From the IMG/VR virus record IMGVR_UViG_2974632988_000001, positions 1-59,922 of that record: a stretch of 59,922 nt of DNA. One strand, given 5' to 3'. This DNA is from a virus (Duplodnaviria > Heunggongvirae > Uroviricota > Caudoviricetes > Herelleviridae). Shown piece by piece: positions 1 through 59,922 of the stretch (positions are counted from its first letter, which is position 1; each line of letters opens with the position of its first letter). The position numbers and the translations under genes were made by a program. The notes beneath the pieces are model-generated. The model worked only from the letters and a program-made list of their open reading frames with translations, made no database searches and had not been told where the DNA came from.

Positions 1-297
1 GTGAAAGTAGAAAAAAGTTTAATCACTAAAGTCTTACTAGTTGTTTTAGTACAAATGGTAGGGTTTGGTATCGCATCACTTTTAAGTCTGGGAGGTATCC
101 AAGTAGAGCGTACAACACTGTCATACTTTATTACAGGGTCTATCCTTGCATTTGTCGCGTTAGGAATCTATGAACATATTCAATCACGACAGACTGCGAA
201 AGTGCAACGAGAGTTACGATGCACATTAAATCATGCAATGCGAAGATATGATACGATTTTAACTAATACACATACGGAGAAGAAAGGCGGTAAATAG
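1..297 (+). CDS. Membrane protein of unknown function (start may lie at or before the window edge)
   Basis: Two hydrophobic segments (LLVVLVQMVGFGIASLLSLGG; YFITGSILAFVALGIY). First gene of the run leading to terL. Confidence 0.6.
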   Translation: MKVEKSLITKVLLVVLVQMVGFGIASLLSLGGIQVERTTLSYFITGSILAFVALGIYEHIQSRQTAKVQRELRCTLNHAMRRYDTILTNTHTEKKGGK

Positions 298-299
298 CT

Positions 300-827
300 A
301 TGTTTGAAATGACGGAAAGAGAGATGGAGAATTTTTTAGGCTCTGCACAGGAATACGCTAGAACGACAGTCATGCTCATTTTTGAAAAAGAAGCTCAGAT
401 TGTAGCACCAGCATACAGAACAGAAACAGGAGTTAAAGTAGACCCTACATTCCTATCTAGTATTTTACAAGATGTGGAAACTGTAGTGACATTAACTCTA
501 ACACATATGGCTTACGAATATGCTGATTTCCAAAAGGACTACAGAGACACAGTTGGAGATACTGAACATGAGATTGTAGATAAATTAAGAGAGAAATATG
601 AAGGTCACCTTATGCACCAATTCATAAGCTATGGAATTGTATTTTCATCTGATGTTATCGATGTTGTTTTGGACGAGCTAATCCTAGAACTCCCTTTCCT
701 TTATTCTGCTGCTGTTTACGAAGATATTGACGATTCCGATGTATTTTTAGATGACAGGCTGTACGCTTACGAAGACTTGCTGGAGAAAGTAGACCAGCGC
801 TTCGATGAGGAGCTAGACGATGAATGA
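300..827 (+). CDS. Acidic hypothetical protein
   Basis: 175 aa ORF, AAAGGCGG RBS-like sequence upstream, D/E-rich, stop overlaps next start. Confidence 0.7.
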   Translation: MFEMTEREMENFLGSAQEYARTTVMLIFEKEAQIVAPAYRTETGVKVDPTFLSSILQDVETVVTLTLTHMAYEYADFQKDYRDTVGDTEHEIVDKLREKYEGHLMHQFISYGIVFSSDVIDVVLDELILELPFLYSAAVYEDIDDSDVFLDDRLYAYEDLLEKVDQRFDEELDDE

Positions 828-1144
828 TAACGAAACGGGAGGTAGTCGAAAAGCGACGTAAATTATTTCAAAATTCAGAAAAGTACAGGGAATTTAAGAA
901 AGGGGATAGACGGGTCTTCACACCAAGATTATGTTCCATATGCGGAAGACCCCTATCGGCTCTTTCAAGGCAAACGCAAAAGTACATAACAACACAAAAC
1001 CAGATACGATTCGAGTTAAGTGATATCGTGCATATCCACATCTGCAAGGATGTTAACTCTTGTTATCGTGTACTAAAACAGAAAGGGGAACTGCAAGATG
1101 TCAATGGCAGACAATATAAAGAAGGGCATCCAGAAAAAGAATAG
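824..1144 (+). CDS. Small basic Zn-finger-like protein
   Basis: CSICG plus HICKDVNSC ligand sets; GAGGAG RBS; ATGA overlap with the previous gene. Confidence 0.65.
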   Translation: MITKREVVEKRRKLFQNSEKYREFKKGDRRVFTPRLCSICGRPLSALSRQTQKYITTQNQIRFELSDIVHIHICKDVNSCYRVLKQKGELQDVNGRQYKEGHPEKE

Positions 1145-1517
1145 CGTTTTCGATGCTCAAGAAGAATTACGTAATAAGTTAGGTGAGGGTTTTTCCGCAG
1201 CGATGTCTCAGTTTATTACTAAGTTGCAAATGGGTGAGATTCCTATTGACAATATCGCGGATGCAATTCGTGTATTCGGGGCTTATAAAGAACTGTACGG
1301 TATCGATGAAATGATGAATGGTCAGCAAGGTTCTGGAATGTTACCAGAAATCAACATGCGTCAAGAGAAAGTTGTTGACGATATGGTTCGTGAAGGGAAA
1401 ATGACCTCTGATGAAGAAGGTAAAATCGATGTATCTTCAATGGATATGAACGATGTAGCAGACCTAATCAGAAATATGGACATAGCTCAGAACGCAGAAA
1501 ACGAGGGAACATTCTAA
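1098..1517 (+). CDS. Conserved protein immediately upstream of terL, possible terminase small subunit
   Basis: 139 aa, AAAGGGG RBS, TAATG coupling to terL. The function call is positional only. Confidence 0.45.
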   Translation: MSMADNIKKGIQKKNSVFDAQEELRNKLGEGFSAAMSQFITKLQMGEIPIDNIADAIRVFGAYKELYGIDEMMNGQQGSGMLPEINMRQEKVVDDMVREGKMTSDEEGKIDVSSMDMNDVADLIRNMDIAQNAENEGTF

Positions 1518-3313
1518 TGAATAATCTAACAGGAGAAATGATACAGAACATAGCTAAACAAACGTTCGGTAGGACGGAGTTAACAAAAGACGAACTAGCC
1601 TATGTACTGACGATGTTAAACTGTTCGTCCTACTTATTAAAGAATCATACGGTAAAGGGGCATCCGATTACCTTCCACGTTAGCGGTAAAGACTCATTAC
1701 GAGCGCAAGCGCACAGACCGTGGCAAACAGAAATCATCAATGATACGCATCCTAACAAGGCGGTTATTAAATCACGTCAGTTAGGGCTTTCAGAGGTCGG
1801 TGTAGGCGAGATGTTGTGGTTTGCAGACCTACACTCCTACTCAGGAGTGAAATGCCTCTACACGTTCCCTACGAACCGACAAATGAAGGACTTCGTATCA
1901 ACTCGTATTAACCCACTACTTGAGAAAGGGTATTACTCTACTATCTCTGACCCTAAGATTGACTCGTTGGAGAAGAAAAAGATTAGAAATAGTTTCATGC
2001 TGTTCCGTTCTTCTAGTAAGGGAGCTGCGGTAGAGGGTGTCGATATCGACTATTTATCTCTGGATGAGTATGACCGTGTAAATGCTAGTGCGGAAATCTC
2101 TGCGATGGAGTCTATGTCTTCATCTAAATATGGTATTTTACGTCGTTGGTCAACACCTACTGTACCTAACTTCGGTATTCACGATTTGTATGACCGCTCT
2201 GATAAACGAGTGTACATGCATAAATGTGAACATTGTGGAATGAGACAGCAGCTAGATTACGAGAAAAATATTGAATGTATTGACGAGAGTGGAGTAGACG
2301 TTCTTGCACAAACAGTACGAGATGGTACATACCGATTCATTTGTCAGAAATGTGGTAAGACATTAGATAGATGGTACAACGGTGAGTGGGTAGCAGAGTT
2401 CCCAGACCGCACTTTGAATAATCAAGGTACTCGCGGATACTTAATCACACAGTTAAATGCAGTATGGTTTAGCGCAGATGCATTAAAACGTAAGGAACTG
2501 GAAGCGAAATCTAAACAGCATTTCTACAACTACGTTTTAGGATACCCATATCAAGACGTTGCGTTAGCTGTACAGGATAGAGATATTACAAATAACATGC
2601 GTGAATATTTATCAGCTCCGCTTATGGACAGAGGCGACTATCGTTTCATTTCTGTAGGGATTGACTGGGGTAATCGTCACTGGGTTACAATTCGTGGATT
2701 TAAAGATGATGGACGTATCGATTTAATCCGTATGTTCTCGGTTGAACGAGCTAGAGGTGTAGCGAACATCGAGGCGGACTTAGAACAAATAATCTTAGAA
2801 TTAATCCCGTATCAACCAGACATTATCTGTGCCGATATCGGTGACTCTGGTAACTACGTGGACAAGTTAATCCAACATTTCGGTGCTGGTGTAGCTTACG
2901 GTGTTAAAGTTAACCCGAACCCTCGCTCTACTGGTCAGATTGTTCCGATTTGGTCAGAGCAACGAAGCATGGTTACTGTCGATAAGTTAACACAAAATAA
3001 AAAGCATATCTCTGACATGAAGATGGGTAGATTAGGATTCTACAACACAATGGATAGAGAATTAGCTTTATACCTTGAACATTGGAAAAACGTGGTAATT
3101 CGAGATGAGGAAGATGAAAAAACAAAAGCAATCTATCAGATTATTATGGACAAAGGTGACGACCACTTTGCTCAGTCTTCTGTATACTCTATGGTTGGTA
3201 TGGAACACGTATTGGAACCGTACATAACGAAAGAGCAAGAAAATGCTTTTGCTTACACAACTGTAGACATTATGCGTCCGCAACACACAGATATATTTGC
3301 TAAAGGGTACTAA
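1517..3313 (+). CDS. terL: Terminase large subunit (uninterrupted)
   Basis: KSRQLGLSE Walker A-type motif, LSLDEYD Walker B, STPT coupling motif, two CxxC pairs, C-terminal nuclease with GIDWG and DDHFAQS acidic motifs. Confidence 0.95.
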   Translation: MNNLTGEMIQNIAKQTFGRTELTKDELAYVLTMLNCSSYLLKNHTVKGHPITFHVSGKDSLRAQAHRPWQTEIINDTHPNKAVIKSRQLGLSEVGVGEMLWFADLHSYSGVKCLYTFPTNRQMKDFVSTRINPLLEKGYYSTISDPKIDSLEKKKIRNSFMLFRSSSKGAAVEGVDIDYLSLDEYDRVNASAEISAMESMSSSKYGILRRWSTPTVPNFGIHDLYDRSDKRVYMHKCEHCGMRQQLDYEKNIECIDESGVDVLAQTVRDGTYRFICQKCGKTLDRWYNGEWVAEFPDRTLNNQGTRGYLITQLNAVWFSADALKRKELEAKSKQHFYNYVLGYPYQDVALAVQDRDITNNMREYLSAPLMDRGDYRFISVGIDWGNRHWVTIRGFKDDGRIDLIRMFSVERARGVANIEADLEQIILELIPYQPDIICADIGDSGNYVDKLIQHFGAGVAYGVKVNPNPRSTGQIVPIWSEQRSMVTVDKLTQNKKHISDMKMGRLGFYNTMDRELALYLEHWKNVVIRDEEDEKTKAIYQIIMDKGDDHFAQSSVYSMVGMEHVLEPYITKEQENAFAYTTVDIMRPQHTDIFAKGY

Positions 3314-3368
3314 TCCTTTAGCTTTTATTATATTAGTACTAGTTGAATAGAAAGGAAGGGATTAAAGA

Positions 3369-3854
3369 ATGCTTAGAGATTCTATGTATGATGGAACTCC
3401 GGAGAAGATAATCCGGGAAATGGCAAGTGATTTAGAAAAGACAGTCAAGACAGTCAATGGACAGGCTCCAGACGAGAATGGTAACGTTCAAGTGGATGGC
3501 GCACCTACAGGAGATTTCGCAACGAAAGACGATATCAAAGGTATGGTGAAAAGCGTTAACGGTACCAAACCGGGTACAGATGGTAACGTAGCGCTAACTG
3601 GACTTGTGAAAACGGTCAACGGAAAGACTCCAGATGCAAATGGCGCTGTAACTGGTTTTGTACAATCAGTAAATGGTTCTAACCCGGATGCTACTGGAAA
3701 AGTTACGGTTCAGTTAATTACAGCAGGAGCTACAAGACCAACAACAGGAACCTATGTAGGACAACCATTCTTCGATACTACGTTGAATAAACCTATCTGG
3801 CGTAATAAAGATAACAACGGATGGGTGGACGCGACGGGAGCTGCGGTAGTCTAA
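3369..3854 (+). CDS. Repeat-containing fibre/decoration-like protein
   Basis: Four V-K/Q-x-VNG-x-x-P-x-x-x-G-x-V repeats and a C-terminal RP..GQPFFDTTLNKPIW..WVDATG module typical of phage fibre C-termini. Confidence 0.6.
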   Translation: MLRDSMYDGTPEKIIREMASDLEKTVKTVNGQAPDENGNVQVDGAPTGDFATKDDIKGMVKSVNGTKPGTDGNVALTGLVKTVNGKTPDANGAVTGFVQSVNGSNPDATGKVTVQLITAGATRPTTGTYVGQPFFDTTLNKPIWRNKDNNGWVDATGAAVV

Positions 3855-3938
3855 GTATGGTATAATAGAGATAGGGAGTAATTAGCCCTCTCTCTTATAT
3901 TAGTAGAGTAATAGAAAAAATGAAGGAGTGGAAGTAGA

Positions 3939-4727
3939 ATGGCAATGGCATTACAAACTTTAATCGACAAGGCGAACCGTAAATTGAACGTTTCTGGTAT
4001 GCGTAAGGACGTAGCAGACCGTACCCGCGCTGTCATTACACAAATGCATGCACAAGGTATTTATATCTGTGTAGCACAAGGTTTCCGTTCGTTTGCTGAA
4101 CAGAACGCTTTATACGCGCAAGGTCGTACTAAACCGGGTAGCATCGTAACAAATGCACGAGGCGGACAATCGAACCACAACTACGGAGTAGCGGTAGACT
4201 TATGCTTGTACACACAAGACGGTTCTGACGTTATCTGGACAGTTGAAGGTAATTTCCGTAAGGTTATCGCAGCAATGAAAGCACAAGGCTTCAAATGGGG
4301 CGGAGATTGGGTTTCATTTAAAGATTACCCTCACTTTGAATTGTACGATGTAGTAGGCGGACAAAAACCACCTGCGGATAATGGCGGTGCAGTAGATAAC
4401 GGTGGAGGCTCTGGTAGCACAGGCGGTTCTGGCGGAGGAAGTACAGGAGGTGGCTCTACAGGTGGAGGTTACGATTCTAGCTGGTTTACAAAAGAGACTG
4501 GTACTTTCGTAACAAATACTTCAATCAAATTACGTACAGCACCATTCACAAGTGCAGACGTAATCGCTACACTTCCGGCTGGTTCTCCAGTTAACTACAA
4601 TGGCTTCGGTATCGAATATGATGGTTACGTTTGGATTCGTCAACCACGTAGCAATGGTTACGGCTATCTTGCTACAGGTGAATCTAAAGGCGGAAAACGT
4701 CAGAACTACTGGGGTACGTTCAAATAA
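3939..4727 (+). CDS. lysB4: Endolysin, L-alanyl-D-glutamate peptidase (M15/VanY-like) with Gly/Ser linker and SH3_5 cell-wall-binding domain
   Basis: SNHNYGVAVD and WGGDW..FKDYPHFE zinc-peptidase motifs; GGSGSTGG linker; C-terminal SH3b. 262 aa and N-terminus match phage B4 LysB4 as I recall it. Confidence 0.92.
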   Translation: MAMALQTLIDKANRKLNVSGMRKDVADRTRAVITQMHAQGIYICVAQGFRSFAEQNALYAQGRTKPGSIVTNARGGQSNHNYGVAVDLCLYTQDGSDVIWTVEGNFRKVIAAMKAQGFKWGGDWVSFKDYPHFELYDVVGGQKPPADNGGAVDNGGGSGSTGGSGGGSTGGGSTGGGYDSSWFTKETGTFVTNTSIKLRTAPFTSADVIATLPAGSPVNYNGFGIEYDGYVWIRQPRSNGYGYLATGESKGGKRQNYWGTFK

Positions 4728-4737
4728 TACATAATTA

Positions 4738-4764
4738 GGAAGTCCTTCGGGGCTTCTTTTTTTA
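4738..4764 (+). terminator. Rho-independent terminator after the endolysin
   Basis: GGAAGTCC-TTCG-GGGCTTCT stem with UUCG loop followed by a T run. Confidence 0.85.
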
Positions 4765-4777
4765 TGTAAAAAACTTG

Positions 4778-4807
4778 TTGACTTTTAGGAAACTATGATG
4801 ATAAGAT
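4778..4807 (+). promoter_or_regulatory. sigmaA-type early promoter. Same class on + at 6546, 9789, 12597, 13172, 15274, 18527, 25395
   Basis: TTGACT or TTTACT, 17-18 bp spacer, -10 of TAAGAT/TACTAT/TATAAT/TAATAT/TAGAAT type, AT-rich UP element, usually just after a terminator. Confidence 0.85.
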
Positions 4808-4830
4808 AGATTCATAAGGAGGAGATAACA

Positions 4831-5112
4831 ATGTTATTTCAATTTGATGTAAAAACAGAGAATGGTAAAGTGCATTTATTTACAAATGCTGATAAGGATG
4901 TAAAGGAGGCGATGAATAAGATTCCGGTAGAAATGGACAAGCGCGGTATTTTCCAAGACTATGAAATTATCGCAACACGTACATACCAAGTTGGCGGGAA
5001 ATGGATTAACGCTGATGGCACTTTACATGAAGAACCTGTGAAGGAGGAGATTGTAGAAGAGGAGCCAATTACATTAGAAGAAGATGAAGGTCAACTATCT
5101 CTAGCTCTATAA
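4831..5112 (+). CDS. Hypothetical protein with acidic tail
   Basis: AAGGAGGAG RBS directly behind the promoter at 4778. Confidence 0.8.
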   Translation: MLFQFDVKTENGKVHLFTNADKDVKEAMNKIPVEMDKRGIFQDYEIIATRTYQVGGKWINADGTLHEEPVKEEIVEEEPITLEEDEGQLSLAL

Positions 5113-5184
5113 TATGTTATAATAAAAGTAAGGGTGGTTAAATATGACAAGTGAAAATAATGAAGAATACATAGAGGTGAGTAA

Positions 5185-5397
5185 ATGTTCGTACTTGACC
5201 TAGCAGTTTTATTTCTCTACCAAGTGTTAACATGGATGGTAGAGATTATATTTACAACGTTATGCATGATACTAGCAATCACGATTACTTTATTCGTAAT
5301 AGGTATCACCGTAGTATTATTGGTAGTTTTCATTCCGATTGGTGTTGCTATGTTGATTTACGATAAAATTTCGAGTCCGTTCAAAGGGACAAGTTGA
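5185..5397 (+). CDS. Small very hydrophobic membrane protein
   Basis: Nearly continuous hydrophobic sequence; GAGGTG RBS. Confidence 0.6.
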   Translation: MFVLDLAVLFLYQVLTWMVEIIFTTLCMILAITITLFVIGITVVLLVVFIPIGVAMLIYDKISSPFKGTS

Positions 5398-5398
5398 G

Positions 5399-6145
5399 TT
5401 GTATCCGCCCGTTGAATACAACATACTACTCGTGAAAGCTATTATAGTAGCATTGTTCATCTATACTCTGGTTGTCGTGTTTGGGTTTAAAAAGTCGATA
5501 AGAGAACATAGAGAAGATAATAATTACACCGCATCCATCAAAGGTGCGATAAATGTTTTAAGTGACATAAAAGATAATTTAAGGAGAGATAATAAAATGA
5601 CAGAAGTAAAAACATCAACAAATAAATTAAGTTTAACAGATTTAGTAACAAGAGAGGCATCTATTACAGATTACGCGGAAATCATTTCGTTACTTACGCA
5701 ACTAGCTAAGAACCGATTTGATAATTACCAGTTTACATATTTCCCGGCACAAGATGAAACAAGAGAAGCACACTTTATGCAAATTGTAAGTAACTGGCAT
5801 GATGACCCAGAATTACATAAAGAAGTATTCCGTAAAGGTATTGATTATGGAGCTAATATGAAAGTGTTACGCAATCTATTTGCAGAACATGTACGAGCAG
5901 GTCATGTAGTTGACTTAGGAGCAGAAGTAATGGTTATCACAGACGACGGTACAGGTAACCCGCCTACAGGTGTATCATCCATCAACACGGGATTAGAAGG
6001 TTCAGAGATTGCTTTCATTATCGCGTTTGTTAAGAAAGAGAAGTACACAGAATGGTGCAAAAACAACTTCCCAGATGACCAAGAGGAAAAGAAACAAGGT
6101 AAAACAGAAGATGCAAAATTCCAATTAGTTGTTAACAACGCGTAG
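5399..6145 (+). CDS. Hypothetical protein; strongest start probably ATG 5597
   Basis: AAGGAGAG RBS at 5581 precedes ATG 5597 (MTEVKTS); the upstream in-frame extension carries a TM segment. Confidence 0.65.
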   Translation: MYPPVEYNILLVKAIIVALFIYTLVVVFGFKKSIREHREDNNYTASIKGAINVLSDIKDNLRRDNKMTEVKTSTNKLSLTDLVTREASITDYAEIISLLTQLAKNRFDNYQFTYFPAQDETREAHFMQIVSNWHDDPELHKEVFRKGIDYGANMKVLRNLFAEHVRAGHVVDLGAEVMVITDDGTGNPPTGVSSINTGLEGSEIAFIIAFVKKEKYTEWCKNNFPDDQEEKKQGKTEDAKFQLVVNNA

Positions 6146-6154
6146 GAGGTAAAC

Positions 6155-6520
6155 ATGGAACCGAAAGAGATTATTTTATCAGACGATATTAAAAAGAACG
6201 AAAAACCTCGTAACTTACTTGAATACTTACGAGATGCAGTTGTTGGGTATAGTAAACGAGAAACATTAGGAGCGGTGAAAGCAGAGCATAGTGTTTTCAT
6301 CCCTTCTGCTTCGCTAAATGAGGCTTTTGTAGAAACAACGGACTTCATTTTATTGGCTCGTGCGATTCGAAAAAATAAAGAGTATGGTTGTCCGGTTACG
6401 GTGGAAGAAATGAATGCGGGCGGTCATGGCGGATTAGAATTTGTATTCGGGTTCAGTCAATTCACTGATTTCGAAGGTATTCTATCATTAATAGATGCAA
6501 AACTAGAAACTACTAATTAA
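6155..6520 (+). CDS. Hypothetical protein
   Basis: AGGAGGT RBS; followed by an AAACTACTAA/TTAGTAGTTT terminator. Confidence 0.75.
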   Translation: MEPKEIILSDDIKKNEKPRNLLEYLRDAVVGYSKRETLGAVKAEHSVFIPSASLNEAFVETTDFILLARAIRKNKEYGCPVTVEEMNAGGHGGLEFVFGFSQFTDFEGILSLIDAKLETTN

Positions 6521-6656
6521 TTTAGTAGTTTTTTTATTTTACTTGTTGACTTTACGTAATTACTAGTGTACTATAAGTGTATGAGAGAGAGGAGGAACCG
6601 CTACGAACGGGAATATGATATAATAAAAGTAAGGAGTTCAATAAATCTAAAGGAGA

Positions 6657-7373
6657 ATGTTTATGGCGAAGCAAGAACGACTTACGTTGAGTAAACTAAG
6701 CGAAAAGGATTTCCCATACATAAAGAAATTAGATAGAGAGCAAGAAGATATGGTTGAGAAGTTGTACAAGTATAATCGTATTGTTGTAAATGCGAATGCT
6801 GGTACAGGTAAAACAACTGTACTAACACAGGCTATGAACGCTTTAAAAAAGAAAGAGTACATAAATAAAATTTATTACGTTGTATTCCCGGTACAAGAAC
6901 GTTCGGTAGGATACTTACCGGGTGGAATCGCTGATAAAATTGGTGAATATGCTGTTCCGTTCTGTCAAGCACTTACGGAAGCGGGAGTCAATCCCCAATA
7001 CTTGAATATGGAATTGATGACAAGTTCATTTAATGATTTCGAGTTCAAAGTGGTACCTCATACGTTTTTGAGAGGTAGAAACTTAGAAAATGTCGGAGTT
7101 ATTGTGGATGAGATACAAAACGGTACTATAAATGAAATCAAGAAAACATTAACAAGATGCTGGGATAACTGCTATGTGGCTATGGTAGGGCATACAGGTC
7201 AGATTGATATTAAACCACAAGATTCTGGATTCTCAGCGCTTATACACCACTTTAAACAAGGTAAGTTGAGTGGGGAGTTCGAAGAAATAGAGTTCGCGGA
7301 GTTGACAAACAACTATCGTGGAAAGTTCGCTACATTTGCGGACAAGCTAGGTACATATAAAACAGAAGATTAA
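6657..7373 (+). CDS. phoH: PhoH-family ATPase
   Basis: ANAGTGKT Walker A, GYLPGG, FLRGRNL, VDEIQN, GHTGQID motifs. Confidence 0.9.
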   Translation: MFMAKQERLTLSKLSEKDFPYIKKLDREQEDMVEKLYKYNRIVVNANAGTGKTTVLTQAMNALKKKEYINKIYYVVFPVQERSVGYLPGGIADKIGEYAVPFCQALTEAGVNPQYLNMELMTSSFNDFEFKVVPHTFLRGRNLENVGVIVDEIQNGTINEIKKTLTRCWDNCYVAMVGHTGQIDIKPQDSGFSALIHHFKQGKLSGEFEEIEFAELTNNYRGKFATFADKLGTYKTED

Positions 7374-7395
7374 AATATTAGGAGGAAAATATAAT

Positions 7396-8283
7396 ATGTC
7401 TAACAAAAAAGAATTATTCTTAAATCGATTGGTGATTGCACAAAACAAAATTATGGGGTTAGTAGAAGAAGTAGCTAACGGATTAGATGTTGAAACAGAA
7501 GCGGGTAAACTACGAGTTCGTGACCGATTCAGTACTATCGCATTTAACTTAAATGAAGCTTTTGATACAGCTATTCCAAAGAGTGAGCAAGTAGAAGTAG
7601 TAGAAGAGGAACGAAAACAGACATTTGATGAGTTCATTGATGAAGTTATGGAGTACTTCGACTACAAAGGTGATTTGTTAAACGTATACCGTCCAATGTT
7701 AGTTGAATCAATCGAAACACTTAAAGCTAAAGGTGGCGGCTACACATTAGCTGGCGGACTTAAGAATGGAGCTATCGCTAAGTTCAAGTTAACAGTTAAA
7801 AACGGTACGATTACTATCGATATCGAAGGAGACGAAAATGTATTCTACTTCACAGAAGAGGAAAAACACCAAGATTACTCAGGTTCAGAGTACGAAGAGC
7901 AAGATGACGACTACGAAGATTATGAAGCAGAGTACGAGGAAGAAGAAAGTTACCAGTACGAAGAAGAAGAGGAAGAAGAGGGTTGTAATTGTCTAGCTTG
8001 CCAATATGAAAATATGGAAGAAGAAGACGTTTACGACGCTGTAGATTCTATTCTATCTTATATTGAAAGTGATGTTGACGAGTTAGAACGCGTTATCTCA
8101 GAATACTTCGGTAACGAAAAGCTTGGAGCATCCGTAAAAGAGTTATCAGAAGATGACTTTGCGTTAATTCGAGCTTACCTAATCCACGTTAAAGAAGCGG
8201 ATAAGAACGAAGTACTAGAGTTGACAGACCGTGGCTTAATGGCGGCTTGGAACTACCATTTATATATTAAAAATAATCAGTAA
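7396..8283 (+). CDS. Highly acidic protein of unknown function
   Basis: AGGAGG RBS; long E/D/Y tract with an embedded CNCLAC motif. Confidence 0.75.
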   Translation: MSNKKELFLNRLVIAQNKIMGLVEEVANGLDVETEAGKLRVRDRFSTIAFNLNEAFDTAIPKSEQVEVVEEERKQTFDEFIDEVMEYFDYKGDLLNVYRPMLVESIETLKAKGGGYTLAGGLKNGAIAKFKLTVKNGTITIDIEGDENVFYFTEEEKHQDYSGSEYEEQDDDYEDYEAEYEEEESYQYEEEEEEEGCNCLACQYENMEEEDVYDAVDSILSYIESDVDELERVISEYFGNEKLGASVKELSEDDFALIRAYLIHVKEADKNEVLELTDRGLMAAWNYHLYIKNNQ

Positions 8284-8373
8284 TTTTTTAGGAGAGTCTA
8301 TTGACTCTCTTTTTTTATTGTGATATGATAGATTTGTAGTTAACAGTTAGTAAATAACAAGAGGAGGAATAGA

Positions 8374-9792
8374 GTGAGTAAAGAGACAAACGAAGTGCTA
8401 GACAAGATTAAAAATGGGGAATTGGAACTAACACAAACTATCGGTCATGTAGCCTATTATATGATTGAGAAGACAGGATATTCCTTTCATTTTTACGCAA
8501 CGTACCAAAATGACAATGGGAATCTAGTTTTAACGGAGATGTTGTACGATTTACGAAACAAGAAATATTACATAAAAAGAAATGGTAGAGAAGTAAAGTT
8601 TAATATACATAACGTAGATTTAGTGGTACCAAGACGAAAAGATGGTTGGTACAAAGATAGTTTCTATAACAGCGACAACGTATCTATTTTCTTCGATATG
8701 GTATCTGTGGAAGAGAATAAAGGGATGTACGCTAAGATGGTTACTGTAATTGGTTCTCTAGGAGAAGAGATAATTAATATGTCATCCCGGGCGCTCATTC
8801 GACTCATGACCAGCTATAATAAACTTGAGTTAATTTACAAGTCCGGAATCGATGTAAAGGCTATGTCTAACTCTTCTTTTAGAAATAAAGTCTACAACGC
8901 TAGTATGGAAGAAGGTAAGACGAAGTTACATCAGATATTCGGGATAACGAAAGCTCAATTGAAGTTCATCAGCGAGTATACAACAGATACAGATGATTTT
9001 ATGCATGCAGTAAACAACATAGCGCATGCAACACAAAGGGATTTAGATACATATAGAGGTGTTATCGCTTACATAAAAGAACTGGAGGTTGAATACAACC
9101 TAGAGAACAGATTAACACAGTTTACTCGTCATTCTGATGTTAGCGATTATTTAGAAATACTTAAGTGCAATAGAAATGACATAAGACATTACAAAGGACA
9201 TATGTTCTGGGGATTTGTATTAAGACCTAGAAACAACATCAAAAACATACATAGATTAGTAGAATACTTACTGTTCGGAGCTTTAGTCACACAAGGTATG
9301 GAGTTCCATGAAGCAGTAGGGCAATACAAAGATTATTACGAGACAAGCCTATTACTAGGTCATGAGGATTTCGATAAGTATCCTCGTTCACTCAAACTAT
9401 GTCACGACATTACCGCTAGAAATTACAAGCTGGTAGAAGATGAAATGACGAAGAAACGATTTGATGAACAGAAAGAATACTTCCAAAAATACGAAACTAA
9501 GATGAAAGGTTACAGCGTACTGGTTCCAAAAGAGATGAAAGACATTGCTACAGAAGGTAATGCTCAACATCATTGCGTGGCAAGCTATGCGCCTAAAGTG
9601 GCGAAGGGCGATACAATTATTGTATTCCTACGTGCCAACGAAGAGTTGGACAAGCCATTAGTAACCGTAGAGATTCGCGGTAATAAAATTGTACAAGCTA
9701 GAGGGTTCGCTAATAGAGCCGCTACAGTAGAGGAAAAACAGGCTCTTACTAGATTTGCTAAAAAACATGATTTAGAATATAAAAGTGCTTGA
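8374..9792 (+). CDS. PcfJ-like domain protein
   Basis: C-terminal EGNAQHHCVASY..IVFLR..PLVTVEIRGNKIVQARGFANR is the PcfJ-family signature; GAGGAGG RBS with GTG start. Confidence 0.85.
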   Translation: MSKETNEVLDKIKNGELELTQTIGHVAYYMIEKTGYSFHFYATYQNDNGNLVLTEMLYDLRNKKYYIKRNGREVKFNIHNVDLVVPRRKDGWYKDSFYNSDNVSIFFDMVSVEENKGMYAKMVTVIGSLGEEIINMSSRALIRLMTSYNKLELIYKSGIDVKAMSNSSFRNKVYNASMEEGKTKLHQIFGITKAQLKFISEYTTDTDDFMHAVNNIAHATQRDLDTYRGVIAYIKELEVEYNLENRLTQFTRHSDVSDYLEILKCNRNDIRHYKGHMFWGFVLRPRNNIKNIHRLVEYLLFGALVTQGMEFHEAVGQYKDYYETSLLLGHEDFDKYPRSLKLCHDITARNYKLVEDEMTKKRFDEQKEYFQKYETKMKGYSVLVPKEMKDIATEGNAQHHCVASYAPKVAKGDTIIVFLRANEELDKPLVTVEIRGNKIVQARGFANRAATVEEKQALTRFAKKHDLEYKSA

Positions 9793-9842
9793 CTTTAAGT
9801 AAACAACACAGTATAATAAGGTTTAAGAAGGAGGTGAAAGAT

Positions 9843-10079
9843 ATGGCTGTTGGTGCTAAAACTGTCACAGCCTCTACTCATTTAGAATGCGAGGTGTGTG
9901 GCAATGTAACAATGCTGTGGAGAAAAAGAAGTAAAATGAAACAAAAGCAGCATTTAAAACATATGTACTGTCCTAAATGTAAAGAAACAACAGGACACTA
10001 TGAACTCCGCGATGATGCTGGAATCCCGGCATGGATTAAAGAGTTTCAAGATGAGCATTCAAAGAGAAGAGGAGATTAA
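9843..10079 (+). CDS. Zn-ribbon protein of ribosomal protein L33-like fold (start corrected from ORF track)
   Basis: GGAGGTG RBS before ATG 9843; own promoter at 9789; pattern LECEVCG-x21-YCPKCKETTGHYE. Confidence 0.7.
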   Translation: MAVGAKTVTASTHLECEVCGNVTMLWRKRSKMKQKQHLKHMYCPKCKETTGHYELRDDAGIPAWIKEFQDEHSKRRGD

Positions 10080-10085
10080 TACATA

Positions 10086-10979
10086 ATGAGTAACATAATT
10101 AATAACGTAGACCCACAATACATAGAGTTAGCAAAAAGAGTAAAAGAAACAGGTAATAAACGAGGTGACCGAACTGGAACGGGAACATTGTCAGTATTCG
10201 GTGGGGAGATGAGATTTAATTTGCAAGAAGGTTTCCCCATGTTGACAACTAAATTCGTTCCATTCCGTTTAGTAGCTTCGGAGTTTCTGTGGTTCGCTAA
10301 AGGATTAACAGACCTAAAATACTTGCTATTAAATGACAATCACATTTGGGATGATGACGCGTACCGATGGTATTTAGAAAATGGTGGCGAATTAAGTAAA
10401 GACGAGTTCCTTGCAAGAGCAAAGGCTGGGGGATTCGATTTAGGTAACATCTACGGAGCGCAATGGCGTAACTGGAACGGGGAAGGTATTGACCAGTTAA
10501 ATGATGTTATTCAAGAGATTAAGAGTAACCCAGAGTCTCGACGATTGTATATCTCAGCGTGGAATCCAAGTACATTCGGTAGCGTCGCGTTACCTCCGTG
10601 TCATGTAGCGTTCCAGTTTTATGTGAATGATGGTAAATTATCATGTAAGTTCATCATGCGCTCGTCAGACGTATTTTTAGGACTACCGTTCAATATCGCT
10701 AGTTATGCATTAGCTACACATGTAGTTGCGAAGATGTGCGACTTAGAAGTAGGAGAACTTATTTACAGTGGTGGCGATATACATTTATACTTAAACCACT
10801 TAAAGCAGATTGAGGAGCAGATGTCGCGAGAACCATTACCATTACCGGAGCTTCATATTCTTAAGAAACATGATAGAATTGAAGATTACGAGATGGACGA
10901 TTTCCTATTACTAGACTACAAACCGCACAAGGCAATCAAAGGAAAAGTATCTGTAGGTCTAAAGGAGGAAACTAAATGA
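10086..10979 (+). CDS. thyA: Thymidylate synthase (ThyA, type 1)
   Basis: DRTGTGT, FPMLTTK, LPPCH catalytic Cys, MRSSDVFLGLPFNIASY, DIHLYLNH. Confidence 0.97.
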   Translation: MSNIINNVDPQYIELAKRVKETGNKRGDRTGTGTLSVFGGEMRFNLQEGFPMLTTKFVPFRLVASEFLWFAKGLTDLKYLLLNDNHIWDDDAYRWYLENGGELSKDEFLARAKAGGFDLGNIYGAQWRNWNGEGIDQLNDVIQEIKSNPESRRLYISAWNPSTFGSVALPPCHVAFQFYVNDGKLSCKFIMRSSDVFLGLPFNIASYALATHVVAKMCDLEVGELIYSGGDIHLYLNHLKQIEEQMSREPLPLPELHILKKHDRIEDYEMDDFLLLDYKPHKAIKGKVSVGLKEETK

Positions 10980-11143
10980 CAGAATTTGAGCGAGAGATTT
11001 TAAGTATGCATGCATGGTTAATGCGCCGGACAGAGACAGATGAGAAGGGAAATAAGAAAACAAACCCTAAACATGTGTCAATGTTCTTGAAAGATTTTCA
11101 TAAAACGGTAGAAAAATACGAAAAGGGGATTGTGAATGATTAA
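10976..11143 (+). CDS. Small hypothetical protein (55 aa, not in ORF track)
   Basis: AAGGAGG RBS; start overlaps the thyA stop and the end overlaps the kinase start. Confidence 0.6.
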   Translation: MTEFEREILSMHAWLMRRTETDEKGNKKTNPKHVSMFLKDFHKTVEKYEKGIVND

Positions 11144-11726
11144 ACTGGCACTAGCTGGAGGGTTACGTGTCGGGAAAACGGAAGCGGAGAATTATTTGGT
11201 GGACAAGTTCGACTGTTCACCCTTCGACTTCTCTGATTCATTGAAAGATGATTTCCACCATACTTACCCACATGTACCACGAGAACCTAAACCGAGAAAA
11301 GGGTATCAGATGTACGGACAACTTATGAGATACGTATATGGAGAAGACCTGTGGATTGACAAGTGCTTCAAATTGGTTAAGTACTCACAGCACAGAGTGA
11401 AGTGGACGAGTATTGTTAACAGACACGAAAAGTTGTTTATACCGCTTATCACTGGAGTACGACAGCCTAACGAGTTCCAAAGGCTAAGAGAGGAAGGATA
11501 CATTATCATTCGTGTATCAGCGCCTAAGGAGCTTCAAATTAAACGTTCATTAGAAGCTGGTGATGACTTCAAGGAAGAGGACTTATTACATGAAACGGAA
11601 GTTACTCTTATGAATGAAGAAGTACATTACGATATTGTGAATGACGGTACAATCGAAGATTTACATAGAAAAATAGATGCAGTTATGCTAGACATATACG
11701 CAAAAACATACAAGGGGGAAAATTAA
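11136..11726 (+). CDS. Deoxynucleoside monophosphate kinase
   Basis: N-terminal LAGGLRVGKT P-loop, GVRQPNE, IIIRV, HETE, IVNDGT motifs typical of phage dNMP kinases; next to thyA. Confidence 0.8.
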   Translation: MIKLALAGGLRVGKTEAENYLVDKFDCSPFDFSDSLKDDFHHTYPHVPREPKPRKGYQMYGQLMRYVYGEDLWIDKCFKLVKYSQHRVKWTSIVNRHEKLFIPLITGVRQPNEFQRLREEGYIIIRVSAPKELQIKRSLEAGDDFKEEDLLHETEVTLMNEEVHYDIVNDGTIEDLHRKIDAVMLDIYAKTYKGEN

Positions 11727-12578
11727 ATGAAATTATTATTAGTTTATGGTGATGGAGACGGAGCAGCAAGATACTTTATGGAGAACTACAACCCAAAATC
11801 AGTGTATAATGAGATGATAAATAAAGGTGTTACTAAAATCGACAAAGTGGATGAATACGACGAAGATGGTATCCACATTGAATTACATGAGTTCGGCAAT
11901 GTAGATAGAAATTTCATTAACTTTTTATATGAAAAGTATATTGTAGATTTAGACCATACAGAAAATACAGACTTTATCATCGTGGAGGACTAATATGAAA
12001 GTAGATATCTTTTTACGAAATAATTGTTGCTTAACTGTTGCGGTACAGCATACTACTATAGAGTCGTTTGCAGAGTCTATAGCATCTACACAGGTAAAGG
12101 GATTCACTTGTTATAAAGGTATGTCACTATGTGGTGACTTTATTGAAATTGATGACGCATATATTCGTTACGACGATATTGTACACTTTAGAGAATCGAG
12201 GGAACAATAATGAATAAACATGAAGTATTCCATGCGATTATCGATTTCGAGCATGAAGTAGGCGAGAGTTTCTTTGACAGATTCGACTCATATGTGAACG
12301 CAGTTAGTTTTATGTTCTGGGCTAGAGGGAAGAACTACATCAATGTAGAACAGTTCAATGAGTGGGAACACGCGTATGAGAATGGCGAATTAGAAGCAGA
12401 TTGTCTGAACTACTACATATATACTGATGACGAGGATATTACATTTGCTGTAGTAATTGATGAGGAAATGGAAGAAGAAACGTACCATGCAGCACTTAGA
12501 ATCTTCTCGGAGTTTATTGCAGAAAGCTCAGTATACACGAATCGATTCGAAGGATTTATTATTTCTGGAGACTACTAA
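11727..12578 (+). other. Three small hypothetical CDS (11727-11993, 11995-12210, 12210-12578)
   Basis: Tightly packed ORFs with RBSs; terminator AGACTACT/AGTAGTCT near 12569-12595. Confidence 0.65.
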
Positions 12579-12652
12579 AAAAGTAGTCTTTTTTTATTGA
12601 CTTTTCGAAAATATGCTAGTATTATAAAATTATTGAAAGGAGAGATGAAAGA

Positions 12653-13153
12653 TTGATTATATCGCTAATAGCTGCACATGGTAAGAATAGAGAGATTGGT
12701 AAAGACAATCAGATGCTATGGCACAGCAAAGAAGATTTTAACTGGTTTAAAGAAAAGACGATGGGTAAGCCTGTGATTATGGGTAGTAAGACGCATTTGT
12801 CCATTGGTAAGTTCCTACCGGGTAGGGTTAACATTGTGCTTACTAGAAACAAAGATTTCAAGCCGCTACACGAAGATGTACGCATATATCATAATATCCA
12901 CGAAGTATTAAACGACTTCAAGGACGAGAAAGAGCTAATGGTAATCGGTGGAGATTCTATTTACAAACAGTTTATGCCGATGGCTAACAGATTATACATA
13001 ACGGAAATCGACAAAGAGTATGATGCGGATTCCTTTTTCCCGGAGTTCGACAAAAATATTTATAAGCGTTTCTATAAGCGAACAGCAACGAAAGCTGGTA
13101 TAGAAGAGATGGGTGCTAACTTCCGTTTTAGAGTGTACAAAAAAGTAGATTAA
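12653..13153 (+). CDS. dfrA: Dihydrofolate reductase
   Basis: IAAHGKNREIG, MLWH..EDFNWFK, VIMGSKT, LPGRVNIVLTR, VIGGDSIY, DSFFP; TTG start with AAAGGAG RBS. Confidence 0.95.
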   Translation: MIISLIAAHGKNREIGKDNQMLWHSKEDFNWFKEKTMGKPVIMGSKTHLSIGKFLPGRVNIVLTRNKDFKPLHEDVRIYHNIHEVLNDFKDEKELMVIGGDSIYKQFMPMANRLYITEIDKEYDADSFFPEFDKNIYKRFYKRTATKAGIEEMGANFRFRVYKKVD

Positions 13154-13222
13154 AATTTTTAAAGAAAGTTGTTTACTTTTAGTAAATAATGTAGTAATAT
13201 TAAATCAAGGAGGAGATAACAA

Positions 13223-16200
13223 ATGAAAATTTATGTAGGAGAAAAGTACAAGCTTACGTCAGACCCTATGAACGTCATCATCAATGAGAAGTACGAGAAA
13301 AAGAACAAGAAAAATGAGGTTGTAGGTCACGATTATAAAGTGGTCGGATACTACGCTAACGTTTCAAAAGCTTTAGTTGCATTATTACATAAGGACTTAC
13401 GAGAAAGTGAAGCTAAAAGTGTAGAAGATTTACTAGAAGCGATTGACAACGCTGTAGAGAAGATTTTAAATAGGGAGGGGGAGTTATAATGGTTACAAGA
13501 AATTTTACTCGGTTTAAAAGAATCGTAAAGTTAGATAAAGTATCACAGACATGCTTTGCTTGCCCTACACAGTACGAAGGTAAGACAACATATGGTGAGT
13601 ATTTCTATTGCAGATACAGATACGGATGGATGAGTATCGAATTGGATGGTGAGGAATTAGTAGAAGTTAAATTCGGAGATGAATGGAGTGGTTGTTGTTC
13701 TTGGAGTGATTTCGTTGAGCAAGCAGCGCTACGCGGTGTTATCATAGATGATTCCGCAACTGAATTTTTAGATGATGAGGAGGGAATATGGAATGACTAA
13801 AATTACTTTCGAACTTACGGACAAGCAGGTAGAATTGTTAAAAGAGTTTAATAGCAAGCATTATGATGGTGCAGAAGATAATCGTTACACATGTGATGCT
13901 ATACATGTCGTACAGAGAGAGCGAAAAGGCTTTATCCCCTTTGTGGACGAGCTATTAGACTACTACGATGGTGAAGATATGCGATACACATGGGATGATG
14001 ACTATGAAGTGTGGTATGAGAAGCCGGAGGAACTAGTAGAGGATTACTACGATGGTAATGGAGAAGATTGCCCTATCGAAATTAAACCATATGAAGAAGT
14101 AGAATACAGTTTAATCACAGACGTATATGGCGAAGAGGTTTATATTCATGATGAAGAAGCATACATTAAAGCTCATGGAATTAGTAACGTACATATTGCT
14201 TTCGAAACAAAAGAATGGGAAGATGTAGCGTTCTTCTTTATCCTAGACAAAGCAAAAGCATACCGACAGTATCAGGCACATAATCTAGGCAAGTCCCGTA
14301 TTTTCACATACTCTATGGGGTACGACAATCGAGGAGATTTACCAGTATTTAGAGATATGCTGCTTGCTATGGGTAAACAATTGAATGGGGAGGAAGGAAA
14401 ATGAGCCACAGACCTTTTATTGACTTTGAAGTAGGACAAAGAGTTGTAACTACAGAGAAAATTGTTAATGGGTTAATCGAAGTTGAACCACTAACCGAAG
14501 GGGTTATCGTGTACCATTCGAATCAAGTGGAGGCTACAGTTTGGTTCCGTTCGTTAAGCCCTAAGGCAGAGAGCGCTATAAACAAAGAATTAAAAACAAA
14601 CCGTTATTTTGGATTTAACGGGCAAGTAGATGGTATTACTTTACGGGTTAGTAGACAATCATTAGCTCATAAACTTTGTTGGGGTAGTGATATGTACTAT
14701 ATCGCGGTAGACAAACGAGCGCTAGTAGATTTACCTCTATTCAACGGATTAGGACTTCCGGAAATAGATACACGATGGTACAACGGTAGTGAGAAATATA
14801 AAGCACATGTTGTGCGGGATATTATCACAGTAATTGATGATAAATTTGTTGGCTGGGTGGAAAAGGAGCTAGAGTTAAGACCTATTTCACCAGAAGAGCG
14901 CGAAGATGAAGACTACCCGGATGATTGGACTTTCGTATACACAGATGAGTCGATGGACAAGTACTACGAAAAGAAAGACGAGATTGAGTTGGCGTTTTCA
15001 AAAGCAACAGGATTATATATAGAATTTACAGGAGGTATGATTTTCAATGACTAATTATAATGAAGATACAGTCGTAGTGTTTCACTATAGCATCGGGTAT
15101 GCAGGGGCAAATAGGAAAGAAGAGTTCACCTTAGGGGAGTTAGGATACGACCCAGAATGGGATGGAGATTCCAGAGAAGAGATAGATGAGTTTTTAGAAG
15201 CTGCTCATGAAACTTGGTCACAACAATTTGTGGATTACGGATGGCATATTGAATAAAAAGTAGAAAAAGGTTGTTTACTTAAAGTGAATACTATGATAGA
15301 ATTAGATTCATAGAGGAGGTGATAAGTTGAAAGAAAATCAGTGTAATACATGCGAAGATGATATAGCTTACAACGGTAAGGAATGGGTTTTAGTAGTAGA
15401 GACATCAACTTGGAGCGATTATGATGACTGGTGGGTAGAAGAACACATACCAATAAACTATTGTCCAGAGTGTGGGAAACATTACATAGAAGACGAAAAA
15501 TAAAATAATAGAAAGAGGTACATAACAATGGAACTTAAAAAAGTGAGAGATTTATTAAAAGACGTAGTAACAGCAGGTAAAATGACAAAAGCAGCGAAAG
15601 AGCGCTTACAAGAAGCTTTTAAACTAGTAGATGATGAAGTGAATGCTACAGATGGTAAAGTATGGTTAGAAGAAGAAGGGATTACACTAGGGTACCCTTC
15701 GACAGAAGAAGTAATCGCTAACATGGAAATTATGAGCAAGGTTTTAATCGATTACCCTAAAGCACATAATCAAGCATACGACGATGTAGGTCGCTTAGAT
15801 AAAGCACGTCAAGACTTATATCATGGTGCAGAGTTCTTAGACGAGTTAACATCAGAAGAGAAAGCAGATAACTGGGACAAACTAGGATTAATTGCAAAAG
15901 AGCGTCGTGGAGCTAAGAACTTCGAAGAAGCTACACAACCATTTAAGCTTATGCTAGTAAAATACAAAGACTTACAAAAAGATTTCAAGAAATGTATTGA
16001 ACAAACGAAACAAGTTAAAAACAAGCAAGAAAGTCGCTGCTACCGACCAAAACAACTTACTTCCATGACAGAAGCGTTTAACGAGGCGGCACCAGTAAAA
16101 GAAAACGGACAAATTATTACTAAGGAGGCTAAATAACTATGAAACATGTAATCAGATATTCATCAATCGCTTTTGGAGCTTTGTGTTTAAGTGCAGCTTG

Positions 16201-17877
16201 GAAAATCTCTACAGGTGGTACAATTAGCGACGGACAGTTAATTACACTACTTATCGGTTCGGCTGTAGCTGTAAATATCGCTGGAGTAGCATTAAACACT
16301 TTAAGAGAAATAGGATACTTCAAGAAATGATGGGATTAAATCCTTTAAAAGATTGGTATAAACCTAGTGGGTATGTAAAATGGTACTACTACCAAATAGG
16401 GCTAATCTTGTTCGGTACCATACTAGGGATTGCTTGGATTTTCATAACAATAGTGGACTTCATATCTAGTTTATTCAGCAGGAGATAATACATAACTTAC
16501 AATTAAATAAGTTTGTACTAAGAGTATATACAAGGGGGAAGCAAATTATGCAATTTGGAGAAAAGTTTTTTGGTAAATTGAAAGAATTTATTTTAGGGGA
16601 GTCACCAGATAATATGGCAACACTTATCCGGCACTATGAAAATATGGTGGAATACGCGGATGTCCTTACTACTCTTTTAGTAGATGTAGAGGAGTATGGT
16701 ATCGACATCTGCTACGATAAGGATAGAACAGGTGGGTATACAGACGGAACGATTCAAGTATTTATCCACGATACAAACCGCCGTTACGATATTAGATTGT
16801 TATCTGATGACAGAATGTGGGGTTACTGTGAATGCGAACCGGGGGATGAAGGTTACAACCCGGTTAAACGATGCTGTGGAAACGGTTGCGACTGGATTGC
16901 TCCTGCGTTCGAAGCGGAGGTTGTTACGAGTCTAGGTGTCTACAAATATCAAGGTAATCAGCGTGATATGTGGAAAGCAGAAAAGAAATGGGACGAACAT
17001 ACTAAGGCTCACCGCATCAAAACATACGAGAAGAAGTTAAGAGAGTCGGAAGAGTATGCGGATTATTACGCAAGACAAGCTGTAGCTTGGGAAGAAGAAA
17101 TAGCTAATCTTAAGGAGGAAGCATAATGAGAACAGATGCATTAGTAATGACGATAATAAACGAGAACCATAAAGCGCTTAAAAAGGAGTTAGGGGAAGTT
17201 ATTTCGCAAAGCGAATCTGATATCTGGGAAAAGAATAAAAACCTACGCGCCCAAGTTAATCAGTTGCAGCAGCGAATCCGATTCATGGAGGAAGAGAAAG
17301 AAAGAGAATCGCAGGAAGAGAAAATTACACATGAGTACGAGCATTCTATGGAAGAGCTAATCAATAATTTATCTAAGACCAACAAAGAGCTAGATGACTT
17401 GAAATACTACTATCATCATATGGTGCTAGAGTTTATCGAAGAAGTTAAGAAAACCACTGGAGATGATGCTATAGCAGAATCATATGTAAAAAACTTATGG
17501 TATAAACATGCAATGAAAAGAAAGGGGCAAGCATAATGGATGGACTAATTATTAACGGGAGAGAAGTGTATCAGGCTAAGTCACGAAGCACCGCTTTAGG
17601 TGAGTTAGTAGAAATGTTTATTAATAATAATATAGAACGGTTATCTCCAGTTATGTATGAGGAGCTGGAGGAATTAGCTAAATCAATTGAAGAGGAGGCA
17701 ACAGAACTAGATAATCAGTATGATGACCTCGAATCTAGCGCTAGAGAGCTGGAAGAGTCATATGACGAACTATGCGGTGAAGTTAGTGATTTGGAAGAAC
17801 AAGTGAGAGATTTGGAAGAGGAAAACGAACAATTGAAGCAAACAATCGAATCGTATTTAGGAGAGGGAGAATTTTAA
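13223..17877 (+). other. Run of ~10 hypothetical CDS (13223, 13489, 13772, 14401, 15047, 15528, 16139, 16548, 17126, 17536)
   Basis: Overlapping start/stop codons with GGAGG-type RBSs. 13489 has TCFACPTQYEG; 16548 has CECEPG..CCGNGC; 15528, 17126 and 17536 are coiled-coil-like. Confidence 0.7.
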
Positions 17878-17992
17878 TGACTAGTGACGAGATTCGAGAT
17901 AAAATAGACATGTATTTCGATAGAATTGATGAGGCTAATGTAGAAATAGATAGACTTTTAGAAAAGTTAGAAGAGATGGGAGAAGAATACTA

Positions 17993-18262
17993 ATGACTAG
18001 ACATGTACGATACAAACAACTAAACAAAGCAACGATTAAACAAGCGACAATTAACAGCATTATGTTACGAACACCTTCCATAGAAGAAAACAGACAGGTG
18101 TACAAGGCTATGGGAATCCTAGATGAAGGGTTCCTTTGGTTCTCACCGCGTAGATGGCACCAAGTTAAAATGACTAATTTAATCTATCTTACAGGTAAGG
18201 AATCGTTTGATGCTATGAAAGCTAGAATATTTCAAATTATTGATGTAAGAACATGGAAGTAG
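17993..18262 (+). CDS. TRH-family paralogue 1
   Basis: MTRHVRYKQ ... GILDEGFLW. Confidence 0.7.
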   Translation: MTRHVRYKQLNKATIKQATINSIMLRTPSIEENRQVYKAMGILDEGFLWFSPRRWHQVKMTNLIYLTGKESFDAMKARIFQIIDVRTWK

Positions 18263-18584
18263 GGATTGATTATGTTCAGCTTGTTTAAAATACTACGATG
18301 TGACCACGACTTTCATTATGTATCAACAGAAATGGTACCAGATACATCCGGTGTTGTATACTCTTATACAGAGAAGATTCATATTTATTGCCCTAAATGT
18401 AAAAGGAAGAAGACGGTACGCTCGTGGGAGTGGACGAGAATAGAAGCTAGACAACAGATTGATATAGCCTACAGACAAAACAACAAAGGAGAGTAGAAAA
18501 TGCTCTCTTTTTCTTAAAAAAACTTGTTGACTTTAAGTAAAAGGTAGTGTAATATAAAGGTATAACAAAGAGGAGGTAATACAG

Positions 18585-19647
18585 ATGGACGAGCTAAAAG
18601 AAGTTACGAAAAAAGTCGTTTACGAGCGGATAGATGATTTACTTAAAGATGTAGCTATTAGAGTAGGGGAATTTGCAAGTTTGAAAGGGCATGACATGTA
18701 TCAGATAGGTAAGAAGGAAACAGTACTGAAACGTATATCTATACATAAACGTATCATCGAAAAGCTAAATGAGCTATTGTACGACCTTAATCAGACTGGT
18801 AGTGATTTAGAAGTTAATCAACTTCTGGACTTCATTATACGAGATAGAACACGGATGCGCGACCACATTGAGAAAGCCGCCGTAGTAAGCTCATTGTTGT
18901 ACGAAGATTACATGGACTATACATTTCACAATAGGATAATTAGTGAAGTGAACTATATAAAAATAACAGTTAGAAAAACAATAGAAGGAGAATGGTAAAA
19001 TGACAACACTTAAAAACAAACAAACAATAGACGCTTTAATGGATGGGGAAATTGTTTTCGAAACAACAACACCGAACGTACTGTTTAAGATGGAAGAAGG
19101 ACAACTAAAGTTAATGAATAAGTTGGGAAAGACAGGATGGCATACATACCACGCTGCATTTAATTGGTTACTAGAAAAAGAGTTTTCTTTATATAAGTTC
19201 ATCCCGGAAGTAGGTCAATGGGTAGCAGCTACAGAGAATGGTAAAACGTATAAAGGGAAGATAACGAGCATCGATGACGGTTATAGAGTTTCTGCTCACT
19301 GGGATAATGACGAATACGCAAGCTGGATACATTTAGAAAAAGCTTCGTTTGTACAACTAGCAGATGAAGAAGTTCGCTCACATAAAATAGAGTTAGCATT
19401 CAATAAAGTAGGGAGAAAACAAGAGTATGTTGCAGGAGACATTGTAAAATACGGTAAGCGTTTAGCAGAGGTTGTAGGTGAGTATAAGAGAGATTGTTAC
19501 GGAAGCAAGTATCAAATGTTGTTAATCAGATTTGTTGTCGATGACAGAGACGGAAATGAACAAGAGATGCAACGAGAAGTAGAAGATTCCGAAGTTACAC
19601 CTATATGTTTAAGAGAACATGTGATTAACTTAGAGGAGAGAATGTAA
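18585..19647 (+). other. Two hypothetical CDS (18585-18998, 19000-19647) behind the promoter at 18527
   Basis: GAGGAGG RBS; the second protein has beta-rich SH3-like stretches. Confidence 0.7.
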
Positions 19648-19907
19648 TGACAAGACACACACGTAACCGACAAATGGACAAGCTTACTAAGAGTGGGAAT
19701 AATTGGAAAGGTATGACAAACCTTCCTATCGAAAGAATGGTACGCACCGAGAAAGAAGTAGGAGATTTAGATGCAACTTTTAAATGGCACCGTAATTTCG
19801 AAGGTTGGGGATGGCTAACTAAAAAAGATACGTTTAACGTGGTAGAGTTCGGTGGAAATGAAGATACATACGGTACATGGTTCCCAGTTAAAACGAAAGG
19901 GTGGTAA
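19647..19907 (+). CDS. TRH-family paralogue 2
   Basis: MTRHTRNRQ ... GDLDATFKW. Confidence 0.75.
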   Translation: MTRHTRNRQMDKLTKSGNNWKGMTNLPIERMVRTEKEVGDLDATFKWHRNFEGWGWLTKKDTFNVVEFGGNEDTYGTWFPVKTKGW

Positions 19908-19910
19908 GTA

Positions 19911-21526
19911 ATGGCTCAACAAGTAAAAGAGATTGCAAACTTAATGGAAGAGAGAATCGAATACTACATAGGTGTTATTGGAAAATCGAAGTGGAAACTA
20001 GAAGCTAACTATTTAAAACGAGAAGTTGTATACAAAGAGATTGTACAAGCAGAAGCCGTATTAGAAATATTAAACTACTTATACAATACAAGTATTAACA
20101 TCGTCTTCGACATCGAGGATGAGATAGAACTTAAAGAGAAGAAGCAGAAAGCAATAGAAAATAACTTCACAGAAGACCAGCACACCGCTTTCGAATACTT
20201 AACATACATTAGGTATGAAGCGCAGTTGGACGAGCTGTACCGACTCCGTAGCCGTATTAAAAGCCTATATGACTTCGATTTGTAATAGAAATGACCAACA
20301 AAGGAGAGAAATTTATGAATAGCCTGTTTACAGTAGAAAAAGCACATACATTAACACTAGCACTACATGAGCTGTATCACGCAGACATTATCACATCGGA
20401 ACAACTAGGAGACTACATCGACAGAATAGATGAGAGAACGGAGGAGGAATAAAACGTGGATGTCGAGCAATGTTGGGATTGCGGTGGTCTAGTAAGTAGT
20501 GGTATAATATGGGATGACAAGGTGATATGCTTCCCTTGTATCTATGCCGAGGATGAAAGGAGGGAACAAGATGGGGAATCTAATCGAGAAGTCGGCACGG
20601 ATATGTGACGAAACAGATACATACCATGAGACTTTCGTAGATATAGACTTATATTCCACGGGATTAGTAGAAATAAGTATTGTGAAAGAAGGTAAGTTAG
20701 TAGGAGTTGTCAACGTGCCGAAGGAAGAGTTCTATAAAGAACTGCGAATTAGCGGCATCATAGAAGAGGGGTAATAAGATGCATACATTAATAGAATGTG
20801 TACTAGAGCTTATAGGGTGCATACTAGACCTCTTGTATGCTCGTGATAGGTATAAAGAGGACAAGGAGGGAAAGAAGAAACGTGGACGTTAAAGAGCTTA
20901 TTAAGAGGTTAGATAGAAAGTGCGAGAGACAAGATGGATTACTTGAGTACTATAAAGATATTGACAACTCGACACTTACAGAGCGTGAAGAGAGAATACT
21001 ATATAAAGGCATGCATGCAGGTAGCGCTAGTGCGTATAGTATGGCGATTATGATAATAGAAGGGATGATTGAGAATGATAGAACTAGATGATTTAGTTTC
21101 GTTCACTGTAAATGAGGATGGGTTCACCTTCTGGTATGCAGGTATTGTAATTTTAGCGGATGTACCATTTGAACGATTAAAAGAGGATAAGGAACTATCT
21201 TATCAGGTATTAGAAGCGATACATGCGATTATGTTGCGAGAAAAGGGGTATGAGTGATGGAACTACGTTGTGGATGCTGTAATAAAGATATACGTGAGCG
21301 GGATATTTACATGGCTTTTAGATACGATGCGCTGTGTAAGAGCTGCTACGAAGATAAAACAGCTAAACTAAGCTTACAACGAGGTATAATTGAAGACTTG
21401 AGGAAAGATATTAAACGCCGCGAAGATATGATTGCAAGTCTATTTAAAGACGGTTCTGGAGATTACAATCGCTTATTTAATCAACGTTATACAAGTGATT
21501 CGAGTTTGGAGAAGTACTGGGTATGA
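19911..21526 (+). other. Run of small hypothetical CDS (19911, ~20315, 20544, 20837, 21069, 21254)
   Basis: Packed ORFs with RBSs; 21254 has CGCC..C..C Zn ligands. Several starts are uncertain. Confidence 0.55.
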
Positions 21527-21864
21527 CGAGACATACAAGAAGTAAACAACTAATTAAACTAGCAATGATGCAGGGCGAGGATGTTAATTTTGCAAAGTGG
21601 AACTATTCACCGGGACATAATCTACCGATTGAATACTCGTATAAACTGCAAGGAGTTCTAGATGAGTCATTTAGGTGGAAAAGACTACCTAGCTTACGCA
21701 TTGGGAATTATCATCATAAGATTAACCACCGACATAAATTAAAAAGACCAAGAGGAACAAAAGGTTTATTCATGATGGAGGCTAAACTAACTTTGTTCGA
21801 AAAACTGAGTAATTCTGTTGAATTTAAAAATGGTCATGGAGTATTTCAAATTAGAGCTAAATAG
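21523..21864 (+). CDS. TRH-family paralogue 3
   Basis: MTRHTRSKQ ... GVLDESFRW. Confidence 0.75.
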   Translation: MTRHTRSKQLIKLAMMQGEDVNFAKWNYSPGHNLPIEYSYKLQGVLDESFRWKRLPSLRIGNYHHKINHRHKLKRPRGTKGLFMMEAKLTLFEKLSNSVEFKNGHGVFQIRAK

Positions 21865-21873
21865 GGGGATATT

Positions 21874-22119
21874 ATGACTAGACATACACGTAACAGACAG
21901 ATGAAAAAGTTATGTAAGGATAGAAGCTTGCACGGGATGTATTTTAAAGGTTCTAATACAGACATAAAAGGAAATATTGAGGTGTATACGGAGTTCGGAG
22001 ATATAGACCCGACGTTCGAATGGCGTAGGATTGAGACATATCCTAATACGTTTGTTAATTACATATCGTACAGTAAATACGGTTATAGGATTCTAAAGAT
22101 AGTAAAGGGGAGACGATAA
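21874..22119 (+). CDS. TRH-family paralogue 4
   Basis: MTRHTRNRQ ... GDIDPTFEW. Confidence 0.75.
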   Translation: MTRHTRNRQMKKLCKDRSLHGMYFKGSNTDIKGNIEVYTEFGDIDPTFEWRRIETYPNTFVNYISYSKYGYRILKIVKGRR

Positions 22120-24059
22120 TGGTTAAAAATGATTTATGGGGCGGATACGTAAATGTAACAGGAACAGGGTTCGACAACGAAGTTCGTATCGAAGTCCAAA
22201 CGGATAAAGGATATCAGTACATACAAGTTGATGAGGATAAGTTTTACGAGATGTTAAAGAAAAATTTAGGTGTCATCGTAGTAGATAGCGAGACTTACTA
22301 TTGGAGTGAGCAGCATGGATGAGTTAGAATCCCTTAAGGATTGGCATAAACTATATAGGCTATTCATCATAAGTCAATTACTTACTACAGAAGATGACCA
22401 ATCGTTTTTATTAGACGTAGCAGATGCTTTCACTAAATTTGTACAGGATGTGGAAGAAGGTAAGATAGAGGTAGATGAGTACGGTCACATCATATCGGGA
22501 AATGAACCTAAGAAGATTAAGTGGTACGAAGATATGGGCAAAGGTAAGTGGAAGACAGTAGCAGACGAGATTAAGAGATGGAGGGGTTAAGATGTACGTA
22601 AGAGTTTGTCAAGACTGTTCAAATAAGCACGACGACATCATAAAAAAGAAGATTAGTAAAGGTGTCATTTATGATGCGCTTTTAACAAATAACAAAGATG
22701 AATGTTATCTAGAGCATATGCACGAGGAAAAGGAAGTAATTAAAGAAGGTATGATGAAAATCAATTATAATTATGAGGATAAGTGGGTGCATAATACAGG
22801 TATTGTAGATTTAGCTGGGTACCCGTCATTAACTGCTTTATTAAGCGCAGAGCGTTTTGTAACGATTTACACAGGCGATAATTACGATATTGAATCTAGC
22901 GTTAGTACGAATCATATTTCTTGGGCTTGTAAAGTTAAGGAAAAAGAAAATGATTGAAAAGCTAAAACTGTCTATCGCGTGTATAGAAGAAGTATTGAAA
23001 GAAGACAGAAATAGATTGGTATCGCCATTACATATCGCCTGTTACAATCGATGGATTGGAGAGTTACGAGCGTATAGACGCATTCTTAAAATGATGGAGG
23101 GGGAAGAGAACAATGGAGATGCGTGAACTGCAACATGCAGCAGCCTTACTAGAATTAAAGAAGAAGTACCAATCATTCTTAGCAGGTGAGCTTGATAAGC
23201 ACCGAATGGCTCAATCCGTGTACGTGTACTGCAATACATGGGGTAAAGAATACGAAAAGGTTATTAATAACTTATAGGAGGGGTTTAATTGGTAGATGTA
23301 TTTACTAGACTTAAAAAAGTGTTTGGTGTAGAACCGGAAGAACAGAAACTCGATACTATATTTGTAGAATTAGAAAAAATTGAAGTCCCAGAACCGGAAC
23401 CAGAAGAACAAAAAGAAGAGGTTACAAAAGAGGAGGAACCAGAAGTGAAGAAAGTCGTTAGAACATCTCCTGTAGAAGTAGGAGATATATTATACAACTG
23501 TGATTTAAATTCTAAGGGAGAACTTAGAGTAGGAGCTTTCCATGAGAAAGTAGAAGTTACCGTAGTAGATATCGATGGCGGAATATTTATTGCAGAATCC
23601 GTTACAAGAAGGGAATTTGGTTCTTACTTAAATGACCGATACATATACTCGATGGATGACATGATGAGACAAAAATCCGGGTACTATAGCGGTTCTACTC
23701 CGGAAAAAGCATTTACCTATAGAGAAAAGTTAACAATCGAAAATGATTTCTGGAGAGGGAAACCTAAAGCTGGAGATATTTACTATGGTAAACGGTTTAT
23801 CGAATCTGACAACACATATAGCTCTATTACAGGTAAGTTTAAAGTGTTAGGTGTTACAACGGAAGCATTCTCCGCAGCACCTATTGACAAGGATAACAAC
23901 TTGGATGAGAATGAAACATTAATCTTTGACATTGATAATCTATTAGAAATATCTTTACATGGTACACACCCAGTTCAATTGTTTACAACACAAGATAACG
24001 CGCATACAGCATATCTACATAAACAAATAGAAAAGAAGAATAGAGAAGCAGCACAATGA
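22119..24059 (+). other. Run of hypothetical CDS (22119, 22306, 22592, ~22950, 23289)
   Basis: Packed ORFs. 23289-24059 has a PEPE/E-rich N-terminus and two similar GDI(L/Y)Y beta modules. Confidence 0.6.
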
Positions 24060-24247
24060 TACATCTAGCTTTATTAGTATTCGTAGTTATACTCGTTTTA
24101 GGGCTAGTTGCTATGCAAGACATGGTAGACAGACCACAAGAGTACGATATAATTCACTTCGCTATCGTACTCACCTGCTTTCTCCTATCTATGTTTTTCA
24201 TAGTAGGTTATATCGATTATATGTGCATAAATTAGGAGGGAATTATA

Positions 24248-24688
24248 ATGACAAGACATACACGCGTAAGACAGATTCATAAGTTTAAAGGAACAAAAGC
24301 AGCATTCGTACAGAATGAACCAATCAAAGATGCGGTAGCGTTTTACAGAGGTCTTGAGGACTTAGATGCATCTTTCCATACAGTTACAACAATCAACCTT
24401 AAGAAAACATATGGTAAAACGCTATTAGGTAACTACAGACTACAGAAGAAGATACAAAAACTTAAGAAAAAGTACAATGGTCAAGTACCGTTACTATGGA
24501 AAATTATAGACCTAGCTAAAAAGAATCCTAAAGTATTAAAGGAAAATAAATACTACCTATATGAAGATGGGACAGGACGTTTCTACACATATGAGTTAGG
24601 TAGAAAGACTATCTATGGATTTATCAGTGACTATGATAAGGCTAGTTACTTATACTTCGATAAACTAGGGAATAAATACTTGGGATAA
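24248..24688 (+). CDS. TRH-family paralogue 5
   Basis: MTRHTRVRQ ... EDLDASF; AGGAGGG RBS. Confidence 0.75.
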   Translation: MTRHTRVRQIHKFKGTKAAFVQNEPIKDAVAFYRGLEDLDASFHTVTTINLKKTYGKTLLGNYRLQKKIQKLKKKYNGQVPLLWKIIDLAKKNPKVLKENKYYLYEDGTGRFYTYELGRKTIYGFISDYDKASYLYFDKLGNKYLG

Positions 24689-24926
24689 GGAGAGATACAT
24701 ATGGAAGTACCTAAACATGTAAGAGTACATATTGTAAACGCTGCTGCGGCTTATGCAGTAGCTACCGTCAGTAATGAATACGTTAGAGACTGGATGGAGA
24801 AGAATGACATCTATAATGACTTTGTAATAGACAACCTAATAGATGCAACAGAGATGACGAATAACCCGGAAGAGTTTATCAAGTTTCTAGAGAAACATAG
24901 TAAAGAAGAATTAGGAGGATAATAAC

Positions 24927-25127
24927 ATGGAAGAAGTTAATTTAAAACATAGGTACTGGATATTCGATATACCCGAGTTTTACCCGACAGGTGGATTATC
25001 AGATATTACATTTACAACAGACAGTGTAGTTCATGCGCTTACACAGGTAGAAGATGACCCGGACTTAATTTTATTCGATTCTATCACAAGATTATACTAC
25101 TGGGAGGAGGATGACGAATGGCGATAG
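24927..25127 (+). CDS. YP-x-GG family paralogue
   Basis: RYWIFDIPEFYPTGGLSDI; AGGAGG RBS. Confidence 0.7.
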   Translation: MEEVNLKHRYWIFDIPEFYPTGGLSDITFTTDSVVHALTQVEDDPDLILFDSITRLYYWEEDDEWR

Positions 25128-25303
25128 TATTCCTTATTACAATTGTATTCGCATTCATCTGGTCAACATATAAGTTATTCGATGGATTCTCACATATACG
25201 TAAGTACACTGTAGGTAGGTTCATGTTACATGCCGTTATATGTGCCACTACAGGAGTAGCGCTAATCATACATATTGCGTTTTGGTTTGTAGAGCGACTA
25301 TAA
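25118..25303 (+). CDS. Small two-TM membrane protein
   Basis: Two hydrophobic helices; GGAGG RBS; followed by an AGCGAC/GTCGCT hairpin. Confidence 0.65.
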   Translation: MAIVFLITIVFAFIWSTYKLFDGFSHIRKYTVGRFMLHAVICATTGVALIIHIAFWFVERL

Positions 25304-25969
25304 CAGGTCGCTTCTCCTTTACTTATTATATCTATACATGCAAATAATACAATACAGAATATTCATTGCTCCGAAAAATTTTCGTATTTTATTGTTGACT
25401 TTAAGTTAATGATGGTGTATTATAAAGGTATAACAAAGAGGAGGTAATACATATGTTTAATTTATTCGTAGGGTTCGTGCTAATATGGTGTGCTATTCAC
25501 AATGATATGAATAGAGGGAAGGATGGGAAGGCGTTAACGACATTGTTAATCTTCATGGCTATTCTCAATATATGTATAGGGGTGTTCTAATGGTAAATAT
25601 ATGGGCAGGTTCTATGCTTATGTTTATGCCGATGTTGTTCTTGGTCGATATGATAATGGATAGTATAGAAGCTTATAAAGGGTGGGAGATGCGTATAATA
25701 CCTAGATTAGTAATAGCAGCTATTATATCTGTCCTTATAATAAGTGGTATAGACTGTATGGCATTATGCGTGAGGTAATGTTTACGTTTAAGATGCGTTT
25801 AATTTAGGTTAAAAAAATTTTTGTGAAAAATTTGAACCCCGGGTAGGCGGGAGGTAGGTACCATCCCCGAACATATGGTCTATAAAGCACGGGGTGGGTT
25901 ATATCTATGAAATTGAATATAGAAAAGGGTTGACAAAATAATACTTGACAAACTAGCATATTCATGGAA

Positions 25970-26173
25970 TCAAATATAGATGACTTTAGCTCCTTCACTC
26001 ATACGCGTTCGCCTTTCCTCTGTCCGTCTCTTCATTGCTATTGACTTAGTAGCGCATATATGCTCACGTACCAGTAGACCGTCGAATGTATGGACTGTAA
26101 ACCTCCAGTTGCCTGTATAGAGTTTGACGGGCTTATCAATGATATACGTATCACTAGTATAGTATAAGCTCAT
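25970..26173 (-). CDS. Small early protein (start corrected to ATG 26173)
   Basis: GGAGGTGA RBS before MSLYYTSD; last gene of the minus-strand block. Confidence 0.65.
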   Translation of the reverse strand: MSLYYTSDTYIIDKPVKLYTGNWRFTVHTFDGLLVREHICATKSIAMKRRTEERRTRMSEGAKVIYI

Positions 26174-26520
26174 GCTCTCACCTCCATCGCATATTGAGTG
26201 ATAGTATTGCATGCGCTATAGGACGCTTGCGCTAGGTGTGATAGTCCAACGCTCGTGACTCTATCGCCTATATAGATTCCATGATATACCTTCTTAATAC
26301 GGCTCTCAATGAATTGCATTTCAATAGCTATAATATCATTGCGCGTGTCATTGAAAGCGCCGTCTATAAGCTCACTAGCCTTAGTCAATCTATCGTTAAT
26401 ATCATTGACAATATCAGTAGTATATGCAATGCCCTGCTCCCACTGGTCGGCTAGATAGTTAGCGTAATTAGCAATCCCTTTTAATTCAATAATAGCAAGC
26501 TCCATTTTAGCAGTTAACAT
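26170..26520 (-). CDS. Early hypothetical protein (start corrected to 26520)
   Basis: AGGAGCTGTTTATT-ATG leader shared with neighbouring early genes. Confidence 0.75.
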   Translation of the reverse strand: MLTAKMELAIIELKGIANYANYLADQWEQGIAYTTDIVNDINDRLTKASELIDGAFNDTRNDIIAIEMQFIESRIKKVYHGIYIGDRVTSVGLSHLAQASYSACNTITQYAMEVRA

Positions 26521-26545
26521 AATAAACAGCTCCTTTATATAATAA

Positions 26546-26731
26546 TTATGAATATATTTCATCTTCAAATACTTGTAATTCTTCACCAGTTGACAAACGT
26601 ATAATATACATGACAACCCCGTCGAACGCGTCATACTCATTAGCGTTCATCGGTCTAACTAATGTAAAAGTCTTTCCATTATGCATAAGCAAGTCACTTT
26701 GATTAGTATTGAATACATTATTTAATTTCAT
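26546..26731 (-). CDS. Small early protein
   Basis: Same AGGAGCTGTTTATT-ATG leader. Confidence 0.75.
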   Translation of the reverse strand: MKLNNVFNTNQSDLLMHNGKTFTLVRPMNANEYDAFDGVVMYIIRLSTGEELQVFEDEIYS

Positions 26732-26764
26732 AATAAACAGCTCCTTTTAAATTGTCAGAATATT

Positions 26765-27268
26765 CTAGCAAGTATATACAAATACCTGTTCGCTAATATC
26801 ATATGTACGCTTTAATTTAGTACGCATAGCACGAGCATGTTTTAGAGCGTCCTTTTCATTATAGAATGTGCCAAATGTAGGATAGATAGATTCGCCGTTG
26901 TCAAGTACAATTTGAACCTCACAGTCGTATACCTCTGCTCCGTCCTCTTCTGTGTTATATACAGCGACCTTTACGTTTTCAATTTCTTCGTACCATTGCC
27001 CTTTTAATTCATCCGCGATAGCCTCTTTAAGCTCCTTAAGAGTCTTTAGGCTATTAGGTGCCTTTTCAGTTTGGACAACCTCTGCTTCGATTAACTCAAC
27101 CGTTGCATGATGCATAATCACATGATAGATATCAACTTCATTTTCAATCCAAAAGTGAGTTTGACCTTTAGAGAAATCCATAACTTTACCCTCTAATACA
27201 CGACCACTATTGAAAGTAACTTTTACCTCTTGACCTAATTCTAATTGACCCATTTCTAATGTTTTCAT
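26765..27268 (-). CDS. Early acidic hypothetical protein
   Basis: GGGAGCTGTT leader; promoter TTGACT(27325-30)-17-TATAAT(27302-07). Confidence 0.8.
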   Translation of the reverse strand: MKTLEMGQLELGQEVKVTFNSGRVLEGKVMDFSKGQTHFWIENEVDIYHVIMHHATVELIEAEVVQTEKAPNSLKTLKELKEAIADELKGQWYEEIENVKVAVYNTEEDGAEVYDCEVQIVLDNGESIYPTFGTFYNEKDALKHARAMRTKLKRTYDISEQVFVYTC

Positions 27269-27432
27269 ATCTCAACAGCTCCCTTTTCTTAAGTTAATTT
27301 TATTATAATATGTACTTTACTAAAAGTCAACAACTATTTTCAACTCGTTGTCGCTCGCTTTAACTAACCTTATCTTAATACTATTATACGCAATTGACAA
27401 GCCCTTTATGACAAATAATTAAAGTTTAAATT

Positions 27433-28330
27433 TTCTGAATATTCGTACTAGTATAACCTGTCTAAATTATCAGAATATTCATAATAAACTTTTAAATTTA
27501 CTTATATATAATAGTATGATAGAATCACGCGCACCTGCTCATACATGCATATATAGAAACTTTTAAATTGTCAGAATATTCAATTAGTCAGAATATTATA
27601 ATTACTTTCCATACCACAAAACTTCAAATCTGTCAAACTTATTTTAAAGGCTCTCAGAAGCCCGTAGAGGCGTTTTAACCTATCCCCCTAGTATTTGTAT
27701 TAGGAAGCCTTCTAAAAGCTCATACAAGAGAAATAGCCCCTCAAACTAGTAATACCAAGGCTTCCCGCTTTCATAGAATCCATGTAAATTGTCAGATAAT
27801 AAGAATATTCTAAATAGTCAGAACATTAACGCAATTCAAACAGCTCCCTATATATACCACAACCTATTATATATGTCAAGTTAATTATGTATTCAGAATT
27901 GTCATACTATTCGTACAACTGCTCCAATCATAAATATTACCATTTGTCAAGTTAATTATATATTCTAAATTATCTGACTATTTAGACAACTATCCTAAAG
28001 TATTTAGAATTATCAGAATATTATGCAAATTATAATAAGTATAGTTATCTGACTATTCTGTCTATTGCAGCAGCATGAACCGTCCTAATTGTCAGACTAT
28101 TCTGCACATTATAATCATTCTCTTATTATATATAATAAAGTTATCTGATAATTGCGAATATTCTAAATAGTTTTACTTCTTTTCATCTCTTGCATTTCAT
28201 CTCTTTTTACTTTAACATACGTGTTAGACAAATGAACGTTTAGCAAGCTGTATATAATATTCTGACAACTTACACATCTTACTATTAGGATATAACCTTC
28301 ATGTTTTCAGAATTGTCAGTCTATTATATA
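27433..28330. repeat. Cluster of ~15 degenerate palindromic sites, consensus TT(G/A)TC(A/T)GA(A/C)TATTCTGACAA
   Basis: Copies near 27433, 27467, 27568, 27585, 27789, 27800, 27815, 27899, 27970, 28010, 28045, 28089, 28141, 28256, 28313; outliers at 25354, 26752, 37772. Confidence 0.85.
27664..27725. other. Imperfect long hairpin with TATTTGTAT loop, copy 1 (copy 2 at 33884-33944)
   Basis: Arms GTAGAGGCGTTTTAA / CTAAAAGCTCATAC; inner CCTA/TAGG stem around the conserved loop. Confidence 0.6.
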
Positions 28331-28368
28331 TAAGGCGTTTGTTTGTCAAGTGGATAAGAGATATAGTG

Positions 28369-28402
28369 AAGACTAGTATTCCAGCGGGCTACTAGTCTTT
28401 TT
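28369..28402 (+). terminator. Terminator-like hairpin
   Basis: AAGACTAGTA/TACTAGTCTT 10-bp stem followed by a T run. Confidence 0.7.
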
Positions 28403-28615
28403 GTGTTATTTGTAGTTGACTACTTACATTTCAACCTTATAATATATGACTCTATTAAACCCCGCGCCCCGCCTCCTCTTATAGATGCAACTTATATACT
28501 CTAGTGTGAGCAGGGCATCAAATTCAAAAGCTGGGGCTTGGATTATTTTTTTTTGTAAGGCTTTATTTTTTGTAAGGCTTTAACCTTTTCAAATTGTTAT
28601 TATATATAATAAACT

Positions 28616-28783
28616 TTAGCCTTTATATAGTACACTCTCTTTAAATTCAGTAACTATACTTTGAACAATAAGAGGTGAGAGCGTCTTTTCTAGTCCTTTT
28701 ATATACTGTAGTAATGTTTCCGACTCTCCTTTATTATATATAGAATACATCTCATGTAATATACCTTCTCTGTTATAATTCAT
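28616..28783 (-). CDS. Small protein, 55 aa (not in ORF track)
   Basis: AAAGGAGC RBS; MNYNREGILHEMYSIY... Confidence 0.65.
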   Translation of the reverse strand: MNYNREGILHEMYSIYNKGESETLLQYIKGLEKTLSPLIVQSIVTEFKESVLYKG

Positions 28784-28804
28784 TATATAAAGCTCCTTTT
28801 TTAT

Positions 28805-29005
28805 TTATAGTATTGTTGTATCCTCTATGCCTACAATATCCTCATTAGGTATATATCTATTTGTTAACCTTCTATGTTTATATATAGCTAGTTTTGTTAT
28901 ATTTGCGTTTACCTCTACAATCTTTCCACTTATCTTATATGTTTTATTACTCACTATTACATCTAGTGTTACATGTCTATTTATATATCTTTCCATGTCT
29001 AACAT
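28805..29005 (-). CDS. Small Sm/SH3-like beta protein
   Basis: AGGAGCTGT leader; alternating beta pattern. Confidence 0.65.
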   Translation of the reverse strand: MLDMERYINRHVTLDVIVSNKTYKISGKIVEVNANITKLAIYKHRRLTNRYIPNEDIVGIEDTTIL

Positions 29006-29020
29006 TATATACAGCTCCTC

Positions 29021-29200
29021 TTATAGTATTATGTATTCTATATCTATTTTAAAGTAACTCACTGTACGTTTAATAGGTTTATCAGGTGATTCTCTTAAGA
29101 ATAGTATAACATCATTACTTGTATACATAGCACTATCTATATAATATATGTTTCCGTCTTTATGTTGAACTCTCTTCCCTGCTAACTCTTTCATGTGCAT
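29021..29200 (-). CDS. Small protein, 59 aa (not in ORF track)
   Basis: AAAGGAGC RBS; MHMKELAGKRVQHKDGNIY... Confidence 0.65.
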   Translation of the reverse strand: MHMKELAGKRVQHKDGNIYYIDSAMYTSNDVILFLRESPDKPIKRTVSYFKIDIEYIIL

Positions 29201-29232
29201 TATTTAATAGCTCCTTTATTATATATTATATA

Positions 29233-30914
29233 TTAGTCTTTATAGTATATGAGTATGCTTGTTATCATTTCTACTTTACTTTGAATGAAGTCATATATTT
29301 CCATTGTTATTTCTGATTCTATATGATATGTCGTGTGAAAGTCTAAGTTATTACATTGTACATACCCCTCATACTTATATGTTTCATTGTTATACATAGC
29401 GCTTATAACCGTTTCAATATGTTTTAACTTTACTCTGTATCTATATGAGCCTATTGTGTCCATTTCCATTTCTTCTACAATGTAGTCAGTACCTTTTGTA
29501 AATTCTTTTGCGATAAGTTCACAGTTTCTTTTATATATTTCTTTACTGGATAAGAATGTCATTATATTACATCTCCTCTATATTTAACTCAATCATAGTC
29601 ATGTAGCTATTAATAGGTATTACAAAGTGTTTGATATTCATTTCTTCTAGTGTGCTTTCCATTTCGTTTACATCATCCGGTTTTATATACACTCTTCCAT
29701 CTTCTAATAATATTTTAACCTTTTCATGTAGTTTCATTTTAAGCCTCCTCTCCGTCCGCTGTGTGCGTTCTGTGTTTATAGAATGCATTGTATAGTTCAT
29801 CGGCTTTAACGCCTGTCACGTAGTTGTTATTTGCGTTATCCGGCTCATGTGGGTAGTCTTCGAACTCTTCACCAATATCTCTGATATAGTCGTCACCGTT
29901 GTAATCCCCTAATAGTAATGAAATGGTATTCAATTCCGCTTGTGATAGTACAGCAATGTAACGCCCTTTTTCAACCGCTTCTATTTTAGCCATTGTTTTT
30001 CCTCCTCTAATTGGATAGTTATATATTAAAAACTAATTGCAAATACTTTGTATCCTTTTTCTGTCACTAAGTAACTTTCCGCCTGTTCTATTGTATTATA
30101 ATGAGACTCACAGACTTGTAAAGCCTCTTCTTTAGAAATAGCCTCGCCTATATCCTGTTCGCAATTCTCGAAAATAGCTGTTATAATATACATTTATTTT
30201 TCCTCCTTTAGTTGTTCTGCTAACTCTATAATTTCTTTTCTACTCAAGTAAATTGATTTATAATCATATCCATCTTTTGCGAGTGGGTTCAATTGATTGA
30301 TTTTAACCATATTATGTTTACTATCTATGTGTACGCACGTTGTTTCATTCACGTCTATTCTAGTCATTATTGTTGACTCCTTCCATTCTGTTTAGTATTT
30401 CATAGCGTGTATAATCTTGTAAAATGTATCTTCCCTCGTGTTTCCATCCTTTTGAAATCCATCTTTCTAACTTTTCGTAGTAGTGTAATAATTCTTTGTT
30501 TGTTAGGTCTTTTAGTTGACTTCCCTTTATAATAGCGCTCTCCGGTACGTTAAACCCTTCGTTCTCTTCTTTTAGTCTTGTAAATACCTTTTTAGTCATT
30601 ACTTAAACCTCCTCATAAGGTGAATAGTCCGTATTAATATTATATGTTTTAATAACTTGTTCTAACGCTACAAAGAAAACATCTTTACTAGTTGTAATGG
30701 TTGTATGTTCTTCACCGTTTGAACCTAGTTTATAATTAGCAAAGATTTTAAATTCATTTTGATTGTTTCCGTTAATCTTAAATGATACAATCACGTCATT
30801 ATCAGGGTGACCGATATAATATTGATGCGCTAATGTTAACCAGTGATATTTTAGCCCTAATTCTTGGAATGTATCTTCTAAAAAATTTCTCATACCTGTA
30901 TATGTTACTTTCAT
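29233..30914 (-). other. Early operon of 7 small CDS (30603-30914, 30360-30599, 30194-30367, 30026-30193, 29739-29993, 29567-29737, 29233-29562)
   Basis: Driven by the repeat promoter at 30980. ORFs abut with GGAGG RBSs; two were read by hand (57 aa and 55 aa). Confidence 0.7.
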
Positions 30915-31004
30915 AATAAAACATCTCCCTTTAATTTGTTTTTTTAACTTAATTTCATTTTAAACCTTTATTTACTGAAAGTCAACAACTTTTTAAAATT
31001 TTAT

Positions 31005-31136
31005 TTATTCCTCGTTTAAACAGTCTTCACATGCATTACATGACCAACAATAACGACAACCGCAACCATTACCACTAGTATCACCACAATCACAACAATT
31101 GTATATTTTTTCGCAATCACACATTTTCTTTTCCAT
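31005..31136 (-). CDS. Cys-rich metallothionein-like microprotein, 43 aa with 11 Cys (not in ORF track)
   Basis: MEKKMCDCEKIYNCCDCGDTSGNGCGCRYCWSCNACEDCLNEE; GGGAGCTG RBS. Confidence 0.75.
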   Translation of the reverse strand: MEKKMCDCEKIYNCCDCGDTSGNGCGCRYCWSCNACEDCLNEE

Positions 31137-31150
31137 TTGTACCAGCTCCC

Positions 31151-31333
31151 TTATTTAACCTTTTCTAACTCACATTGTTTAGCATATGTTACCAAACCAC
31201 CAGATATAACTTTAATCATAGGTAGTTTATCAACTGCACATACCGTGTTATTAGAAATACCGACAACCAACCAAACTCGGTTTTTATTTCCGTCCATGTA
31301 TACCTCATCACGTAAATTAAACATGTTTACCAT
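31151..31333 (-). CDS. Small SH3/KOW-like cassette protein
   Basis: First gene behind the repeat at 31379; AAGGGGG RBS. Confidence 0.7.
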   Translation of the reverse strand: MVNMFNLRDEVYMDGNKNRVWLVVGISNNTVCAVDKLPMIKVISGGLVTYAKQCELEKVK

Positions 31334-31387
31334 CCCCCTTATTAAGTTACCCTCATTGTATCATGTATGTTTTCTAAAAGTCAACAA

Positions 31388-31741
31388 CTATTTACAATTT
31401 CTTTTTAATCCTTTTAAATAGTCCATACCAGCAAATGTTAAACGTATTTTAGTTTTCTTATGTCTCCCTTTTGCTGATATAGTCACGTAACCTTGTTTTT
31501 CTAACTCGTATGCAATAGCGTAAAATTGGTTTATGTCTTGTATGTTAGATTTATGATAAGCGCTGTGAATACTTATAGACTGATATGCAGAGTTCTTTTT
31601 CAGATGAGAAGCTCCACAACAAATCATTTCCATTGTATCCCCTCTTTCCAAACCCTCTGCTATAATCATTTTGTTATGTTCTTGTTGTTTTCTAACAGCC
31701 TTCGCAACCCCTAACAATACGATTAAGTTATTCTTGTTCAT
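31388..31741 (-). CDS. Winged-helix-like cassette protein
   Basis: C-terminal YELEKQGYVTISAKG..IRLTFAGMDYL wHTH pattern; its TAG stop lies inside the next repeat. Confidence 0.65.
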   Translation of the reverse strand: MNKNNLIVLLGVAKAVRKQQEHNKMIIAEGLERGDTMEMICCGASHLKKNSAYQSISIHSAYHKSNIQDINQFYAIAYELEKQGYVTISAKGRHKKTKIRLTFAGMDYLKGLKRNCK

Positions 31742-31816
31742 TCACAGCGCCCCCTAATTAATAAGTTCATTTATCTTACTTATAATATTAAAGGGTTATT
31801 ATCCAAAAGTCAACAA

Positions 31817-32884
31817 CTATTTAAAAGTTATTTCGCCCTTCTTTGTATCGATTTCTTTTATTTCATCCTCTATTAGTCTTGTAACGGCTTTTTGCGTCGC
31901 TGATACACCTTTATTGTATCCTATTATGTAAGTACTATAACCGGCACTAACAACGCATGTAAGCCCTATAGCACCTGTTATAATGATTTCGTTAATATCC
32001 ATTGTAATTACTTCCTACTGTTTCTTGTCTCATTGCTGATATTATATTAACTATTGATTGCTCTTCATAATCATTGATTTCTCTCATCATATCATTAAAT
32101 TCTAGGTAACGCCCGCTTGTTAGTAACATAGCAAGCCTCCTCCCTGTATCCCATTCACTAACATTAATAACATCACTAGGTTGTAATGTCCCGTATTTAA
32201 ACTTATACATTACTTTTCACCCTCTTTCTTATCAATTTCTTTTTGTAATGCTACAATTAACTTTTTCGCTCCATGTGTACCGACTTTACTTAAAATCTTT
32301 TTTGCAAACTCTGTATACGTACCGATGATAATACTTTTCATTTTAATTTTCCCCCTTTAATACTCTAATAAGTGAGCTTAATTGTTTTAATTGCAATTCT
32401 ACTGTTAACATATGAGAGTATAGAGCTTTAATTTCACGTTGTACCGCGTTTTCTAGTTCTGTCTCTCCTTTATAGTAGAATTTTCTTTCTTTTGCGTTCT
32501 CCATTTGCATTTCTAAAAGCTCTTTTGTGCTTTCCATTGTGATTAGGTTTTCTTCCAATAGCTCAACCGCGTTCATTGTTTTGTAGTCCATATTCCCCGC
32601 CCCCTGCATTATGCTTTTGGTAGACTTTCCATATATTCATAATATTCTTTTTCCACTTCGTCAAGTCGCTTTTGTGCCTCTTCTCTTGTGTTGAATCCAT
32701 CTTCTATAACTTCACATCCACTAGAAATAACGTATTCACTATTATCATAAGGTAGTGTGATATCGCCTTCCAACCAAGTAACCTCTAAAGGCTCTTCGTC
32801 AAGCCCTTCTTCTCTTAATTCTCGGTTAATATCCTCTACATTTCTAAATACATTTTTCCATTCTTCAAAAGTTAATCTTTCCAT
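31817..32884 (-). other. Cassette operon of 5 small CDS (32609-32884, 32343-~32600, 32210-32341, 31992-32210, 31817-32002)
   Basis: Behind the repeat at 32940. The last gene has a TM helix and ends in the TAG of the next repeat. Confidence 0.7.
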
Positions 32885-32954
32885 TTATAACAGCTCCCTT
32901 TATTTAAGTTAATTTCATTTTAAACTATTGTTTTCTAAAAGTCAACAACTATTT

Positions 32955-33236
32955 TTAACGTTGTATTAAAGTTATTTTTTGATGGAATAATACCGCCATT
33001 TCTTGTAATTCTGTTAAAGGGTTTTCACGTCCCCAACGTTTAAACAGGTCATTAACTTCGATTGAAATGTAATCAATATCATTTTCAAATAAATCAGCAA
33101 TTTCTCTCAATGTTACACGCTCTACATCAACCAGCATATAAAATTCCATTCCACCAGTTAATAATTTTAACGTTGTACCCTTCGTAATTTCAATTTTATT
33201 TAATAAATTCATTTCTGCTTTTTCAACCGCGAACAT
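32955..33236 (-). CDS. Single-gene cassette, hypothetical
   Basis: Own repeat promoter at 33291. Confidence 0.75.
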   Translation of the reverse strand: MFAVEKAEMNLLNKIEITKGTTLKLLTGGMEFYMLVDVERVTLREIADLFENDIDYISIEVNDLFKRWGRENPLTELQEMAVLFHQKITLIQR

Positions 33237-33305
33237 AGTTAACAGCTCCCTTATTTAAGTTACTTTCATCATAATATGTATTTTACTATAAGTCAACAAT
33301 TATTT

Positions 33306-34292
33306 TTATACTAGTTGAATCGTACCGTTTGCCGTTACAATACCAACCCGGGGATTATTATATTTAAAGCCCCTTTTTATATTGTTAGCCTCTTTCATAG
33401 TATCGAACCCTAAAGCATTGCTTAAATATTGTGTCCAATAACCGCCCTTACTGATATTTCTGTCTTGAAAGTATACAATCTTTTTAGAACTCTTACCGTC
33501 GGTAATCACGACGAACTTTCCAGCTAACTTTTTAATCCTATTCTTTCTATCTTCCTTTATGCCTGTAATACGTGTCATTTCTTCGACCCACATGTCACGG
33601 TCTGCCATTTGTCCGCCTATGTCTTCCCCACCATCTAATGCCCAACCCATATTAAACGCCCCCTTACATCTCTTTTTCGATTTCTTTTATAGCATCCTCT
33701 AAACCGTTAATTTTACCAATTGCTTTATAAATCTTGCTATCTTTCCACGGGTAAAAACTTCTTTCAATCTTTTCCGCGTCGTCAAGCTCTATTCTAGCCT
33801 TTTCTAATTCACTTTTTAAAATATCAATTGCTTTTTCCATTTATAACACCTCTATTGTTTACTTTAAGACTCCTCACAGTCTCGTACAGCGTTTTAACTT
33901 TAATTCTAGACTATTTGTATTAGAAAGGGTTAAACGCTCTGTATGAGCGCCTAACACCCTTTAAACTGGTGTATTTTATAACTATTGATATTAATAGCCG
34001 TGTAACCTCCGTCCGCTAATGCCTCCGTTAATGTCTCTGTTAAAGGGTAAAACGTGATTTGCTCAAGGTGAATATCTTCTACAAAGTTCTCTTTAGATAC
34101 ATAGCCTTGCATGTCGCTGTAATCAATATCAATGTAATCATATCCCGCCACCAATTCAAGGTCAAAAACAAAGCCTATTGCCGAACTATCTAATTGACGG
34201 TATGATTCAACTTTATAAATAAGTTTATCCTCTGATATTACATGTAATTCGCCTCTTAATCCGTTTTGTGAATAATAATTGTAGTTTGTCAT
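33306..34292 (-). other. Cassette of three CDS (33951-34292, 33664-33840, 33306-33650) with an internal hairpin
   Basis: Repeat promoter at 34349; hairpin 33884-33944 sits between gene 1 and gene 2. Confidence 0.7.
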
Positions 34293-34384
34293 TATAAAAC
34301 ATCTCCCTTTATTTAAGTTACTTTCATTTTAAACCTTATTTTACTAAAAGTCAACAACTATTTTTAAAGTTGGGAACCTCCTTT

Positions 34385-34642
34385 TTAAAGGAAGTCCCTT
34401 TCATTATGTCCCGCCTCTGACATAGCGCGCTCATTTGCAGTATTAAAGCGTTTAGCCTCTTCTCTTTCTGCCTCTTCTAACTCGCGTTGTAAGTCGCCAA
34501 TCTTATCAAGTGCAAAAGAGATTTCGTGTTCAAAGTGGTCAAGACCCTCTTTAGTTGTTTCTAACTTATGCATGATAGACAGGTCTTCGAGAATATCACG
34601 CCACTTTTCCAAGTCATCTAGAATGTATTCAATATCTCGCAT
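34385..34642 (-). CDS. Single-gene cassette, acidic helical protein
   Basis: Own repeat promoter at 34695; AAGGGGG RBS. Confidence 0.75.
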   Translation of the reverse strand: MRDIEYILDDLEKWRDILEDLSIMHKLETTKEGLDHFEHEISFALDKIGDLQRELEEAEREEAKRFNTANERAMSEAGHNERDFL

Positions 34643-34703
34643 GATGTAACCCCCTTATTAAGTTACCCTTATTGTACCATGTATGTTTTCTAAAAGTCAA
34701 CAA

Positions 34704-35582
34704 TTAATTTTCGATACAAATTCCTTGTTCTGCTAAATGCTCTAATACTTCACTTTCGTTGTTAAATCTATCTATTGACCCATTAAACTCTTCTATACCG
34801 TAATAACTTACAACGTCAATGACTTTAATTTCGTCGCGGTCTGTTACGTCGCATGTAGTTTCTACAGCGTTCCAATCAATCCAACTATCATTTAAATCTA
34901 TATAAGCCGCCTCTACCATGAAACCATCTTCACCACATGCATTATACATATTAATGACTTTAACGTAGTAATAACACTTTTCAAGCGGGTAATCGCTATC
35001 TTTTTTAATAAAGTCGCCTCCATGTTCTAACGCGTCCACGTCTCCGTAATTCGTCCAGCTTGCATCTTTATTAATTTTACCTTTGAATCCTGTAATGACA
35101 CGTTTCGCTATATCTTCTAGTTCTTCCATATAACTATTATTATCAATATCACCTATTTCATGCTCTATACATGCATCTAGTTCGTCAATATCTAGCTTTT
35201 CACGTTGTTCATATGTTAGCCCCTCAACCCATTTATTAACGATGTTAGCAACGTAATTATAGTATAGTGACGTTTCATTGTTATATAATAGTTGTGTAAA
35301 GTATTGGTAATACCCTGCTCTATAAAAGTTTTCTAACTCTACTCTCTGTCCTCGCGGTGTCTCACATAAACCCTGTGCAATAGCCTCTTCAATGTATTCT
35401 TTTATTTTTGGTACACCTTCCCATAATTCTTTTGTGTAAATAGGTGTAAAGTTATCTGCAATTTCGGTGATAGCGTCGCATGCATAAGTTGAACCGTCGT
35501 ACTCGTAAAATGATTCTAATACGTCAATATCAAAGTCTAACGCCTCTAAAGTATCGTATTGCGCTAATGTTAATTGTTTCAT
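34704..35582 (-). CDS. Ocr-like DNA-mimic (anti-restriction) domain plus a second acidic C-terminal domain
   Basis: DAITEIADNFTPIYTKELW resembles T7 Ocr [19 protein letters not shown] (recalled); very acidic; own repeat promoter at 35638. Confidence 0.6.
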   Translation of the reverse strand: MKQLTLAQYDTLEALDFDIDVLESFYEYDGSTYACDAITEIADNFTPIYTKELWEGVPKIKEYIEEAIAQGLCETPRGQRVELENFYRAGYYQYFTQLLYNNETSLYYNYVANIVNKWVEGLTYEQREKLDIDELDACIEHEIGDIDNNSYMEELEDIAKRVITGFKGKINKDASWTNYGDVDALEHGGDFIKKDSDYPLEKCYYYVKVINMYNACGEDGFMVEAAYIDLNDSWIDWNAVETTCDVTDRDEIKVIDVVSYYGIEEFNGSIDRFNNESEVLEHLAEQGICIEN

Positions 35583-35738
35583 TATAAAACATCTCCCTTT
35601 TTTAAGTTACTTTCATTTTAACTCTTTATTTACTGAAAGTCAACAACTATTTAAAATTTATTTTAGTTGCTACCCACGGGGGATAAACCCCGCGACGCTG
35701 TGAGCCTAAAGCCTGTTTATAGTCGCTCACACGACTTT

Positions 35739-36101
35739 TTACTCTTCGTCTTCCTCTTCGTCCTCTTCGTCCTCTTCGTTCGCGTCGTATTCCTCCTTTA
35801 ATGCCTCTATTTCATCGCTATAGATATGCCCCGCGATTTCGTCCCACTCAATAAGAGATAGGTCAAGGAAGTCTTTTAAGAATGTGCTTAAGTTGTCAAG
35901 CTCCTCTTCTAAAACAGAATCCAACCATTCTTCGCAATCTTTTTCAATTTCATATTTAATATCGTTTTCCGTTTCTGATAGGTCAAGGTTGCCGTTTTCC
36001 GCGTTATCTCTCACGAACTCGCTTAAAGATTCCCCAAAATGTAAGTTAACCAACCATGTTTCTCTATTCGCCCATCCATTATAAGTATTTACGTTTGTCA
36101 T
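35739..36101 (-). CDS. YNGWxNRETWLVNL-family protein with poly-acidic tail
   Basis: N-terminal motif is common in phage/MGE early genes; ends EEDEEDEEEDEE; own repeat promoter at 36169. Confidence 0.75.
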   Translation of the reverse strand: MTNVNTYNGWANRETWLVNLHFGESLSEFVRDNAENGNLDLSETENDIKYEIEKDCEEWLDSVLEEELDNLSTFLKDFLDLSLIEWDEIAGHIYSDEIEALKEEYDANEEDEEDEEEDEE

Positions 36102-36177
36102 TTTAAATTCCTTCTTTCATATTTTTTATTTTGTTTCTGTAATCAGTGTATCATGTTCATTTCCTAAAAGTCAACAA

Positions 36178-36333
36178 CTATTTTTTAAGTAATATCGGTA
36201 ATCTTTTCATCATGTCGAACCATAAAGAGTTTCCATTTTTAAAAGGAGATTCCACTATTTTATAGTTAATTCTCATTTTAGTTCTAACTGGGAAAAATTT
36301 AACCTCTGTTCTATATACATCATATCTTTCCAT
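36178..36333 (-). CDS. Single-gene cassette, basic 51-aa protein (not in ORF track)
   Basis: Repeat promoter at 36389 with GGGAGCTGTT leader; MERYDVYRTEVKFFP...; TAG stop supplied by the next repeat. Confidence 0.7.
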   Translation of the reverse strand: MERYDVYRTEVKFFPVRTKMRINYKIVESPFKNGNSLWFDMMKRLPILLKK

Positions 36334-36501
36334 AATTAACAGCTCCCTTTATTTAAGTTAATTTCATTTTAAACCTTATTTTACTAAAAGTCAACAACTA
36401 TTTTTAAAAGTGTACGATTGCGTATGATATCCCGCGCCCCACCAGAAACAAGAAACCAACAATAACCAATACTTTTAATGAGCCTCTGAATGACATATGT
36501 T

Positions 36502-36672
36502 TTATTCCTCCTCTAATACTCTTTTTACTTTTAAAACATCTTCTAACATGTATTGTAGCGTTACCTCTGTACTAATAGTACCGCCGTTCTCAATAATACT
36601 GATTAAATCTTTTAAGCGTCTTTCTACTATATTTAGGTTAATACAAGCAAGTGATTTATCTATCGCTTTCAT
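36502..36672 (-). CDS. Single-gene cassette, 56 aa (start corrected to ATG 36672)
   Basis: AAGGGGG RBS within the repeat at 36727; the track's longer start lies in the promoter itself. Confidence 0.7.
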   Translation of the reverse strand: MKAIDKSLACINLNIVERRLKDLISIIENGGTISTEVTLQYMLEDVLKVKRVLEEE

Positions 36673-36735
36673 ATGTAACAGCCCCCTTATTAAGTTACCC
36701 TCATTGTAGCATGTGTGTTTTCTAAAAGTCAACAA

Positions 36736-37035
36736 CTATTTATTAAATTTCATTCTAATTGTTTTCAACGTCTTTCCAAGCATAAACGTTTCAATTTTTA
36801 AATATGCATTATACTCTTTTAATAGTTCTAATAGCTCTGGTACGTCAACAACGTCTATCTGGTGACCTTGTAAATTAATTTGTTCTATAGTAATTAAATC
36901 CCACTCATTACTAGTAACAAGCAAACCTCTTCCATATCTATATTTCCCTTCGTGGCTTAGTGTGTACCCGTCACGTTTTAACGTAGCTTTTACACTACGT
37001 AACATACCGCCTAAAGTTTTAAATTGTTTAGCCAT
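36736..37035 (-). CDS. Single-gene cassette, hypothetical
   Basis: Repeat promoter at 37090; TAG stop lies in the next repeat. Confidence 0.75.
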   Translation of the reverse strand: MAKQFKTLGGMLRSVKATLKRDGYTLSHEGKYRYGRGLLVTSNEWDLITIEQINLQGHQIDVVDVPELLELLKEYNAYLKIETFMLGKTLKTIRMKFNK

Positions 37036-37100
37036 AATAAACAGCTCCTCTTTTTAAGTTACTTTCATTCTAATAGTTATTTTACTAAAAGTCAACAACT

Positions 37101-37319
37101 TTATGCATCGAAATTTAATTTTAATGAAAAAGTGTATTCGTGAAATTGATAATTGTAGTTAATACCATCGGTTAACCACTCTACAAGCTCCTCTACGCTA
37201 TCAACCTTTAAAAACATTTCTGTTACTAAGAAGTGAGGCGCATCGGTAATGTAATGCTTTGTAACGCCTCCCTCTGTAATAGGTATAATCATGTTTGCAT
37301 CCATTAATTTTAAACTCAT
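37101..37319 (-). CDS. Single-gene cassette, hypothetical
   Basis: Repeat promoter at 37374 carrying the TGATAC-N4-GTATCA operator. Confidence 0.75.
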   Translation of the reverse strand: MSLKLMDANMIIPITEGGVTKHYITDAPHFLVTEMFLKVDSVEELVEWLTDGINYNYQFHEYTFSLKLNFDA

Positions 37320-37342
37320 GTTTACCAGCTCCCTTATTAAGT

Positions 37343-37639
37343 TGATACCATCGTATCATATTCGTTTACTTTAAGTCAACAATTATTTTGAATCCTTTTT
37401 ATTTATTGTAATTTCAAGCCCTAAAGCGTCTAGAACTTTGAATAATGTAGTTAGTGTGCATTCTCCGCCTTTTGAAATGCTGTTAATTTTATACGAATAT
37501 ACTTTTTCTGTTTTCGCCTCTACTTTTCTATAGGAAATCTTTTGTTTCTTCATTTCCGCTGTTATCGTATCGCCTACATATTTGTGAGTGTTTGCCATTG
37601 CAAAACACCGCCTCTCTTTAAGTTGATACCATCGTATCA
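37343..37639. promoter_or_regulatory. Two perfect TGATAC-CATC-GTATCA inverted repeats (37343-37358, 37624-37639) overlapping -10 boxes
   Basis: Identical 16-mers in the HTH gene's own promoter and in the next cassette promoter. Confidence 0.7.
37383..37598 (-). CDS. XRE/Cro-like helix-turn-helix regulator (start corrected to ATG 37598)
   Basis: ITAEMKKQKISYRKV...INSISKGGECTLTTLFKVLDALGLEITI; GAGGCGG RBS. Confidence 0.75.
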   Translation of the reverse strand: MANTHKYVGDTITAEMKKQKISYRKVEAKTEKVYSYKINSISKGGECTLTTLFKVLDALGLEITINKKDSK

Positions 37640-37824
37640 TGTAATTCACTAAAAGACAACAACAAATTTATATATTTTTCGTTTTTCGTGTTTCTTCCTA
37701 TATAAAGAAAAATAGGCTTTTCGTTTTCCTTCTATATAAGGGGACTTTTTTCACTTTGTAACGTTTATCAATTGTCAGAATATTTTAATCGTTATATCGC
37801 ACTTGCCGGGCGTGGCTTTTTGTG

Positions 37825-37947
37825 GTCTGCTACTTACGTTTTAAGGGCTTTTTACAGTCTGCTACTTACATTTTAAGGGCTTTGTGCAACCTGATACTAC
37901 CTTTTACAATCCGCTACTAGGTTTCGAATTTTTTGGTGCGCTACTAA
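37825..37947. repeat. 27-bp direct repeat with 32-bp period plus degenerate GCTACT units
   Basis: GTCTGCTACTTAC(G/A)TTTTAAGGGCTTT at 37825 and 37857; degenerate units at 37891, 37911, 37938. Confidence 0.8.
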
Positions 37948-37950
37948 GTA

Positions 37951-37977
37951 AAAAAGCCCCGCAAAATGTAGGGGGCT
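37951..37977 (-). terminator. Terminator after the HNH gene
   Basis: AGCCCC/GGGGCT stem followed by a T run on the minus strand. Confidence 0.75.
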
Positions 37978-38464
37978 ACTTCATTTTCTTTTTACGTATA
38001 GGCTGCGTTAAAGCTCTATCCATGTCCCATTCGTACTTTAATCTATAACCAAGAACCTTCAACGGTATGTTGTATAATATAGACCACTCTTTTACAGTTC
38101 TAGCTTCTCCGTTATAAGTATATAAATCTGTTTGTTTTACGGATTTATACACGTTTTTTATACTTACTCCTGTACGTTCTTCCACCGCTTTTCTATAATT
38201 AAAGGTGTCTGTAACCCACTGACAGTTGCTAGGCTCGTAGTTTTTGTTAGAATCTATTCTGTCAATGGTTAGTTCTTCTGTGTAACCATTCAACATAGAC
38301 CACTCATAGAAGTTTACGAACTCATGCCAATCTTTACAAACCCTTATACCTTTCCCTCCATACGTAGGGTATGCGCCTCTTTTTGGGTTGTAACATCGCT
38401 GCTTCATGTTCTTCCATATCGTATACAATCTAGTTCCGGACATACCATGACTTTTACCGGGCAT
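37976..38464 (-). CDS. Free-standing HNH-type homing endonuclease with C-terminal DNA-binding domain
   Basis: HGMSGTRLYTIWKNMKQRC..YGGKGIRVC..W..LTIDRIDSNKNYEPSNCQW; C-terminal YNGEARTVKEWS. Confidence 0.85.
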   Translation of the reverse strand: MPGKSHGMSGTRLYTIWKNMKQRCYNPKRGAYPTYGGKGIRVCKDWHEFVNFYEWSMLNGYTEELTIDRIDSNKNYEPSNCQWVTDTFNYRKAVEERTGVSIKNVYKSVKQTDLYTYNGEARTVKEWSILYNIPLKVLGYRLKYEWDMDRALTQPIRKKKMK

Positions 38465-38491
38465 CGTCTCCCTCCTTTCCGCCGTGTGCTA

Positions 38492-38812
38492 CTAACGTTT
38501 GACAGGTTGGAAATGTTTATGTTGCTGTGTTACTAATGACCAATCACTTTTATGGTATTCATACTTAACTTTAAACAATTCTCCGGTGTGCGTATCATAC
38601 ACTTGAACATGTTCGTAAAAGTTACCGTCTACTGTCTTAGCTTCATGTTTATCGTAACATGCGTCACTATCGTCCTCCATCTGATTATGTACAAACTCCT
38701 CTAAATGCTTGTTTATGAAATCCGCTACTTCATTAAAGTCTCGTGTATGTAATTTAAGGTCGTCCATTCCTCCTGATGGATAATAGTCATCATAAGCGAA
38801 TACTAGATACAT
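38492..38812 (-). CDS. YP-x-GG family paralogue
   Basis: MYLVFAYDDYYPSGGMDDL; AAGGAGG RBS. Confidence 0.75.
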   Translation of the reverse strand: MYLVFAYDDYYPSGGMDDLKLHTRDFNEVADFINKHLEEFVHNQMEDDSDACYDKHEAKTVDGNFYEHVQVYDTHTGELFKVKYEYHKSDWSLVTQQHKHFQPVKR

Positions 38813-38921
38813 ATAAATTCCTCCTTGTATAATCTACTACTTACGTTTCTTCTCTAAAACCTTTACAACAACCATGACTACCAGTAAAAATATAATAGCG
38901 TATCCCATGTTATGCATATCG

Positions 38922-39539
38922 TTACTGAACATTTTCTACCTCCAAGAATGGTTTTTTCGTTCTAACTCGTATAATCTCTCCGTTTTCGTCTTCGAAGTAA
39001 GGATATTCAACATAAGCTGCTGTTGTAAACTCATCTGCTACTTGTATGTTATCATAAAGCCACTGAATATTTTCTTCTAACAAGTGTTGCATTGTACAGA
39101 ACTGCATACCATGATAATAAACTACACATACATTTTTCTTATCCTCTGGAGGAACACCACTTATCCCACCATACTCCTCAAACCACTTACAAGCTGATGG
39201 CGGATAACCTAATGCTAGTCCTAATGTTTCGAATGTATGTACTAAAATAGTTTCACCTAGTGCGCTACTATCTATTAGTCTAAGATTGTTCATGTGTGCA
39301 TACATTTTACTAAAGTCATTAAATATGTACACACATGTTGTACCTTGTAATGGTCTTGTGATACTAGGATAGTGTTTCATTAAAAGGTTTGCATAGTTAT
39401 GATTGCAAGTAAGGGCTAGTGCTGGTTTAGCCCCACTTACAAACAATCTTATTTCTTGTGGTACGTTCTCAAAACGTTTACCTAACTTGTTTAACTCATC
39501 CAGAAAACTTACAGCGCGCCTCGATAGATTACTTGACAT
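38922..39539 (-). CDS. Hypothetical protein with GAKPA and LGLALGYPPSAC motifs (DUF483-like)
   Basis: The G-x-x-LGYP-x-x-(A/C) motif recalls DUF483-type proteins; start uncertain (39539 or 39560). Confidence 0.55.
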   Translation of the reverse strand: MSSNLSRRAVSFLDELNKLGKRFENVPQEIRLFVSGAKPALALTCNHNYANLLMKHYPSITRPLQGTTCVYIFNDFSKMYAHMNNLRLIDSSALGETILVHTFETLGLALGYPPSACKWFEEYGGISGVPPEDKKNVCVVYYHGMQFCTMQHLLEENIQWLYDNIQVADEFTTAAYVEYPYFEDENGEIIRVRTKKPFLEVENVQ

Positions 39540-39752
39540 GTTTCTCATACGCCTTTGCAAAGATTTCTAGTACATCAAATCGTAGTGACTTACCTGCACC
39601 TTTCTTCCAGCCCTCTTTACTCATGAAGTAAGGTGAGTAGAGTAGGAACTTATTCTTTCCAAGCTCCGCCTCTACGATTTCATATTTGTTTTTATCGTCC
39701 ACTACTATTGTTTCTAATACTGTTTCTTTATCCCAACCCGGAAATTTACCCA

Positions 39753-40406
39753 TTAGTTTCTCTCTCCTTCTTCGAATCCTACAATGATAGACTTAGAACC
39801 TTCTATTAATCTTTCTTCTATTTGACTTACCCAGAACTCATGTTTATTGCCGATAACAACTACATCGGCTGTAATCTCGGAAGGTAGTGTGCTACTAGTA
39901 TCCGTTTCGTATACTTCCATTCCTTCTAGGTTATTAGCAATAAAACTTTTACCTAGACCAGACTCACCACAGAAAATCCAAACAGGTCGTTCTTCTGAAT
40001 ATCTTTCACCTGCGATGAATAAGCTCTCATCCACAGTGTAGTATCCTCCCGGATAGTAGCCATCTCCTCCATCGTAAGAGACATTAAATACTTGGTTTTC
40101 TAAGTCGTAGTAATCTTCATCCTCATGCATATCCGGAATCATAAGAATACTTTTTGATTTATGCGTGTAACCTTCGAATCTATCTACGTGTTCTACACTG
40201 ATACGCCCCCATGAAGCAGTACACCAACCAGAACCACATTCACCTTCCTCATCCCATAGCGTAATCGTTAATTTCTGGTTGTTCTTATCTAATCCTAGTA
40301 ATACGTGTCGTGTTTTTACTGCATCCGTGTACTCAAAGTCGCAGTTATGCCCACTAACAGTTTGTCCAACATATTTCTCTTTTCTCATTGCTAAAATTCT
40401 AATCAT
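39753..40406 (-). CDS. Protein with a C-terminal P-loop (minimal NTPase/kinase domain)
   Basis: VWIFCGESGLGKSFIA Walker A; aromatic/acidic N-terminal domain. Confidence 0.7.
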   Translation of the reverse strand: MIRILAMRKEKYVGQTVSGHNCDFEYTDAVKTRHVLLGLDKNNQKLTITLWDEEGECGSGWCTASWGRISVEHVDRFEGYTHKSKSILMIPDMHEDEDYYDLENQVFNVSYDGGDGYYPGGYYTVDESLFIAGERYSEERPVWIFCGESGLGKSFIANNLEGMEVYETDTSSTLPSEITADVVVIGNKHEFWVSQIEERLIEGSKSIIVGFEEGERN

Positions 40407-40584
40407 TTTCTATTCCTCCTATAAGTTATGTAAACTTCCCATTACAACTACTTCATAATCATCTAGAGCTTCATGAACTAAATCTGATACAGCTTCTTGT
40501 GTCTCTGGTGGTAGTAGCTCTATAAACTCCCATATATCTGTGACAAAGTGTGTCTCTCCATTCAACTCTACTTTTGTCATATAA

Positions 40585-41470
40585 TTAACCTCTACTTTCT
40601 CTAAGAAATGTATACGATGATATAGTTAAACTCTTAACCTCTCGACCTGTTTCTTTATAAATACTGTCCATTGTATGTTCTTGGATTTTTTTCAATGTTT
40701 TTTCTGACATAATTTTTTTACCGCATATATAGTATGTAGCGCTTCCTGTCCCCGGTTCTCCGCTTTTAAGTGTAAAGTGGTAATGTACGTGGTACCAAAA
40801 CTTTCTAACTCTCATTATTCTTCCTCCTTATATAGTTCTTCTGCAATCATATTAGATAGTGGCGGGAATACTAAGATGCTATCGGCATCATAATAATCTT
40901 TTCTATCGTCTATCGCTTTCTTAACCTCCGCTTTACTCATACACTTAATTACTTCATGGTCTTCTCCCCCATATCGAGAATTTGTGAGTAAAATAACCCA
41001 TTGTGCAAGCTTGTCCTTTCTAGAAGGGAAAATAGGGTGTGCTACTAAGCTTTCTAGTTCTTCTTCTGTCACAGGCATAATAAAGTTACCGTATTCGTCT
41101 TCAATAATGTACGGCTTCTTCGTACTGTAAGATGTATCTACAATCGATGCTGTTGTTCCTGTATGTAAGTCGAAACCAAAATCATCGTAGGCTACTACTA
41201 CATTAAGCTCAAACTCAAAACCTTGTTTATATTTCATTACTTGTCACTTCCTTTCATAAATATAGAGAAGCTATTCCCTACTCGTAAAGTGTATGTATCT
41301 TTATCTTTTGTTAGTGCTTCTACAATTTGAAACTCCATATCAGTCTTACAGTGAATTGTAACTCTACCATCACCTCGTAACATACGTTCGTAAGCACTAA
41401 ACCAATATAGGTATTTACTAAACTCATTCATTTGAGTAATCATCTTACCTCTACTTCGCATCATTTTCAT
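40585..41470 (-). other. Three hypothetical CDS (41237-41470, 40815-41237, 40585-40815)
   Basis: Coupled ORFs with GGAG(G) RBSs. Confidence 0.65.
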
Positions 41471-41768
41471 TCTCCTCCTTAGGGTCGAAATCTGTAAACA
41501 TTAGGCTCTCTGTTTCTAGTGACTCTGGGTTGTATGTAAACTTAACCTTAGAACCTTTCGTAGCTGCTTTTGCTGTAAGCTCTGATGAACGTAACTTTAC
41601 TGTTGTATCCCCTTTTTTAACTGTTAAGAAGTATTCGCAATATCTACGCTGGCAGTCAAGTCCACCTATATCTACTATCTCTGCATTCTCTACTGTAACC
41701 TTTTTTGTTTCTCCACCACAAGCCCCTAAGAAAAGCAAGGGAGCTACTAAAGCTATTTTCTTCCACAT
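41451..41768 (-). CDS. Lipoprotein
   Basis: MWKKIALVAPLLFLGAC lipobox; first gene behind the promoter at 41814. Confidence 0.75.
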   Translation of the reverse strand: MWKKIALVAPLLFLGACGGETKKVTVENAEIVDIGGLDCQRRYCEYFLTVKKGDTTVKLRSSELTAKAATKGSKVKFTYNPESLETESLMFTDFDPKEENENDAK

Positions 41769-41950
41769 ATTATCTCCTCCTTATAATTCTATATTACTAC
41801 ACTCTTTACTTTAAGTCAACAATTATTTTAAAGAAAAGAGGGAAAATTCCCTCTAATCTAGTGAAATTATGTCGTAATCGTATTTATAGTTATATGTACT
41901 ATTATATGTATATTCATAGGTGACTTCATTATATAAGTCTATGTATTTAC

Positions 41951-42883
41951 TCATAGTGTTCCGCGAGCCTTTAACACTTGTTTTACAATCTGTGGTAGTA
42001 CTCCACCTACAGCTCGTCGAACCTCTCTCTTCTCGTGTTCAGCAGGTAATAGCTCGTCCGCTTCTTCTTCCATGATATCTTGATATACTACGTTACCAGC
42101 AGCCTTTAAGATATCTCCCATGTCTTGGATAACCAGTACATCTGGTAATACTCCTTCATCAGATAGCTTGTACAAGATTTTATCGACACGAGCTTCTGTT
42201 ACTGTAGCGTTTACGAATGCGCGCTCTGCTGATGCTTTGTTCGGGTCTTTTGGTGCTTTTTGTTTAGAACCTTTAGAATTATGTACTTCCAAGAATGCTT
42301 CGTCTACCAGTTTCAAGAACACTTGGTCTTTATCATTTACTTTCTTAACTACGATACCTTCTCCACCTTCTTTGTCGCCCACATGACCTCCTAGAGCTGT
42401 TTTACCTACAAAGCTCATTAAGTGTTCGAAGTCAATGTATTCGCCTTTGTAGAGGACAGGAGCTAGGTTTAACCCTAATCGTTTCGCTTCCTCTTCTACT
42501 TTATCGTATGGTAAGTATTTCTTAGCTTTTGTATCGTATAAGTCGAATAAGAAATATGTACGTGTAAACTCTTCTGCGTATCTAACTTTATGTGGTGCTG
42601 TCCATTCTCCAAAGTATAGTACATCCGGTAGTAGGGCTTGTCCATTGATGTTGTCAATTGTCCACTCTACGAATCCGTTTAACCCCCACTCTTCTGTAAG
42701 CTCTAACTTACGTGAGAATCGTCTAACCTTGTCCACTCCAGTGTCTTGTGCGAATGAAGCGTTACTCCCATCAACTTTTTCATAGATTACGATTTCGTCT
42801 CCCGGGTTAAGTAATCCTTGTGTACCTGATTTCCCGTAACGAATTACCTTTGTGTAATGTTTTTGTTCAAATGAATTTGTCAT
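41951..42883 (-). CDS. ATP-dependent RNA ligase, Rnl2-like
   Basis: YEKVDGSNAS (motif I), YFGEW (III), FLFDL (IIIa), EGIVVK (IV), FLKLV (V); own TTGACA(42926-31)-17-TATAAT(42903-08) promoter. Confidence 0.85.
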   Translation of the reverse strand: MTNSFEQKHYTKVIRYGKSGTQGLLNPGDEIVIYEKVDGSNASFAQDTGVDKVRRFSRKLELTEEWGLNGFVEWTIDNINGQALLPDVLYFGEWTAPHKVRYAEEFTRTYFLFDLYDTKAKKYLPYDKVEEEAKRLGLNLAPVLYKGEYIDFEHLMSFVGKTALGGHVGDKEGGEGIVVKKVNDKDQVFLKLVDEAFLEVHNSKGSKQKAPKDPNKASAERAFVNATVTEARVDKILYKLSDEGVLPDVLVIQDMGDILKAAGNVVYQDIMEEEADELLPAEHEKREVRRAVGGVLPQIVKQVLKARGTL

Positions 42884-42931
42884 GTGTATTTTCTCTCCTC
42901 TTATTATATTAAATTATCAATGAGCTGTCAA

Positions 42932-44400
42932 TTAGTTAAATCTTAAATCTACTGCACCTAAACTCTTAGCCTTGTCCCAAAAATCTCTTAAAATACTTTT
43001 CTTGCTTAATCCTGTACCATCGTATGCAAATGTTTGGTTTGTCTTATGTACTTTATAATACCCACTAAAACCGTTATCTTCCTTCTTTAATACGAGCTGG
43101 AAAACACCACCTATATTGTAACTCTTAAACTCTTCTTCGTAGTGAGTTACTACACACCCGTCTTCATGATAATCGCAGCTTGCTACTAAGAGGTTCATAG
43201 TTTCACCTCTTGTATGTAGGAGATGTCATCTGTTAAGATAATAACACCGAAAAACATTGCTGCTGGTAAACTAAAATCGAAGTTTTGGTATAACTCTCCC
43301 ATAGTTTTATAATCCTTTAACTTAAAATCTAGGTGTGCGCCGCTTTTTAAACGGATTCGAATATTCATTATAATTCCTCCTTTGTCTTTGCATTGCGCTC
43401 TAACCACGCCATTGTGTTGTCAATCTTCTTTTTGGTCTTAGTTAGTTCATCAAATTCATAATATGGTAGACTCCACATGTTCTTTGCATGTTTCATAAGT
43501 TCAAAGACATGCTGTAGTTTCACATACTTGTGACCGCCGCCAACTACTACAATCTTCTCAGGCTCTTCGAAATCAGCTCTAACGAAGTCTCTATTATTTA
43601 GGTATCGAGAGCCTGTCCCTTCCTCAGATAAGTTGTAAACACCGTTATGATGAAATACTTCTGCTATTTCCCACGGAGTATCTAGGTTATTTCCTAGTTC
43701 TGGGTCATTTATGTACTGTTCACCGTTTTTCATTGTGATAATGATATTCTTCTTGCTCATAGCTTGTCCTCCTCTAGTCCTAAAGCTTCTCTTATATCTT
43801 TCTGCGCTCGTTCTATCCCTGCTCTGTACCCCTCATCTCGTTCTCTAGCTGTATGTAGTGATATTTTATGTAGGAAGTTAATCATCCCTATATGACCTAA
43901 TAGAAGTTCATATAAGAATGTTGTTAACTCCGCATAAGCGTGTTCTCTAACTAGCTCCTCTATAGTTCCAATCGTGTAGTAGTCAGAGATATAAACATAT
44001 TGACCGAACCTAGTTTCGAATCTATATAATGGTGTATCTATTTTATCGTGAACTCTTTTGAATAGTTCTCCGTGTTCGATTACACTGTTATAAGCTCCGG
44101 TTGTGTCAACTTTCTCCCCAATCCAGTAGATAGTCATCCTCTCTCCTCCTATGCATATTCATAAAAATCATTTTCTAGAAAGAAGTTTAAAGGTGTGTCT
44201 ACCTTGAAAGCTCCTTTTCTATCGAATCCTATACCATCCTTAGGAATCTCTTTTCTAAGCATTTTTCCACTGATGATTCTATAAGCGTAATCTGCTTCTC
44301 TAGTTGTTATCCACTTAAACTTCATTTCTGCTAAGACATCCACACCTCGAAATGGTTTACCTCTTTTAATTCCACTTCGTTTATGTACTACCATAGTCAT
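42932..44400 (-). other. Five hypothetical CDS (44149, 43757, 43368, 43195, 42932)
   Basis: Coupled ORFs with RBSs. Confidence 0.65.
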
Positions 44401-44479
44401 ACTATCAACTCCTTATTAGATATGAGTCTAGTGTACCACATTAACCAACAGTGTACAACACTTTGAAACACTTATATCA

Positions 44480-44689
44480 TTATTTTTTGCTATACTTAGC
44501 TACCCATTCATCTGTTAGGTGACCTTCTCTAGTCAAGTGGCTTATGCAATTCTTAACTCCAGCAAGCCAACCTGTCATGTTAGCTCCTAAAACAGTAGCC
44601 AAGCCTCCTAGAACTGTGTGACCGTTACTGATAAGTATCCCGCCTACTAATACTGCTGCAAATCCTCCGAATAAAATCGCTTTATTCAT
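44480..44689 (-). CDS. Small Gly-rich two-TM membrane protein (paralogue of 45966-46169)
   Basis: ISNGHTVLGG vs ISNDYTVLGV; own promoter at 44743. Confidence 0.7.
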   Translation of the reverse strand: MNKAILFGGFAAVLVGGILISNGHTVLGGLATVLGANMTGWLAGVKNCISHLTREGHLTDEWVAKYSKK

Positions 44690-44927
44690 TATAATTCCTC
44701 CTCTTTATCTTATACCTTTATATTACACTATCATTTACTTAAAGTCAAGAACTTTTTTAGTCATTTACTTAAATCCTTTTGTTCTTTTTGCTAACTCACC
44801 CTCCGCTAACTCTAGCATATTACGATAGTAGTCATCCATAGGCTCACCTTCATCAACCTTGTCCCTATAGAAATCGATGTACATTAGTAAATTCTCTGTA
44901 GGCATATTCTCGAAATCTACTGGGCTA

Positions 44928-45380
44928 CTAATCTTCTTTCTCATCTGTAATCTCTCCCTCTGCTTTTATAGATGCTTTCCCGTTTGCTTTTACTGCTAAG
45001 TCCAAACAAAAGTCTCTAATATTATTCAATGAGCCTAGTAAGCTACTAATAGAATCATGGTCTTCTAGACCTCCAATAGCATCGCTGACAACACACAATT
45101 CACCTAATCTTTCTACAAGTATATCTACCACTTCATGAGATTTTTTAAGAGCCTCAACTTCCAGATTACTAGACTCACCCCACACTTTATGATACGTATT
45201 GTAACGGAATGAGCGAATAACCTCTTCTCCCACCCATAATTCTACAATAGCTGACTGATTACTGTATGTCTTCGCTGCAAGCGCAACATCTTTAGCTCTT
45301 TCAAAGTCTGCACCAATATATTTAGTGTGACTCTTATAATCCTCGTCCTTAATTATCCCTACGTAAGTAATAGTTTCCAT
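44928..45380 (-). CDS. Hypothetical protein (paralogue of 46747-47157)
   Basis: ITYV..D..Y.G.D..A..E.W pattern followed by a helical C-terminus. Confidence 0.7.
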   Translation of the reverse strand: METITYVGIIKDEDYKSHTKYIGADFERAKDVALAAKTYSNQSAIVELWVGEEVIRSFRYNTYHKVWGESSNLEVEALKKSHEVVDILVERLGELCVVSDAIGGLEDHDSISSLLGSLNNIRDFCLDLAVKANGKASIKAEGEITDEKED

Positions 45381-45965
45381 TATAATTCCCCCAATTATTT
45401 AATGTATTCAGTAACCATTCTATTTCCGCCCAATCGCTCATGAACTTTCTTCTGTACTTTGTAAAGCTTACCATCTACATATTCTTCTCTTTCTATTAGT
45501 ATTTCTGATGGCGCTCTATACCCTTTACGAACCCAGAAAGAACGGTTTCCATACCCTTTATGCGTCGGGTGTACTACATGTTCCCACGTACCTCCTATAC
45601 TAGCTCTGTACGCGGGATTAGCTGCTTTCGCTAACTCATGTGTACTCCTTAGTTCTGCTTGTGTAATCCCTCCTCCCCATAAATTGATGTGCCAGAACAG
45701 TCTAATATAATCTTTTATGTACTGTATCATCGTAATTCCTCCTACTCGTTCAAGAATTTATACTCGTTATCTACACAATACTCATAAGCTCTTTGTAAAT
45801 CCTCTGGTAGCATATCCTCAAAAGGACACTCAACCTCTTCATCTAGTAGTTTATACACGTGATAGCAATATGAAACCTTTGCTTCCCAGTTCTTCTCTTT
45901 CAACTGTTCAAAGTAAAGCTTTGCCTTTGGGCTACTTAGCATTTCTTTAATTTCTTTTACTCCCA

Positions 45966-46169
45966 TCATAATTCACCCTTTTCTACTAATCTATGATATG
46001 TTTTAGCCGCTAAGTTAACCCCACCTACGAAACCTAATAGTACGCCACCCATTGTAGTTAGTGACACGCCTAATACAGTGTAGTCATTACTTATAGAAAC
46101 AATACCAGCTAACACGCCTACTACACCTAACCCACCAATAATGTAATCACCTTTATTTATTAAGCTCAT
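45966..46169 (-). CDS. Small Gly-rich two-TM membrane protein
   Basis: Two hydrophobic Gly-rich helices; AGGAGGG RBS. Confidence 0.7.
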   Translation of the reverse strand: MSLINKGDYIIGGLGVVGVLAGIVSISNDYTVLGVSLTTMGGVLLGFVGGVNLAAKTYHRLVEKGEL

Positions 46170-46180
46170 ATTAAGCCCTC

Positions 46181-46447
46181 CTATAGTACTTTATAGTCTA
46201 ACTCTACGTCCTCTAAGTAAATTGTCTCTGTCGATAATTCTACACGAGCTACATACCAGTGACTTTCTACATTGTCGAATACATAGAAATTATCAAACCT
46301 ACTGGAGCCGTAGCCGTCTACTAAGTCCAAATGATTCTCTTTGATGTATTCAATCCCTTTTGTTAAATCATCCGTAACCGCTACTAAATCATCAAAACCA
46401 CCACAAGGGTAATAATTATCAAATCCGAATATTAGATATCTTTTCAT
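46181..46447 (-). CDS. YP-x-GG family paralogue
   Basis: RYLIFGFDNYYPCGGFDDL. Confidence 0.75.
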   Translation of the reverse strand: MKRYLIFGFDNYYPCGGFDDLVAVTDDLTKGIEYIKENHLDLVDGYGSSRFDNFYVFDNVESHWYVARVELSTETIYLEDVELDYKVL

Positions 46448-46760
46448 TTAACTTCTCCTCCGCTTCTTTAATAGCTACATCTTGTCCCTCTTTATACCAT
46501 GTATCATACGATATTAGTCCACCTTTAGTCAAGTCCAAGTCTGGTCTACGTCGCTTAACTTCTGTGATGAATCCACCACACATAACAGTCTCATCATAAT
46601 GGCAAGCCCAGTTATGTCCAGTTTCTTCTTTCATCTTAATAATGTCATACTCTGTAGGTAAGCACCCATAGTTCTGTGCCTGTTCAGAGTCATCCGTATA
46701 AGCGAATGGGCAAGTGATACAACCGCCTGTCCCATTATTAGCCATCTCACGCTTGCACAT
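46419..46760 (-). CDS. Cys-rich hypothetical protein
   Basis: CITCPFA..NYGCLP..WACH..CGG metal-ligand pattern. Confidence 0.7.
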   Translation of the reverse strand: MCKREMANNGTGGCITCPFAYTDDSEQAQNYGCLPTEYDIIKMKEETGHNWACHYDETVMCGGFITEVKRRRPDLDLTKGGLISYDTWYKEGQDVAIKEAEEKLNEKISNIRI

Positions 46761-47800
46761 ATAAATCCGCCATGATGTGTTTAATTGTATTCACGTTGTT
46801 AGCGATGTCTCTTAGCTTATCTGCGGTGTGGTTCGGGTTATCCTGATTACATAACAACTGTTTCACATTGTCGAAATTATCTAATTGTTTTACCAACTCA
46901 CAAGAAGTGTTTAGTGCATCATCTAACATCTTTTTAAGCTTGTCCTCTCTTAAACCCCATTTACCTCCAATCCTTGTTAACACTTGTACCTTCTGTCCGT
47001 TGTGCCATACCTCTTTTTCGAAGTCATCAAGTATAGAACCATTAATCGAAGCATCTGCTAGTTGCTCATCAAAACCTGCATACAATACAGGAGTAGACCC
47101 ATTTAACTCATCATAACCAGTTACTACATAGGTAATGTTTACATTATTATTTGACATCTAAAATTCCTCCCATCATGTCTACTTCGTATGCTGTAATGTA
47201 CGTATGAGCTGCAAGTAAGAATATCTCTCCTGCTATCAATATTACAGCTTTCTTGTATTTATCCTCAATATCGAATAGTACATCAGTATCGTCAAACAAC
47301 TTCTGTAACCCATATCTAAGGTTATTTGTAATAACTACAGTTTCTCCGTCATGTTCGATTTTGTATCTCATTTTAATATTCCCCTCTCTGTACATCATAA
47401 TCTGTTAACCAGTACTTAATATTTGTAAACCCAAAATTCTCAAGGTTTTCTCTGTACCTTTCAATTACACCATCAATTCTCCCTAACACTTCGTATCTGT
47501 CATACCCATAAAAAGTTAATTCTACGGAGCTAACGACTGTTTTACCGTTAGCCCGAACAAAACTTTCATTTAAATATAGTTCTCTTGACATTGATATCCC
47601 TCCAATTACTTAATGGTGGCGTAAATCCTTACGCAAGTTACGTCTTCTTGTTTTGAGTATTTAACATTACACTCATCTAAAGTATGTGTAATCAACTTAA
47701 TCTCGGATTCATGGTCTTTTAAGATTCTACACCAACCATGTCTTCTTAAGCATGACAACCCACCTAGAACTACTGTTATTTCACTTCCCACAGACAGCAC
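46747..47800 (-). other. Four hypothetical CDS (47606, 47373, 47147, 46747) behind the promoter at 47841
   Basis: Promoter TTGACT-17-TAATAT; coupled ORFs. Confidence 0.65.
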
Positions 47801-48220
47801 CTCCTTTCGTTACCTTTATATTATCATAGCTTTTACTTTAAGTCAACAACTTTTTATTCATCTTTTCTTTTTATCGTGTATATTGTTTCCTTAACTTGCA
47901 CCTTAATAGCTCCATTATCATAAGCCCGTTGCGCGCGTTCAATCGCTTCTGTCCTAGTTTTAGCTGGAACACTAGAAGAGAAGTCATCCCCTTCTAGCCA
48001 CCATATTACTTCGTACATATTATCTCCCCCTTTAGCAACATCCTTTTCCTTCTTTGCACATCCACTCTACAAACTCACCTTCGTTACCATCTCTATCCGT
48101 AAATACTGGAACCTTCTCGATTTCGTCCTTATTTGTGTTAAAACAAAGGATACACTCTTTTACTTCGCTACATGCTTTCTTAGTCATTTGTACTTCCTCC
48201 TTGTTAAAATGAGAACTTTA

Positions 48221-48736
48221 TTACTCTCCCGTATTGCTTCTATATGACATTGCATCTCTTTTTAATCCCTGCAACCTCTCTATTATTTCATCAATGTCCT
48301 CATACCCTACATATACATCTTCTCCTTCGATTTTAACTCTTATATCCTCTCCTTCTTGTGTTATTTGTAAACTATTTGAGCTGTATTTACATTCTCCATA
48401 TACCATAATGCATTTCCTCCTAAGTAATTGTTTTTCTTAACTGTCTTTATCTTATCACGCTATTTACTTAAAGTCAACAACTATTTTTAAACTTTTTCAA
48501 TCCCAGTCATCATAATAAGTCTCAACCGAACCAGTTACAACTAAAGTCTCGAACTTATCCATATCCAGTATATGCTTTACTGTCGGTAATGTCTCTTCTG
48601 TGTCTGGGTCTGATATGTAACATATGTCATAAGCTTTCTTCTTTGCATCTTCATCATCTTTAGCCAGTAGCAATCCGTTTATTTCTACTTCTGGGTCGCA
48701 AAATTCGTATTTGTATAATCCACCTTTATTACTCAT
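48221..48736 (-). other. Two singly promoted small acidic CDS (48497-48736, 48221-48406)
   Basis: Promoters at 48785 and 48472; the second contains the TAGTTGTTGACT repeat core. Confidence 0.65.
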
Positions 48737-48927
48737 TCACATCATCCCTTTCGTTACCTTAATACTACCACTACTTTTACTTTAAGTCAACAACTATTTT
48801 TAAAAAATCTCACACGTTATTTCATTTTGTGTAAGAACCAGAACATAAGACACCCCATCGCAATGACCCCTACAGCCGTTATAATCATACCCGTGTGAGA
48901 ATCCATATAAAATATCATGCTGTCTCC

Positions 48928-50165
48928 TTACTGGTTAGCGCTCGATTCTAATAACTTCTGTGTACGAGCAATCTCTTTGCCCTGCTTATTTGTTATGATG
49001 AGAGTTAAGTCTCCTTCTTTAGCTTTCCCATTATGAAATGTATTATTAAAAGCCTGTAAATAATATCCGAAGCTATCCTTATTCGCTCTCACGATATCAT
49101 ACACCTGTGTAGCAGTACCATTATGGACTCTAGCCGCGTTGTCAATATCTAAAGCTACCGTTACAGTGTACTTATCTGGGATATCCCACTTCATATTGAA
49201 GTATCCCATATTTTCGAATGATACTAAATAGTCTAAAATTTCAATAAAGTCCGCTTTATTCTTCTCATACTTCAACTCATCAATCTGATACTGGTTTGCC
49301 CGTCTATCTGTCTCAGTGTATGGAAGACTAGCTACATTTGTAACTGTCTTCGCTTTCCCAAAAAACGTATGATATCCCGTGAACAGACACACAACAGCCA
49401 ATCCGATGATAGCTGGTTTTCTATTCTTCAACTGTATCACCCTCCTTCACCTCTTCACACATTGTTACACTCACATAAGAAGCGTCTTCTTTAAAGATAT
49501 ATGCTTTCTCTCCTTTAACCTCTGGATGGTGAATAATACCTATAACTGTATTCACCTTGTTTCCTGATTTAAACGGTTTTCCTGATTTCTTTTTAACTTT
49601 CACTTTAATCCTCTCCTTTACTTTGCAATTACATTAACTAAATTTTTACCTTTCCATACACCTATAACTTTATCTCCAATCTCTAAGCGCTTCCCTACTT
49701 GTTGGGGTGTTAGGTTTATACCTTGTCGCATACCTCGTTTATCGAACTCATTACCTATAGCTAAGTACTCATCCCCCTCAATAGAAACTAACTCGTACAC
49801 AACAGTTCTCGTCATATTCTCAGCTATTTCTCTTTTCGCCTCTCTAATCTCATTCTTGCGGTATTCGATAGCCCAATGCAAGCCCCCGCCACATAATGCA
49901 AGTACTGCCACATAAGAAATAATTTTTGTTTTGAATCGCTTCACTGTCATTTCCTTCATCTCCTCAATTAATATCTAGCTTGTTCTAAACGTACATAGCT
50001 ATTTCTACTTGGGTTCGGGTGCTTATACTTGTTATCTGCAATTTTAACCGCTTTAAGTTCATTCACCACGTAATCTTCAAACACTTCTTTATTAGGCATA
50101 TAGTAACCTTGACCTTCGTGTTCGTCTGTATCCATATTATAAAAAGCAACAACAAGTTTACTCAT
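48928..50165 (-). other. Operon behind the promoter at 50232: 49968-50165, 49618-49959 (TM-anchored), 49421-49603, 48928-49440 (TM-anchored)
   Basis: N-terminal signal anchors IISYVAVLALCGGGL and IIGLAVVCLFTG. Confidence 0.65.
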
Positions 50166-50273
50166 TGTTTTCTCCCCCTTTTCTCTTCCTTGTTTATCTT
50201 ATACTTTTATATTACACTATCATTTACTAAAAGTCAACAACTTTTTCTATAAAACCGTTAAGCAACACCCCTT

Positions 50274-50498
50274 TCATTCATCATCTTCATCTTCATCTTC
50301 ATCTATGACAGGTGGTTCTATAAGTTCCTTGCCACACATTGGACAGAAGTTAATTTTAACCGCTTCTTCAAAACTTGAATCACAAGAGTAAGCTTGGTAG
50401 TCTAAGCTAAGTTTATTACCTTCTATACGAATATCTATCCACTCTGCTTCAATAAGCTCTGTACGGTGGTATCCGTCTGTTTTACAATATTTACACAT
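50274..50498 (-). CDS. Small Zn-finger protein with acidic tail (start corrected to ATG 50498)
   Basis: MCKYC ... NFCPMCG; AAGGGAG RBS; promoter at 50553. Confidence 0.7.
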   Translation of the reverse strand: MCKYCKTDGYHRTELIEAEWIDIRIEGNKLSLDYQAYSCDSSFEEAVKINFCPMCGKELIEPPVIDEDEDEDDE

Positions 50499-50588
50499 CT
50501 TGTTAGCTCCCTTTCGTTTTCTTACTCTTATCTTACTACTATGTTTACTGTTAGTCAACAACTTTTATTCTTATTTTTAAAAATATTT

Positions 50589-52844
50589 TTACCAATCACC
50601 TTTATATTCGTCTAACATCTCTTCTGGAATGATTAACTCATATCCTTTTGTCTTAGAAGCATGTTTGATGAGCCAACCTTCTTCCACTAACTTACCCATG
50701 AGTTCTGTCAATACTTCTGCTTTGATTCCCATCAGTTCTCTAAGCCTACCTACTTTAGTTTCCCTAGTACGAGCGATAATCTTTTTAAGCTTCACTAATG
50801 GCTCCTCTGTATCAACTTCTTCTGTTTCTTCTATTTCCTCTTCGATTAACTCTCCACCAAAGTAGTCCCTAATCTTTTGATACACCTTACCTTCTTCTAC
50901 TTCATTAGGAGATACAATAGCGCTCTGGAATCTCTGGAACTCTTTAGGGTGCGCTACTATCCTCATGACACCATCTCCACGACCCAGCAGAGTCGTATTG
51001 CCAATACCTTTACCGAATACCGTTTTATAATCCACATTACTATTTAAATTGAAACTGATGGCATTCTGTACATTCGCTTTGATACGCCCGCTGATTACCT
51101 TTGCATCTGGTCTTTGTGTAGCGATAACTAAATGGATTCCAGCAGCACGAGCTTTCTGTCCTAATCGTGTAACATACTCTTCTACATGTGGGTTTGTATC
51201 ATGTAGGTCTGCGTATTCATCAATCACACATACGATATAAGGCATTTTACAGTCTGCTACTTCATTGTAGACCTTTATATTTTTAACTCCTGCATCCTTA
51301 AACGTTTCATAGCGCTTCTCCATTTCTTCTACTAGCTTATTAAGTGCCGAACCTGCTTTCTCCATATCTGTTACAATCTTATCTACGTGAGCCATTCCTT
51401 CATATTGAGCCAGTTCTACTATCTTAGGGTCAATCATGACGAACCGTAACATCTCTGGTGAGTTCGTAGCCATGAGACAAATGATTAATGTGTTCATAAA
51501 TACAGATTTACCAGAACCCGTTGTACCTGCAATCATAAGATGTACGAGCTTTGTCAAGTCTAGATAGATTGGTGTATCCACTTCATCAACACCTACTATA
51601 AATGGTAGTGCATGGTTACTCGCATACTCTTGGAAGTCTGGACTCTCTATAAGCTCTCTAAGGCTGATAACGGCGGCTTCTTCGTTTGGTAGGGTAAATT
51701 TGGCAGTATCAGGTTCCTCTCCTTGTTCTATACTAAGCGAAGGGACTCCTAGTGCTGCTTGGATATCGGAAGCCTTTGAAATCAAATGACTTAAGTTCTT
51801 CTTCTTAGGTATATCACATTGAATAACAGTCAACCGCGCACCCGCTGTGACAGTACTATTCGCTAGTCTCGCTGTTGGAATCAGACCTACACGCTTCATG
51901 GCTTCGGCTAGATAGCTCACAATATTTTCATCCACTTTCACTTCTTCTCTTGGATAGGTAGGCAACAACGAGACTAGACCTCCGATATCCTTTCTAGGTG
52001 TCCTAACTTTATTCGGTTCAGTAGTAGCAGATTGAACGTATTCAACTTCTTGGGGAGCTACTACTGTTCCACCGAATAAGGATACAATCTCTGTATCACT
52101 CAGTACGTTCTCTCCATTCATAACTAATCTTTCCTCACATTCATCTTTTAAGCCCTTTAACTTCCTCTTGTACAGGCTAACCGTGTTATGCGAATCGTAT
52201 TTACGTAGTATAGCTTCAATCTGCTGTACGAGCGCTGTAGGCTCCTTAGAACGAACGGTGATTCCTAGTTTGAATTTATACACTTTACCAACAATCTTCT
52301 GTTCCACTTTCTCACTATATGTTCGAGCCATATCAAATGATGATAATTTATTGATGGCATGAAGGATTTTATCTTGAAATGTTCTCCCTATTTTAGAACC
52401 AGCAGGATATTCATTCCCGCTCAAGTAGCTCTTATACCTTTCTATAGAAGTTAGGAGCCAATTATCTATATATCTCTTGAATAACCACTGTACTTCTAGT
52501 GCTTCGTCCTCTCCTACTTGTATTTCCAGTAATTCACGTAAGAATAAGCCTCTCATGCCCTCGTACAACGGTAAGAACGACGGTTTAGATAGATAACCTT
52601 CATAAGCATGTAAGTCGTCTGTATGACGCGCTACTAACGTTAAACGATAAGGTAGAACATTCGTTTCATTAAAGCGGATATGAGGAGGCGTAACTACTGT
52701 AATATTACGCCCTCCTTTATACATCTCCAGCTCTACACCGAATACACCGTCTGTCTCTTGTTCTAATATGGTTTTAAAGGCTCCTGATACATCCTCCACC
52801 TGTGAGAAGTAATTCGATATGTTCTTGTATCCTTTACTCTTCAC
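50589..52844 (-). CDS. ftsK: FtsK/SpoIIIE-family DNA translocase, soluble, with a ~300 aa unknown N-terminal domain
   Basis: HLMIAGTTGSGKS Walker A, VMIDPK, VIDEYADL Walker B, KARAAGIHLVIATQRP, LLGRGDG, C-terminal wHTH gamma-like domain; GTG start with AAGGAG RBS. Confidence 0.92.
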   Translation of the reverse strand: MKSKGYKNISNYFSQVEDVSGAFKTILEQETDGVFGVELEMYKGGRNITVVTPPHIRFNETNVLPYRLTLVARHTDDLHAYEGYLSKPSFLPLYEGMRGLFLRELLEIQVGEDEALEVQWLFKRYIDNWLLTSIERYKSYLSGNEYPAGSKIGRTFQDKILHAINKLSSFDMARTYSEKVEQKIVGKVYKFKLGITVRSKEPTALVQQIEAILRKYDSHNTVSLYKRKLKGLKDECEERLVMNGENVLSDTEIVSLFGGTVVAPQEVEYVQSATTEPNKVRTPRKDIGGLVSLLPTYPREEVKVDENIVSYLAEAMKRVGLIPTARLANSTVTAGARLTVIQCDIPKKKNLSHLISKASDIQAALGVPSLSIEQGEEPDTAKFTLPNEEAAVISLRELIESPDFQEYASNHALPFIVGVDEVDTPIYLDLTKLVHLMIAGTTGSGKSVFMNTLIICLMATNSPEMLRFVMIDPKIVELAQYEGMAHVDKIVTDMEKAGSALNKLVEEMEKRYETFKDAGVKNIKVYNEVADCKMPYIVCVIDEYADLHDTNPHVEEYVTRLGQKARAAGIHLVIATQRPDAKVISGRIKANVQNAISFNLNSNVDYKTVFGKGIGNTTLLGRGDGVMRIVAHPKEFQRFQSAIVSPNEVEEGKVYQKIRDYFGGELIEEEIEETEEVDTEEPLVKLKKIIARTRETKVGRLRELMGIKAEVLTELMGKLVEEGWLIKHASKTKGYELIIPEEMLDEYKGDW

Positions 52845-52947
52845 GATGCTTCAACTCCTTCATAATGATTACACATTGCACAGCATTTACAGCAGCAGTC
52901 GCCAATAACATCGTTGTATTCAGTAAAATCAGTGTTGTGATACTCAT
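52834..52947 (-). CDS. 37-aa single-TM peptide (not in ORF track)
   Basis: AGGAGAGG RBS; MSITTLILLNTTMLLATAAVNAVQCVIIMKELKHREE; overlaps the ftsK start. Confidence 0.65.
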   Translation of the reverse strand: MSITTLILLNTTMLLATAAVNAVQCVIIMKELKHREE

Positions 52948-52959
52948 AAGAACCTCTCC

Positions 52960-54186
52960 TTATTTTTTAATTTTCTTAAATAACGCTAACGGACTTAAAA
53001 TTGTAGCTTTTGACATTGCAAAGTTCTTAATTAACTTTTTAGATGTCTCTTTTACATTACTCTTCATTACTTCGTCTAATCCCTTTCCATTATCTAATTT
53101 GTTTGCAATGATTTTAGGTGGGTTCTGCATACGAGCAAAGCCTCCGATTACAACGAGCAACTTAACGATTGTACCTGTGAAGTCGGCTGGGAACGGGATA
53201 CCGAAGATGAATAGCCCGATAATTAGTAGGAAAAGAGAATGATAGACTTGCACTAAAGATAAATGCTTTACATTGTTCCACCATTGATTGAAGAAATGCC
53301 TATGTGAATCAAATACCCAACATACTAATGCGACAGGAGCTACTACGCCTAATACCAGTAGGTCAAAAAATCTTCTTCCATTCGTCCATAACATCGGAAT
53401 AACTGTAGAAATCAGTATCGCATCGAATACTAACAATGTGATAACATCAATCGTACTAAATGTAGTAGTCAAGGCACTAGCTGTCATAATTTCGCTACCC
53501 ATACTTGTAAGTTTGCCAGAGATGAGATTTAATAATTTGAATGCGGACTTGAACAAGAAAGGCGTTACCGATGTGACACCCGCCATAAGTGACCAGCGTT
53601 TCATAATTGTAGAAAACTCCATTGGTCTTAGCTTCTTATTTGCTCCAGATAACATTCTTTTAATGCATTCTACAACAGTAAGAACAACCACAATCCCTAT
53701 AGATACTCCGCTAAATCCTAAACTCATTGTTGTAAACCATTCATTATCGAATAAGAACAGAGGAGTCTTTAAGATAAGCCCAGCGCATAAGTCGTATATC
53801 CAAGACAACAGCTCTGCGGACATCTTCGCTACATTGTGCGGTAAGTCTTTAATAAGAGTGACGAACTCCCCGAACCAATCCATTACTTCTTTTATAGGGT
53901 TTGGTGTTCCTGTAGGTATTAATGTATCTTTGATGAACCCAGAGAACATGTTCTTACCTTTATCAAAGAATGAATCATTACTAATCGTTTCCGCGTATGC
54001 TTTATCTCCTATAGAAGTAAAGAAGAATGTAGAGATAGTTGCTGCTGGTATAGCTCCAATCTTTAGAAGCCTAGACTTAAGAAGTTTAAATTTCTGAATA
54101 AGTAACTTGCGACCCGATAGATGATGTAAATGCTTGGAACACTTATCAGTACTTGCGTTATCCCTTTGATGATGTCTTGCGTCCAT
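52960..54186 (-). CDS. Polytopic membrane protein, VirB6/TrbL-like topology (true start unclear)
   Basis: About 6-7 hydrophobic helices; RRFFDLLVLGVVAPVALVCWVFDSHRHFFNQWW resembles Gram-positive conjugation channel proteins. Confidence 0.65.
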   Translation of the reverse strand: MDARHHQRDNASTDKCSKHLHHLSGRKLLIQKFKLLKSRLLKIGAIPAATISTFFFTSIGDKAYAETISNDSFFDKGKNMFSGFIKDTLIPTGTPNPIKEVMDWFGEFVTLIKDLPHNVAKMSAELLSWIYDLCAGLILKTPLFLFDNEWFTTMSLGFSGVSIGIVVVLTVVECIKRMLSGANKKLRPMEFSTIMKRWSLMAGVTSVTPFLFKSAFKLLNLISGKLTSMGSEIMTASALTTTFSTIDVITLLVFDAILISTVIPMLWTNGRRFFDLLVLGVVAPVALVCWVFDSHRHFFNQWWNNVKHLSLVQVYHSLFLLIIGLFIFGIPFPADFTGTIVKLLVVIGGFARMQNPPKIIANKLDNGKGLDEVMKSNVKETSKKLIKNFAMSKATILSPLALFKKIKK

Positions 54187-54590
54187 ACGTTCGCTTCTTG
54201 ACTCTTTCTGAACATTCTCAGTGTTCCCGCTATGACTAGTAGAACGATACTTAATGCTACTGCTACACCCACCGCTAGAAAGGCTACTTGCAATCCGTAC
54301 TCCACCATTACACTCGGCGTGAATGGAGCCAGTAGAGGTGTTTTCCCTGTTACCCCGCTCGCAAATGCTCTCGTCGAAAGACCCGCGCTTGCTCCTAATA
54401 TTGATAGTGACATTTTGATTATCTTTTTTGCTTGCTTTATTTTTTTGAGCTTCTGCATTCCCTTTGCGCTCATTATCTCCTCCTTTATATTTTGGTACAT
54501 AAAAACCGACTCATCTACCATTGGAGCTTTTGTGAATGGAGTGTACTCAACCCAAGCAGCTTTATTTCTCGCATCGTAATTAATAATCAT
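54063..54590 (-). CDS. Membrane protein with a pilin/VirB2-like C-terminal hairpin (start probably ATG 54590)
   Basis: TRAFA|S processing-like site, two TM helices separated by RMFRKSQEANVWTQDIIKG; AAAAGGGG RBS. Confidence 0.6.
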   Translation of the reverse strand: MIINYDARNKAAWVEYTPFTKAPMVDESVFMYQNIKEEIMSAKGMQKLKKIKQAKKIIKMSLSILGASAGLSTRAFASGVTGKTPLLAPFTPSVMVEYGLQVAFLAVGVAVALSIVLLVIAGTLRMFRKSQEANVWTQDIIKGITQVLISVPSIYIIYRVASYLFRNLNFLSLGF

Positions 54591-54605
54591 CGTTAACATC
54601 CCCTT

Positions 54606-54797
54606 TTATTTGTTTAATCTTGCACGATTAGCCATGTTCTCAAAACGTTCCTCATTAACATCTCTACCTCTTCCGCGCTTCTCCTTCTTCACCCCAACTT
54701 CCATTTCGAATGAATGAAGAAACTTAAACACCGTTGATAATGCCATTCCAGTTGTACAAACTAACGCGATTCCAGCACCTACAGCTACGATACCCAT
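54606..54797 (-). CDS. Small single-TM protein (start corrected to ATG 54797)
   Basis: AAGGAGG RBS; MGIVAVGAGIALVCTTGMAL, basic tail. Confidence 0.7.
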   Translation of the reverse strand: MGIVAVGAGIALVCTTGMALSTVFKFLHSFEMEVGVKKEKRGRGRDVNEERFENMANRARLNK

Positions 54798-54874
54798 ATT
54801 TTTTCCTCCTTCATGTATAAGTTTTTTATTTTTGGTAACGATAGAGATATCAAACAAGAGAGGACGATGATTAT

Positions 54875-55036
54875 ATGTCTTGGTTCACAGATTCTTTAGC
54901 TCAGTATGAGAGACAAATGCAGAAAGTAAATCATTTAGTTCTTCACGACATCAACAAGGATAGAAACGTGGATATTAGTATGGAAGAATTAGAGAAGATT
55001 CTAAAAGTTTTGCATGATTACGGGATAGTGAATTAA
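54875..55036 (+). CDS. 53-aa protein, the only + strand gene I support in the minus block (not in ORF track)
   Basis: AGAGAGG RBS; MSWFTDSLAQYERQMQKVNHLVLHDINKDRNVDISMEELEKILKVLHDYGIVN. Confidence 0.55.
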   Translation: MSWFTDSLAQYERQMQKVNHLVLHDINKDRNVDISMEELEKILKVLHDYGIVN

Positions 55037-55061
55037 CCGTTATAACCCTCTTATAAATGCG

Positions 55062-55115
55062 GGAATTACGCAGGGAATTAACGTTTTTCCCGGGAATTAT
55101 GGAATTAGGGAATTA
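55062..55115. repeat. Five GGAATTA direct repeats (candidate centromere-like iterons)
   Basis: At 55062, 55074, 55093, 55101, 55109, plus TGAATTA at 55029; just downstream of the RHH gene. Confidence 0.75.
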
Positions 55116-55129
55116 CGGAAAAACGGCTC

Positions 55130-55396
55130 CTAGAAGTTATCTAATCGGCTTGCTATATCCTTGTCAGATGCTTCTTTTTTGACTAATTTTATATCTTGGA
55201 TTGGAGCCGATTCTACAGGTGTCACACTTTGTATGACTTTAGGATACACGACACCTCCTTCCCCTTTTCTATACTTGATTCCATCTCTAGCTAGTTCTCT
55301 CATTACATGTGCAAAGCTATGGTTCTTTAATAATGGCTTAATGACTTCTAGTATGTCATCATCCATCTTATCTCGAAGGTAGACTGACTTTCGCAT
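55130..55396 (-). CDS. Ribbon-helix-helix protein, ParR-like adaptor candidate
   Basis: MRKSVYLRDKMDDDILEVI..HSFAHVMRELARDGI RHH pattern, flexible C-tail, directly after parM. Confidence 0.7.
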   Translation of the reverse strand: MRKSVYLRDKMDDDILEVIKPLLKNHSFAHVMRELARDGIKYRKGEGGVVYPKVIQSVTPVESAPIQDIKLVKKEASDKDIASRLDNF

Positions 55397-55406
55397 TTAA
55401 GCCACC

Positions 55407-56498
55407 TCACTTGCTGATGTACGGCTGTGTGCCGACTTTAATAGTAACTGTACTCTTCTTGGTTTTCGATGCCATACGCGCCCCGTACTTCCTTAAACCA
55501 CGTACATTTGCATATCTATCTAGGAACAACACCTTAACTCCTCTGTTAGCGAATCTTTCTGATAAGTATTGTTTGAGTAGTTCAGAGCCACCACCAGTAA
55601 AGATGATTGTATCTACAAAAGCCCAACTATTAATAAGTATTCTGTCCAGTGTATTAAGGATTGTATTCGCATGGTTTTCATAAGCTTGATTGATGACTGG
55701 TGTGATGTCCATACCTTTTATTTCTTTGTTCTTGATAATCATTGGAAGCTTTCCATCTGGAATCGTAGCTCCTAATTGATTCTCTAAGTATTTCCCAATT
55801 TGTAGGTAGCTACTAAACATACCCATGTTCGTATGAGTCGTTAGCTCCGGCTGTTCTTCTAATGAATCCAATGTCAGAACATTCAAAGTTCTTGCGCCAA
55901 TATCTGCTAATACGTTAAATCCTTTTGCGATGTTATGGTCAACGATTTCTCCGTTGTTATCTAGCATTAGGTCACATAAAGAGCCGAACGGTTGTTTCTT
56001 GATACATACATCTTCAACTGTGACTGTTCTTTCTATCCAGTTGATACCGTCGTATGAGATTTTCATCTCATGTGTACCTTTTACAAGTTGTGTAAGTTGT
56101 TCTCTACGTTCTGGTGTATCGTTCTTAATTGGTAAGTTCATCATAAGTGTGTAGATGGTTTCATTTGTACCCTTGCTCATAAGACCTAAAACAGTTTTCA
56201 TAATAATCGGAAACTTATTATCATTATGTTTATTTTCTCCTCCAGTCCATTCAATATCCGGGTCTAACTTTGTAGCATAATCTCCGACTACATATTTCTT
56301 ACCATCAATTTCACAAGCGATGTATTCTAACTGCTTACCTTCTACTACAAACTCTGTAGATGGTTTCTCTTTAAAGTTTGTTACGAATGAAGGAATTAAG
56401 AATGGATGACCGTTGTTGTCACATTTTACATCTCCGAACCCATCATCTACTGCACCTACAGATAAACCTACGCTAGTTCCTTGCCATTTCTTTGTCAT
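55407..56498 (-). CDS. parM: ParM/StbA-family actin-like ATPase
   Basis: AVDDGFGDVK (phosphate 1), LADIGARTLNV (phosphate 2), IIFTGGGSELL (adenosine), NVRG (connect 2). Confidence 0.9.
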   Translation of the reverse strand: MTKKWQGTSVGLSVGAVDDGFGDVKCDNNGHPFLIPSFVTNFKEKPSTEFVVEGKQLEYIACEIDGKKYVVGDYATKLDPDIEWTGGENKHNDNKFPIIMKTVLGLMSKGTNETIYTLMMNLPIKNDTPERREQLTQLVKGTHEMKISYDGINWIERTVTVEDVCIKKQPFGSLCDLMLDNNGEIVDHNIAKGFNVLADIGARTLNVLTLDSLEEQPELTTHTNMGMFSSYLQIGKYLENQLGATIPDGKLPMIIKNKEIKGMDITPVINQAYENHANTILNTLDRILINSWAFVDTIIFTGGGSELLKQYLSERFANRGVKVLFLDRYANVRGLRKYGARMASKTKKSTVTIKVGTQPYISK

Positions 56499-56646
56499 TT
56501 TGTTTTCCCCCTTTGTGATTTCTTAATACATCATATGGAGCATTCGCCTAATTGATACCACAAAATCGTAAAAAGTTAGAAAAAAGTTTAAAAAGTATGA
56601 CAAATGCAAACAAAAAGACACGAGAATGTATCCCGTGCCTGTTGTA

Positions 56647-57069
56647 CTATTTTAATAGTTCTGCGAACTTAGTTAATTCTAATTCAGTTTTCTTCTCTGT
56701 AGAAAGCATTGTATCGAGTTTCTTTTCAATCGCTTTAACTTGCTGCTCTTCGTTAAGAATATCTTTTTCCTTGATTTTACCTTTGATGTCTTGAATCCAT
56801 TCATCTAGGGTATGCCCTTGTACTTTTGTATCTCCGAAGTCTTCTAATAGTAAGTCATCCGCAGCTACAAACAATGTATGGATTTTAACTAATAAGAGGG
56901 TAAGCTCGTCCTTCCCAGCTACATTAAAGTTAATGTTCTTACCTTCCCATTCAAGAATACACTTTGTAACAGAGTTACGACGTAACGCCTTTAAAGCTGC
57001 TAATTTCTTTTTCTTCTCTTCAACCTTACCTTGTAATTGTAATACTACTGCATCATTTGAGTTTGTCAT
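56647..57069 (-). CDS. Coiled-coil hypothetical protein coupled to 57069-58268
   Basis: TAATG overlap; TKCILEWEG..LDEWIQDIK..EKKTELEL. Confidence 0.75.
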   Translation of the reverse strand: MTNSNDAVVLQLQGKVEEKKKKLAALKALRRNSVTKCILEWEGKNINFNVAGKDELTLLLVKIHTLFVAADDLLLEDFGDTKVQGHTLDEWIQDIKGKIKEKDILNEEQQVKAIEKKLDTMLSTEKKTELELTKFAELLK

Positions 57070-58268
57070 TATTTTTGCTCCTTATCATCTTTGTTTATTT
57101 GGTGTTCGGGTACTGAACCTTTAAATGAGTAGAACTTATCGTTCTCTAGATATCTCTTAATAAAGCAAGGCTCCATGTCTCCAGTGAATCGTGTAAAGAA
57201 TCCTTCTAATGAACCGCGATACACTTCATCTTCTCTGTACCCGTAATCTCCGTACTTAAATGTAACTACAGCTTCTACACCAATAACTTTTCTATCTCTG
57301 TTACCGCTCCAGCTATACGGTCTGTCGTATTTGTTCTCCATTACGATATCGTATTTGCGAGTATCACCGTAAGTTTTTGTGTAGAACCCTACTCGTCTAT
57401 CCCATTCGTGTTTATCTTTGTCTAGGACTCTTTCGATAATGAACTCCGGGTCGATTGGATATAACTCATCCTTACTCTCATCAACTGGTGAGTAGTATTG
57501 CGAGTGTTCTAACATATTTTGGAATGGTGTGAAGTCTTGTACGCATCCTACCTCTAACTCCTTGATGAACTTCTTACCTAAAGAGCTAACTGTTTTAATA
57601 CGCCACGGGAAGTCTTTATTACTAGCCCAGCGACATTCCTCTGCGAAGAAGAATTTCTTAGCTTTAGACTTCGTAACCTTCTGTCTTCGGTTCGAATCAT
57701 TGTAATCTGTGCGGTAGTCATACTCATGGAACTTACCTAAGTAGATGTATTTGTCCTCATCTTTATCGATGTATGTATAGCCGACCTTTAAGTCTTTGGC
57801 TTTAATTTGTTCCTTATTCATTAAGATATCTGTGTATCTCTTAGACTCTTCATATGTAGCAGAGTTTACAGGTACTAAAACAAGCTCTGTACCTTCCCAT
57901 GCGTATACTAGTTCCCCTATGATACCTTTACCTTTCATTACATCGCAGCACTCTAGAATGTGCATTAGGTTAGCCATATCAATCTCAAATTCGAATCCTC
58001 GTGGGTCGTATACGCGACAGAATGCTTTACGGTCACTCCATGATGGTCGCCCTCCACCTGTCTTATTGAATACGAATCCTTCTGTTGGTACATTTTCATA
58101 TTCTTGATTAGGAATCTTCTTATCTCTCCAGCTTTCCCATGATGTTTCTTTTCGTAGTTTACCAGTTTCATCATAATAAATGACATAAGCTAGGCTACCA
58201 GTGTAAGTCCCTTGTCTATTTTGATACCCTACATTTAATGTTTTTGGCATAAATAATTTACTTTGCAT
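57069..58268 (-). CDS. Conserved large-phage hypothetical protein
   Basis: PKTLNVGYQNR..YTGSLAYVIYYD..RKETSW..GFVFNK..RVYDPRGFEFEI motif block. Confidence 0.8.
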   Translation of the reverse strand: MQSKLFMPKTLNVGYQNRQGTYTGSLAYVIYYDETGKLRKETSWESWRDKKIPNQEYENVPTEGFVFNKTGGGRPSWSDRKAFCRVYDPRGFEFEIDMANLMHILECCDVMKGKGIIGELVYAWEGTELVLVPVNSATYEESKRYTDILMNKEQIKAKDLKVGYTYIDKDEDKYIYLGKFHEYDYRTDYNDSNRRQKVTKSKAKKFFFAEECRWASNKDFPWRIKTVSSLGKKFIKELEVGCVQDFTPFQNMLEHSQYYSPVDESKDELYPIDPEFIIERVLDKDKHEWDRRVGFYTKTYGDTRKYDIVMENKYDRPYSWSGNRDRKVIGVEAVVTFKYGDYGYREDEVYRGSLEGFFTRFTGDMEPCFIKRYLENDKFYSFKGSVPEHQINKDDKEQK

Positions 58269-58569
58269 CTAGTTCCTCCTGTAATCCTTTAATTAATTCT
58301 TTTAATGGGATGATATTAAACCTATCATCCAAGAACCTCATCTGTACAACTTTTGTTTCTGGTTGTCCGTTGTAATCTACCATGAGGATATGTAACTCAG
58401 TTTCATTGTAGGCTTCTACAATACCATATTCTTCTCTCCAGTACATTCGTTCCCAATCACTCGTCTCTATTTGCATAACAACCGGAGAGCCTACACTAAA
58501 TAGTACAGGGTCGAATACTTTTACATCAAGTGTAACCGGGTGTTTATATTCGTATTTAGGTTTTGACAA
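58258..58569 (-). CDS. Hypothetical protein (start corrected to TTG 58569)
   Basis: GGAGG RBS at 58576-58580. Confidence 0.6.
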   Translation of the reverse strand: MSKPKYEYKHPVTLDVKVFDPVLFSVGSPVVMQIETSDWERMYWREEYGIVEAYNETELHILMVDYNGQPETKVVQMRFLDDRFNIIPLKELIKGLQEELDAK

Positions 58570-58762
58570 CTTAATCCTCCTCAACTAATGTAAGTTTGTA
58601 TGTTGCTATTTTAAAAGTCTCTTTATCCCCATCATGGTATCTTGTACGGTACGCTTTCGCATCCCCTTTTCGTGTAAATACTTTAGATACCCGTATTTTT
58701 GGGTTGCTACGTTGTACCACAGCATAACGATATTCTTCCATTCTATTGCTCCTCCTATGTAT

Positions 58763-59479
58763 CTAGAAAACTTGTTTTACTACGTTGAAACCTAACTCCT
58801 CTGCTAATGCTACCGGGAATCCTTTATCTAAGTGCATACAATACACTCTGTCTCGTCTCTCTGTAACTAGCTCGTCCAACTTCCGTAAGGATAAGTGTAC
58901 ATTACCTTCGTAATCAGCTTTGCATGTGTCTTGATAAAAGTAATCTATGATTCCACTTTTCAATCTTCCTAATATGTATGGGTGGATATTGTTCGAATCT
59001 CCACTGTAGTATATGCACTTTCCTTTAATGTCTATTACGTATCCGTAAGACAGCAGCTCTTCTACATGGTGATTAGGTACAGCTTGTACAAATACAGGGT
59101 CATTTGCGTACTCTAATTCGATATGCGATTCGAACTGTTTAATATGGTAGTACTTGCTGGTTACTCCCATTAAATCTAGAATCTTAGGAACCTTAAGTGT
59201 GTATGGTGCATACACCGTGATATTCTTTTCTCCCATCGTACCCATATTGAAGTATGAGTGGAAGATGAGTCCTCCTAATGAACCGATATGGTCATCGTGA
59301 GTATGTGTGATTAGTACTTTAATATTCTTTACGACTCCTAGAATACCTGCATGGTCTAATCGTTCGAATACGTTGCTACCGCAGTCAATCAGGAATAGTT
59401 CTCCTTCGTGAATGCAATATGCGCTGTTGTTACCTTCTAATGTGTTAAATGCGCTTCCGCGTCCTATAAATTGTAACAA
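58763..59479 (-). CDS. Metallo-beta-lactamase-fold hydrolase, RNase Z / Apyc1-like phosphodiesterase
   Basis: GRGSAF..NNSA, LIDCG, THTHDDHIG (HxHxDH), HHV, YSGDS, GNVHLSL, VYCMH. Confidence 0.85.
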   Translation of the reverse strand: MLQFIGRGSAFNTLEGNNSAYCIHEGELFLIDCGSNVFERLDHAGILGVVKNIKVLITHTHDDHIGSLGGLIFHSYFNMGTMGEKNITVYAPYTLKVPKILDLMGVTSKYYHIKQFESHIELEYANDPVFVQAVPNHHVEELLSYGYVIDIKGKCIYYSGDSNNIHPYILGRLKSGIIDYFYQDTCKADYEGNVHLSLRKLDELVTERRDRVYCMHLDKGFPVALAEELGFNVVKQVF

Positions 59480-59494
59480 AGCTTGTCCTCCTTA

Positions 59495-59701
59495 TTAGTA
59501 TTTTTCTTTCCATAAATCAACTAAGTTTACTACTGTGACAACCAATTGAGCAAGCCCTAGAATACCTAAATATCTTCCTAAGTTTTCGTAATCATTTGAG
59601 CTAGATAAAGCTCCGAACTCCGTCTGGTAAAAAGCACCTAGACAGAAGAATGTCCATAGACTTAAAAAGAATAGTGACAGTAAATTTGATGTTCTTAACA
59701 T
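59495..59701 (-). CDS. Small two-TM membrane protein
   Basis: Two hydrophobic helices; AAGGGG RBS. Confidence 0.65.
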   Translation of the reverse strand: MLRTSNLLSLFFLSLWTFFCLGAFYQTEFGALSSSNDYENLGRYLGILGLAQLVVTVVNLVDLWKEKY

Positions 59702-59922
59702 TTAAGTTCCCCCTTATTTATATCGTAGTACGAAGTATATGTATACAGACAGTATGAATAGTAACGGTGCAGCCACTACAACCCCTAGAACTCCTACTAA
59801 CCATTCTGGTATTGTAAACTCGATGTGCATCCTATTAACCTCGTACACTTACAGCGCAAGCTTCACCTACGTAAATATGAGGTCTACCTGATGCAATAAA
59901 ATGGTCTTGGTTAAGCTTGTCC

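Follow-up and report, generated by a model that had tools for sequence, protein, structure and literature searches.

CodY-like boxes clustered in the terminal repeat of a Bastille-like Bacillus phage

In the Bacillus phage phi29, host-regulator sites near the early promoters and genome ends gate the lytic cycle according to the state of the host, as is established experimentally; Spo0A boxes and parS sites were reportedly found in phages of the phi29 family by Meijer, Castilla-Llorente, Salas and co-workers. The terminal repeat of T5, a phage of E. coli, contains a repeat-rich, non-coding injection-stop region. The terminal redundancy of SPO1 has clustered strong early promoters and sites for TF1, a phage-encoded protein that recognises hmU-containing DNA. 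Here, we describe a conserved and enriched motif located in the terminal repeat of a Bastille-like Bacillus phage, arranged around promoters and resembling known CodY sites.

Like phi29, this is a virulent Bacillus phage with putative sites for a global host regulator near early promoters and genome ends. However, regulator and motif are others, and where phi29 has few sites, a dense array, recognised from the sequence, is present here. As in T5, a long direct terminal repeat with first-expressed genes includes a gene-free, repeat-dense stretch, although the T5 repeats are unrelated in sequence. With SPO1, another member of the Herelleviridae, the locus has in common a repeat rich in sigma-A early promoters, over which preferred sites of a DNA-binding protein would be laid, but SPO1 has none of these boxes. 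In phages of Alphaproteobacteria, CtrA sites in promoters have been interpreted as serving 'lytic deferment', in which lysis is timed to the host state (PMC9437464). There too, sites for a host master regulator are located at phage promoters, but host phylum, regulator and phage families are different and no terminal-repeat array is described.

CodY is the nutrient-sensing repressor of the host, and its operators are known from Bacillus and other low-GC Gram-positive bacteria. When compared to such operators, for example site II of B. subtilis braB, the phage sites differ by one to three mismatches, have the same free central W and carry flanking bases that echo the 9-nt register. They are located at about −60, +24 and +50 of promoters, as at braB, and clusters of several motifs are present, as at braB and ureA. 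In contrast to those operators, they belong to the terminal repeat of a virulent phage, and with 14 to 22 sites in about 1 kb they far outnumber the chromosomal operators in the literature compared. They also have a G/A bias at position 5 and mostly weak second overlapping boxes.

Terminal repeat and site array

The window (the whole stretch of 59,922 nucleotides that was analysed) comes from a Bastille-like phage (Bequatrovirus) with a host of the Bacillus cereus group and a genome of 162,598 bp. A direct terminal repeat of about 2.69 kb, with inferred borders, is present at 25842–28532 as a single collapsed copy in the assembly. A repeat_region of 2800 bp is annotated in Spock and one of 2806 bp in Flapjack; the two ends of these features correspond in alignment to window positions 25842 and around 28532, and the terminal sequence block is also kept in phiNIT1 and phiAGATE, both of which have annotated repeats. 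By homology with phage Spock, the array occupies the outer 1.2 kb of the repeat, which is free of ORFs and about 70% A+T, and its sites are found 205 to 1100 bp inward from the inferred physical end. A location within the terminal repeat, suggested in the sequence-only reading, is borne out.

The 167-aa gene of the repeat belongs to phrog_2236 and has a sigma-A-type promoter, TTGACT-17-TATAAT, on the minus strand (27302–27330), which matches 11 of 12 consensus positions and is kept in Bequatrovirus relatives. A non-coding block at 27355–27425 is near-invariant in eight phages of two genera. Another conserved non-coding element, richer in GC, lies between two promoter-operator units (27640–27780) and contains conserved blocks in all eight phages; the minus-strand consensus fold of 27636–27850 is weak (−8.7 kcal/mol). 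An intrinsic terminator, consisting of a hairpin followed by a T run (28368–28405, plus strand; −19 kcal/mol, z-score −3.9), is located around 125 bp inside the repeat border and found in eight of eight aligned phages. No meaningful Rfam match was found in 24500–30000. Four public RNA runs, which bear the same species label as the DNA data sets richest in this phage, yielded only two poor reads against 25800–29200, so the phage is absent from these four runs.

The recurrent unit of the array is a 15-mer, AATTRTCWGAMTATT, centred at the W of TCWGA, and not the 20-bp palindrome that had been proposed, to which only 26752–26771 comes near (2 mismatches; the single match in the window). At the other sites the second half is degenerate, yet A22 and T24 are retained. 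With up to two mismatches, the 15-mer occurs at 20 distinct positions in the whole genome, 14 of them within 27429–28325, with one more at 26750 and a perfect one at 37770. In 300 dinucleotide-preserving shuffles of 26700–28400, the mean number of such matches was 0.18 and the maximum 2. The operator-like copies reported from the sequence alone are present, and in excess over shuffled sequence and over the rest of the genome. Twelve or 13 of the 14 array sites are on the plus strand, depending on how the near-palindromic ones are assigned. Their spacing is irregular, from 17 to 71 bp (17, 26, 36, 40, 35, 44 and 71 bp), with no helical phasing. Overall, the array resembles a multi-site platform to which a dimeric DNA-binding protein would bind, as had been surmised.

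Three outliers had been noted outside the array. The one at 25354 has only the GAATATTC core in common, with about five mismatches, and is not a copy. The second (26750–26773, plus strand) is situated between the 167-aa and 61-aa genes; it has no mismatches to the phage 15-mer and two to the CodY consensus, and equivalents exist in Spock, Bastille, OTK52, Chotacabras and LBC2. The third, AATTGTCAGAATATT (37770–37784, plus strand), is a genuine, conserved and perfect copy that lies distally, where the early cassette region has its far end, in the intergenic gap ahead of the first early gene, with single-site equivalents in Spock (152682), RonSwanson (150175), OTK52 (150657) and Bastille (125350). 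The perfect palindrome TTATTATATATAATAA occurs exactly twice in the genome, at 28123–28138 and at 28597–28612, the latter around 65 bp beyond the repeat border.

The corresponding position carries arrays of 9 to 22 sites in Bequatro-, Bastille-, Wph- and Tsarbombavirus, while in Nituna-, Agate- and Caeruleovirus two or three sites are located close to the repeat borders. Among the Herelleviridae tested, the motif is restricted to the Bastillevirinae. SPO1 contains no array, with one match versus 13 for a reversed-pattern control.

Likeness to CodY operators and promoter arrangement

Functional CodY boxes follow the 15-nt pseudo-palindrome AATTTTCWGAAAATT, usually with up to 3 to 5 mismatches. 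The phage 15-mer is one to three mismatches away from this box and has the free A/T centre of CodY boxes; individual window sites have one to four mismatches to the CodY consensus. Matches with at most three mismatches to this consensus occur at 28 genome positions, of which 12 are in the array (0.36 in shuffles of the region), and five array sites have at most two (0.02 in shuffles). In a set of 110 unique sites, partly circular since they were chosen with the motif itself, A1 is present in 104, C7 in 104, G9 in 109 and T15 in all 110, and position 8 is either A or T.

At the inner end of the array, AATTTTCTGAATATT (27429–27443) and AATTATCAGAATATT (27465–27479), both on the plus strand, have one and two mismatches to the CodY consensus, respectively. 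Next comes a plus-strand promoter, TTTACT-17-TAGAAT with a TG (27497–27525); relatives have TTGACT or TTGACA there, and the Bastille orthologue reads TTGACA-17-TATATA with a TG. A minus-strand promoter with a TG extension, TTGACA-17-TATGGA (27608–27636), of which the −35 is kept in eight of eight aligned phages, has the plus-strand sites AATTGTCAGAATATT (27566–27580) at about +21 to +35 and ATTAGTCAGAATATT (27583–27597, two mismatches to the phage 15-mer) at about +4 to +18. A further TG-extended minus-strand promoter, TTGACA-17-TATATA (27851–27879), is kept in all eight phages, and in Bastille its site geometry is equal. A site at 27787–27801, which on the minus strand reads TATTATCTGACAATT, is located at about +43 to +57 of this promoter, AATAGTCAGAACATT (27813–27827, plus strand) at about +17 to +31 and AATTGTCATACTATT (27897–27911, plus strand) at about −67 to −53. 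These three positions relative to TTGACA, TG-extended −10 promoters are found in the window, in Bastille and in W.Ph.; CodY operators likewise occupy regulatory regions, on or downstream of promoters.

Towards the outer end, the plus-strand site AATTATCTGACTATT (27968–27982) has TCTAA and TTAGA cores 9 bp to each side, and a second AATTATCAGAATATT (28008–28022, plus strand) forms the best 24-mer of the array, three mismatches from the double box. The plus-strand sites AGTTATCTGACTATT (28043–28057), AATTGTCAGACTATT (28087–28101) and AGTTATCTGATAATT (28139–28153, three mismatches to the CodY consensus) are each retained in seven of seven aligned relatives. The clearest minus-strand copy, AGTTGTCAGAATATT (28256–28270), is kept in six of seven, and the last site is AATTGTCAGTCTATT (28311–28325, plus strand).

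The strong B. subtilis braB site II is made up of tATTaTCTGAcAATT and AATTgaCAGAAtATT, and the CodY motifs of braB are located at −64 to −50 and +14 to +43 (PMC4608796). The first of these sequences, braB CodY motif 2, is identical to the minus strand of the window site at 27787, while the second is one mismatch away from the phage consensus. Reverse-complementing the phage 15-mer gives exactly the predicted CodY box of S. salivarius thrC, and boxes with G at position 5 precede the most strongly CodY-regulated genes of that species (PMC5966866). CodY of B. cereus and B. anthracis has the same consensus (PMC5633148). In the phage lineage itself, a canonical 24-nt CodY double box precedes, by 2 bp, the −35 in the promoter of an SSB-like gene (84236–84259 in genome G000, with 1 of 24 positions mismatched; 108513–108536 in Spock, with 0 of 24).

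CodY dimers overlap at a 9-nt register (PMC10415144). Boxes at this offset share 6 nt and form composite sites of 24 nt or more. The flanking bases T(−3), A22 and T24 of the phage sites are 9-nt echoes of T6, A13 and T15, seen in four separate arrays (the window, Bastille, W.Ph. and BCP78). Clear composite boxes with a 9-nt offset are present in BCP78, LBC2 and the unrelated viral contigs L045, L086 and L089. In BCP78 (29261–29284) and in these three contigs, boxes with G and canonical boxes with T at position 5 occur within one 9-nt-phased run.

A reading of the array as CodY sites also gains from the identity of the motif across phages infecting B. cereus, B. subtilis and B. pumilus, from the near-equal use of the two orientations in the W.Ph. 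and BCP78 arrays, as expected of a symmetric dimer, and from the lack of a phage-encoded CodY-type HTH. Against it counts that 92% of the 110 unique sites have G or A at position 5 and only 8% have T, with T found where the lineage retains the canonical double box, and that in most window sites the overlapping second 15-mer is weak (5 to 6 mismatches). The cluster is also absent from SPO1, phage K and phiEF24C, though their hosts have CodY. A scan of bacterial genomes with the 24-mer palindrome AATTRTCWGAATATTCWGAYAATT gave nine matches, every one of them from Lachnospiraceae or another group of Clostridia. Their neighbours are PBP, ADH, radical-SAM, MCP, Cas6 and reverse-transcriptase genes; none was at a recognisable CodY-regulon gene, which may also count against CodY. 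A literature search found no paper on CodY boxes in a lytic phage genome.

Other binders and functions

Several other identities of the motif were considered and rejected. If the motif were part of a sigma-A promoter, with TTGTCA for the −35 or NNGAAT for the −10, a partner hexamer would be expected, but no conserved and properly spaced one is present on either strand, and the conserved upstream element of SPO1-type middle or late promoters is absent. In sequence scans, sites for DnaA, Spo0A, parS, Rex or TnrA did not cluster, while LexA, Fur, ArgR, ScoC and Rok were ruled out on spacing or sequence, by eye only. The Spo0A-box set of the phi29 type (TTTGTCGAA) is not enriched, with one one-mismatch match in 26700–28550 out of 59 in the whole genome. 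A parC-type centromere is an iteron cluster immediately upstream of parM and parR, bound by the RHH protein ParR. The idea that the array is a centromere of the ParM-RHH-FtsK module finds no support: this module (50.6–56.5 kb) is more than 22 kb away and contains no site with at most two mismatches.

Operators of another dimeric protein, with a specificity resembling that of CodY, are a minority possibility that we nevertheless take seriously. The binder would then most likely be a conserved phage early or virion protein, which could act in early transcription shut-off or in organising the genome end. The strong and consistent preference for an AATTGTC half-site and the many perfect AATTGTCWGACAATT palindromes in W.Ph. 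fit this explanation, as do the use of the canonical box with T at position 5 elsewhere in the same genome and the confinement of the motif to Bastillevirinae. In five phages, furthermore, the array and the distal site flank the early cassette region of about 9 kb, and such bracketing is what would be expected of a dedicated early-region regulator. However, no conserved DNA-binding gene is located beside the array, and the genes flanking it differ between Spock and the window. The sole nearby HTH family (37383–37649, phrog_8522), put forward in the sequence-only reading as a candidate binder, is ruled out by its distribution, being absent from the array-bearing Spock, Bastille, W.Ph. and BCP78. 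Sites identical or near-identical to validated CodY motifs, and the mixing of the motif with canonical CodY runs in 9-nt register in unrelated viral contigs, also argue against a separate protein.

A role at the DNA end is improbable, although the few-site genera hint at such a function, against CodY: in phiNIT1, Grass, phiAGATE and probably Bc431v3, one site is located 66 to 86 bp inside each border, with phiAGATE as an exception in its distances of 72 and 217 bp. The sites would then serve the packaging machinery in cutting or duplicating the repeat, or be docking sites by which the first-injected or last-packaged end is held or protected, comparable to the injection-stop region of T5. A terminase recognition region (cosB or pac) has oriented sites for the small terminase, spaced a short and constant distance from where the DNA is cut. 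The location of the array 205 to 1100 bp inside the inferred physical end and its strong one-strandedness in the window are compatible with an end function, as are a site 86 to 110 bp from the record end in OTK52, phiNIT1 and Grass and the presence, in phiNIT1, Grass and phiAGATE, of a site near both borders with the same inward reading. But site number varies from 2 to 22 across genera and border distances vary as well, both orientations are equally used in W.Ph. and BCP78, and close to the opposite repeat border no site is found in the window, Spock and their relatives. Moreover, the sites at 26750, amid the repeat genes, and at 37770, at a distance of 9 kb, are conserved as well, and the sites follow the promoters.

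Several copies are contained in longer local duplications (a 50-nt unit at 27871 and 27942; 27787 versus 28139), so they could be by-products of duplicated promoter-leader units in fast-evolving non-coding DNA, with no protein reading the motif. This we regard as very improbable, given that the 15-mer is kept while its flanks diverge (in the eight-phage alignment, identity to the window is 0.74 in site columns versus 0.61 between sites), that phiNIT1, phiAGATE, BCP78 and W.Ph. have the same 15-mer without detectable DNA similarity around it, and that solitary sites are conserved 9 kb away. Hardly credible, finally, is a replication origin with initiator iterons and the TTATTATATATAATAA palindromes as unwinding elements, as had also been proposed: many same-strand repeats do lie in an ORF-free, A+T-rich region and cumulative GC skew turns near 26 kb, but this turn falls at the gene-orientation switch, the spacing lacks the phasing of iteron origins, the single DnaA-like box is weak and not part of a cluster, the adjoining genes include no recognisable initiator or replication gene, and one of the only two TTATTATATATAATAA copies is outside the repeat.

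A possible link to the nutritional state of the host

We moderately favour the explanation in which the array is a field of host CodY operators that would gate transcription in the terminal repeat. With a motif of the CodY type, a host protein becomes the most probable binder; that CodY binds, and in which direction and to what end it would regulate, is what we infer. The operators would be interleaved with the sigma-A promoters of the non-coding outer terminal repeat. After injection into a well-fed host, active CodY dimers may occupy the 15-bp boxes and spread cooperatively to weaker boxes overlapping at the 9-bp register. With sites at about −60, +24 and +50 of strong promoters, they would repress or roadblock the promoters that point both ways through the array. 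Upon starvation, entry into stationary phase or sporulation, inactivation of CodY would release the array promoters, and also transcription running on from the early cassettes into the genes of the repeat. Through the distal site ahead of the first early gene, and through the double box at the SSB-like gene, other steps of the program may be connected to the same signal. Against the CodY reading, repression of early promoters in well-fed cells is not obviously useful.

With copies of the motif among early promoters, the phage may couple its early program to the feeding state of its host. A broader proposal, speculative and in our view rather unlikely to hold, is that Bastille-like terminal repeats recruit host CodY in bulk, either as a switch or as a sponge. 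As a switch, the array between convergent promoters would defer or redirect the lytic program when the host starves or begins to sporulate. As a sponge, the roughly 30 sites per genome, multiplied by replication, would titrate CodY, and host amino-acid supply genes might be derepressed to the benefit of the phage.

Bastille-like phages are biocontrol candidates for the B. cereus group. If CodY does gate the first-expressed region of these phages, success of infection would be predictably tied to the nutritional state of the host. It would provide a second, independent case, beside phi29 and Spo0A, in which a virulent Bacillus phage senses a master regulator of its host, the regulator being in this case a nutrient sensor and not a developmental regulator. 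The array would also constitute a large extrachromosomal CodY target, which could shift the CodY regulon of the host during infection.

A site array in the terminal repeat

The virus record is a single contig of 162,598 bp, of which the window forms the first 59.9 kb, and DNA similarity groups the phage with the Bastille-like Bacillus cereus-group myophages (Herelleviridae, Bastillevirinae, Bequatrovirus). Genes are located on the plus strand until ~25.8 kb and on the minus strand thereafter. The top DNA matches are ends of linear records, beneath annotated terminal repeats, and both ends of the annotated Spock (2800 bp) and Flapjack (2806 bp) repeats align at window positions 25842 and ~28532; the repeat is therefore ~2.69 kb long, present in the assembly as a single collapsed copy. 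These borders, deduced by homology, are supported by a terminal block CTAGAG..GCATCT..GAGGAGGCGGGGCGCGGGG (minus strand), which can also be made out where phiNIT1 and phiAGATE have their annotated ends. A 64-aa GTG ORF at 25804-25998 (minus strand) is probably not a gene, since it straddles the deduced left border at 25842. Just outside the border, short tandem repeats are present, both in the window (28545-28590, two copies of TTGTAAGGCTTTA) and in phiAGATE (L020:471-570, five copies of TAATGGTT). GG or GGGG follows both presumed cut sites.

The array fills the outer 1.2 kb of the repeat, beginning 205 bp inside the deduced physical end, in a region (27269-28615) with no ORF of at least 40 amino acids. 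Allowing up to two mismatches, the 15-mer AATTRTCWGAMTATT is found at 20 distinct genome positions, 14 of them in 27429-28325, with further copies at 26750 and, perfect, at 37770; dinucleotide-preserving shuffles of 26700-28400 averaged 0.18, with a maximum of two. The operator-like copies named in the sequence-only reading are present and the array is confirmed, with the 15-mer as its repeated unit; the 20-bp palindrome put forward as consensus is approached only at 26752-26771, and the supposed outlier at 25354 shares merely the GAATATTC core. The perfect palindrome TTATTATATATAATAA does occur at 28123 and 28597, exactly twice in the whole genome. Alongside the array lies a 70-bp non-coding block (27355-27425), almost invariant in two genera and containing no convincing promoter on either strand.

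Resemblance to CodY boxes

We lean, by a modest degree, towards reading the array as predicted operators of CodY, the nutrient-sensing repressor of the host, which would gate transcription through the terminal repeat; no description of such a CodY-operator array was found in the searchable literature. The phage 15-mer differs from the CodY box AATTTTCWGAAAATT by one to three mismatches, with the centre freely A or T, and CodY of B. cereus and B. anthracis has the same consensus, four mismatches being accepted (PMC5633148). Overlapping boxes are bound cooperatively by two or more CodY dimers at a 9-nt register, the optimised double site being AATTTTCAGAATTTTCAGAAAATT (PMC10415144). The logo of 110 unique sites with their flanks has three additional conserved positions, T(-3), A22 and T24, which repeat T6, A13 and T15 at a distance of exactly 9 nt, and four arrays that evolved separately show this pattern. 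In B. subtilis, experiments have defined a strong CodY site II at braB, made up of tATTaTCTGAcAATT and AATTgaCAGAAtATT (PMC4608796), the former identical to window 27787 (minus strand) and the latter one mismatch from the phage consensus. In S. salivarius, the predicted thrC box is the reverse complement of the phage 15-mer, and boxes with G at position 5 lie upstream of the most strongly CodY-regulated genes (PMC5966866).

At position 5, 92% of the array sites have G or A and just 8% T, a bias that could point to another protein or to selection for a particular affinity class. Overlaps of G5 with T5 boxes at the 9-nt register are seen in BCP78 (AATTTTCAGAATTGTCAGAATACT) and, in an exact-word scan, in three related non-Bastille viral contigs: L045 (IMG/VR 3300009686_000008; AATTGTCAGAATTTTCAGAATTTTCAGAATATT at 7636-7668) and, perfectly, L086 (3300033463_000350) and L089 (3300028797_000005), both with AATTGTCAGAATATTCTGACAATT. 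These overlaps are evidence that one protein may read both box types. The three contigs are related fragments of large phages; within a few kb they carry 9-37 CodY-like boxes, some of them in long runs with 9-bp phasing. No CodY-type HTH is encoded by the window phage; a phage-encoded protein of another kind binding the array is conceivable, and we consider it less probable than host CodY, as no candidate was found and the array-flanking genes vary among relatives.

In L045, L086 and L089, CGGC often precedes the boxes, with GCCGGCCGCC-like blocks in between; phrog_20187 and an NT5C-type deoxyribonucleotidase are common to all three, and a sigma factor gene is present in L086. Genomes of Lachnospiraceae and other Clostridia (L024-L032) contain recurrent perfect 24-bp palindromes AATTATCAGAATATTCTGATAATT in intergenic DNA; three of these share a repeated context, and some adjoin defence genes (Cas6, reverse-transcriptase TOTE system).

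Promoters and conservation of the array

Two minus-strand promoters, each with a perfect TTGACA and a TG-extended -10 (27608-27636 and 27851-27879), are kept in all eight aligned phages. Around the second, sites lie at about -67 to -53, +17 to +31 and +43 to +57, a geometry that is the same in Bastille, similar at one W.Ph. promoter, and comparable to the CodY motifs of braB at -64 to -50 and +14 to +43 (PMC4608796). Opposing them across a site pair is a promoter on the plus strand (27497-27525) whose counterparts in relatives are much stronger. A strong predicted intrinsic terminator on the plus strand (28368-28405; -19 kcal/mol, z-score -3.9), conserved in eight of eight aligned phages, ends rightward transcripts ~125 bp short of the repeat border; it implies real rightward non-coding transcription across the array. 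Taken together, the promoters in both directions, the terminator and the site positions therefore describe a promoter-rich, bidirectionally transcribed control region with boxes at operator positions.

The array is shared by Spock (10 sites), Flapjack (9), RonSwanson (9), Chotacabras (12), SWEP1 (13), LBC2 (16), Bastille (16) and OTK52 (17), and arrays also occur in W.Ph. (~22) and BCP78 (~14). In an eight-phage alignment, identity is 0.74 at site columns versus 0.61 between sites. Whole-record scans gave almost no copies outside the arrays, and 0-2 per genome for a reversed-pattern control. Both orientations are used about equally in W.Ph. and BCP78, so the strand bias of the window array does not hold generally. 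The window (37770), Spock, RonSwanson, OTK52 and Bastille each keep a solitary perfect or near-perfect site 5-10 kb away, in the gap that precedes the first early gene. Beside it in the window (37830-37890) is a doublet of TTTTAAGGGCTTT with GTCTGCTACTTAC, resembling the border tandem repeats. The HTH protein adjoining this distal site was rejected as the binder, its family being absent from four array-bearing phages.

In the B. subtilis/B. pumilus phages phiNIT1, Grass and phiAGATE, only two or three sites are present, all within the terminal repeat and one near each border; Bc431v3 seems similar. These border-proximal sites suggest a role at DNA ends (packaging, repeat duplication, end protection or injection), which however does not account for why sites vary in number and orientation, for the internal and distal ones, or for the lack of a site at the other border in Bequatroviruses. 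No site cluster was found in SPO1, phage K or phiEF24C. Listeria phage A511 (L038 31706-32123) has four CodY-like boxes of the AATTATCTGAATATT type in the 670-bp non-coding gap from the tRNA cluster to gp66. The earlier idea that the array offers a dimeric protein many binding sites is supported; the specific functions it proposed (origin, terminase or terminal-repeat site, centromere) are not the best fit, and the replication-origin and centromere readings fall short on their defining features.

CodY-type sites elsewhere in the genome

The tail assembly chaperone gene, which lies outside the window, has a CodY-like double box with two mismatches in 24 right on top of its first codons (G000:C1:142737-142760 of the whole record). 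Adjoining this gene, a 243-aa protein (phrog_4665; 142876-143607, minus strand) contains a carboxy-terminal Rok-type winged helix (PF23159, scoring 30.8 bits where the cut-off is 27.6), a DNA-binding domain unexpected in a structural module.

A closer match, AATTTTCTGAATTTTCTGAAAACT, with one mismatch in 24 to the double box, is located at G000:C1:84236-84259, also outside the window, where 2 bp separate it from the downstream -35 of a TTGACA-17-TATTAT promoter; the gene served encodes a 434-aa SSB-like protein (phrog_1867). In the orthologous gap of Spock (KF669662, 108513-108536), where the SSB-like gene stands upstream of a RecA-like gene, the match to the optimised double site is 24/24, and chance would not be expected to give a perfect 24-mer in 164 kb. 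From the near-perfect box and the Spock match together, it follows that the lineage keeps at least one unmistakable, if putative, CodY-type operator.

Follow-up and report, generated by a model that had tools for sequence, protein, structure and literature searches.

The minus strand of the window, a 59,922-nt stretch of DNA from a Herelleviridae virus, carries an array of small genes whose repeats are probably composite expression units, driven early by the host RNA polymerase, with gene turnover at gene borders and no preference for the repeats. The window belongs to a Bequatrovirus (Bastillevirinae, Herelleviridae), i.e. a B4-like phage that infects bacteria of the Bacillus cereus group; its relatives are Bequatrovirus records whose array abuts the annotated 2.8-kb terminal repeat. 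The array lies immediately inward of the right long terminal repeat (limits taken from the annotation of Flapjack and Spock) and runs into it, with a single unit (P27330) within the repeat and the other 14 just inside of it. We regard the array as a likely accessory early-gene region of the SPO1 type, dedicated to host takeover and hyperplastic, and there is good reason to think that its repeats are regulatory in the first place and recombination substrates only second and occasionally. Precedents for such a region are the SPO1 host-takeover module (PMC6873191) and the 58 early sigma-70 promoters of a Kayvirus (PMC7698491). The first-pass annotation had proposed an early, accessory and hypervariable array in a B4-like phage, which agrees with cassette-sized gains, losses and replacements among relatives; both the early timing of expression and the activity of the promoters are predictions from sequence, and two RNA sequencing runs (X20 and X22) contained no reads from this phage. 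Searches covered the 162.6-kb, 99%-complete genome, and comparisons were made across 13 phages (this one and 12 relatives).

The 21-mer AAAATAGTTGTTGACTTTTAG has 23 matches at ≤3 mismatches (0 expected from shuffles), 15 of them minus-strand matches located within 27320-37669. The first bases of their -35 boxes are at 27330, 30985, 31384, 31813, 32945, 33296, 34354, 34700, 35643, 36174, 36394, 36732, 37095, 37379, and 37659. Gene calling placed 31 array genes, from 37598 down to 28616, under 14 units: nine units head a single gene, two head two, and one each heads three, five, and ten genes, and the 15th heads a four-gene operon located in the terminal repeat. The initial count of 15 repeats ahead of about 30 small genes, nine of them as single-gene units, was thus confirmed, and so were its subfamilies: P34354 and P36394 differ at one position in 66 nt (identical over stretches of 47 and 18 nt), units 31384, 34700, and 36732 share 77-86% identity, and 37379 and 37659 have an identical core of 23 nt.

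Each repeat can be read as a putative three-part unit consisting of an A/T-rich 5' edge with a stop codon, a sigma-A promoter, and a leader up to the ATG. The promoter part is near-consensus (TTGACT-17/18-TAnAAT; 9-11 of the 12 hexamer positions agree with the consensus), and its spacer opens with a conserved TTTAG(T/A)AAA. As the same extended -35 recurs at some 15 further promoters distributed over both strands, this half is not peculiar to the array; it is the early sigma-A promoter consensus used throughout the phage genome. The leader is different: it comprises 28-33 nt (GAAAGTAACTTAA..AAGGGAG(C/A)TGTT, then ATG), with 80-90% of its columns conserved, and all 13 AACTTAA leaders of the genome are on the minus strand within 27330-37659. 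The first-pass annotation thus needs correcting in two respects: the -35 half is used genome-wide, and the array-specific AACTTAA leader (class I) is carried by 13 of the 15 units (31813 and 36174 have other leaders). Across the arrays compared, the Shine-Dalgarno (SD) plus (C/A)TGT box precedes 145 of 190 promoter-headed and 66 of 199 promoter-less genes, and in the flanking DNA of these loci, beyond family 0/53, it occurs at 1 of 220 genes. In Bastille, a member of a different genus, the leader and SD box are retained behind a different -35. The A/T-rich 5' edge usually contains the stop codon of the preceding gene, and stops in all three frames occur at the 5' end of 93 of 183 units (13 ± 3.4 in shuffles). 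Terminator-like stem-loops in the array are at chance level (four vs. 4.1 expected) with none at a unit, and an adjacent stem-loop would have no room because 136 of 183 units have the upstream stop ≤22 nt from their -35. No conserved structure was found in the leader either (helix length 3.16 vs. 3.11 in shuffled partners).

All features are on the minus strand and are followed here from the highest coordinate downwards. P37659 (37596..37681; TTGTCT-17-TACGAT, leader GGTATCAACTTAA) ends at the ATG of a gene for a 71-aa HTH DNA-binding protein (37383..37598; phrog_8522), which is present in 5 of 13 phages, the family missing from 8 of 12 relatives. Class I units follow at 37317..37401 (P37379), ahead of a 72-aa acidic protein found in all 13 phages (37101..37319; phrog_9050), at 37033..37117 (P37095), ahead of a 99-aa basic protein (36736..37035; phrog_7856), and at 36670..36754 (P36732, with an 18-nt spacer and a TG-extended TACAAT), ahead of two genes of 56 and 30 aa (36404..36672). 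Class I unit P36394 (36331..36416) heads a 51-aa basic protein (36178..36333; phrog_10796), and P36174 (36099..36196), which shares the -35 half but has a different 43-nt leader and is not class I, heads a 120-aa acidic DUF7249 protein found in 2 of 13 phages (35739..36101). Downstream of a pistol ribozyme (35668..35736), class I unit P35643 (35580..35665) precedes the gene of a 292-aa acidic protein (34704..35582), which combines an Ocr-like N-terminal domain (residues 2-168; phrog_2568) with a second domain and is present in 13 of 13 phages. Next are P34700 (34640..34722; class I, 18-nt spacer) with an 85-aa acidic protein (34385..34642; phrog_6492, annotated as ‘DNA mimic domain’ in two relatives) and class I unit P34354 (34290..34376) with three genes of 113, 58, and 114 aa (33306..34292).

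The lower half of the array starts with class I units P33296 (33234..33318), ahead of a 93-aa protein found in 2 of 13 phages (32955..33236; phrog_15423), and P32945 (32882..32967), ahead of five genes of 91, 82, 43, 72, and 61 aa (31817..32884, the first at 32609..32884). P31813 (31739..31835) again shares the -35 half but has a different leader and is not class I; its gene encodes a 117-aa basic protein (31388..31741) with a weak match to a transcription regulator (phrog_11046). P31384 (31322..31406; class I, 18-nt spacer) heads two genes of 57 and 43 aa, the latter with 11 Cys (31005..31324), and P30985 (30912..31007), which has a longer class I leader in a variant form (AAGTTAA), heads a ten-gene operon without internal promoters (28616..30914) that is mosaic among relatives to the same degree as the remaining array. 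Finally, class I unit P27330 (27266..27352) leads into the operon in the terminal repeat, with genes of 167, 61, 116, and 67 aa (25970..27268).

The 31 array proteins have a median length of 72 aa; 13 have a pI <5 and 12 are ≤60 aa long. The cargo had been described as acidic, tiny or DNA-binding, which is mostly accurate. The only host-directed or regulatory products recognised are the Ocr-like domain (E 3.5e-29 to phrog_2568) and the HTH protein, both putative in function; the remaining cargo falls mostly into PHROG families of unknown function, two proteins lack any PHROG match, and DUF7249 is the one real Pfam match among all 31. The pistol ribozyme (RF02679) lies between the stop of the DUF7249 gene and P35643 and matches the full model (positions 1-68) with 71.4 bits against a gathering score of 34.5. 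One copy is found at the corresponding place in all 12 relatives (65.9-74.2 bits), and self-cleavage of the array RNA is predicted between 35673 and 35672. This conserved ribozyme is placed directly ahead of the Ocr-like unit, and because its position is fixed within the early array, the natural role of this ribozyme class could be studied here in a concrete context.

Gene content varies widely across the 13 arrays, with 74 gene families of which 37 occur in ≤3 phages, and gene order is nearly colinear (tau 0.958), which speaks for in-place indels and replacements and not for shuffling. Among 252 homology ends, 85% fall in gene junctions, which make up 26% of the bases, and this applies to both junction types. 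Borders without a promoter are as variable as promoter-headed ones by distinct-neighbour index (0.215 vs. 0.248, p=0.26), by the proportion of pairwise junctions that differ (38% vs. 44%), and by homology ends per junction (5.9 vs. 8.1, p=0.21); with 13 vs. 18 families and 14 vs. 17 junctions, the comparison has modest power and its estimates lean slightly towards promoter junctions, and the events are not independent because the phages are related. Since unit-less borders turn over equally often, turnover would neither need the repeats nor favour them. Linkage of divergence across promoter junctions is no weaker than at other junctions, and promoter-headed genes are not over-represented among rare genes. 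Each promoter variant is inherited together with its downstream gene: orthologous units are 85% identical and paralogous ones 65%, whether from the same or different phages, and homogenisation within genomes is absent (within-minus-between difference 0.001; 50 pairs up, 51 down). Some changes have no repeat at the joint, such as the clean loss of gene 32609..32884 in the X1 contig and a 260-nt replacement at 28790-29003. A further change of this kind concerns gene 29233..29562, which is 91% identical to Bastille-group phages, with the similarity breaking at its SD and just past its stop.

These patterns bear directly on the idea of plug-and-play shuffling in the first-pass annotation, according to which the repeats would be an engine of cassette mobility like the PeSL (promoter-early stem-loop) cassettes, with homologous recombination between them, possibly through circles, driving most of the variability. 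Several joints do lie inside units. Five of 183 units are hybrid promoters, among them P5 of vB_BcgM (with the 5' half of P9), P31 of Chotacabras (of P19), and P77 of Spock (of P8), and in 20 of 92 junction contrasts the break lies close to the -10 box. The HTH cassette is cleanly missing from the X1/X4 contigs through a 281-bp indel, with a joint (37336->37618) where 23 nt fit both edges, and X4 has a promoter-to-promoter joint (34321->32913) with 13 letters in common. Moreover, 21 alleles of identical 17-nt spacers are shared ahead of different genes, and JarJar and Troll differ by eight spacer mismatches with none in 46 flanking nt, and both observations hint that units exchange more often than the averages indicate; repeat-borne exchange is also undercounted because crossovers in the invariant core leave no trace. 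The three-frame stops of the 5' edge would make the unit a self-sufficient adaptor, and PeSL themselves provide a precedent in which crossover points can also lie between SD and -10 box (PMC2839356). Nevertheless, we consider such an engine unlikely, given that promoter-less borders were equally variable in three separate tests, an own promoter is not enriched among rare genes, repeats show no homogenisation inside a genome, order is colinear (tau 0.96), several joints in the closest relatives lack a repeat, and the PeSL stem-loop is missing. Hence some breakpoints in the repeats exist as anticipated, but the repeats do not appear to be special as limits of mobile units.

An integron-like system, in which a recombinase would capture cassettes by using the repeats as attachment sites, has a superficial likeness in its favour, i.e. 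short cassettes parted by a repeat, and is so improbable that we retain the term as an analogy only. Searches for tyrosine and serine recombinases (PF00589 and PF00239) yielded no match in the 99%-complete genome while controls responded, the repeats are direct and promoter-like with hairpins at chance level, every cassette is self-promoted instead of depending on one common Pc, and joints are scattered over the unit. By comparison, a dedicated factor (a protein or nuclease of phage or host origin) that acts on the leader (AACTTAA at roughly +5 to +12, (C/A)TGTT after the SD) and switches off or boosts the whole set would be an addition to our preferred explanation, not its replacement, and is an option we entertain tentatively. 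Such a factor might account for the confinement of the conserved leader to the array, its retention in another genus where the -35 differs, and the SD box on one third of promoter-less array genes; operator-like TTGTCAGAATATTC sites on both sides of the array, the HTH protein among its genes, and the early-gene shutoff known in SPO1 (PMC6873191) point in the same direction. However, the leader has no conserved structure, and its conservation could in part be due simply to a strong translation start.

We thus favour composite expression units with turnover at gene borders. Upon infection, host RNA polymerase would fire every unit simultaneously, and since the units lack a terminator, transcripts would be expected to read through in the direction of the genome end; the pistol ribozyme would cut read-through RNA immediately ahead of the Ocr-like unit. 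Similarity among units would mainly reflect shared function and common descent, content is replaced gene by gene at gene borders, and homologous exchange between two units explains part of the events. A bolder and rather doubtful extension sees the class I unit as a selected, self-sufficient adaptor (three-frame stop, promoter, leader, SD, and ATG), uniform enough for any inserted small gene to be expressed immediately, with unit exchange, including excised circles as for T4 PeSL, passing ORFans among co-infecting Bastillevirinae, a leader factor timing the set, and the ribozyme insulating the anti-restriction unit against read-through from upstream.

Across 13 phages infecting the Bacillus cereus group, the array gathers about 74 small early-gene families in little space and, given that most families have no known function, is a reasonable starting point in the search for host-takeover and anti-defence proteins. 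As repeat-less borders behave alike in this array, a promoter repeat at cassette borders is no proof that it drives shuffling, and this caution is relevant given how often arrays of this kind are explained by the PeSL idea. Compared to known systems, integrons (intI, attI, attC) likewise consist of short, mostly single-gene cassettes, whereas the array has no integrase, no attC hairpins, no single fixed joint point, and 14 promoters for 31 genes. The array shares with the PeSL of T4-type phages (PMC2839356, PMC4122927) repeated early sigma-70-type promoters, A/T-rich upstream sequences, a variable ORFan-rich region, the lack of a dedicated recombinase, and the occurrence of hybrid units at part of the indel joints, with some crossovers falling between the -10 box and SD. 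However, the units described here have no stem-loop or terminator, have the preceding stop 3-12 nt from the -35, and show no clear preference for indel joints, and host and phage family are unrelated. Within the same family, mutants of Kayvirus 812 have a 2-kb indel flanked by a direct repeat over SD and ATG, GGAGGTTAATTWATGAA (PMC6445280). Short translation-start repeats thus act as joints in Kayvirus, as seen experimentally in laboratory mutants, while SD/ATG joints in the array are deduced from comparing natural isolates. The SPO1 module differs from the array in that the promoters here are joined to one uniform leader, one pistol ribozyme is present, and most units are just inside the 2.8-kb terminal repeat with only the last within; early expression is predicted here from sequence. 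Yet both belong to Herelleviridae and form a genome-end cluster of small early genes in many short operons, with strong host-type promoters, strong ribosome-binding sites, and functions that are mostly unknown or host-directed.

The repeat-headed array of small genes described in the first-pass annotation is real. Its 21-mer has 23 matches in the window at three or fewer mismatches, compared to none in shuffled sequences; 15 of these belong to the minus strand and fall within 27320-37669. Each of these units consists of TTGACT (in one case TTGTCT), 17 or 18 nt of spacer starting with TTTAG(T/A)AAA, a TAnAAT box, and a roughly 30-nt leader that closes with AAGGGAG(C/A)TGTT and an ATG. P34354 and P36394 (named by the first base of the -35 box) differ at only one position in 66 nt. 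Gene calling places 31 minus-strand genes (from 37598 to 28616) under 14 units, nine with a single gene, two with two, and one each with three, five, and ten genes, while the fifteenth unit (27330) stands at the head of a four-gene operon. The gene before a unit has its stop codon at most 22 nt from the -35 box in 136 of 183 units, most commonly 6 or 12 nt before it, and stops in all three frames occur within 22 nt in 93 of 183 units (13 +/- 3.4 in shuffled 22-mers). Stop codons this close leave no room for a stem-loop at the unit. An attached terminator, as known from the promoter-early stem-loop (PeSL) cassettes of T4-type phages, was rejected because a terminator scan yielded four sites (4.1 expected), none of them at a unit. 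On its coding strand, the array has a single terminator-like hairpin (33929-33955, minus strand), which is located within the three-gene unit and overlaps the stop codon of gene 33951..34292. A conserved hairpin of the leader around the ribosome-binding site (SD) box, e.g. AATTAAC..GTTAATT in P36394, was likewise discarded, as helix length was 3.16 with the own partner versus 3.11 with shuffled partners, and 122 of 500 shuffles came up to the observed figure.

Gene content of the array is far from invariant among relatives. Genes and promoters of the window and twelve related phages were called alike and their proteins clustered, giving 26-34 genes and 11-19 promoters per array and 74 gene families over the 13 arrays, 37 of them present in three or fewer phages and 18 in at least ten. 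Gene order is nearly colinear (mean Kendall tau 0.958) with 1.7% inverted shared family pairs, chiefly involving families 9 and 33; the turnover is an in-place gain, loss, and replacement of genes upon a fixed backbone. Homology between the window and its relatives ends at gene borders in 214 of 252 cases, although these borders hold only 26% of the bases. The repeats had been proposed as cassette boundaries, but promoter-less borders are about equally variable: homology ends 5.9 times per border at 17 promoter-less versus 8.1 times at 14 promoter borders (p=0.21), 13 promoter-headed families have a distinct-upstream-neighbour index of 0.248 and 18 promoter-less families one of 0.215 (p=0.26), and 43.6% (promoter) versus 38.2% (promoter-less) of junctions differ in pairwise comparisons. 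Divergence of neighbouring genes is correlated no less where the junction has a promoter (mean rho 0.59, n=5) than where it has none (0.65, n=12; p=0.48), 22 of 37 rare families and 9 of 18 core families have a promoter at their head (p=0.57), and the ten-gene operon, which lacks internal promoters, shows the same mosaicism as the remainder of the array. Among gene borders, breakpoints are thus close to random with respect to the repeats, one of the two outcomes that the first-pass annotation had named as refuting its model. Within this operon, gene 29233..29562 (matching span 29198-29584) shares 88-91% DNA identity with Bastille, Goe5, CAM003, Hoody T, and others, while its neighbours have no DNA match to Bastille-group phages there and the breaks coincide with its SD box and a position just beyond its stop; this looks like one gene having recently been exchanged between genera.

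Unit identity is 85% before the same family in different phages and 65% before different genes, be it in one phage or in two, and a paired test of 101 family pairs gave a within-minus-between genome difference of 0.001 (50 positive, 51 negative). Each promoter variant is therefore passed on together with the gene behind it, and units of one genome are not homogenised. On averages, this rejects the idea that the repeats are kept alike by concerted evolution or gene conversion, although single patchy cases exist. Clear hybrids account for 5 of 183 units, e.g. P5 of vB_BcgM and Beyonphe, which carries the promoter heading gene 9 elsewhere. Homology is lost at the -10 box in 20 of 92 junction contrasts, 21 spacer alleles each precede two or more gene families, and the unit before family 8 differs between JarJar and Troll by eight spacer mismatches with none in 46 flanking promoter bases. 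Contigs of two closer relatives (sequencing runs X1 and X4) were aligned to the window. A 281-base skip (37336->37618) removes the HTH cassette, and the 23 letters that suit either side of it correspond to the identical core of P37379 and P37659; a joint in X4 (34321->32913) runs from promoter to promoter with 13 letters in common, and X1 carries extra DNA at P30985 with a unit on either side. On the other hand, gene 32609..32884 was cleanly lost at a repeat-free joint and its promoter now heads the next gene, and neither a 260-nt replacement at 28790-29003 nor a loss at 26214-26539 involves a repeat. Three more joints (27423->33873, 31002->36157, 33894->37764) were dismissed as cross-matches, their short sides having 22-23 letters within repeated motifs. 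Recombination at the repeats, suggested earlier as the driving force of the array, hence occurs in the form of hybrids and repeat-borne joints, but several joints do without a repeat and no preference of joints for units was seen. In laboratory mutants of Kayvirus, a member of the same family, an indel was bordered by an SD-ATG direct repeat (PMC6445280).

The extended -35 half AAAAAGTTGTTGACTTTWAGTAAA occurs at about 15 further promoter-like sites on both strands in the first 108 kb of the genome and thus represents a general early-promoter consensus of the phage. AACTTAA leaders are confined to the array (13 of 13 at 27330-37659, minus strand), with units 31813 and 36174 having other leaders. 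Across the 13 phages, the SD plus (C/A)TGT box precedes array genes in 145 of 190 promoter-headed and 66 of 199 promoter-less cases; in the flanking DNA beyond family 0/53 within the loci, 1 of 220 genes has it. In Bastille, which belongs to another genus, strict and loose pattern scans found no Bequatrovirus-type units; direct reading of the upstream regions revealed a related unit with a different -35 box (AAAAAGTACTTGCAATACT) and an extended -10 box in which AACTTAA..AAGGGAGATGTT..ATG is retained. A repeated early unit of its own, AAAAAGTACTTGCAATACT..ATGGTAAGAT, occurs in Bastille (9600-16100 of its locus, minus strand) and leads into the shared AACTTAA..GGGAGATGTT leader. The leader is older than the promoter type, and its conservation across genera, behind different promoters and before different genes, suggests that it is kept for a function and has not merely hitch-hiked. 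A second class of promoters with its own leader, TAATATAAAGGTATAA(C/G)A..AGGAGG, and an often TG-extended -10 box is located outside the array at 18527 and 25395 (plus strand) and at 44748, 47846, 48790, and 50237 (minus strand); the phage thus possesses at least two early promoter-leader classes.

The best DNA matches of the region come without exception from Bequatrovirus phages of Bacillus (Bastillevirinae, Herelleviridae), with a maximum coverage by any relative of 43%, split into 14 pieces. In Flapjack and Spock, the matching stretch stops at the annotated 2.8-kb right terminal repeat, corresponding by homology to about 25841-28600 of the window, which places the array just inside the right genome end, transcribed toward that end, with the last unit falling within the terminal repeat. 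A single contig of 162,598 bases makes up the assembly and contains one terminal-repeat copy. An operator-like site, TTGTCAGAATATTC, has 12 matches at two or fewer mismatches (1.1 expected), ten of them within 26752-28268, mostly in the gene-free stretch of the terminal repeat (27350-28600), and one (37772-37785) just upstream of the first array promoter, so that these operator-like sites bracket the array. The gene-free stretch also contains a near-consensus promoter (TTGACT-16-TATAAT, 11/12; 28416-28443, plus strand) followed by a C/G-rich run, CCCCGCGCCCCGCCTCC; it is directed away from the terminal-repeat genes and no ORF follows.

The only long gap of the array, from the DUF7249 gene to the promoter unit of the Ocr-like gene, is occupied by a pistol self-cleaving ribozyme (RF02679; 35668-35736, minus strand), matching the whole model with 71.4 bits (gathering score 34.5). 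One copy each is found at the matching place in all twelve related phages (12/12), with one additional cassette separating ribozyme and Ocr-like gene in Chotacabras. The ribozyme is predicted to cut read-through RNA nine bases ahead of the next unit. Pistol RNAs are known near phage genes and in phage genomes (PMC4604425, PMC6765202).

The 31 cargo proteins have a median length of 72 aa, 13 are acidic (pI below 5) and eight basic (pI above 9). PHROGs assigned an Ocr-like anti-restriction domain to the first 168 residues of a 292-aa protein and identified one HTH protein, besides a weak regulator-like match; most others belong to families without known function, two match no family, and the only real Pfam match is DUF7249. 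By analogy with SPO1 (PMC6873191), a role in anti-defence or host takeover is plausible. Two adjacent ORFs of 79 and 57 aa (30194-30599, minus strand) correspond to the C- and N-terminal halves of phrog_14830 (118 positions); they may represent one gene that was split or frameshifted, or else a family with both fused and split members. RNA runs X20 and X22, labelled with the same species as the DNA runs containing the stretch, gave 0 reads and hence no expression test, and 5-6% of the words were present in soil metatranscriptome rows.

The array is not an integron, as the repeats are direct, every cassette has its own promoter, and neither a tyrosine nor a serine recombinase was found in the 99%-complete genome, which also speaks against a site-specific recombinase. 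An account of these repeats or of the array in B4-like phages was not found in the literature searched, including papers on Bastillevirinae. The array resembles the PeSLs of T4-type phages (PMC2839356) in its promoters, its ORFan-rich variable region, and some hybrid joints, but it differs in having no stem-loop and no visible preference of joints for units. The repeats probably serve primarily as expression signals and only now and then as recombination substrates, and the early promoter-leader gene array of this Herelleviridae phage is of an ordinary kind in a place not previously described.
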